Shown here: one piece after another, positions 1 through 32,000 of the stretch
Layout: each line of letters opens with the position of its first letter
How positions within the stretch are numbered: position 1 is the first letter of the stretch
Source: Mucisphaera calidilacus
GTDB lineage: Bacteria > Planctomycetota > Phycisphaerae > Phycisphaerales > Phycisphaeraceae
Length of the DNA stretch: 32,000 nt
Assembly: GCF_007748075.1 (NCBI RefSeq)
Contig: NZ_CP036280.1
Location: 2,280,001 to 2,312,000, forward strand
Direction: 5' to 3'
The notes under the pieces: generated by a model
Databases searched by the model: none
What the model saw: only the letters and a program-made list of their open reading frames with translations
What the model was told of the DNA's origin: nothing
Translations under genes and position numbers: made by a program

Positions 1-709
1 CATCAAGGTCAACACGCAGCCGTTCGCCGAGCCTTGTGAAGCGCGCCTCGGGCAAGCGCATCGGATCGCCGATGGCCTCGGCGGTATAGGGTGACAGCAC
101 GAACGCGGGCGACATCGGGTGATCCGCAAGCTCGCGGTCGCTTGGCAACGCGACCACGCCGCGATCACCTACACGCGTAAGCGTTGTCTCGATCACCTGG
201 GCGCTGTACGCCGAGATGTGCGGTGCTCCGCTGAACATCCCGCCCCCGAACCCCGTGTCGTTCACGCGAACTGCAAGACGATTCACACCCTCGCGCAGCA
301 GGCCCGCCTTGAGCCGATAGCGACGCTCCTCATCCCATGCCGAGGCGCTGCCGTCGATCTTGCCCATCCCGCCGATGCGATCGCCGTTGAGGAAGGTCTC
401 GTCGGCATCGTCGATACGCCCGAGATGCAGCCAGATCACCTCCTGCCCGACCAGCTTCGCCGACGCCTCAAACTCCAGGAAGTACCACCCGAAACCGTCC
501 ATTTCCGGATACCCCGCCGCCTCCCACGCCATGCCCACCTCGATCGGCACACGCTCCGCGGGCGGCTGCGTGGACCACGACGGATCGTCACCCGCCATGA
601 ACGTCCACCCGTCCGACAGGTCGTACCGCTCGGCCTGCCCCCACGCAGGCAACACGGCGCCCAGCAGCACCAGCACGCACCCAACCAGCCGCACGAAAAC
701 CCCTGGCAT
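1..709 (-). CDS. Secreted protein with galactose-binding-like (GH2 N-terminal sugar-binding type) domain; N-terminus in window, 3' end runs off the left edge
   Basis: Absent from the ORF track because it has no in-window stop. The reverse strand has ATG at 709-707 preceded by GGAGG (719-715, 5-nt spacer). My translation is MPGVFVRLVGCVLVLLGAVLPAWGQAERYDLSDGWTFMAGDD...GFGWYFLEFEASAKLVGQEVIWLHLGRIDDADETFLNGDRIGGMG...NRLAVRVNDTGFGGGMF, and it stays open to position 1. It shows a signal peptide followed by the W-x-F / GWY / G-x-x-DD...NG pattern of GH2_N-type jelly rolls. Track ORF 119..814 (+) is its Arg/Pro/His-rich antisense shadow. Confidence 0.6.
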   Translation of the reverse strand, partial: MPGVFVRLVGCVLVLLGAVLPAWGQAERYDLSDGWTFMAGDDPSWSTQPPAERVPIEVGMAWEAAGYPEMDGFGWYFLEFEASAKLVGQEVIWLHLGRIDDADETFLNGDRIGGMGKIDGSASAWDEERRYRLKAGLLREGVNRLAVRVNDTGFGGGMFSGAPHISAYSAQVIETTLTRVGDRGVVALPSDRELADHPMSPAFVLSPYTAEAIGDPMRLPEARFTRLGERLRVDLD

Positions 710-791
710 CCGAACCTCCGATCCTCAAGAGATCACCGAAGACCGAAAGCTACCCCCCGCCCACCGGAACGACAAGTGAACGGCCTGACCG

Positions 792-1556
792 TCACGCCAC
801 GAGGTTTGCCTTGATGTAGTCGAAGCTCCGCTTCGCCGCGACAAACGGGTCATCGTCGGCCCAGTCGCGGTCCTGCTCGACGACGAACCATTCGCAGCCC
901 GACGCCTCGGCGACGCGGATGACCTCGGCGAAATCGATGTTGCCGTCGCCGACGGAGGCCATTTTCACGGTGTTGTTGTCCAGGACCGTGTAGTCCTTGA
1001 GGTGGATCACCGGCAGGCGTCCCTTGCACTTGCCGCACCAGCCCGCCGGGCTGCCCCCGCCGAACTGCACCCAGTAGGTGTCCAGCTCGAACCCGAGGTC
1101 CGGGTTGGCGTCAAAGAGCAGTTCCATCGCGTTGACCCCGCCGTAGTTCACGAATTCCAGCGCGTGGTTGTGGTAGCTGAGCCGCAGTCCGGCTTCTTTG
1201 AACGCGTCGGCCGACACCGCCAGCTTCGCTGCCAGTTCGCGGTATCCCGCCTCGGTGTGCTCGATCGACGGGAACGGATAGGCCGTGTCGATGCAGCCGA
1301 AGGTCTTGAGCTTGTCAAAGAGCGACGCGGGGTCCGAGAGGATCGTCTTGGAATCCTCGTGCGTTGCGCAGATGACCAGTCCGTTGTCGTCGCAGATCTT
1401 GCGGACGTCATCGGGTGCGATGGGCCCGATCGCGCTGATCTGGACCGCCTTGTAGCCGATCGCCGCTGTCTTCTTCATCGCCTCGGCAAAGTCCGCCTCG
1501 GTCTTGCAATGGTCGCGAATCGTGTAGCACTGCAGGGCAACCTGATCAATCTTCAT
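792..1556 (-). CDS. Sugar phosphate isomerase/epimerase family protein (xylose-isomerase-like TIM barrel)
   Basis: 254-aa ORF. ATG at 1556 is preceded by GGAG (GGAGATGATGAC-ATG). Sequence MKIDQVALQCYTIRD...LSYHNHALEF...GFELDTYW...IHLKD...VVEQD matches the metal-ligand-bearing strands typical of the AP_endonuc_2 / xylose isomerase-like fold. GC3 bias fits this frame. Confidence 0.85.
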   Translation of the reverse strand: MKIDQVALQCYTIRDHCKTEADFAEAMKKTAAIGYKAVQISAIGPIAPDDVRKICDDNGLVICATHEDSKTILSDPASLFDKLKTFGCIDTAYPFPSIEHTEAGYRELAAKLAVSADAFKEAGLRLSYHNHALEFVNYGGVNAMELLFDANPDLGFELDTYWVQFGGGSPAGWCGKCKGRLPVIHLKDYTVLDNNTVKMASVGDGNIDFAEVIRVAEASGCEWFVVEQDRDWADDDPFVAAKRSFDYIKANLVA

Positions 1557-1583
1557 GTCATCATCTCCAGACGTTCAACAGAC

Positions 1584-2768
1584 TCAGAACGAGGCGTTCA
1601 TGTCGTCACGGGCACGAACGGTTTCCTTCTTCACAAAACGACTCGAAGCGATCCGCTCCTCGAGCAGACGCGTGTATTCATCGGCCGGCACGGGCAGCAC
1701 GGCCGTCTGATCCGTCCACGCCGAGTAGAGCATCGCGTTGGCGAGTTCGACCCCATGAATCCCCTCGACACCCGGTCCCAGCAGTGGCTCCTCGGCGAGG
1801 ATCGCCGCGACGAAGTTCTTGCAGATCCCCTTGTGCTGCTCGCCCTTGCCCGAGACGGGAATGGTGACGTCCCAGTGCTCCGGTCCCTTGAATCGCTCGG
1901 GCGTCGTCGCGTTGTGCTCCGAGACCGGCACCTCCGTGCGCAGGAAGCGGAACCCGCCGCCGGCGTCGCGGCTTGTATCGATCACCACCTTGCCGCGGTC
2001 GCAGGCGACTTCCAGCCGGTTCGACCCCGGGAACTCGCCCGTGGAGGCGATGAACGTTCCGGTCATGCCGTCCTCGTATTCCATGTACGCCGTCACGCGG
2101 TCCTCGACCTCGATGTCGTGATCGGCCCCGAACTGGGCGAACGCGCGCACCTTGCTCGGCATCCCGAAGAGCCACTGCCAGAGGTCAAGCTGGTGCGGGC
2201 ACTGGTTGACCAGCACGCCGCCGCCCTCGCCCGCCCACGTCGCGCGCCAGCCGCCTGAGCGATAGTACGCCTCACTGCGGAACCAGTCGGTGATGATCCA
2301 GCTGACCCGCTGAATCGTCCCCAGTTCGCCATCGCGGATCATGGATCGCAGTTTGGCGTAGGTCGGGCTAGTGCGCTGGTTGAACATGACCCCGAAGACC
2401 TGCTCCGCCCGGGGCCGTGCCTCGTGTGCGTCGAGAATCCGCTTCGCCTCGGCCGTCGTCACCGCGAGCGGCTTCTCGACCAGCACGTGCAGACCAGCCT
2501 GCAGCGCCTCGACCGCGAGGTCCACGTGGGCGTAGTGGGGCACGGCCACCACCACGGCATCCACGACGCCGCTGGCGATCATCGCTGAGGCCTGCTCGAA
2601 GGTTTCGACCTGCGAGAACCCGGCCAGAGCCGATGCGTCGATGTCACACACCGCGGTCAGCGTTGCGCCGGGGACATCGCCTTGCGCGATCATTGTTGCG
2701 TGTGCCGCGCCCATACTCCCGACGCCGACCACACCTACACGGACCTGATCCTGCTTCTGTTTCGACAC
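1584..2768 (-). CDS. Gfo/Idh/MocA family NAD(P)-dependent oxidoreductase
   Basis: 394-aa ORF. GTG start at 2768 is preceded by AGGAGA with a 7-nt spacer. N-terminal Rossmann motif VRVGVVGVGSMGAAH, then AVVVAVPHYAHVDLAVEALQAGLHVLVEKPLA (the EKP motif of the family). No signal or Tat leader. Confidence 0.9.
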   Translation of the reverse strand: MSKQKQDQVRVGVVGVGSMGAAHATMIAQGDVPGATLTAVCDIDASALAGFSQVETFEQASAMIASGVVDAVVVAVPHYAHVDLAVEALQAGLHVLVEKPLAVTTAEAKRILDAHEARPRAEQVFGVMFNQRTSPTYAKLRSMIRDGELGTIQRVSWIITDWFRSEAYYRSGGWRATWAGEGGGVLVNQCPHQLDLWQWLFGMPSKVRAFAQFGADHDIEVEDRVTAYMEYEDGMTGTFIASTGEFPGSNRLEVACDRGKVVIDTSRDAGGGFRFLRTEVPVSEHNATTPERFKGPEHWDVTIPVSGKGEQHKGICKNFVAAILAEEPLLGPGVEGIHGVELANAMLYSAWTDQTAVLPVPADEYTRLLEERIASSRFVKKETVRARDDMNASF

Positions 2769-2956
2769 CGTTGAGTCTCCTGTTGCCTACAAGCTACCGA
2801 ATCCGCCCCTTCTTTTGTGGCCACGGCGGGATGCCGATCAGGCCAAACCTACATAGCCACCCACCCCTCCCGTTTACCCAGACCCCCAGACCAACGTACA
2901 ATCGGACCGTTCGATCACCTGTCCGGATGTGTCACACCATTCCCTGGAGACCTGAG

Positions 2957-3532
2957 ATGCTGCTCAAGTACCGCGCCGGTTGTTTTCTTCTGATGGCCCT
3001 GTGCCTGCTCGTCGTTGGCTGTCAGTCCACCTCGATGTCGTCCGTGCCGCCGGAGATGGCGGACATTCAGATCCAGACCGAGACCAACCCGCGTGTGAAT
3101 CTCTCCGGCTACAGCACCTACGCGTGGGGCGGTGCGGCGGCGGCACTCCACGATCCCGACGACATGTGGACGCCCCCGGGCTACGACGTGGGCCGCGTGA
3201 GTGTGATGCTCATCGAGAAGCAGCTGACTGATCTCGGGCTGACCAAAGCCAGTCAGGACCCCGACATGCTCATTTTCTTCGCGATCGGCGTGGACATGAA
3301 GTCTCTGGGGCTTGAGACCTCGGAGAACCCCGATGCCACGCTCGTGGAGACGCCGGCTGGCGGGCTGCTTGTCATCGCGGCGGACCCGGGCACGCGTCAG
3401 GTCATGTGGGCCGGCGTCGCTGTCGCTGAGCTTCTTGATGAATCTGAACGAACCCCGGAGCTTGCTCAGAAGCGCATGCACTACGCCGTCGGTGAGATCT
3501 TCAAGAGTTGGCCGGCGAAGCCGAAATCCTGA
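2957..3532 (+). CDS. Small lipoprotein, DUF4136-like
   Basis: Track ORF 2417..3532 has a Pro/Arg-rich 5' extension that overlaps the oxidoreductase. I start at the in-frame ATG 2957, preceded by GGAG (2946-2949). MLLKYRAGCFLLMALCLLVVGCQSTS gives a signal peptide plus lipobox VVGC. The size (191 aa) and YSTYAWGG...MLIFFAIGVD pattern resemble DUF4136, recalled from memory only. Confidence 0.55.
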   Translation: MLLKYRAGCFLLMALCLLVVGCQSTSMSSVPPEMADIQIQTETNPRVNLSGYSTYAWGGAAAALHDPDDMWTPPGYDVGRVSVMLIEKQLTDLGLTKASQDPDMLIFFAIGVDMKSLGLETSENPDATLVETPAGGLLVIAADPGTRQVMWAGVAVAELLDESERTPELAQKRMHYAVGEIFKSWPAKPKS

Positions 3533-3640
3533 TCTATCGAGCTAACGTCTTTTCATGACTTGAGTTGTTGCCTAATTATTCAGGCCGGTTAAACTTTATC
3601 CGTATTCACCGCCTAGCGTAGATTGACATAGACACCACCC

Positions 3641-3657
3641 GCAGGGACACCCCCTGC
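3641..3657 (+). other. Short GC hairpin in the 5' leader of the 3681 gene
   Basis: GCAGGG-acacc-CCCTGC: a perfect 6-bp stem with a 5-nt loop, 24 nt upstream of ATG 3681. It lies inside a visibly lower-GC intergenic stretch (3533-3680). Confidence 0.3.
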
Positions 3658-3680
3658 CTCGCATTCAGAAGGGATTAGCG

Positions 3681-4922
3681 ATGAAGATTCGGTCGTACAC
3701 CGCGCTCGCAGCAGCGCTCGCACTCGTAGCCGCCTCCGGCTGTTCCAGCACCACCAAGAGTTCCTCCCAGCAACTCGTCAGCAGCAAAGTCGTCTCGGAG
3801 TGGTCCAAGACCATCAACAGCGTCGGCTACGTCACCGTCCTGCCACTCAATGAGGACGTCCGCGTCGGCGACATGTACGCCTACACCAGCAACCCCGAAG
3901 CCGGTCAGGTCGTCGGACGCAGCGCCAACGAACTCTCCCTCGAGAAGGGAACCATGCGATGGGCTTCGGTACCCGTCATCGAATCTATCAAAGCCGAATA
4001 TCAGGACCGGAAGCGCTTCGCCGAGACTCCGGTTGCGGGCGCGGGAAACAGTCTGATGGGTACCGAGACGGATAATGACCTCCGCAACATCGGCTTCGGC
4101 TCCGTCTCCTCCATCACCTTCAGTGGCGATCAGGTCGGCGGACTTATCCCCACCGAAGCGACCGACCTCTCGGCCAACACCTCATGGCAGGACGCCTACG
4201 CCGTCACTCTCCGCATCGCAGACGCCGACACCTACGGTCTCTCGCTGTCTGCCCTGCTTGAGCAAATGGTCGAAGTAACGCCCGAAGGCGTCCTCCTCGC
4301 ACAACCCTACCGAAACCAGCTCAATCTCCTCGCACCGCACGGCGCCCAGAAGATCTACCTCCGCGTCGTCGGCGAGGTCGCCTACATCCGCGCGATCGAT
4401 ATTGCCGTCCAGCTTGGCCCGTCGCCCGAGGAGCAGGAGGAGATCGACAAGCAGCAGGCCGAGGCTGAAAAGAAGGAACAGAAAGAACAGAAGGAACTCG
4501 AGAAGCAACGCCAAGCCGTCGCCAAGGAGCTGGAACGCATCGCTAAGGAAGAAGCGAAGCGTGCCGAGGCGGAGGGCCGCGAGCCGGAACTCGTCATGCC
4601 CGAGATGCCCGAGGCGGCTCCCGAACCCGCGCCGCCCACCTACGAAGAACTCGAGATGATGCGTGAGCAGGTGATCGCCGACACCATCGCGCCCTTCGAG
4701 TGGGCACGCAGCATCAACGAGAGCATCCTCGAGAACCAGCTCGGCACCCTGCCCGAGGGCCAGCTCAAGTTCATCAGCATGTCCGAAGACTCCGTCGCCA
4801 TGCGCAAGTATTTCACGCGTCCGATGGCCTTCGCGGCGCGCGGGCTCACGCTCGAGGTCGAGGTTTCCACCGGGCGTGTCAGCCGCATGACCGCCATGGG
4901 CTCGCCCTTCGGCAACTTCTGA
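3681..4922 (+). CDS. Lipoprotein of unknown function with central Glu/Lys-rich coiled-coil and Pro-rich linker
   Basis: 413-aa ORF. ATG is preceded by AAGGGA. MKIRSYTALAAALALVAASGCSS gives a signal peptide plus lipobox Cys. A globular region of about 240 aa is followed by EEQEEIDKQQAEAEKKEQKEQKELEKQRQAVAKELERIAKEEAKRAEAEGRE, then PEMPEAAPEPAPP, then a C-terminal domain of about 95 aa. I recognise no family. Confidence 0.75.
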   Translation: MKIRSYTALAAALALVAASGCSSTTKSSSQQLVSSKVVSEWSKTINSVGYVTVLPLNEDVRVGDMYAYTSNPEAGQVVGRSANELSLEKGTMRWASVPVIESIKAEYQDRKRFAETPVAGAGNSLMGTETDNDLRNIGFGSVSSITFSGDQVGGLIPTEATDLSANTSWQDAYAVTLRIADADTYGLSLSALLEQMVEVTPEGVLLAQPYRNQLNLLAPHGAQKIYLRVVGEVAYIRAIDIAVQLGPSPEEQEEIDKQQAEAEKKEQKEQKELEKQRQAVAKELERIAKEEAKRAEAEGREPELVMPEMPEAAPEPAPPTYEELEMMREQVIADTIAPFEWARSINESILENQLGTLPEGQLKFISMSEDSVAMRKYFTRPMAFAARGLTLEVEVSTGRVSRMTAMGSPFGNF

Positions 4923-4969
4923 TTCAACCCGATCACGCGATGAATCAGACGCGTCAATCATGACTTCAG

Positions 4970-5006
4970 GCACGGCCCACGCTGAATACAACAGTGTGGG
5001 CCGTGC
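4970..5006 (+). other. Intercistronic stem-loop (11-bp perfect stem)
   Basis: GCACGGCCCAC (4970-4980), a 15-nt loop, then GTGGGCCGTGC (4996-5006). It sits 48 nt after stop 4922 and ends 5 nt before the GGAG (5012-5015) that serves ATG 5025. No T-tract follows. Confidence 0.5.
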
Positions 5007-5024
5007 ACGTTGGAGACACACACC

Positions 5025-5693
5025 ATGCCCGCTCGATGGCCCTGTCTTGCCCTGCTCCTGACGCTGCTGCTTGGTGCCCGTGCTCACGCGCAGGCTGCCG
5101 TCACCATCGATCCGCTCCAGTCAAGGACCGGCTACGTCGCCACCCTGCTCATCAACGAGGTGCCGTTCCCTGGCGAACGCCGTTGGGTCAGTGAGTCTGA
5201 CACCAAGAACGCCATGCTCGCCATCCTCTGGGTCCTCCACGGACGGATCGAGCTCGTCCCCGACGGCTACCGGCAGGTCGACCTCGCCACCGTCACCACC
5301 GACGACGTCCGCGAGGTCATCTCTGCCGGAGGTGTCCACGGCCAGTGTGAGGGCTTCTACAAGGAGGCCGATCGGTTCGTCGTTGTCGACCGCGTTCAGG
5401 AGCGACGCGACTACCTCGCCGGCATCGCCAACAAGGGCGAGCCCGGACGCTTCGCACGCATCATGAACTACGCCATCGATCTCGCCAGCGCCTACGACGA
5501 CGGAGGCATCGAGGGCGCCGACCGATTCGCCAAACTCCGGACCATCGACGGCACGCCCGTCACCGGCCGAGCCTACTCCTGGATGACCGACGAGGACATC
5601 TACCACCCGGGCGGCAATTACGTCCGCATCCCCGATGAACATCAGGGCGGCATGGGCGCCAACCGCTTCTTCACGCTGAGAGAACTCCCATGA
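5025..5693 (+). CDS. Secreted hypothetical protein (possible remote SleB-like cell-wall hydrolase fold)
   Basis: The track starts at TTG 5010. I prefer in-frame ATG 5025, which has GGAG 9 nt upstream. MPARWPCLALLLTLLLGARAHAQA is a signal peptide. Its stop overlaps the next start (ATGA at 5690-5693). Confidence 0.7.
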   Translation: MPARWPCLALLLTLLLGARAHAQAAVTIDPLQSRTGYVATLLINEVPFPGERRWVSESDTKNAMLAILWVLHGRIELVPDGYRQVDLATVTTDDVREVISAGGVHGQCEGFYKEADRFVVVDRVQERRDYLAGIANKGEPGRFARIMNYAIDLASAYDDGGIEGADRFAKLRTIDGTPVTGRAYSWMTDEDIYHPGGNYVRIPDEHQGGMGANRFFTLRELP

Positions 5694-6568
5694 TCCGCAC
5701 CATCACCGCCACCCTGATCGCCCTGCTGGTCCTCGCCGGCAGCGTAGCGGCTCAACCCCGCCCCTCTGGCCTCGTCGACGGCCTTGAGCCCGCCGACCCC
5801 AAGTATCTCTCGGAGGTCACGCGACACCTCTACCGCTGGTACCTCGACGAGAACGACGTCCTTCCGAGCATGAAACGGGGCCGATTCCTCTTCTGGGTCC
5901 ACGAAACTCAGCAGCGTCTCGACGAGAACGACAACAGCCGCTTCGCCGAGATCACGCTCCCCGACATCGGCATCAAGGTTTCGGTCAAGAAGGCCGACTA
6001 CGCCATCCCCGAGCTCGAGCTCGAAGTCCGGAGCGACGCCTTCCGCATCACCCACGTCGCCCGGATCAAGCCCTCGGCCGAAAAGCCGGCCGACGCCGAG
6101 GCGGTCGAGATCAAGTACGTCGAGCTGCGTGACTACCTCTTCAAGACACGCAACCAGATCACCCCGCCCGACGATTTCGTCCTCGTCAAACTCCGACAGG
6201 CCGCGGGCGAGTACACCTACCGATACCTCGTCAAGAACAACCTCCAAAGGCCCGACAGCGCCACCATCCACCTGGGTCCCGTGTCGCCTGTCGCGAACGA
6301 GACCTGGGCCTATTGGGAAGAGGGCCGTGTGCTCTACCGCTTCAGCTCGGACATGCCCATCGACATCGAGGACTTCTGGGAGCACGCCGAGCTCGCCGTT
6401 GATCTCTATAGCATCGAGGACCAGGTCGTCGCATCGCTCGACGAGGTCGCGGGCAGCAACGCCTATCTCACACGCGATCACGTCGGGCGCGTCCTCTTTA
6501 ACTGCCTGGTCTTCGGCCGACGCGTCGAGGTCACCAACCCAAACCCCCTCGATAACCCAGAACCCTGA
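5690..6568 (+). CDS. Secreted hypothetical protein
   Basis: 292-aa ORF translationally coupled to the upstream gene (ATGA). MIRTITATLIALLVLAGSVAAQP is a signal peptide. Codon bias is coding-like. I recognise no family. Confidence 0.7.
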   Translation: MIRTITATLIALLVLAGSVAAQPRPSGLVDGLEPADPKYLSEVTRHLYRWYLDENDVLPSMKRGRFLFWVHETQQRLDENDNSRFAEITLPDIGIKVSVKKADYAIPELELEVRSDAFRITHVARIKPSAEKPADAEAVEIKYVELRDYLFKTRNQITPPDDFVLVKLRQAAGEYTYRYLVKNNLQRPDSATIHLGPVSPVANETWAYWEEGRVLYRFSSDMPIDIEDFWEHAELAVDLYSIEDQVVASLDEVAGSNAYLTRDHVGRVLFNCLVFGRRVEVTNPNPLDNPEP

Positions 6569-6678
6569 GCTGGGCCCCCGAGAACCGGACCCGCACAGCA
6601 CTCGCACGGGAAACGCTATAGTGGGTTCGTAACGGACTCACGGGTCCTGAATCGATAACACGCCACCGGAGGCCTGCC

Positions 6679-14810: not shown

Positions 14811-16934
14811 TTAGCTCAGCTCCACCACCGCCTCCACCGGCGACGCACCGCCCAACGCCACCGAGCGGGCCAGCGGCGCCGCGCCCGCAGCGATTACCCT
14901 GTACCGACCCGCACGAACCTCACGCACGCCGGCATCATCCACCGTCTCCAGCCAGCGACGCTCGACCCGCACTTCGATCTCGGCCTCAGCGCCCGCCGCT
15001 GCCGTGATACGCCCGACACCGCCCAGCCAGCAGACCGGCTGGTCCGCTGCTCGCTCTTCATGTGCCAGATAAACCTGAACCGTCTCGGTACCCTCCCGGT
15101 CACCCACGTTCTTCACGCGCACCCGGCAGGTCAAGGAACCGTCCTCCGCCATCGCCGCGTCGATGGATTGGTAGGCATAACGCGTGTATCCCAGGCCAAA
15201 CCCAAACGGGTAGAGCAGGTCTTTCTCAGCGTATCGATAGGTTCGGCCCGCCATCGCGTAATCCTCGAACGCGGGCAGGTCCGTCGTCGCCATCGGCGCG
15301 CTCACGGGCATCCGCCCGCCCGGCTCCGCCGCTCCAAACAAGACGTCCGCAATACCCTCCCCGCCAGCCTCGCCCGGGTACCAGACGTGCATCACCGCCG
15401 TCGCCAGCTCGTGCAGTTCCGGGCAGGCCATCGCTGCGCCACCCGTGAGAAGAACCACCACGGGCGTGCCGGCTTCCGCCAGACGACGCACAAAGGCCAT
15501 CTGGTGCTCGGGCAGTTCAACCGCCTCGCGGTCGCCCAGTTGCGCACTCGCGATCGCGTCGCCCTCCTCGCCCTCTGTGAGAGGCGACATCCCCAGCGCC
15601 GCGATCACCACGTCCGACTTTCGCGCCTCCGCGCTGACCCAGTCCATGCTGTTGTCGTTGGGCCGATCAAACAGCACCGCCGGCCGATACTCGATGACCG
15701 TGCGCGGGTCTGCTGCATCCACGATCCCCTCGAGGATCGTTGTCATCCGCGAAGAACACCCGTAGTAGTTCCCCAGCAGCACGTCGACGCTCGCAGCACC
15801 CGGGCCACACACCAGGATCTTGCGTGCCGCCACGCCCAGCGGCAGCAAGTCGCCCTCGTTCTTCACCAGCACACAGCTCCGCGCCGCGGCTTCCCGCGCC
15901 AACGCCCGGTGTGTAGGCTGGTTCAGAACGTCCATCGACGGCGCGCGCGACGCACGCGTCGACGGGCTGTCAAACATCCCCAGCTTAAAACGCGTCCGCA
16001 GCAACCGCTCCAGGGAACGGTCCACGTCCTCCTCGGTCACCGCCCCGCGTTGAACCGCGGGCAGCAAGCCCTCGTACACGCAGCCACAGTTCAGATCACA
16101 CCCGTTCTTCAACGCGAGCGCGATCGATGCCACCGCGTCCTTTGTCACCTCGTGATGCTCGTGAAAATCCTTGATCGCCCAGCAGTCCGACACCACGTGC
16201 CCCTGGAAACCCCAGCGTCCACGAAGAATGTCCACAAGCAGCGTCTTGCTCCCGCAAGCCGGTTCGCCGTTCACCCGGTTGTAAGCGCCCATCACCGACT
16301 CCACGCCCGCCTCGACCAGCGTCTCGAACGCAGGCAGATACGTCTCCCACAGATCCTTCGGGCTCGCCACGGCATCAAAGTGATGCCGATCCGCCTCCGG
16401 ACCGCTGTGCACCGCGAAGTGCTTGGCGCAAGCCGACACGTCGAGTCGGCCATCGGCGTGCTCGCCCTGCAGGCCGCGGACAAAGGCACGTCCGAGCAAC
16501 GCCGTCAGGCACGGGTCCTCGCCATACGTCTCCTGGCCACGCCCCCAGCGCGGATCGCGGAAGATGTTGATATTCGGCGTCCAGAACGTCAGTCCCTGGT
16601 AACGATGCCGGCGATCGTCCTCGGCCGCCGCGTGATGTTTCGCACGGGCCTCCAGCGAGATGGTTTTGGCAACCGCCAATGCGAAATCCGGGTCAAAACT
16701 CGCCCCCAGACCGATCGCCTGTGGGAAGACGGTTGCCTTCCCCGCACGCCCCACGCCATGCAGGCATTCGTTCCACCAGTCGTACTCGGGCACGCCCAGA
16801 CGCTCGATCCCGGGCGTCCAGTGCAGCATCTGCTCGCACTTTTCCTTCAGCGTCATGCGACCCATCAGGTCCCGCACACGCTCATCAACCGGCAGAGTCT
16901 CGTCAAGGTACGCCACGGTTTCGGTCTGGCTCAT
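14811..16934 (-). CDS. Glycoside hydrolase family 3 (beta-xylosidase/beta-glucosidase type), cytoplasmic
   Basis: I start at ATG 16934 (MSQTETVAYLDETLPVDERVRDLMGRMTLKEK). GH3 blocks are present: WNECLHGV, FPQAIGLGASFD, NIFRDPRWGRGQETYGEDP, GHVVSDCWA (nucleophile Asp region) and a C-terminal Fn3-like tail. No signal peptide. Confidence 0.9.
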   Translation of the reverse strand: MSQTETVAYLDETLPVDERVRDLMGRMTLKEKCEQMLHWTPGIERLGVPEYDWWNECLHGVGRAGKATVFPQAIGLGASFDPDFALAVAKTISLEARAKHHAAAEDDRRHRYQGLTFWTPNINIFRDPRWGRGQETYGEDPCLTALLGRAFVRGLQGEHADGRLDVSACAKHFAVHSGPEADRHHFDAVASPKDLWETYLPAFETLVEAGVESVMGAYNRVNGEPACGSKTLLVDILRGRWGFQGHVVSDCWAIKDFHEHHEVTKDAVASIALALKNGCDLNCGCVYEGLLPAVQRGAVTEEDVDRSLERLLRTRFKLGMFDSPSTRASRAPSMDVLNQPTHRALAREAAARSCVLVKNEGDLLPLGVAARKILVCGPGAASVDVLLGNYYGCSSRMTTILEGIVDAADPRTVIEYRPAVLFDRPNDNSMDWVSAEARKSDVVIAALGMSPLTEGEEGDAIASAQLGDREAVELPEHQMAFVRRLAEAGTPVVVLLTGGAAMACPELHELATAVMHVWYPGEAGGEGIADVLFGAAEPGGRMPVSAPMATTDLPAFEDYAMAGRTYRYAEKDLLYPFGFGLGYTRYAYQSIDAAMAEDGSLTCRVRVKNVGDREGTETVQVYLAHEERAADQPVCWLGGVGRITAAAGAEAEIEVRVERRWLETVDDAGVREVRAGRYRVIAAGAAPLARSVALGGASPVEAVVELS

Positions 16935-17058
16935 CAAAGAATCCCATCTGAAAAAGATTGCGGGCCGAGTGTAGCGACTGTGTCTGTTCAACGCGTTCCT
17001 GCACAACCCAGACTCCTCGCCCCGGATCGCTTAGACCCCGGGACCCCCACTCCTCTCA

Positions 17059-17113
17059 CAGATAGATGATTTATAAAATTATTAGATTAATGTATTTAAA
17101 ATTGATAACAAAC
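17059..17113. promoter_or_regulatory. Extremely AT-rich island in the GH3 / LacI divergent intergenic region (candidate promoter/UP/architectural site)
   Basis: gatagatgatttataaaattattagattaatgtatttaaaattgataacaaa contains only about 7 G/C in 52 nt, in a very GC-rich window. It includes ATTTATAAAATT (17069-17080) and ATTTAAAATT (17094-17103), plus several TATAAA/TAAAAT -10-like hexamers. Confidence 0.4.
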
Positions 17114-17180
17114 CCCTGCATGCCTGAACGTGCTCAAGCCCACCAGACCATAAATCTGTGAAATCTCACGAATTTTTCTG

Positions 17181-17210
17181 GCAACCGGTTGCAGAACGGC
17201 AACCGGTTGC
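17181..17210. promoter_or_regulatory. Two tandem copies of the perfect 12-bp palindrome GCAACCGGTTGC (candidate LacI-family operators)
   Basis: Copies at 17181-17192 and 17199-17210, centres 18 bp apart. The whole 13-mer GGCAACCGGTTGC is repeated with spacer AGAAC. They lie 56-85 nt upstream of the LacI-family gene start (17266). The AAC-CG-GTT core matches the generic LacI/PurR-type operator architecture, with a central CG. Confidence 0.55.
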
Positions 17211-17265
17211 GCATGATGCATAGGTCAACAACGCTTCAGCATCACCTACAACGCAAACAACAGCC

Positions 17266-18345
17266 ATGAGCCTCAAAGCACCCCCCACGCTCTCCGACAT
17301 CGCACTCAAGTGCAATCTGTCCAAAGGCTCCGTGAGCCGGGCACTCTCCATGACCGCCGACGAGTGCCCCCTCAACCCGCGCACCCGCAAACGGGTCATC
17401 AAGGTCGCCCGCGAGATGGGCTACCGCGTCAACGCTCACGCACGAGCCCTCTCCAAGGGCCGATCCCAGAACATCGGGCTCGTCTACGAAGGCGCCCTCC
17501 CCGTCCTCGACTCTGTGTATCACGACATCATCGAGAGCCTCCTCCTCGAGCTGCGCGCACGCGACTACCACCTCTCGCTCATACCCATCGACGAAAAACG
17601 CAGCTGGGAAGACGCCATCCTCACCGGCCGCATCGACGCCTGCGTCTGCTTTCAGGAATACCCCGAGCACGTCGCCGAAACGCTCCAGCGACGCAACATG
17701 CCCATCGTCCTGCTCAACGGCATCTCCGACAAAGCCACGGGCGTCATCTGCCCCAACGACCGCCAGGGCACGGAGCTGGGTGTCAAGCACCTCGTTGACC
17801 TCGGGCACCGGGATATCGCCTTCGTCGCCGACATCGAGAGTGCTACACCGCACTACTCCATTCTCGAACGACGCAACGCCTTCCTCGATGCCATGCACGA
17901 ACTCGTCGGACCCGCCGACGAGAGCACACGGATCTACAACAGCACCATCAGCCTCGCGCGCGCCCTCCAGACCGGACACGCGCCCACCGCCGTACTCTGC
18001 TACTCCCACTTCGAGGCTATCCCTGTCATCCGACACATCCGACGTGCGGGCTTCGACATCCCGCACGACATCAGCCTCCTCGCCTTTAACGACGTCTTCC
18101 CCGTCGACGTGCTCGACCCCGCGCTCTCCTGTATCGCCGTCCCCGCAGAGGCCATCGGGCGTTCCGGCGCGCGGATGATCCTCGAGCAGATCGAAATCGT
18201 CGAGAGCGGCAGCGCGAGCAACCTCATCAACACCAGGCTCATCCTTGACGAAGAGCTTGTCCTGCGCGAATCAACCGCACCGGTCCGTGCCGGCGCAACA
18301 ACCAACGGAGTCCACGGTTCATCATCTCGTATCGCACCTTTTTAG
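17266..18345 (+). CDS. LacI family transcriptional regulator
   Basis: 359 aa. N-terminal HTH TLSDIALKCNLSKGSVSRALS...RKRVIKVAREMGYRVNAHARALSKGRSQNIGLV, then a periplasmic-binding-protein-like sugar-binding fold. Confidence 0.9.
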   Translation: MSLKAPPTLSDIALKCNLSKGSVSRALSMTADECPLNPRTRKRVIKVAREMGYRVNAHARALSKGRSQNIGLVYEGALPVLDSVYHDIIESLLLELRARDYHLSLIPIDEKRSWEDAILTGRIDACVCFQEYPEHVAETLQRRNMPIVLLNGISDKATGVICPNDRQGTELGVKHLVDLGHRDIAFVADIESATPHYSILERRNAFLDAMHELVGPADESTRIYNSTISLARALQTGHAPTAVLCYSHFEAIPVIRHIRRAGFDIPHDISLLAFNDVFPVDVLDPALSCIAVPAEAIGRSGARMILEQIEIVESGSASNLINTRLILDEELVLRESTAPVRAGATTNGVHGSSSRIAPF

Positions 18346-18359
18346 GGAGGAATCACACC

Positions 18360-19877
18360 ATGATTAGAATCACAGCCGCAGCCGCCATCGCAGCACTCAC
18401 CCTCGGCACCTCGTCTGCCCAGGCCGTCGATTTCGGCGTTCTTGACACGACCCTGTTCAACAACTCCGGATTCTCCTTTGGCTTCGATTCTCTCGACACC
18501 ACGGGCGACTCTTTCCTGCTCGACACCGCCCAGTTTGGTGGAGCTGGTGCCGACCTCCCCGCCATCGTCGATTTCGATCTTGGCTCCGCTCAGCTCGAAC
18601 TCAACCTGACGATCGATCCCCTCAACGTCGCTCAGGACATGCGCGTCGTCCTCGTTGATAATGACGGGCCGCTGGCGGGCGAGGAATTCCAGTACTTCGT
18701 CAACCTTGCCGGCCTCCCAGTCGGCACCCCCATCAACATCGCCCTGCCCTTCGCGACCAACGCGCCCGTCTTCACGCAGCCCGCCTTCGGCAAGCTGCCG
18801 GGTGACGGCGTCGAGAACTTCGGTCTCCGGCAGATCCAGTTCCAGAGTGCTTTTGGCTCGACCGACCGGCTTGTGCTCGACATCCAGAACGTCAAGGTCA
18901 CCGATCCCGAGGATCCGACCATCCTCGCCCTCACCCCCGCCACCTACGCGGCCTCGACAGACCGCTTCACCTTCGGCTCCTTCACTGTCGAGGGTGCCGT
19001 CAATACCGACAACGACACTTTTGTCATCGACGCCGACGTCACCAACGAGTTTGAATTCCCTGGCACCTCCTTCGGCGGGCTCGGCTTCAACCTCGATCCC
19101 TTTGACTTCGACGCCGACGCCTCCGAACTCGTCATCCGCGCCAAGGCACTCCCCGACAACGAGGCCGAGAAGTTCCGCGTCCTCATGAGTGACGTCGACG
19201 GCGACGACTCCGCGCCCGGCCTGGGCTCCGACGACTACGCCTTCGAAGTCGATATCGCCACCCTCTCCGACACCGAGTTCACCGAGATCATCATCCCCCT
19301 TGGGACCGGATCGGAGACCTCCATCGACGACAGCCCAACCTTTGGCTTCACCCATTTTGGCAACGGCCTCCAGGACTTCGGGCTCACCGGAATCCAGATC
19401 ACGGCCGTCGGTGCCGATGTGCTCACGCGGCTCAACATCGAGGTCGAATCCGCGGTCATCCGTGAACGCGAAGACTCGGGTCTCGAAGGCGACTTCAATA
19501 ACGATGGCGTCGTCGACGCCGACGACATTGACCTGCTCGTTGCGGGCATCATCGACGGCTCTGACAACCTCTACGACCTCGACCAGTCCGGCACCGTCGA
19601 CGCGGGCGACCTCGACTACATGGTCACCACGCTGCTCGGCACGCTCTTCGGCGACGCCAACCTAGACAGCAGCGTCGATCTGCTCGACCTCTCCGCACTC
19701 GCCTCCAACTTCGAGGGCACCGCCGGATGGGCGGGGGGCAACTTCAACACCGACACCACCGTCGACCTGCTTGACCTCTCGGCCCTCGCTTCCAGCTTCG
19801 GCCAGACGCCCGTACCCGAGCCCGCCTCCGCGGCTCTGCTCACGCTCACCGCCGCCGGCCTTGTCCGCCGACGCTGA
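18360..19877 (+). CDS. PEP-CTERM-anchored secreted protein: two copies of an unassigned beta-sandwich-like module plus dockerin-like repeats
   Basis: 505 aa. GGGAGG lies upstream, only 14 nt after the LacI-family gene stop. Signal peptide [23 protein letters not shown]-terminus [17 protein letters not shown]...[21 protein letters not shown]...[22 protein letters not shown], then [22 protein letters not shown] (PEP motif, TM helix, basic tail). Confidence 0.85.
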
Positions 19878-19904
19878 ACGATCACCGTGTTGTCACACAC
19901 ACTT

Positions 19905-19928
19905 CGCGACCGCCGAGAGACGGGCGCG
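19905..19928 (+). terminator. Weak hairpin after the 18360 gene
   Basis: CGCGACCG-ccgagaga-CGGGCGCG: an 8-bp stem with one mismatch, followed by aggTTTc. The T-tract is poor. Confidence 0.25.
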
Positions 19929-20002
19929 AGGTTTCAGGCTCACGCAAGAGCAACAACCCAAGCAGCACGCACTTCGTTCCGCGCACATCGGAAGGAAACA
20001 AG

Positions 20003-20893
20003 ATGTCACGTACCCGCCAAGCCTTCACCCTGATCGAACTCCTGGTGGTCATCTCCATCATCGCCCTGCTCATCGGGATCCTCCTGCCCGCGCTTTCTGC
20101 GGCACGCGAGACCGCGCGTTCGATCACCTGTGGTTCCGGGGAGCGGCAACTCGGCATCGCCTTGTTCGTCTACGCGGACGCCAACGCCGGCTACCTGCCT
20201 CTGGGACTTGATCGGGGACACATGAACGTCGGAGGATCAGGTATCCGAGATAACCAAGACGGGCAGAACTCTGACTGGGCTATGAAGCTTCTCAATATCA
20301 TGGAGCCCGGCTCGCCCGCCACCTGGGACGAAGAAGGGCAGCAGGGAGGCGGCACCGAGGGGCTCGCACGATTCTTCGCATGCCCGTCGGGCATTGAACA
20401 AGAAGGCGGCTTCAACCGCATCCGCCAGTACGCCACGCATCCGCGCGTGATGCCCGACAGTGGAACCGTCGACTTCTACCGCTTCTACACGACATCTGAG
20501 CAACAAGGCCTCTACAACAGCAAACTCGACGCCATCAAGAACCACTCCAGCATTCTCGCCCTCACCGACACATCCCAGAATGAAGACGACGAATGGAACG
20601 GCTCATCGACACTCTTCAACCTCAATGACAGCGGCATCCTTAAGGCCCCCTTCTGGGTCGCCGGACTCGAGAACAGCTCCATCTCCGGCCTCCAATTCGA
20701 CCAGTACGACCAGCCCATCGACGTCGGCAACAACGTCGACGCAGGTTACAGCGACTGGGGACAGATCCGCTTCCGCCACGGCGGCAACAACACCGCCAAC
20801 GCCCTCATGCTCGACGGGCACGTCGAGAACTTCAATTACTCGAGCAACACCAGCCACAACATCGAAGCGGACAACGTTTACGTTCAGTACTGA
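20003..20893 (+). CDS. Prepilin-type N-terminal cleavage/methylation domain protein, DUF1559 (H-X9-DG-like) pseudopilin
   Basis: [40 protein letters not shown] is the class-III signal typical of the planctomycetal DUF1559 family. The C-terminal region is [22 protein letters not shown]; here the His-to-DG spacing is 11, not 9. GGAAGGA lies upstream of the ATG. Confidence 0.9.
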
Positions 20894-20918
20894 GCGCAAA
20901 CCGTTTCCGGAAGTGACC

Positions 20919-22739
20919 ATGCCCAAGCCACTCACAACAACCCTGTGCCTCCTCCTGATCGGCCTGTGGATGGCCGGCAACACGAGCACCAGCCTCGGCG
21001 ACCCCGGCGTGATGACCATCAACAACGTCACGCCCGCGGTCGTCGTCGGCTGGGACCTCGACACCACCTGGCAGACAACGGGCGGCGAACTGGATCGCGC
21101 CACCGTCACGCGTCCCCGGGCCGACGCTCAGACACCCGATGAGATCACCTCCATCATTCAGCTCGACATCCCCGGCAACATCAAGCAACGCTGGGCCATA
21201 CAACTCCGCGCCGAGAACCAGACCGCCATCCGCAAGGGCGACACGCTCCTCGCCTCCTTCTCCATGCGCTGCGTCAAGTCCATGAACGGCTCCGCTTACG
21301 CGGGTATCGCTCTGGAACGCGCGGGCGAGCCCTATGACAAGTCCATACACCTCGAACTCAGTGCTCCTCAGATCTGGCAGCACTACAACATCCCCTTCAC
21401 CGCGCACGACAGCTTCGAGCCCGGAGAAGCACAACTCGTGCTCCAACTCGGTTTCGACACGCAGACCGTCCAGATCGCCAACGCCCGGCTCCTCAACTAC
21501 GCCGACAAACTCAGCCTCACCGACCTGCCCGCCATCGAGTTCACCTACCCCGGTCAGGAGGCCGACGCGCCCTGGCGTGCTCAGGCCGAGGCACGCATCG
21601 AACGACTCCGAAAAGCCGACCTCAACATCATCGTCACCGACAACCGCGGACGCCCCCTACCCGACGCACACGTCAGCATCCACCTCGATAACCACCGATT
21701 CATCTTCGGCACCGCCGTCGCCCTGGGCGGCATCGTCAATGACACGCCAGACGACAGGAAATACCGCGAGATCCTCAAGCAGAACTTCAACCACGTCGTC
21801 TTCGAGAACGCCATGAAGTGGAAGAACCACGGCATCGGCACACCCGAGCAGATCGACGACGCCCTCGCGTGGCTCAGTGACAACAACCTCCCCGTCCGCG
21901 GACACGTGCTGATCTGGCCCGGCTGGAACGTCATCCCCGAAGACGTGCGGGCTCTCGAGAATGACCCCGAGACGCTCCGCGCCGTCGTTAACGACCGCGT
22001 CCGATCCACCGCCTCACGCTACCGCGGACGCATCACCGACTGGGACGTGATGAACGAGCCCTTCACCAACCACGACCTTATGGACATCCTTGGCTACGGC
22101 GAGATGGCCGAGTGGTTCCGACAGGCCGAGCTTGGCGACCCCGACGCTCCACGCTTCATCAACGACTACGGCATCCTCGCCGCCGGCGCACGGCCAACAC
22201 GGCATCAGGAACACTACGAGCAGACGATCCAGCGACTCATCGACGAGGGCGCTCCCATCGACGGCATCGGCATGCAGGGGCACTTCGGCTGGAATCTCAC
22301 CGGCCCCGAACGGCTTCTCGAGATCCTCGACCGCTTCGCTGCCTTCGGTCTGCCCATCCGCGTGACGGAGTTCGATATCGACATCACCGACCGGCAGCTC
22401 CAGGCCGACTACACCCGCGACTTCATGACCACCCTCTTCAGCCACGCCTCCGTCGATGGCATCCTCATCTGGGGATTCTGGGAGAACCGGCACTGGCGCA
22501 GCACCGCCGCGCTCTACAACGCCGACTGGACGCCCAGGCCCCACGCGCTCGTCTGGCAGGACCTTATCCACAACCACTGGCACACGAACGAGTCCGCCAC
22601 CACTGACCGGCGCGGCCGAGTAACGCTCCGCGGGTTCCACGGCGACTACACGGTCACCATCAGCCACGACAACCGCACGTCAACCCACAAGGCCACCATC
22701 AACCCCGGCGAGAACACGCTGACCATCGAACTGGACTAA
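20919..22739 (+). CDS. Secreted GH10 endo-1,4-beta-xylanase with N-terminal CBM4_9/CBM22-like module
   Basis: I start at ATG 20919 (MPKPLTTTLCLLLIGLWMAGNTSTSLG, a signal peptide) inside track ORF 20460..22739. GH10 blocks are present: FNHVVFENAMKWK, VRGHVLIWPGW, WDVMNEP (acid/base Glu) and RVTEFDID (nucleophile Glu). Confidence 0.9.
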   Translation: MPKPLTTTLCLLLIGLWMAGNTSTSLGDPGVMTINNVTPAVVVGWDLDTTWQTTGGELDRATVTRPRADAQTPDEITSIIQLDIPGNIKQRWAIQLRAENQTAIRKGDTLLASFSMRCVKSMNGSAYAGIALERAGEPYDKSIHLELSAPQIWQHYNIPFTAHDSFEPGEAQLVLQLGFDTQTVQIANARLLNYADKLSLTDLPAIEFTYPGQEADAPWRAQAEARIERLRKADLNIIVTDNRGRPLPDAHVSIHLDNHRFIFGTAVALGGIVNDTPDDRKYREILKQNFNHVVFENAMKWKNHGIGTPEQIDDALAWLSDNNLPVRGHVLIWPGWNVIPEDVRALENDPETLRAVVNDRVRSTASRYRGRITDWDVMNEPFTNHDLMDILGYGEMAEWFRQAELGDPDAPRFINDYGILAAGARPTRHQEHYEQTIQRLIDEGAPIDGIGMQGHFGWNLTGPERLLEILDRFAAFGLPIRVTEFDIDITDRQLQADYTRDFMTTLFSHASVDGILIWGFWENRHWRSTAALYNADWTPRPHALVWQDLIHNHWHTNESATTDRRGRVTLRGFHGDYTVTISHDNRTSTHKATINPGENTLTIELD

Positions 22740-22745
22740 GCCGCC

Positions 22746-25289
22746 ATGCTGTACCACGGACACGTCCGAAGCGCTCTCGCGATCGCCTGCCTCACCGCAA
22801 CCACCGCCGTCGCCGGTGCAGCCGAGATCACCCTCTCCGATTTCAACAACGCCGGCTTCGACTACACCTTCGACAACTTCACGCAGACCCTCGGCCCTGA
22901 CGTCCTCAGACTCACTGACACCAGCGACGGCTGGGGGGGAGGCGGCATGAACGACGCCTACGACCTCTCGGCTTTCGCCGAAGCAAGGATCGTCGTCGAC
23001 GCCATCGCCAACCCCGACAACCGCGTCGACACGTTCACGATCGAACTCATCGACACCCACGGCAATTCAGGCAAGTGGGACTTTGCCACCACTGACCTGC
23101 TCCCGACCGGCAGCACACGACTCGTCGCGCGTAAGACCCTGGAGAACCCCGAGTCAGGCATCAACGACTACCAGAGTCTCGACCTCGCCAACATCACCAA
23201 ATGGCAGCTGCTCGGGCAGTGGAATTCGCCTTCGCCCGTCGACCTCAGCTTCGACAACGTCATCATCTCCACCGACGCCCCTCCGCCGCCCGCCTACCCC
23301 GGCGCCGAACCCGACGCCCCCTGGCGCGCCGAGGCCGCGGCACGCATCGAGCAGCACCGCAAGGCCGGTCTGAGCCTCATCGTCACAGCGGGCAACGCCG
23401 CCCCGGCCAGCGACGTCACCGTCCGCGTCGACATGACACGGCACGACTTCACCTGGGGAACCGCCGCCGCCGCCTGGCGCATTGAGGAGAACAACGCCGC
23501 CAGCCAGACGTACAAGGACAAACTCCACGAGAACTTCAACGCCGTGACGCTTGAGAACGCCCTCAAGTGGCCGCCGCTCGAAGGCGAGTGGGGCCACAGG
23601 TTCGACAAGCAGACCTCCGCTGCCGCACTCGACTGGCTCTCCGACAACAGCTTCGACGTCCGTGGCCACGTCCAGGTGTGGCCGGGTTATGACAACCTCC
23701 CTGGATCGGTCAGAACTAAGATCGACGCGTTCAACAGCACTGCCTCCGCCACAGTTCGGGACCAGCTCCGCGCCGAGATCCAGACCCTCATCGAGGATCA
23801 CATCACCGAGCTCGCCCTGCACACCGACGGGACCATCACCTGGTGGGACATGGTCAACGAGACCCGCGCCAACCGCGACCTCATCGAGATCTTCGGCGAA
23901 TCCGAGGTCGCCCACTGGTTCAACCTCGGCAGACAGGCCAACCCCGACACCCCTCTGTTCCTCAATGACTACGGCATCCTCTCCTCGGGTGGGAGTACCA
24001 ATTCCAACAACCAGCAGTTTTACGAAGACCAGATCCAACGCATCATCGACGACGGCGGAGCCATCGACGGCATCGGCTTCCAGGCTCACTTTGACGAGAA
24101 CAGCATCACCGGTCCCGCAGCAATCAACACCATCCTCGACCGATATGCCGCGTTTGGCCTCGACCTCCACATCACCGAGTTTGACCTCGATACCACCGAC
24201 GAGGAGCTCCAGGCACAGTACACCCGCGACTTCCTCACGATCATCTTCGCGCACCCCGACGTCGACGCCTTCACCATGTGGGGGCTCTGGGAAGATGCCC
24301 ACTGGAAACCCGACGCGGCGATGTACCGTAACGACTGGTCCATCAAGCCCAACGGCATCGCCTATCAGGACCTCGTGCTCAACCAGTGGTGGACCGACGA
24401 GCAAACCTCCACCGACGCTGAGGGTCAGGCCGCCGCCCGCGTCTTCCTTGGCACACACACCATCACGCTCGAACACCGGGGCATCACCCAGACTTACCTA
24501 GGCGTCAACATCGACGACGACACCAGCCTCGATCTCCAGCTCGCTGACGGCTACGACGGAACCATCCACGCCGACGTCACCAACACCTCAGGCAGACTCC
24601 ACGTCGCAGGCGACGGCATCATCGGTCGACTCAGCCTCGCGGGCAGCTACACCCAAATCGACGATGCGACCCTCGTACTCGATCTCGAGCCGACCGGGCG
24701 CGACACCCTCTTCGCCGACACGATACACCTCGGCGGAACCCTCGAACTGCGCGTCGCCTTCGGCTACACGCCCGCGCCCGGGACCCCACTGCCCATCTTC
24801 TTCGCTAACCAGTACACCGGTGCCTTCGACGACGTGTTCGCCGACCGACTCGTCGTCGAAACCTACACCGCCGGACAGCTCTTTGGCGTCAACGTCCTCG
24901 CAATCCTGGGCGACTTCAACCTCGACCAGCAACTCACGGCCGACGATGTCGACATCCTCCTCGCCAACCTCGGCAACCCCGCCTACGACCTCACCCGCGA
25001 CAACACCGCCGACCACGACGACCTCCACCACCTCATCACCTTCCTGATGCAGGGCACCCCGGGTGACGCCAACCTCGATCACACCGTCGATCTTCTCGAC
25101 CTCTCCATCCTCGCCGCCAACTTCGACACCGCCGGCAACTGGACCGCGGGCGACTTCAACAACGACAACAGCATCAATCTCCTCGACCTCTCGATCCTTG
25201 CCGCCAACTTCGGCAGGAGCACCATCCCCGAGCCCGGCACACTCACCGCGCTCCTCTTGTCCACCACACTCTGCCGTCGTCGCCGATAG
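22746..25289 (+). CDS. Cell-surface GH10 xylanase: N-terminal unassigned module, GH10 domain, beta-strand-repeat region, dockerin-like repeats and PEP-CTERM anchor
   Basis: 847 aa with signal peptide MLYHGHVRSALAIACLTATTAVAGA. GH10 blocks: FNAVTLENALKWP, VRGHVQVWPGY, WDMVNET, HITEFDLD. C-terminus GDFNLDQQLTADDVDILL...[21 protein letters not shown]...GDFNNDNSINLLDLSILAANFG, then TIPEPGTLTALLLSTTLCRRRR. Confidence 0.9.
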   Translation: MLYHGHVRSALAIACLTATTAVAGAAEITLSDFNNAGFDYTFDNFTQTLGPDVLRLTDTSDGWGGGGMNDAYDLSAFAEARIVVDAIANPDNRVDTFTIELIDTHGNSGKWDFATTDLLPTGSTRLVARKTLENPESGINDYQSLDLANITKWQLLGQWNSPSPVDLSFDNVIISTDAPPPPAYPGAEPDAPWRAEAAARIEQHRKAGLSLIVTAGNAAPASDVTVRVDMTRHDFTWGTAAAAWRIEENNAASQTYKDKLHENFNAVTLENALKWPPLEGEWGHRFDKQTSAAALDWLSDNSFDVRGHVQVWPGYDNLPGSVRTKIDAFNSTASATVRDQLRAEIQTLIEDHITELALHTDGTITWWDMVNETRANRDLIEIFGESEVAHWFNLGRQANPDTPLFLNDYGILSSGGSTNSNNQQFYEDQIQRIIDDGGAIDGIGFQAHFDENSITGPAAINTILDRYAAFGLDLHITEFDLDTTDEELQAQYTRDFLTIIFAHPDVDAFTMWGLWEDAHWKPDAAMYRNDWSIKPNGIAYQDLVLNQWWTDEQTSTDAEGQAAARVFLGTHTITLEHRGITQTYLGVNIDDDTSLDLQLADGYDGTIHADVTNTSGRLHVAGDGIIGRLSLAGSYTQIDDATLVLDLEPTGRDTLFADTIHLGGTLELRVAFGYTPAPGTPLPIFFANQYTGAFDDVFADRLVVETYTAGQLFGVNVLAILGDFNLDQQLTADDVDILLANLGNPAYDLTRDNTADHDDLHHLITFLMQGTPGDANLDHTVDLLDLSILAANFDTAGNWTAGDFNNDNSINLLDLSILAANFGRSTIPEPGTLTALLLSTTLCRRRR

Positions 25290-25295
25290 CGTCGA

Positions 25296-27830
25296 TTATC
25301 GCTCGATCACGCACGCCCAGTCTTCATCTGAACCGTGCGGTGCACGACCGATACCCTCCACACTTCCGCCACGCACACGACGGACCGTTCCCTCCATCTG
25401 TTCACCCCCCTCGCGCGGGTCAAACCACCGCACCGACAACCAGCCCCGCGCGTCCGAGAGGTCCAGCCGCACGTCCTGACGATCCGACATGTACACCACA
25501 TACACCTCGCCTGGCTTCGCCAGGCAGTGCACGTGCCCCAGATCCTCCGTCGTCACGATCAGATCGTCACGACTCACCATCTCACGCACGGGCAGGCTCC
25601 TGAAGAACGTCAACGCGTGTCCCGCCCAGCGCCAGCTCGCGTCACGACTCCGCCAGTCCTCGCACACCAGATCATTCTCAGGCAGCTTGTACCCAAAGTA
25701 ATACTCCACACCTGCGCCACCCGCCATCAGGTTCCCCCACAACGTCCGCTTGCGCACGTCCGCCGCCGTGTAATCCACCATCGACGGGTCAAAACCCGGA
25801 TACCCAGCGTCAGGCGGCACGCCCGTCGTCGCATGGCCCTGCTCGTCATTCGTCACGATCCACGTCTTCCCCGACGCCTCCGATGCACGCAGCCACTTCA
25901 GCGTCAACGCGTGCACCTTCGACCAGTCATTCTGAAGACTCGCCGACGTCAGCACCGAACGATCGCCGAGCAACGGCTCGTACACCTCGTCCTGTCGATG
26001 CGGGTAGGAGTGCACGTCGATCGGATGGTCATAGGCGTCGATCTGGTCCAGGTAGGCGCCCATCGCACGCAGCTGCGCTGGCGTCTGCGTGTTCTCCTCT
26101 CCCAGAATCCATGTGAGCACCGGCAGGTGTGCGTACCGAGCCACCAGCTCCCGCAGATAAAGCTTTCGCTCCAGCCCCAGCTCCCCGCCGTCCAACGCTC
26201 GCGGGACATCCGACACCTGATCAACACCGCGAACCAGGTCGTCGTTCTCCGTCTCCTGCAGCTTGAAGTGCAGGTGAATCCCACGCCGCTGCGCGTGATC
26301 AAACACGATCCCCCACTGGTCCAGCTTCGAGCAGTCAAACCGATGCGTCCGCACCCGCGACACATAAGGCCAGACATTATCCCCGTCCCCTCCGGCGTTG
26401 TACGTCAGGAACGAAACCGTGTTGCACCCCGTCGACGCCAGGTAATTCAATGCACCGATCAGACCCTTGCCCTGATCGCCACGCCACACCGGATCACCCT
26501 CACGCCAGTCACCCACATGCGCCGTATAGGTCTTGAGCGGCCCGCGACGAATCGTTGCTACCGTCCCGTCAAAGTCCTCATACGCCAGCAGCGTCTCGGG
26601 CGAATCGGGACCCGCCTTCAGAAACACCGCATCACTCCCCAGATGACGCGGGTAGCGCTCACCCAGATAAACCACACGCCCCGCACCCCGGAAATCGGAC
26701 ACCCCCTTGTCCGTCTCAGCGACCTCGAACGAACCCCGCAGCCCGTTGTAGGCCGCAACCGGCTTGCCATCGTCCGAGACCGCGCAGTTCGGCCCCGTGT
26801 GCAATGAGACGCTGTAATGCCACACACCAGCACGGTCAGGCGAGAAGTGCGCCCGCCACGTCGTGCCCGACGCCGCCCCCGTCTGCCCCGCATTACCGTC
26901 CGCCGCAAAGTACCCGGGCACCGTGTAGACCGGGAGGCCCGACGCGTGCCGGAAACGAGCCGTCATCCGGTAATCCGTGAACGGGTTGATCGCGCCACCC
27001 AGTTCATGCGCGAACGGACCATCCAGTGAAAGCGTGGTCGTGTGCCACACACGACGCTCGCCGCTGATCGTCACCTCCCCCGAGCCAGCCGCGCCGTCAG
27101 GCAGCACCTCCGCCTCAGGCAGCGCTCCCGCCGCCACACGAACCTCCGGACCCGTCGATCCCTCCGGGTGCTCATAGTCCGGGTCCAGCGTCATGAACCA
27201 CTTGTCAAACTCCGTGCCGTCCTCACGCATCGAGAACTGCACCACGTGCTCGCCCGCCTCCTCGATGTCCAGCCAGATCTGGCCCGGCACGCCCGTGTGC
27301 ACCTCCGCCGTCCGCTGCTTGCTGTCCCACCACCACGTGCGCTTCGCCGTCCATTGCAGACGCCGACCACTCTCGGGCCATTCGCCATTCAAACCCACGT
27401 GCAGCCCGTTGTCTTCCGTCCCCGTCGAATAGATCCGTGCCCAGACGTAATAACGACCGGGCTCGTCCACCCGTACCCGGTAACTCAGCACCGCCATCGT
27501 CCCCGGCTCGTGCGCAATATTCTCACCCACCACCAGCGGGTCGTCATGCGTCCGACGCGTGTCAGGCAGCACCTCCAGATACGCCTCCCCCGAAGCGCCC
27601 CGCGCATGATTATCGTCCGGGTCACTGCTCGACTCAGGCGTCTGGTCAAGTGTCACCAGCCGCCACGAACGAACCTCCCCCTTGGTCTGATCAAAAGCAT
27701 GCTCCGCCTCGACAGCGATCACACCCTCAACCGCACCAAAGACCACGTCCTCAGGCACCTGAGCCCACGCACCCGCGACACCCCAGAACCAACCCAGCCA
27801 GACCACAAAAACCAGCCTCGAAACAGACAC
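25296..27830 (-). CDS. Secreted DUF5060-domain glycoside hydrolase (GH5-like TIM barrel) with N-terminal CBM-like domain and C-terminal collagen-binding-type beta-sandwich
   Basis: DUF5060 pattern NPFTDYRMTARFRHASGLPVYTVPGYFAADGNAG...WRAHFSPDRAGVWHYSVS, then a TIM-barrel-like part (GCNTVSFLTYNAGGDGDNVWPY, HLHFKLQETEND, ILGEENT). I prefer GTG 27830 ((M)SVSRLVFVVWLGWFWGVAGAWAQ, a signal peptide). The track start GTG 27887 is the alternative. Confidence 0.85.
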   Translation of the reverse strand: MSVSRLVFVVWLGWFWGVAGAWAQVPEDVVFGAVEGVIAVEAEHAFDQTKGEVRSWRLVTLDQTPESSSDPDDNHARGASGEAYLEVLPDTRRTHDDPLVVGENIAHEPGTMAVLSYRVRVDEPGRYYVWARIYSTGTEDNGLHVGLNGEWPESGRRLQWTAKRTWWWDSKQRTAEVHTGVPGQIWLDIEEAGEHVVQFSMREDGTEFDKWFMTLDPDYEHPEGSTGPEVRVAAGALPEAEVLPDGAAGSGEVTISGERRVWHTTTLSLDGPFAHELGGAINPFTDYRMTARFRHASGLPVYTVPGYFAADGNAGQTGAASGTTWRAHFSPDRAGVWHYSVSLHTGPNCAVSDDGKPVAAYNGLRGSFEVAETDKGVSDFRGAGRVVYLGERYPRHLGSDAVFLKAGPDSPETLLAYEDFDGTVATIRRGPLKTYTAHVGDWREGDPVWRGDQGKGLIGALNYLASTGCNTVSFLTYNAGGDGDNVWPYVSRVRTHRFDCSKLDQWGIVFDHAQRRGIHLHFKLQETENDDLVRGVDQVSDVPRALDGGELGLERKLYLRELVARYAHLPVLTWILGEENTQTPAQLRAMGAYLDQIDAYDHPIDVHSYPHRQDEVYEPLLGDRSVLTSASLQNDWSKVHALTLKWLRASEASGKTWIVTNDEQGHATTGVPPDAGYPGFDPSMVDYTAADVRKRTLWGNLMAGGAGVEYYFGYKLPENDLVCEDWRSRDASWRWAGHALTFFRSLPVREMVSRDDLIVTTEDLGHVHCLAKPGEVYVVYMSDRQDVRLDLSDARGWLSVRWFDPREGGEQMEGTVRRVRGGSVEGIGRAPHGSDEDWACVIER

Positions 27831-27969
27831 GTCATGCCCTTTCAATAATCTAACTCGTCCCCAGTGTAACGCCGCCCGTGATCCCACACCCTCTCAACCC
27901 TCACCCACACCAGACAGCCAGAGGCCGACGGCCGGATCTCGTGATCAGAGGGATGCCCGAGAGGATGTG

Positions 27970-29283
27970 TCAGTCGTCAGACTGGACTTCCTTGAGGGCG
28001 AAGGCGGAGACGGCGGCGAGGGCGCAGAGGATGGCGAAGAGGGCGAGGACGGCGGGTGTGCCGTAGGCCTGCGCGATGATGCCGAAGCCTGAGGTCAGGA
28101 GCAGGAGGGCGCCGATGATGGTGTTGGAGAGTGCGGTGTAGGCGGCGCGGGTTTCGGGTGTGGCCATGTCGACGAGGTGGACGGACCGTCCGAGGCGCAC
28201 GCCCTGGTAGGCGATCATGAGGGCGAAGAGGCAGAACGGGAGCATGAGGTAGAGGGTTGATGCGTTGGGCATAATCCATGCGAGCGTGGCGGTACTGGCG
28301 AGGATCGCCGCGGCGATGAGTGCGGAGAGGATGAGGACCCATCGGCTCGAGCGGTCGGCGAGTCTGCCCCACGCGTAGGTGCTGAGGAGTGCCGCGAGTG
28401 AGCTGGCGATCACGAACCACCCGAGTCGGCTGTAGCCGGCGTCGCGTTGGTCGAGCATGACGATGTAGGGCGGAGCGATGGCGGTGGTGGTGAGGAGCCC
28501 GCGTGTGAGGATGTAGATCAGGAGTTGCCGGTCGGTGGTGAGGCGTGTGAGGTTCTCGCGGACGACGCTGAGCGGTGTGCGTCCGCCCTCGGTCGATCCT
28601 GCTTCTTCATGGAGACGGGCCATGAGCAAGGCGGCGGTGATCCAGAGGGTGGCGGCGAGAAGAAGGACGGCGACGATGACGGGAATGGTGCGCGGGAGGA
28701 TGCCCGTGGCCAGAAGGATGCCGAAGGTGAGGACGCCAGCGGCGGCGAGCGTGCTGGCGGTTCCGGTGGCGGTTCCGCGCGTGGCCTTGGAGACGGTCTT
28801 GCCCAGGACATCCTTGTAGCTGACGGAGCAGACGGAGCGCCCAAGGGCGAAGACGGCGAGGAGTGCGGTGATGGCGATGCCTGCCTCGGCGCCGCGGAGG
28901 AGCATGGCGGCGGCAGCGATACCCATGACGGCGAGGGCCTGGACGAGTGAGCCGGCGGCCCAGGCCCACTTGCGCTGGGGCATGGATCGGATCCATCCGG
29001 AGCTGACGAGCTGGGGCAGGAGTGATCCGGCCTCGCGGACGGGGACGAGGAGGCCGACGAATCCGGCGGGTGCGCCGAGCGCGTTGACGAGCCAGCTGAG
29101 GACGAGTTTGGGATCAATGAGCCCGTCGCCTGTCTTGGTGCATGCGAGGGTGGCGACGTGGGTGAAGAAGTTGGCGGGTTGTTCCCTGCAGGCTTCGTCG
29201 GGGATGTCCCGGCAGGCCCTGCCGTCATCCTCGGCGGTGAGGAGTTGGTGGGCCCGTTCGAGGGTGGTTGAGGAGTCGGTCAC
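27970..29283 (-). CDS. MFS transporter (family with conserved N-terminal Cys-containing cytoplasmic segment)
   Basis: The track ORF extends to 29517 through a Pro/Thr-rich stretch that overlaps the upstream gene. I start at GTG 29283, 10 nt after stop 29294. DDGRACRDIPDEACREQPANFFTHVATLACTKTGDGLIDPKLVLSWL is followed by about 12 hydrophobic helices. Confidence 0.8.
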   Translation of the reverse strand: MTDSSTTLERAHQLLTAEDDGRACRDIPDEACREQPANFFTHVATLACTKTGDGLIDPKLVLSWLVNALGAPAGFVGLLVPVREAGSLLPQLVSSGWIRSMPQRKWAWAAGSLVQALAVMGIAAAAMLLRGAEAGIAITALLAVFALGRSVCSVSYKDVLGKTVSKATRGTATGTASTLAAAGVLTFGILLATGILPRTIPVIVAVLLLAATLWITAALLMARLHEEAGSTEGGRTPLSVVRENLTRLTTDRQLLIYILTRGLLTTTAIAPPYIVMLDQRDAGYSRLGWFVIASSLAALLSTYAWGRLADRSSRWVLILSALIAAAILASTATLAWIMPNASTLYLMLPFCLFALMIAYQGVRLGRSVHLVDMATPETRAAYTALSNTIIGALLLLTSGFGIIAQAYGTPAVLALFAILCALAAVSAFALKEVQSDD

Positions 29284-29293
29284 AGGGGATAGG

Positions 29294-30040
29294 TTAGCGG
29301 CCCGCGGTGGCGGGGTTCCAGTTGTCGAGGGTGGGCGGTTGTGCTGAGGCGGGTCGTTCGTAGGACGCGCTGGTGGGAGCGATGGTGGCGTGGCCGTCGG
29401 CGAAGGTGGTGGAGAGTTTGTCGCTGTGTCGCAGGGCGAGGTCGTCGTCGGGGTTGACGTTGTAGAGGTTCCAGTAGTGTGCCATGACGTGGTTGGCGTC
29501 GTCCTCGACTTCGCCATGGATCACGGTCGCTGAGGGGGCGGGGAGTGCGCGTGCGGAGTGCCAGAGGTTGCCGTTGAGTGCGATGTTTTCTTCGGGGTCG
29601 TCAGGAATCAGGCTGGGGTAGACGGATTGCCCGTAGGAGAAGTCGGTGGTGGCGGTTCGCTGGTCTTCCGGGCAGCGGAGGTGGGTGTTGTAATAGGCGA
29701 GGGCGTCGGGGTTGTCTTCGAGGTAGAAGTCGCCGAAGAGTACAGCGGTTCGGACGGAGGGTGCGCCGAGATAGGGAGCGAGCTGGAGGTCCCATTCGAG
29801 GGTGTCGGAGAAGCCGCCGTGGTTGGTGGGCGGGAAGCGGTCGTCGTGGTCGTGGAGATAGATGATGAGTGCCTGGGCGATGGATCGTGTTTTGGCGAGA
29901 CAGTTCACGGCGCGGGCATGGGAGCGAGCGGCGGCGAGCGCGGGCAGGAGAATGCCGATAAGCAGCGCGATGATCGAGATCACGACGAGGAGTTCGATCA
30001 GGGTGAAGCCCGACGAGGATCGGTGGATCGGGTGATTCAT
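29294..30040 (-). CDS. Prepilin-type N-terminal cleavage/methylation domain protein, DUF1559 (H-X9-DG) pseudopilin
   Basis: [47 protein letters not shown], with C-terminal RHSDKLSTTFADGH (exact H-X9-DG). Its start overlaps the upstream stop (ATGA at 30040-30037). Confidence 0.9.
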   Translation of the reverse strand: MNHPIHRSSSGFTLIELLVVISIIALLIGILLPALAAARSHARAVNCLAKTRSIAQALIIYLHDHDDRFPPTNHGGFSDTLEWDLQLAPYLGAPSVRTAVLFGDFYLEDNPDALAYYNTHLRCPEDQRTATTDFSYGQSVYPSLIPDDPEENIALNGNLWHSARALPAPSATVIHGEVEDDANHVMAHYWNLYNVNPDDDLALRHSDKLSTTFADGHATIAPTSASYERPASAQPPTLDNWNPATAGR

Positions 30041-31032
30041 GCGGCGCTGCGTCGGGTTGCCGAGAGCGTGAGGGGCAAGAGGAGTGCGAGGGTTGAGGGA
30101 GTGGGGACGGCGTCGGTGTTGAAGTGAGTGGCAAGGAGAGAGAGGTCGAGGAGGTTGGTGGTGCCGTCGCCGTTGGCATCGCCCTGCGTCCAGCTGGTGT
30201 TGGTGTCGTCGAAGCTGGCGGCGAGATTGGAGAGGTCGAGGAGGTCGACGGTGAAGTCGAGGTTGGTGTCTGCCGGGAGTGTGCCGATGAGGGTCTGGAT
30301 GAGGTAGGTGCGGTCGTCGTTGTTGACGATGCCGTTGTTGTCGTAGTCCATGTCGGGTGTGGTGGTGTCGGTACGGAGGGCGAGGCTGATGGCGTCGATG
30401 TCGTCGGCGGTGTAGTCGGGTGTGGAGACGTTATCGATCCATGTGAGGGTGATTTCGCCTGGGATAAAGAGCTCGCTGAGGGAGCCGGGTGTTCCGTTGA
30501 GGTCCTGAGCAACGTAGACGGAGAAGGTGGCTTCGTAGGTTCCGGGTTCGTCGGTGACGTGCCAGTGGTGGGTCATGCGTCCGTCCCACTGCCAGTAGGC
30601 GGGTGAGTCGTCGGTGGAGAAGATAGGCGCGAGCGTGTGTTCGCCGTTGAGGTCGCCGGAGATTCCGCCGCCGGCATCGGTGCCGTAGGCGCCTTCGTAG
30701 ATGTGGAGTCCGGGCGTGCTGTCGATGCGTTCGATGAAAACCCCTTCGCCGGGTCCGGGCCCCCATCGTCCCTGCCGGAGCCAGCCGTACTGGGCGTTGT
30801 AGGCGCGGTCTTCGAGAACGTCGTAGGGCGGGTCAAGGGGTGGTTCGCCGGGGACCATGAGCAGGCCGTCGCCCGGGTCGTCATCGAAGGTGATGACGAG
30901 GGGGAAGCTGCCGTTGACGGGCGCCGCGACGCCGACGTTGAGGTGGTTCATGAGCCCGCCGAGGTAGACACCATCGGCGAGCGCATGGGTCGCGAGGCAG
31001 AGTGTCATGATCAGGGAGGTGAGGTTTCTCAT
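30037..31032 (-). CDS. Secreted protein: unknown N-terminal domain (paralogue of the next gene), dockerin-like repeats and PEP-CTERM-like anchor
   Basis: 331 aa with signal peptide MRNLTSLIMTLCLATHALA. C-terminus [20 protein letters not shown]...GDANGDGTTNLLDLSLLATHF, then VPTPSTLALLLPLTLSATRRSAA (PEP replaced by PTP). Its start overlaps the upstream stop (ATGA at 31032-31029). Confidence 0.8.
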   Translation of the reverse strand: MRNLTSLIMTLCLATHALADGVYLGGLMNHLNVGVAAPVNGSFPLVITFDDDPGDGLLMVPGEPPLDPPYDVLEDRAYNAQYGWLRQGRWGPGPGEGVFIERIDSTPGLHIYEGAYGTDAGGGISGDLNGEHTLAPIFSTDDSPAYWQWDGRMTHHWHVTDEPGTYEATFSVYVAQDLNGTPGSLSELFIPGEITLTWIDNVSTPDYTADDIDAISLALRTDTTTPDMDYDNNGIVNNDDRTYLIQTLIGTLPADTNLDFTVDLLDLSNLAASFDDTNTSWTQGDANGDGTTNLLDLSLLATHFNTDAVPTPSTLALLLPLTLSATRRSAA

Positions 31033-31721
31033 CGCCGGCGTGCTCCGAGGAGTACGAGGGGGAGCAGGAAGGCGGCGGAGGCGGGTTCGGGGAGGACGGT
31101 GAATCCGAGGGTGACGGTGGTGTCGGTGTAGGTGGTGATGGGGTTGGCGTCGAGGTCGCTGACGTAGACGCGGAAGGTGAGGTCGTAGTCACCCGGCGCG
31201 GAGAAGGTGTACCAGTTGTGCTGCATGAGGAAGTCGTCGTCCCAGACCCATGCGGCGGGGCTCGCGTCGGTACCGTGGATGGGGCTCATGGCGTGGCCGA
31301 CGCTGTTGAGCTGCATGCCGTTGCCGCCCTCGTAAATGCCGATGGTTCCGGGTCCGGCGGTGGAGAGGAGTTCGAAGGCGATGTGCTCGTCGGGAGCGAT
31401 GTCGATGGGCGTGAAGCCGATGGTCTGGTCTTCGAGCCAGCCGTACTGGGCGTTGAAGGGGATGTTGTTGAGGACGTCGTAAGGCGTGGTGTAGGGCCCG
31501 CCGGTCATGGCGACGAGTCGTTGATCGGGTGTTGCGCCGCCTGAGGGGCCGTCGCGGAGGATGGCGGAGACGGCGTTATTCTGGACGGCGACTTCGACGT
31601 GGATCATGCCGTTGCCGGGCATGCCGAGGCCGCTGGTCATGCCGGGCATCGGGGGGATGGCGGCGTGAGCGTTGGCGGCGGCGAGGGTGGTCAGGACGGT
31701 GAGGGAAGCGATGCGGAACAT
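31029..31721 (-). CDS. Secreted PEP-CTERM protein with unknown domain (paralogue of 30037..31032)
   Basis: 230 aa. GGGAGA lies 9 nt upstream of ATG 31721. Signal peptide MFRIASLTVLTTLAAANAHA. The C-terminus VLPEPASAAFLLPLVLLGARRR is a canonical PEP-CTERM. Confidence 0.8.
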   Translation of the reverse strand: MFRIASLTVLTTLAAANAHAAIPPMPGMTSGLGMPGNGMIHVEVAVQNNAVSAILRDGPSGGATPDQRLVAMTGGPYTTPYDVLNNIPFNAQYGWLEDQTIGFTPIDIAPDEHIAFELLSTAGPGTIGIYEGGNGMQLNSVGHAMSPIHGTDASPAAWVWDDDFLMQHNWYTFSAPGDYDLTFRVYVSDLDANPITTYTDTTVTLGFTVLPEPASAAFLLPLVLLGARRR

Positions 31722-31742
31722 GGTTGGGTTTCTCCCGAGTGG

Positions 31743-31763
31743 ACTGCGGTGCGCGACCGCAGT
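31743..31763 (-). other. GC hairpin just upstream of the RBS of the 31721 gene
   Basis: ACTGCGGT-gcgcg-ACCGCAGT: a perfect 8-bp stem with a 5-nt loop, between stop 31817 and start 31721. No T-tract on either strand. Confidence 0.4.
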
Positions 31764-31816
31764 GGTGATTGGTGGGTCCCGGAGTCGTGTTGTGGATGAG
31801 GGGTTGCCTGAGGGGG

Positions 31817-32000
31817 TCAGGCTGCGGGCGGGGCGCGGTCGGAGCGGATGCGCAGGGCGTCGATCTGCTGGACGAGCGAGGGTGATTCGAGGGTGGGAAG
31901 GTCGTCGAGTCGTGTAACGACGGGGTCGAAGTGGACGGGTGGCGGCGGCGTGGTGATGGTTGCCTTGAGGTGGCAGATCATGCAGCCGCCGGCGGGTGGT
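31817..32000 (-). CDS. 3' end of a gene encoding a CXXCH (haem c-type) motif protein; 5' part beyond the right edge
   Basis: Absent from the track because it has no in-window start. The reverse-strand frame reads ...PPAGGCMICHLKATITTPPPPVHFDPVVTRLDDLPTLESPSLVQQIDALRIRSDRAPPAA and ends at TGA (31819-31817). GC3 bias is strong in this frame. Track ORF 31672..31917 (+) looks like its antisense shadow. Confidence 0.4.
   Translation of the reverse strand, partial: PPAGGCMICHLKATITTPPPPVHFDPVVTRLDDLPTLESPSLVQQIDALRIRSDRAPPAA

Follow-up and report, generated by a model that had tools for sequence, protein, structure and literature searches.

A DUF1559-type prepilin-like gene with conserved position in LacI-linked xylan loci of Phycisphaerae

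In Mucisphaera calidilacus, a gene for a DUF1559-type prepilin-like protein lies between the genes of a secreted PEP-CTERM protein and of two xylanases, and judged by gene order and promoter motifs its product appears to be a conserved, co-regulated part of a xylan cluster in marine Phycisphaerae. New are the conserved synteny of this gene in LacI-linked xylan loci, an operator motif and an intercistronic hairpin. We consider a locus-dedicated, co-regulated role of the protein probable (roughly 0.8). The DUF1559 family counts among the most expanded paralogous families of Planctomycetota, and in P. limnophila two of its members have proved essential. Published paralogue numbers are 68 for P. 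limnophila (PMC10632474) and 74 for R. baltica (PMC2754498), and with clustering at 50% identity a profile search at E ≤ 1e-3 yielded 312,408 clusters. Both statements of an earlier note on this DNA, a huge expansion and the lack of a defined function, are thus upheld; a defined function was likewise not found in the literature consulted. The locus provides a concrete, testable handle on the role of the family. All positions refer to the window, the whole 32-kb stretch of DNA that was analysed.

The prepilin-like gene and its product

The open reading frame at 20003-20893 (forward strand; copy 1) starts with ATG behind a Shine-Dalgarno-like GGAAGG and encodes 296 aa. The stop codon (20891-20893) and the following ATG of a xylanase gene at 20919 are separated by 25 nt, and the gene of the PEP-CTERM protein (18360) precedes on the same strand, the arrangement that the earlier note had described. 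The product reached 33.0 bits with the Pfam family DUF1559/SBP_bac_10 (PF07596; cut-off 23.3) in a match that spans residues 33-279 of the protein and 2-263 of the 268 profile positions, 28.3 bits with N_methyl (PF07963; cut-off 21.2) and 24.7 bits with the NCBIfam model TIGR02532 (cut-off 16.3). By these scores it can be regarded as a DUF1559-type prepilin-like protein, and the gene assignment of the earlier note stands. The leader MSRTRQA, seven residues, short and basic, ends with alanine at position -1 and is followed by FTLIELLVV. With F+1, E+5, a hydrophobic alpha-1N segment of ~20 residues and P+22, the mature N-terminus has the features of a class III signal. Among 115 relatives, position -1 was occupied by alanine (70) or glycine (45), F+1, E+5 and P+22 (E12, P29) were invariant, the pair C43/C127 was conserved, and the polar residues D189, Q192, D246, R256, R258, H259, D271 and H273 were invariant or nearly so.

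Behind a head of ~240 aa the C-terminus carries H-X11-DG in an R-x-R-H...DG-H strand, two residues more than the nine between His and Asp-Gly that characterise TIGR04294. A second prepilin-like gene of the window, copy 2, has H-X9-DG (RH-SDKLSTTFA-DGH). The spacings of 11 and 9 had been reported correctly, but the implied peculiarity of copy 1 has to be dropped: 11 residues were present in 84 of its 115 nearest relatives and nine in a single one, and H-X11-DG is ruled out as the mark of an aberrant copy, being the norm of the clade. A scan of both copies at E ≤ 0.01 returned no TIGR04294 match from an NCBIfam library in which the presence of this model was unconfirmed. Since copy 2 obtained 21.1 bits with DUF1559 and the head of copy 1 without the N-terminal helix 18.7 bits, both below the cut-off of 23.3, the two copies are divergent members of the family; copy 1 belongs to a divergent Phycisphaerae subclade. 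Some relatives are named 'DUF1559 family PulG-like putative transporter' or 'type II secretion system protein' by NCBI. An identity with GspG/PulG was rejected: TIGR01710 reached 24.6 of the required 88.85 bits, the match was confined to residues 7-55, and the window has no gsp genes.

Comparison of the profile with PDB sequences gave matches limited to the alpha-1 helix of PilA and GspG (5wda) structures. An AF2 prediction from an alignment of 17 orthologues was useless (pLDDT 48.9), an alignment of 115 sequences yielded a pLDDT of 89.9. Foldseek found no match of the AF2 model in the PDB at E ≤ 0.001; a weak resemblance of the alpha-1 helix to 5vxx, a type IV pilin, was all that came up. With no structural relative in the PDB, the head gives no indication of what it might bind; among the more than 300,000 clusters of the family there is none with a relative of solved structure. 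The head alone matched no T2SSG, SBP or CBM family in Pfam at E ≤ 10, and a periplasmic-binding-protein fold was detected neither by Foldseek against the PDB nor by Pfam. PADLOC assigned neither the pilins nor the PEP-CTERM proteins to a defence system.

The xylan locus, its relatives and its putative control elements

The first gene of the presumed operon encodes a LacI-family repressor (17266-18345, forward; Pfam LacI, Peripla_BP_1, Peripla_BP_3) with orthologues of 31-52% identity in all related loci. The 505-aa secreted PEP-CTERM protein (18360-19877, forward) follows, with PEP, a hydrophobic stretch and an RRR tail; PF07589 gave 18.0 bits, below the cut-off of 20.7, and the tail is unmistakable by eye. 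Two unclassified modules of ~135 aa (residues ~59-190 and ~238-367), weakly matching the N-termini of GH10b orthologues, and dockerin-like repeats make up this putative non-catalytic surface xylan-binding protein. Its orthologues (38-61% identity) adjoin the pilin gene in five of seven loci and lie in a divergent operon in the other two. Downstream of the pilin gene are two GH10 endo-xylanase genes, 6 nt apart. GH10a (20919-22739, forward; 606 aa; Pfam Glyco_hydro_10, 8e-48) has a signal peptide and a C-terminal CarboxypepD_reg-like domain. GH10b (22746-25289, forward; 847 aa; Glyco_hydro_10, 1e-42; Dockerin_1) combines an N-terminal unclassified module, dockerin-like repeats and the PEP-CTERM tail IPEPGTLTALLLSTTLCRRRR, by which it is probably anchored at the cell surface. 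The modules at the N-termini of the 505-aa protein and both GH10 enzymes matched no known CBM in a Pfam scan. Divergent from lacI is a GH3 glycosidase of the beta-xylosidase/glucosidase type (14811-17006, reverse; Pfam Glyco_hydro_3, Glyco_hydro_3_C, Fn3-like). An ABC sugar transporter (11588-14744, forward) consists by Pfam of an SBP_bac_1 binding protein (11588-12970) and two BPD_transp_1 permeases (12967-13851, 13851-14744) and probably serves the locus as importer at the inner membrane; orthologues of the binding protein occur in the xylan loci L001 (62% identity) and L005 (52%). Convergent with the operon is the gene of an 863-aa protein (25296-27887, reverse) with Pfam matches of the DUF5060, apiosidase-like and GH115_C-like types, possibly an accessory glycosidase, placed in the xylan system by its position alone. 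No window gene was annotated by Pfam as carbohydrate esterase. By Pfam for the window and by precomputed annotation for nine related loci, none of them contains a SusC-like TonB-dependent transporter or a SusD-like lipoprotein, thus the locus is no PUL of the Bacteroidota type. Clustered DnaA boxes were absent from the GC-skew flip of the window.

Orthologues of copy 1 (42-57% identity) were present in seven other Phycisphaerae genomes, in all seven within LacI-linked xylan loci with GH10. A GH10 gene is located immediately 3' of the pilin gene in six of them, an orthologue of GH10a in L001, L003, L007 and L008 and of GH10b in L005 and L006, where in L005 an ABC operon comes after GH10. In the seventh, L092, the pilin gene is followed by the gene of the cytoplasmic xylose isomerase XylA2, and GH52 and GH10 are transcribed divergently. 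Each of the seven loci has lacI and, nearby, an orthologue of the 505-aa protein, and the outer flanks differ. Since the arrangement recurs in seven other genomes with different outer flanks, it is more than chance; glycoside hydrolases account for 85 of 2,913 genes (~2.9%) in the M. calidilacus genome (PMC8882080). Two paralogues (34-36% identity) share the layout LacI / PEP-CTERM / pilin / GH, one with a GH10a orthologue immediately 3' of the pilin gene (L093), the other with GH16 (L094, Algisphaera agarilytica), and a second cassette in L007 has a pilin with a PEP-CTERM flank and GH30. The most constant neighbours of the pilin genes are PEP-CTERM proteins, in the copy-1 loci, the copy-2 loci, the second L007 cassette and L017. 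A scan of metagenome contigs revealed no close orthologues.

A palindrome scan and a pattern search located LacI-type operator-like palindromes upstream of the ABC operon (TGCAACACGTTGCA, 11459-11472) and as a pair, GGCAACCGGTTGCA (17180) and GGCAACCGGTTGCG (17198), in the divergent GH3/lacI promoter region (17180-17211). The window motif is TGCAACCGGTTGCA, which occurs at locus promoters only, in the window, L001 and L003. The motif GCAACNNGTTGC was found three times each in L001 and L003, every time in promoter regions of xylan genes, and the paired sites upstream of lacI in L001 (7146, 7164) take the place equivalent to that of the window pair. The pattern search did not find the motif in the more divergent loci L005-L008, where LacI is 31-35% identical.

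Directly 3' of the 505-aa gene and before the pilin gene, a GC-rich hairpin (19902-19931, forward) is followed by TTTC (to 19935). Its minimum free energy has a z-score of -2.96, its position is conserved in six orthologous loci, and eight of ten pairs show compensatory changes. In the alignment, 90% of the cells were paired, compared with 25-45% when the partners were slid, and none of 500 shuffles matched this value; the segments had been trimmed by hand, which biases the alignment towards a positive result. The hairpin looks like a terminator-like or attenuator-like intercistronic element and fits a pilin gene that is expressed at a lower level than the 505-aa gene. A conserved terminator-like hairpin makes it uncertain whether the pilin gene shares a transcript with lacI and the 505-aa gene. 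Generic scans for sigma-70 promoters and intrinsic terminators stayed at background level and missed the hairpin because of its short T-run.

Copy 2 (29294-30040, reverse; 248 aa; N_methyl 32.3 bits) is a distant paralogue: the copies are alike only in residues 1-57, the N-terminal helix (61% identity), and their heads cannot be aligned, whereas the head of copy 1 is conserved within its orthogroup. Upstream are two genes for PEP-CTERM-type proteins of 331 aa (30037-31032) and 230 aa (31029-31721; both reverse) with weak NCBIfam matches to choice-of-anchor-M and TIGR03769; the three genes overlap by 4 nt at their starts and stops. PEP-CTERM tails are clear by eye in the 230-aa protein, the 505-aa protein and GH10b, the 331-aa protein having a VPTPS variant. 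The first gene of the cassette encodes a Cys-rich membrane protein of ~130 aa, of which the 3' part (31859-32000, reverse) lies in the window before the gene runs off its end; tblastn aligned it with a homologue in L089 (53% identity over 47 aa, E=1e-13). Orthologues of copy 2 (43-70% identity) form trios with orthologues of the two PEP-CTERM proteins in L089, L090 and L091, and in the conserved cassette the pilin gene is accompanied by those of the small Cys-rich membrane protein and of two PEP-CTERM proteins. An MFS transporter gene (27970-29283, reverse; Pfam MFS_1; start re-estimated with GC3) lies ~10 nt downstream of copy 2, but this adjacency is not conserved, the orthologue (65% identity) being 4 kb off in L089. 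Neither a CAZyme nor a conserved transporter was found in the orthologous cassettes. Contrary to the earlier note, the position of copy 2 is consequently not analogous to that of copy 1; the contexts have the upstream PEP-CTERM protein in common.

Linkage of DUF1559 genes to CAZyme genes, for which the same note had proposed a statistical check across the genome, was evident in the orthologous loci of copy 1, and a sample from the PVC bacteria did not establish it for the family. This background sample was taken from loci among the listed matches in genome contigs to the ubiquitous N-terminal prepilin pattern. Genes were called with our own GC3-based caller, which left the target uncalled in 18 of 80 loci, so that 62 prepilin-like loci entered the comparison. 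Their neighbours were very mixed and the carbohydrate signal was weak and non-significant: the 110 immediate neighbours fell into 162 Pfam families, and far-gene controls were not very different. Near genes (n=110) included Laminin_G_3 (4), LacI-type (3), AraC (2), heparinase (2) and sulfatase (2), far genes (n=148) sulfatase (2). For the 11 loci of Phycisphaerae only, the counts, at most suggestive, were LacI-type 3, Laminin_G_3 3, heparinase 2, GH29 1 and GH130 1. Some Phycisphaerae paralogues adjoin housekeeping genes, and one unrelated pilin locus has Secretin and T2SSE genes.

Possible roles of the prepilin-like protein

Because all seven orthologues and two paralogues lie in LacI-associated glycoside-hydrolase cassettes, a role tied to the locus is more plausible than a housekeeping one. 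To this extent the synteny bears out the earlier note, which had suggested a substrate-specific function; its further idea of a minor pilin in a dedicated fibre goes beyond the synteny, and the search for a prepilin peptidase and T2SS/T4P core genes that it recommended yielded none within the window. The protein is best read as a locus-specific minor (pseudo)pilin by which a shared type IV filament machine would be coupled to surface proteins or to the substrate of the locus. Of the two directions we tentatively prefer, at clearly less than even odds, an adaptor for export or display of the surface proteins. The genes for LacI, the 505-aa protein, the pilin, GH10a and GH10b, with the hairpin in between, would form a LacI-controlled operon for xylan utilisation in which the pilin gene is co-transcribed, and xylo-oligosaccharides would relieve LacI repression at the TGCAACCGGTTGCA operators. 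Besides the operator palindromes, the short gaps of 25 nt before GH10a and 6 nt before GH10b speak for co-regulation. The pilin-like protein would enter the inner membrane, lose its 7-residue leader to a prepilin peptidase and join a fibre as low-abundance subunit of a T2SS/T4P-type machine encoded elsewhere in the genome. This machine is assumed, since genes for prepilin peptidase, assembly ATPase, platform and secretin are absent from the window and the related loci examined. The variable ~240-aa head would link the shared machine to the 505-aa protein and the anchored GH10b and, acting as a pseudopilin adaptor for particular cargo or for the locus, may carry or dock these PEP-CTERM proteins at the outer membrane or across it. 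The gene, its prepilin features, the conserved synteny, the operator motif and the hairpin are observed, whereas we infer processing, incorporation into the fibre, and in which direction and with which partner the head domain works. We know of no cargo-specific pseudopilin that is encoded beside its cargo in the characterised T2SS (Gsp/Pul). The pilin gene of L092, with a cytoplasmic xylose isomerase as downstream gene, does not suit an adaptor for surface proteins.

The data do not discriminate between export or display and capture or uptake. As a glycan 'fishing rod', a doubtful reading, the head of the minor pilin would bind xylan or xylo-oligosaccharides on a retractile type IV filament, much as ComP/ComGC serve DNA uptake or certain Ruminococcus pilins bind cellulose; equally speculative is the detail that retraction pulls the polymer to or through a secretin and that GH10a, GH3 and the ABC importer finish the degradation in the periplasm. 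The evidence from synteny and co-regulation is the same as for the adaptor, and in the nine loci without a TonB-dependent or SusC-like outer-membrane importer a function for uptake through the outer membrane is 'missing'. Later accounts of Boedeker 2017 (PMC12078418, PMC12673574, PMC8882080) describe the uptake of dextran into planctomycete cells and the proposal of 'fishing rods' made of pilins, Akkermansiaceae need pili for the acquisition of mucin or fucoidan (PMC13174399), and Ruminococcus and Fibrobacter have substrate-induced cellulose-binding type IV pilins (PMC3672088). M. calidilacus is however devoid of crateriform structures (PMC8882080). The NCBI label 'DUF1559 family PulG-like putative transporter' on some relatives agrees with uptake, and by our own reasoning the paralogue number is akin to the number of PULs in Bacteroidota. 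Yet the steadiest neighbours are PEP-CTERM proteins instead of glycan enzymes, the copy-2 cassette is free of CAZymes and conserved transporters, a carbohydrate-binding fold was not detected (Foldseek against the PDB, Pfam), and there is no retraction ATPase or secretin gene nearby.

Sugar-binding proteins with a class III signal are known from the Sulfolobus bindosome. Along these lines the prepilin signal would do no more than tether or assemble the protein close to the inner membrane, and the head, without a long fibre, could hand xylo-oligosaccharides to ABC or MFS transporters. Pfam's historical family name is SBP_bac_10, members are called 'solute-binding proteins' in the literature (PMC2754498, PMC4807772), transporter genes adjoin in some loci (MFS 10 nt after copy 2, ABC operon in L005), and in Verruconatronum a pulG-like gene adjoins a uronate symporter (PMC13274419). 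Nevertheless, we regard such a binding protein as improbable: transporter adjacency is not conserved among the orthologues, an SBP-like fold is missing from the AF2 model, which has no Foldseek match, the locus already possesses a classical SBP_bac_1 protein, and the invariance of E+5 and P+22 speaks for assembly into a filament. A generic, interchangeable (pseudo)pilin, brought next to the xylanases by family expansion and drift, would agree with the enormous size of the family, with the heterogeneous contexts (162 Pfam families for 110 neighbours, similar far controls) and with Phycisphaerae paralogues beside housekeeping genes or in a real secretin/ATPase locus. We judge it a little less credible still, as seven genomes whose outer flanks are unrelated keep the association of pilin, GH10, 505-aa protein and LacI at identities as low as 42%, the design returns with GH16 and GH30, the head is conserved within the orthogroup and unalignable between the window copies, and glycoside hydrolases are only ~2.9% of the genes. 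Least credible is a membrane-anchored enzyme, e.g., an esterase or deacetylase for decorated xylan, with the polar set as catalytic or metal site and the prepilin signal as anchor. The (near) invariance of these residues in 115 relatives and the lack of an annotated carbohydrate esterase in the locus could be explained in this way, but no enzyme fold or family was detected (Foldseek against the PDB, Pfam) and paralogues in contexts of other kinds conserve these residues too, which a structural site fits better than a substrate-specific catalytic one. A possible parallel is the Ca2+ site of GspG.

Comparison with known systems

With PulG/GspG the protein shares the class III signal, the alpha-1 helix with FTLIE...P22 and the link to a regulon of polysaccharide-degrading exo-enzymes. 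The Pul secreton of Klebsiella exports the surface pullulanase and belongs to the maltose regulon. Different are the size of the head (~240 against ~100 aa), for which the PDB offers no match, the absence of a gsp operon nearby, and the scatter of DUF1559 paralogues, tens in a genome, over separate loci. Within the PVC DUF1559 or H-X9-DG family (PF07596; TIGR04294), full-length copy 1 passes the Pfam cut-off and shares the prepilin N-terminus, the C-terminal R-x-R-H...DG-H strand and the massive expansion; it deviates by the H-X11-DG of its clade, a head that alone stays below the cut-off, and the missing TIGR04294 match.

A precedent in gene context is a pseudopilin gene inside a substrate-induced polysaccharide operon: the pulG-like pgaptmp_000050 of Verruconatronum alginivorum (Verrucomicrobiota) belongs to an operon that proteomics showed to be upregulated on alginate, has 67 paralogues in its genome, was transferred horizontally in a cluster with its neighbours and was read by the authors simply as part of a T2SS (PMC13274419). 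Phylum and substrate differ from the present case, and the neighbours are polysaccharide lyases and an SSF symporter, with PEP-CTERM proteins not mentioned.

Pilins can also confer polymer specificity on a shared machine. ComP is the specificity pilin of DNA uptake, in which ComP and ComGC act. Like ComP, the Ruminococcus pilins CbpC, GP25 and Pil3 and the pilin of the Akkermansia MUL2 pilus are subunits of this kind; Pil3 was induced 19-fold by cellulose (PMC3672088), and a PVC bacterium depends on MUL pili to acquire glycans (PMC13174399). In contrast to the window pilin, with which sequence similarity ends at alpha-1, these substrate-binding pilins are encoded in clusters for pilus biogenesis, not in catabolic operons, and do not occur as dozens of paralogues. 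The hypothesis of 'fishing-rod' pili for polysaccharide acquisition by PVC bacteria names no genes. The locus offers a specific pilin-like gene together with xylan as substrate, a putative regulator and operator, and surface partners, in the axenic M. calidilacus Pan265.

The PULs of Bacteroidota likewise cluster a regulator, a non-catalytic surface protein, a surface endo-xylanase, glycosidases and importers, and repeat this set for each glycan. The window locus differs by the absence of SusC/SusD and TonB-dependent transporters and by PEP-CTERM anchoring in place of lipoprotein signals, and its 'envelope' slot is filled by a pilin-like protein. In the CAZyme clusters of Planctomycetota, roughly one gene in three is currently unassigned (PMC11131199), and the order LacI, PEP-CTERM protein(s), prepilin-like gene, GH gene is suggested as signature of PUL-like loci in Phycisphaerae. 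DUF1559 pseudopilins might even be the PVC counterpart of the SusC/D specificity pair, as modular subunits set into regulons and plugging into one shared type IV machine, a conjecture that we put forward with little confidence; with the co-encoded PEP-CTERM proteins they would, on the same slender odds, make this machine specific for one polysaccharide or ligand per locus, for 'selfish' import or display. If true, this would explain the dozens of paralogues and the acquisition of polymers by Planctomycetota and Verrucomicrobiota without SusC/D.

The pilin gene and its product

The pilin gene (20003..20893, plus strand) encodes 296 aa from an ATG start codon, with a Shine-Dalgarno-like motif, GGAAGG, about 8 nt upstream. 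Its product matched the Pfam families PF07596 (DUF1559/SBP_bac_10; residues 33-279, 33.0 bits, cut-off 23.3) and PF07963 (N_methyl; 28.3 bits, cut-off 21.2), confirming the DUF1559 prepilin-like gene proposed in the earlier note. Among the NCBIfam models only the prepilin N-terminal domain exceeded its threshold (TIGR02532, 24.7 versus 16.3); the GspG, GspH and ComGC equivalogs stayed far under their cut-offs, with matches confined to the first ~50 residues. The leader MSRTRQA, short, basic and with alanine at -1, followed by F+1, E+5 and P+22, has every hallmark of a class III (type IV prepilin) signal. Across the 115 nearest relatives the stretch F8-L31, E+5 and P+22 included, and R258, H259 and D271 are invariant, and C43, C127 (102 of 115), Y57, P66, W92, Y143, D189, Q192, D246, R256, G272 and H273 are near-invariant; C43 and C127 probably form a pilin-type disulfide. 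The C-terminal motif is H-X11-DG. Earlier, this spacing of 11 residues had been set against a canonical 9 in the second prepilin-like gene of the window; both figures were read correctly from the C-terminal motifs, but not as an oddity of this copy, since 84 of the 115 relatives have 11 residues, ten have 10 and a single one has 9, so the motif is a clade trait.

An AF2 model built with a deep alignment (pLDDT 89.9, pTM 0.86) predicts an N-terminal helix, alpha-1, of 50 residues and a mostly irregular head of ~240 aa, whose terminus would be a beta-hairpin bearing the H-X11-DG-H motif. Foldseek retrieved no relative of this model from the PDB at E<=0.001, and in a sequence profile comparison with the PDB the alpha-1 helix of PilA, geopilin and GspG was the sole region matched. 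Stripped of alpha-1, the head scored 18.7 bits against DUF1559 (cut-off 23.3). Among 1.84 billion cluster representatives, a profile search found 312,408 proteins at E<=1e-3, 203,299 at E<=1e-10 and 796 at E<=1e-30: the broad family is huge, the full-length subclade small.

Organization and conservation of the xylan operon

In a xylan operon associated with LacI, the pilin gene is a conserved component; GH10 genes are tightly coupled to it, and PEP-CTERM proteins accompany it. The genome of M. calidilacus Pan265T has 3,486,541 bp, 63.9 % G+C (63.8 % in the window) and 2,913 genes, 85 of them for glycoside hydrolases (PMC8882080), so that for any one gene the chance of a glycoside hydrolase as immediate neighbour is ~3 %. 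An ABC sugar importer (11588-14744) and a GH3 gene on the minus strand (14811-17006) are followed by lacI (17266-18345), the gene of a 505-aa PEP-CTERM protein (18360-19877, plus strand), the pilin gene and two xylanase genes, GH10a (20919-22739, plus strand) and GH10b (22746-25289, plus strand), the latter with dockerin-like repeats and a PEP-CTERM tail. The gaps are 14 nt between lacI and the 505-aa protein gene, 125 nt from there to the pilin gene, exactly 25 nt to GH10a and 6 nt to GH10b; annotation bore out the neighbours and the 25-nt gap named in the earlier note. Convergent with the xylanase operon lies a minus-strand gene (25296-27887) for an 863-aa protein with DUF5060, apiosidase-like, GH115 C-terminal-like and collagen-binding-like domains, possibly an accessory glycosidase, as yet uncharacterised, that acts on decorated xylan.

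A homologue search with the pilin gave 7,798 matches, the best at 57 % identity, and the genomic context was examined for nine relatives, with neighbour orthology checked by BLAST. The order LacI, 505-like protein, pilin, GH10a, GH10b recurs at 57 % (locus L001), 43 % (L007, with an additional one-module 223-aa protein and GH43) and 42 % pilin identity (L008). At 53 % (L003), GH43 precedes the 505-like protein, pilin, GH10a and GH10b, and LacI is divergent nearby. At 47 % (L005, L006) the pilin and a GH10b-type gene are divergent from LacI, a 226-aa protein, a 505-like protein and (GH10, GH43). L092 (42 %) holds a 505-like protein, pilin and xylose isomerase, with GH52, GH10 and LacI divergent, and L093 (36 %) LacI, an unrelated 251-aa PEP-CTERM protein, pilin and a GH10a-type gene. 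In Algisphaera agarilytica (L094, 34 %), LacI is followed by PEP-CTERM proteins of 212 and 251 aa, a prepilin of 271 aa, a DUF1559 protein of 275 aa and a GH16 with PEP-CTERM. The same design was seen in a second cassette of L007 (DUF1559, PEP-CTERM 195, PEP-CTERM 475, GH30) and on a further Phycisphaeraceae chromosome, L017 (two PEP-CTERM proteins, pilin, PEP-CTERM). Outside the cassettes the genes vary by locus (LpxB and helicase, GyrA, Rep protein, Fic, SUF), so selection maintains the association.

In the divergent GH3/lacI promoter there are two copies of a LacI-type operator-like palindrome, TGCAACCGGTTGCA (17180-17193, 17198-17211), and a third lies upstream of the ABC operon (11459-11472). 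L001 (2196, 7147, 7165) and L003 (4739, 6405, 8340), the two closest orthologous loci, each contain three occurrences of its core, GCAACNNGTTGC, always in promoter regions of xylan genes; the core was found in just one of 89 other loci searched. The palindrome marks xylan-gene promoters in three genomes and defines a small predicted xylan regulon. In the 125-nt gap before the pilin gene, a palindrome scan and a pattern search detected no such element; what it does contain is a GC-rich hairpin (19902-19931; MFE z-score -2.96), with TTTC after it. Hairpin and T-run lie at the same place in six orthologous loci (window 19902-19935, L001, L003, L007, L008, L092). With hand-trimmed segments, which favour a positive, compensatory changes affected 8 of 10 pairs, 90 % of cells were paired versus 25-45 % with slid partners, and none of 500 shuffles reached the observed values. 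The hairpin is probably a partial terminator or an RNA-stability element setting expression ratios within the operon. Gaps, operators and hairpin together certainly predict co-transcription of the pilin gene with GH10a and GH10b. Probably it is expressed from the LacI-controlled promoter by read-through of the attenuating hairpin; an internal promoter in place of read-through is possible.

Family-wide linkage was sampled at 62 PVC-wide prepilin-like loci from a genome scan, using our own GC3-based gene caller and Pfam scans. The 110 immediate neighbours, assigned to 162 families, included DUF1559 (5), Laminin_G_3 (4), LacI-type (3), AraC, sulfatase, heparinase and 3-keto-disaccharide hydrolase (2 each), versus DUF1559 and sulfatase (2 each) among 148 far genes; PEP-CTERM tails were recognized by regular expression in 4 of 218 near and 1 of 175 far genes. 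These trends have the direction that linkage predicts, with small counts. Eleven Phycisphaerae/Sedimentisphaerales loci with 45 neighbours presented LacI-type (3), Laminin_G_3 (3), heparinase (2), GH29 (1), GH130 (1) and an SSF transporter; one locus had a genuine secretin and T2SSE pair, several had housekeeping genes.

Elsewhere in the window, three successive plus-strand genes without Pfam match (3681-4922, with a Lys/Glu-rich coiled-coil segment in the product; 5010-5693; 5690-6568) precede a sulfatase gene (6679-8205). On the minus strand, a PPIase-domain (Rotamase_2) gene (10432-11466) precedes three HupE/UreJ-family membrane protein genes in a row (8197-8841, 8808-9524, 9422-10678; the calls overlap and starts are approximate), which may form a cluster for Ni/Co transport. 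On the plus strand, GC skew stays between -0.05 and -0.39 over the first ~27,900 nt, whatever the gene orientation, and flips to +0.16 to +0.47 within ~150 nt (27850-28000), in an 82-nt gap between two minus-strand genes. This origin-type switch (cumulative minimum) has an unusually large amplitude; no DnaA-box cluster was found there, and it could reflect a replication origin, an inversion breakpoint or an assembly join.

The second copy and the PEP-CTERM partners

The second prepilin-like gene (29294-30040, minus strand) encodes an H-X9-DG motif and scored 21.1 bits for DUF1559, under the cut-off of 23.3; its head alone gave no score. Both copies are alike over residues 1-57 only (61 % identity), the heads being unalignable by BLAST. 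Its orthologues (70 %, 55 % and 43 % identity in L089, L090 and L091) always come after two proteins of PEP-CTERM type, whose orthologues in the window are the 230-aa and 331-aa proteins. In the window, the genes of this trio overlap by 4 nt at their start and stop codons, as do those of the second protein and the pilin in the orthologous loci. A gene for a ~130-aa Cys-rich (CxxC[H]) membrane protein, in the window represented by its 3' end (31859-31999, minus strand), precedes the trio and completes a four-gene cassette (29294-32000, minus strand, and L089-L091). The 230-aa protein had weak choice-of-anchor-M and TIGR03769 matches (NCBIfam), and both PEP-CTERM proteins appear choice-of-anchor-M-like. 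The orthologous loci contain no CAZyme genes, and the MFS gene adjoins the copy in the window but lies 4 kb off in the closest genome (L089); the position of the second copy, called analogous in the earlier note, is not a glycan context. An ECF sigma/NrsF anti-sigma pair and an MFS orthologue near the L089 cassette hint at a metal- or stress-related role, not glycan. Since two PEP-CTERM proteins always precede this copy and a CAZyme is missing, the two contexts share a PEP-CTERM surface protein upstream rather than an enzyme acting on glycans.

In the 505-aa protein a module of ~135 aa is present in two copies, at residues ~59-190 and ~238-367. PEP-CTERM proteins of 223-235 aa from related loci have a single copy, and GH10b orthologues a weaker match at the N-terminus (E=2e-6, 4e-3), in the window GH10b within the N-terminal ~190 residues. 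No known CBM or Pfam match was found for it; its presence in both the 505-aa protein and a xylanase suggests a candidate new carbohydrate- or xylan-binding module. At least 15 paralogous proteins of M. calidilacus, a GH30 among them, carry the dockerin-like and PEP-CTERM tail (40-73 % identity where they align with the C-terminal part of the 505-aa protein), which looks like a standard surface-sorting module of this organism.

Possible role and related systems

A prepilin peptidase would process the pilin, which would then be incorporated into a T2SS/T4P-type fibre, as favoured by the invariance of E+5 and P+22, and the variable head would confer specificity. We tentatively propose, with a probability of about 0.35, that the pilin serves export or display of PEP-CTERM proteins. 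No other partners are as constant as the PEP-CTERM proteins, which accompany the pilin even in the second copy's non-glycan cassette; for this reason export or display is slightly preferred to the direct capture and import of glycans. Capture and import, only slightly less likely, are very much alive, since none of the nine related loci contains an outer-membrane importer and the PVC uptake literature points the same way. Less likely than either are a bindosome-like binding role, which we consider improbable, a generic pilin, slightly more so, and an enzyme, the least credible of these.

The literature searched assigned no function to DUF1559. Pilin-built 'fishing rods' for polysaccharide uptake are, according to reviews, a hypothesis without identified players (PMC12078418, PMC12673574), and planctomycetotal CAZyme clusters are functionally uncharacterised, with 30-34 % of genes unassigned (PMC11131199). 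The family is known, without function; the recurring architecture of LacI, PEP-CTERM protein(s), prepilin-like protein and glycoside hydrolase with operator and intercistronic hairpin is not described in the literature searched and amounts to a new form of polysaccharide-utilisation-locus organisation. With the pilin gene of the xylan locus, a question of long standing can be tested directly in a cultured strain, for which fimbriae have been reported and crateriform structures are absent (PMC8882080). Glycan acquisition requires pili in Akkermansiaceae (PMC13174399), and Ruminococcus and Fibrobacter possess type IV pilins that bind cellulose and are induced by it (PMC3672088). The nearest precedent is the alginate-induced operon of Verruconatronum alginivorum with a pulG-like pseudopilin that has 67 paralogues; a further pseudopilin is also over-expressed on alginate (PMC13274419).

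Follow-up and report, generated by a model that had tools for sequence, protein, structure and literature searches.

Copper operons of the CruR (Bp2923)/DUF2946 type, found in Proteobacteria, open with a gene for a small membrane-targeted protein in which 45 residues separate a CXXC motif from RAPP near the stop codon. Envelope proteins are encoded further along the same strand, beyond a spacer of some 100-200 nt (Roy et al. 2022, PMC9426467). The cargo is a TonB-dependent transporter with PepSY_TM, or Sco, PCuAC, YcnI, and CopC, and CruR acts as a repressor of an uptake operon in the presence of copper (PMC9426467). CutF of Rhodobacter capsulatus (cutFOG; PMC9973294; 10.1101/2025.02.05.636593) is a small Cys-rich leader with a CxxxC motif and a GPPPRL end, upstream of a multicopper oxidase; with copper present, it turns on a detoxifying enzyme. 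Copper specificity is not universal among CutF-like leaders, some of which are linked to Ni/Co systems (PMC9973294). Here we describe a locus from Mucisphaera calidilacus, within a stretch of 32,000 nt (the window), that resembles these operons in its first gene and differs from them in its cargo.

Operon layout and the leader gene

The locus consists of a four-gene block on the minus strand (27970-31721) and the end of a further gene ahead of it.

31817-32000, minus strand: 3' part of the leader gene, 60 codons plus stop, cut by the window end
31722-31816, minus strand: leader-P1 spacer, 95 nt, C-rich
31029-31721, minus strand: P1, 230 aa, with signal peptide, core domain, and PEP-CTERM tail
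30037-31032, minus strand: P2, 331 aa, with core domain, dockerin-like repeats, and variant PEP-CTERM tail
29294-30040, minus strand: prepilin-like, DUF1559-like protein (the pilin), 248 aa
27970-29283, minus strand: MFS transporter, GTG start, 437 aa
27830-27969: spacer from the MFS stop to the DUF5060 gene, with a GC-skew flip

The four genes are co-oriented and tightly coupled, each junction lying where the original prediction had placed it. We read in the sequence an ATGA overlap joining the P1 stop with the P2 start (31032-31029), a second joining the P2 stop with the pilin start (30040-30037), and a 10-nt gap between the pilin stop and the GTG of the MFS gene (29293-29284). A fifth co-oriented gene, the leader, runs from 31817 to beyond 32000 and had been overlooked. 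With this leader as its first gene, the operon has five genes, of which the block makes up the last four.

We compared 36 non-redundant loci from Phycisphaerae, Planctomycetales, Pirellulales, and Isosphaeraceae. They have one of two gene orders, leader-core-core-pilin or leader-pilin-core-core, in which the core genes encode the domain found in P1 and P2. Leaders of the first order have an N-terminal hydrophobic segment, CPxC, CxxC, and R(A/G)PP near the stop; the distance from CxxC to R(A/G)PP is 45 residues in the window and in loci L001-L003, L007, L014, and L016, and 44 in L005, L009, and L030. The full leader of M. calidilacus (P0287, 118 aa; C-terminus identical to the window translation) has, in order, an N-terminal hydrophobic anchor, CPLC, CMIC, 45 residues, and RAPP-AA-stop, the same spacing as in the DUF2946 family (PMC9426467).

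The leader family shows remote but detectable similarity to Pfam DUF2946. One member, P0305 (E 1.6e-16 against the leader profile), scores 26.6 bits, above the DUF2946 gathering score of 23.7 bits, and a Pfam scan finds full-length matches below threshold for eight others. Among the other leaders and relatives scanned, no Pfam family except DUF2946 is matched more than once. P0287 itself is too divergent for a match, with no Pfam hit, DUF2946 included, at E <= 1, so its membership in DUF2946 rests on motifs, spacing, and relatives. The window leader carries the signature of a DUF2946/CruR copper-responsive arrest peptide (CXXC, 45 residues, RAPP).

The leader-P1 spacer may be regulatory, by its likeness to the CruR and CutF systems. 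RNA folding places one hairpin across the leader stop codon (31822-31806) and an 8-bp hairpin within the spacer (31763-31743), and a GGGAG Shine-Dalgarno-like site lies upstream of P1 at about 31736-31732. The minimum free energy of the spacer (-30.6 kcal/mol, z -1.9) is weakly better than that of shuffles. Leader spacers in L001-L005 (95-204 nt) also bear hairpins, with sequences that are not conserved.

Leaders of the second order are Cys-rich and end in PPPR. Small Cys-rich PPPR leaders with an N-terminal hydrophobic segment are present in 25/36 loci, directly upstream of the module genes and with 1-8 residues after PPPR. By motif they resemble the GPPPRL end of CutF, and they share its small Cys-rich form and upstream placement. 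However, they have CGCxSAxxCxxxCCC or CGQxMCSC...CPLC where CutF has CxxxC, and the module cargo is not a multicopper oxidase.

RAPP motifs also occur in arrest peptides that monitor the protein localisation machinery (cited in 10.1101/2025.02.05.636593). The leader could be an export monitor of the SecM/ApdA type, with P1, P2, and the pilin forming a structural or adhesive surface appendage tuned to secretion capacity. Its N-terminal membrane-targeting segment is consistent with this, as is the general link of PEP-CTERM proteins to exopolysaccharide or floc formation (some NCBIfam matches in our set are floc_PepA tails). We consider an export monitor quite improbable, as it would not account for an invariant CxxC set at the 45-residue spacing specific to DUF2946, for the matches to Pfam DUF2946, or for the Met/His motifs that all three cargo proteins conserve.

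The paired core-domain proteins and their pilin

P1, P2, and the pilin lack assigned functions, as originally stated. P1 and P2 are paralogues that align with 40% identity over 127 aa (E 1e-19). P1 has a signal peptide, a Met-rich arm at the mature N-terminus (AIPPMPGMTSGLGMPGNGMIH), a core with two MxH motifs (M39-x-H41 and M166-x-H168) and NAQYGW, and a C-terminal PEP-CTERM tail (VLPEPASAAFLLPLVLLGARRR). P2 shares this core domain (GGLMNH ... NAQYGW ... MTHHW), after which come dockerin-like Ca-binding repeats (Pfam Dockerin_1 at 254-304, E 7e-5) and a variant PEP-CTERM tail (VPTPSTLALLLPLTLSATRRSAA). Across 133 core-domain sequences, M39, W95, M166, and H168 (P1 numbering) are near-invariant, as are the motifs GxMxH and MxHNW. 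Dockerin and PEP-CTERM segments swap as C-terminal anchors within the family, and L026 has two core domains fused in one ORF. The paired proteins probably act as a heterodimer, and we infer that P1, P2, and the pilin are located at the surface.

The core domain lies outside all Pfam and NCBIfam models, and a Foldseek search of the PDB found no close fold. The AF2 model of P1 has an all-beta sandwich core (pLDDT 88.6). Choice-of-anchor M/TIGR03769 proteins, which accompany an anchored-repeat ABC transporter of the metal-uptake type, likewise have a secreted beta-rich domain with swappable C-terminal anchors and show weak local similarity near the MxHNW-x-F-x-PG-x-Y strand of the core. We do not assign the core to these families: it scores 18.5 against cut-offs of 55 and 30.9 bits, and the models find any match in only 4/133 core-domain proteins.

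Beta-sandwich cytochrome domains classically bind haem through Met/His pairs as axial ligands, and the modelled core is an all-beta sandwich. The core might use its Met/His residues for another ligand such as haem, in a DOMON/cytochrome-like manner, for haem capture or extracellular electron transfer. This is very improbable: the top 50 Foldseek matches in the PDB include no DOMON or CDH cytochrome domain, and DUF2946 leaders are tied in the literature to metal-ion homeostasis, not haem.

The pilin has a prepilin-type class III signal and a GspG-like N-terminus (Pfam N_methyl, E 6e-8), and its DUF1559 match (E 3.7e-4, 21.1 bits) is under the Pfam gathering score of 23.3 bits. Likeness to solved pilins is confined to the N-terminal helix, which resembles that of the type II secretion pseudopilin GspG. 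The module pilin has a class III signal, an N-methylation motif, and H-X9-DG in common with the group of DUF1559/H-X9-DG prepilin-like proteins of Planctomycetota and type II secretion pseudopilins. What sets the module pilin apart from generic DUF1559 proteins is its obligate linkage to the core pair and a near-invariant (D/N)H-x-M-A-H-x-W motif (here NHVMAHYW). Among 35 module pilins, H67 is 100% conserved and H177, M179, H181, and W183 are 97% conserved; the H-x-M-A-H-x-W motif was not found in seven generic DUF1559 pilins from the same loci. The module pilin has neither a secretion ATPase gene nor a platform gene linked to it. Near-invariant Met/His motifs are present in all three structural proteins (P1, P2, and the pilin).

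Conservation, the MFS transporter, and flanking genes

Two core-domain genes adjoin one orthologous pilin gene in all 36 loci. The proposed conservation of gene order applies to this trio and not to the MFS gene, which adjoins it in the Mucisphaera clade only; the conserved unit is the leader, the two paralogues, and the pilin, rather than four genes including the MFS. Flanks are heterogeneous: their 118 ORFs match 139 Pfam families, each in at most 3 ORFs. Among these ORFs, no CopA, multicopper oxidase, Sco, PCuAC, or TonB-dependent transporter is conserved beside the module and no efflux pump accompanies it; COX4_pro is found in only two. The cargo of the CruR operons is absent here, and the leader instead precedes two PEP-CTERM proteins and a prepilin-like DUF1559 protein (plus the MFS in M. 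calidilacus).

The window MFS is NCBI-annotated P0162, with the same length and sequence (Pfam MFS_1, E 1.4e-14). Its linkage to the module is confined to four genomes of the Mucisphaera clade, where it persists despite rearrangements in three different positions: directly downstream in the window, upstream in L002 and L003, and, in L001, 4 kb from the module behind an ECF sigma/NrsF pair. It was not found within 8-10 kb of the module in the remaining 32/36 loci. Nor is the family tied to these neighbours elsewhere, as had been proposed: at least 1980 proteins (57-61% identity) are found in Alphaproteobacteria, Acidobacteriota, and Gemmatimonadota, all without the module. The MFS is a lineage-specific addition to the operon, outside the conserved machine. 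CcoA of Rhodobacter capsulatus is an MFS-type copper importer with transmembrane Met motifs, and would set a precedent for MFS-mediated copper import following an outer capture step. In contrast to CcoA, the window MFS family has its conserved Cys/His (an N-terminal C-x7-C...H motif) in an N-terminal cytoplasmic segment and loops.

The gene downstream of the MFS encodes DUF5060 and apiosidase-like domains. The predicted spacer of about 140 nt holds if this gene starts at an in-frame GTG near 27829, a start that yields a good signal peptide; taking the longest ORF moves the start to 27887 and shortens the gap to 82 nt. GC skew on the plus strand flips abruptly in the spacer (from about -0.5 to about +0.4), marking a replication-strand switch or inversion breakpoint, and no terminator-like site was detected on its minus strand. 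In none of the other loci is the DUF5060 glycosidase a neighbour of the module. The mirrored plus-strand xylanase cluster is present as described:

17266-18345, plus strand: LacI
18360-19877, plus strand: 505-aa PEP-CTERM protein
20003-20893, plus strand: DUF1559 protein
ending at 22739 and 25289, plus strand: two GH10 xylanases

The original prediction treated the four genes as one envelope-spanning uptake route for an unknown substrate; in this reading the substrate would probably be carbohydrate-related and the route functionally tied to the neighbouring glycosidase, mirroring the xylanase cluster. The tight coupling of all four genes, the dockerin-like repeats on P2, the PEP-CTERM protein and DUF1559 pilin preceding the GH10 xylanases, and the retention of the MFS near the module in the Mucisphaera clade are consistent with such a route. 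We nevertheless find it unlikely, given the missing MFS in most loci and its wide distribution without the module, the lack of a glycosidase as a conserved neighbour, the position of the DUF5060 gene beyond the GC-skew switch, and the interchangeability of dockerin and PEP-CTERM anchors. A sugar role would also leave the leader and the Met/His motifs unexplained. What survives of the capture or uptake idea is a conserved, probably envelope-located trio, without the MFS as a part or the glycosidase link.

A candidate metal-responsive cassette in Planctomycetota

Taken with the Met/His motifs, the DUF2946/CruR-type leader suggests that the substrate is probably copper or another thiophilic metal, and not a polysaccharide. 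We favor, with a probability of roughly 0.55, a Planctomycetota-specific envelope cassette under a metal-sensing leader, probably for copper.

Periplasmic Cu(I) detoxification proteins typically carry Met-rich arms, and P1 has one. The module could serve in defence, with the leader turning the genes on as copper, silver, or another thiophilic metal rises, the Met/His proteins and pilin sequestering it or handing it off, and the MFS an exporter or unrelated. This is a tentative alternative. Most loci have the second gene order with CutF-like PPPR leaders, which would fit induction of detoxification as by CutF (PMC9973294), and the MFS of L001 sits behind a stress-type regulator, an ECF sigma/NrsF pair. 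However, the window leader is CruR-like (RAPP, 45-residue spacing), CruR represses uptake in the presence of copper (PMC9426467), and neither an efflux pump nor a multicopper oxidase lies beside the module. CruR-type and CutF-type leaders regulate oppositely in model organisms, so uptake and defence cannot be told apart from them.

In the favored metal-sensing cassette, the leader would be directed to the membrane while still nascent, sensing metal at CXXC and arresting the ribosome at RAPP, 45 residues further on. If it works like CruR in Bordetella and CutF in Rhodobacter, metal on the nascent leader would alter ribosome stalling and thereby switch the genes downstream, at the level of transcription or translation. 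The conserved cargo comprises a paralogous secreted beta-sandwich pair, each protein with two Met-x-His motifs and a PEP-CTERM or dockerin-type anchor, and a prepilin-like DUF1559 protein that is dedicated to the module and has a His-x-Met-x-His motif of its own. All three proteins may bind copper, most likely as Cu(I), and hand it on within the envelope, for scavenging or sequestration. In M. calidilacus, the MFS gene has joined the operon at its 3' end, and the transporter may carry the same substrate across the inner membrane.

Gene block and conservation of a three-gene cassette

The window ends in four minus-strand ORFs, found where the original prediction placed them, and in the last codons of a small leader gene.

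31029-31721, minus strand: P1, PEP-CTERM protein, 230 aa
30037-31032, minus strand: P2, PEP-CTERM protein, 331 aa
29294-30040, minus strand: prepilin-like protein (the pilin), 248 aa
27970-29283, minus strand: MFS transporter, 437 aa, GTG start
31817-32000, minus strand: leader, last 60 codons, cut by the window edge

Both predicted ATGA overlaps of stop and start codons (at 31032-31029 and 30040-30037) can be read in the sequence, as can the 10-nt gap ahead of the MFS start, and P1 and P2 are indeed paralogues (40% identity over 127 residues, E 1e-19). Searches of Pfam and NCBIfam returned nothing above threshold for P1, a dockerin-type repeat for P2, and DUF5060 and apiosidase-like domains for the gene downstream of the MFS gene. 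An Rfam scan of 27000-32000 gave a single chance match (CRISPR-DR, E 0.26), and a promoter and terminator scan found nothing on the minus strand.

A search of 5.8 billion protein clusters gave just 13 close relatives for P1. We examined the contigs of these relatives, scanned an alignment of the core domain (the beta-sandwich domain common to P1 and P2) against one genome per GTDB species, which gave 32 loci, and searched the locus ORFs with HMMs built from the window proteins and their orthologues. Two core-domain genes adjoin one orthologous prepilin-like gene in 36 of 36 non-redundant loci, which are from Phycisphaerae, Planctomycetales, Aeoliella (Pirellulales), and Isosphaeraceae. The order is core-core-pilin in 11 of the 36, including the window, and pilin-core-core in 25. 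One related locus (L026) has both core domains fused in a single ORF (7872-9182; residues 44-213 and 224-371), Rosetta-stone-type evidence which argues that the paralogues act together.

The MFS HMM matches only the window and the Mucisphaera-clade loci L001, L002, and L003 among the 36, and the position of the gene takes three forms. In the window it directly follows the pilin gene; in L002 and L003 it precedes the module and points away from an alkaline phosphatase gene; and in L001 it is 4 kb downstream, directly behind an ECF sigma factor and NrsF-type anti-sigma gene pair (15388-16514). Module flanks in 29 loci contain 139 Pfam families, none in more than 3 of 118 ORFs; a search of these flanks for copper genes found none, neither a glycosidase nor any other gene is a conserved neighbor, and the same-strand genes downstream are housekeeping genes (for example, guanylate kinase and ribosomal protein S15). 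Based on this survey of loci and flanks, the trio of P1, P2, and pilin is a strongly conserved, self-contained cassette, the MFS gene was added in one clade only, and the DUF5060 gene adjoins by chance. The MFS gene of the four-gene unit that had been proposed is not conserved beside the trio across genomes.

In Mucisphaera-clade genomes, a PhoA-type alkaline phosphatase gene directly precedes the MFS/leader/module region and points away from it:

L001, 8031-9425: PhoA-type alkaline phosphatase
L002, 6629-8017: PhoA-type alkaline phosphatase
L003/L004, 6619-8004: PhoA-type alkaline phosphatase

The MFS protein matches MFS_1 (PF07690) with 54.2 bits (cut-off 33.4); NCBIfam assigned it to no subfamily, and its sole match there was PgtP (16 bits). 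Its family includes at least 1980 proteins at 57-61% identity from Alphaproteobacteria, Acidobacteriota, Gemmatimonadota, and Phycisphaerales, an unusual degree of conservation across phyla, and the three gene contexts viewed in other phyla and clades are unrelated and uninformative. The family has an N-terminal cytoplasmic motif, eDdGRvCrDIPe.AC..QP.nF..H, with C24, C32, and H42 conserved at 95% or more in the window protein and the database relatives P0162-P0281; the conserved N-terminal C-x7-C is accompanied by C152, H369, and M373. In M. calidilacus the gene is probably co-transcribed with the trio and, more speculatively, its product may carry the same substrate.

The DUF5060 protein (25296-27887, minus strand) also contains GH115_C-like, apiosidase-like catalytic, and collagen-binding-like domains. 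Signal peptide results favor an in-frame GTG near 27829 as its likely true start over the longest-ORF start at 27887. GC skew is extreme in Mucisphaera-clade sequences (-0.2 to -0.45 over tens of kilobases) and depends on the DNA strand, not on the direction of the genes; most genes are on the C-rich strand, which is unusual. In the window, the plus strand has a skew of -0.05 to -0.33 as far as 27,900, irrespective of which way the genes run; third codon positions of the minus-strand genes there are rich in G (+0.24 to +0.60), and the plus-strand genes are C-rich. The sign flips within about 100 nt in the MFS-DUF5060 spacer (about 27,900-27,970) and is then +0.3 to +0.4. Skew is uniform in L001-L003 (-0.2 to -0.45 over 20 kb) and near 0 in other Planctomycetota loci. 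The flip could mark the place where replication starts or terminates, or the breakpoint of an inversion.

The plus-strand xylanase cluster with PEP-CTERM and DUF1559 genes, also predicted, was located at 17266-25289 and resembles a xylan-utilization cluster:

17266-18345, plus strand: LacI-family regulator
18360-19877, plus strand: PEP-CTERM protein, 505 aa, no known domain
20003-20893, plus strand: DUF1559 prepilin
ending 22739, plus strand: GH10 xylanase
22746-25289, plus strand: GH10 xylanase with dockerin and PEP-CTERM

This parallel PEP-CTERM and DUF1559 pair lends something to an explanation in which the four minus-strand genes form a capture and uptake route for a carbohydrate-like substrate. 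The explanation is weakened because the MFS and glycosidase genes are not conserved with the trio, and it leaves the leader and the Met/His motifs described below unexplained. Since the pairing recurs at the xylanase cluster with a different cargo, it hints at a general accessory theme.

The leader gene

A small gene is found just upstream of P1 in every related locus of the core-core-pilin order. The complete M. calidilacus leader (P0287, 118 aa), recovered by profile search, is encoded upstream of P1 in the same orientation, an arrangement seen in all core-core-pilin loci with upstream sequence. It consists of an N-terminal hydrophobic segment (about residues 8-23), CPLC, CMIC, 45 residues, RAPP, two residues, and the stop. 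The CXXC motif, CMIC in the window, has cysteines that are invariant across 9 leaders (C74 and C77), and the candidate arrest motif reads RAPP-AA-stop; relatives carry RAPP, RGPP, or LAPP. The distance from CxxC to R(A/G)PP is 45 residues in the window, L001, L002, L003, L007, L014, and L016, and 44 in L005, L009, and L030. The leader CxxCH was considered as a haem-c site and rejected, as the His is replaced by F, Q, or Y in relatives.

These features match those published for the DUF2946/CruR family, whose Bordetella member is a nascent-peptide copper-responsive leader. The hallmark proteins of that family are small and exported and are encoded by the first gene of copper-homeostasis operons, with about 45 residues (within 1-2) from CXXC to RAPP and a long spacer before the next gene; "a few" members are noted in Planctomycetes (Roy et al. 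2022, PMC9426467). The window leader is alike in size (<150 aa), membrane segment, first position, CXXC, RAPP, and spacing. A C-rich spacer of 95 nt with hairpins separates it from P1, and its fold is only weakly better than that of shuffled sequence (z -1.9).

P0305, which belongs to the leader family (its match to the leader profile has E 1.6e-16), scores 26.6 bits against Pfam DUF2946 (PF11162), above the gathering threshold of 23.7 bits. Eight further leader relatives have full-length sub-threshold matches (L007 20.8, L016 19.6, and P0289 17.6 bits, and five at 11-15 bits), and DUF2946 is the only Pfam family matched more than once by the leaders and relatives scanned. P0287 itself has no match to Pfam DUF2946 at E <= 1, so its membership is based on its motifs, their spacing, and its relatives.

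Pilin-first loci also have a gene for a small Cys-rich protein directly ahead of the module. The protein has a hydrophobic segment near its N-terminus and ends in PPPR plus 1-8 residues. This ending resembles the stalling motif of CutF, the copper-responsive leader of Rhodobacter, which has the C-terminus GPPPRL (bioRxiv 10.1101/2025.02.05.636593). A motif filter identified a leader-like ORF in 31 of 34 loci with upstream sequence; similarity clusters added those of L022 and L027, and only L039 is without one. We read the regulatory part as a new and divergent branch within the known DUF2946/CruR/CutF family. That the leader is instead an arrest peptide that monitors export is less likely.

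Elsewhere in the window, a HupE/UreJ_2 protein (418 aa, E 3e-44), of a Ni/Co-transporter-like family, is encoded at 9422-10678 (minus strand) in a minus-strand run with 8197-9524 and 10432-11466; a gene for a PPIase-domain protein adjoins. Some CutF-like leaders are linked to HupE/UreJ genes (PMC9973294).

Conserved residues of the cargo proteins

A profile search with the core domain recovered 234 representative proteins at 50% clustering (159 at E <= 1e-10). No Pfam or NCBIfam model covers the domain, and model matches in the family are confined to its exchangeable C-terminal anchors (PEP-CTERM, GC-type dockerin, and dockerin type I). The C-terminus of P1, VLPEPASAAFLLPLVLLGARRR, contains a Pro-Glu-Pro motif, a hydrophobic helix, and a basic cluster, as expected of PEP-CTERM, and P2 ends in a variant tail (VPTPS...RRSAA). 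PEP-CTERM HMMs (PF07589 / TIGR02595) match 27-32 of 133 family members and leave P1 and P2 unmatched at E <= 0.1. Membership in Choice-of-anchor M / TIGR03769 was rejected: P1 scores 18.5 bits (cut-offs 55 and 30.9), P2 is unmatched, and weak matches occur in 4 and 3 of the 133 core-family members.

The residues M39, M166, H168, W95 (of NAQYGW), Y130, and W160 are near-invariant in 133 core-domain sequences, as is H41 in P1-family alignments. They make two Met-x-His motifs, GxMxH and MxHNW, which both paralogues carry in most loci. A Met-rich arm, AIPPMPGMTSGLGMPGNGMIH, forms the start of mature P1 in the Mucisphaera-like clade.

An AF2 model based on 133 sequences is a confident all-beta sandwich (pLDDT 88.6; 74.6 for an earlier model from 14 sequences). 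Foldseek searches of the PDB with both models gave only generic, partial Ig-like matches (best E 1.3e-3 for the 14-sequence and 3.3e-3 for the 133-sequence model, TM <= 0.39). With TM <= 0.33 for the best match of the 133-sequence model, Foldseek found no close solved structure, and a core-profile HMM search of PDB sequences returned nothing meaningful. A haem-binding beta-sandwich is a less likely explanation of the core than one that binds copper. Other phyla are the probable source of six very long multidomain proteins (P0014, 1619 aa, P0030, P0045, P0063, P0075, and P0098), which have 2-4 core-domain copies each, a different N-terminal motif (PPDWMPMTMLSITF), and signal peptides seemingly low in GC.

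The pilin has a class III signal peptide (N_methyl E 6.4e-8; TIGR02532 25.6 bits, cut-off 16.3) and a GspG-like N-terminal helix, the only part in which solved pilins match. It scores 21.1 bits against the DUF1559 HMM (SBP_bac_10, PF07596; cut-off 23.3), over residues 37-132 only. By inspection it contains the H-X9-DG motif, HSDKLSTTFADG, in which H198, D208, and G209 are conserved at 94-97%. H67 is fully conserved, and a (D/N)H-x-M-A-H-x-W motif (97% conserved) is missing from seven generic DUF1559 pilins of the same loci. Given this motif and the MxH motifs of the core, all three structural proteins carry conserved Met/His clusters. Periplasmic Cu(I)/Cu(II) sites typically use such ligands (CusF, CopC, PcoC, and PCuAC).

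A predicted copper-homeostasis operon

We read the whole as a probable leader-controlled copper-homeostasis operon with a new cargo. In the proposed order, the leader is followed by the hairpin-containing spacer and then by P1-P2-pilin-MFS. By analogy to CruR and CutF, the nascent leader would be targeted to the membrane, where its Cys motif would sense metal and stalling at RAPP would be lengthened or relieved; the altered stalling could then change Rho access or exposure of the ribosome-binding site for the downstream genes. The cargo is predicted to bind copper in the envelope, with P1 and P2 probably forming a heterodimer anchored via PEP-CTERM or dockerin tails and with the inner membrane either holding the anchor of the pilin-like protein or being the base from which it extends.

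The cargo may serve in copper scavenging or sequestration. CruR governs an uptake operon repressed by copper (PMC9426467) and CutF a detoxification gene induced by copper (PMC9973294). We retain both purposes because the window leader is CruR-like and most other loci have CutF-like leaders, and copper defence instead of uptake is a serious alternative. We think it unlikely that the system represents an entirely new kind of device for metal uptake in the envelope. We give roughly one chance in five to the fullest reading: a dedicated pseudopilin and a heterodimer of anchored Met/His beta-sandwich proteins would capture copper and pass it inward, the MFS importer would complete the route in M. 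calidilacus, and this unrecognized machine of Planctomycetota would fill, under the same nascent-peptide copper sensor, the role that TonB-dependent OprC-type transporters have in Proteobacteria.

A cargo of a dedicated DUF1559 pseudopilin and two core-domain proteins is undescribed in the literature searched, and the cassette would extend CruR/CutF nascent-peptide metal sensing beyond Proteobacteria. The presence of RAPP and PPPR leaders on the same cargo could offer a clue to how the direction of regulation is determined. The annotation is corrected in that the MFS and glycosidase genes are not part of the system, and the core domain is a protein family (234 clusters at 50% identity) without an existing model in Pfam or NCBIfam. 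Few Planctomycetota families that lack an assigned function are as large as the DUF1559 prepilin-like and PEP-CTERM proteins, and these two are without an experimental handle. The cassette gives members of both a testable function, a response to copper or a copper chelator, with specific residues to mutate, and M. calidilacus is a cultured strain. If the fullest reading is true, the pilin would be the first DUF1559 paralogue with a predicted ligand, and the huge DUF1559 family would gain a general role as ligand-specific periplasmic shuttles.
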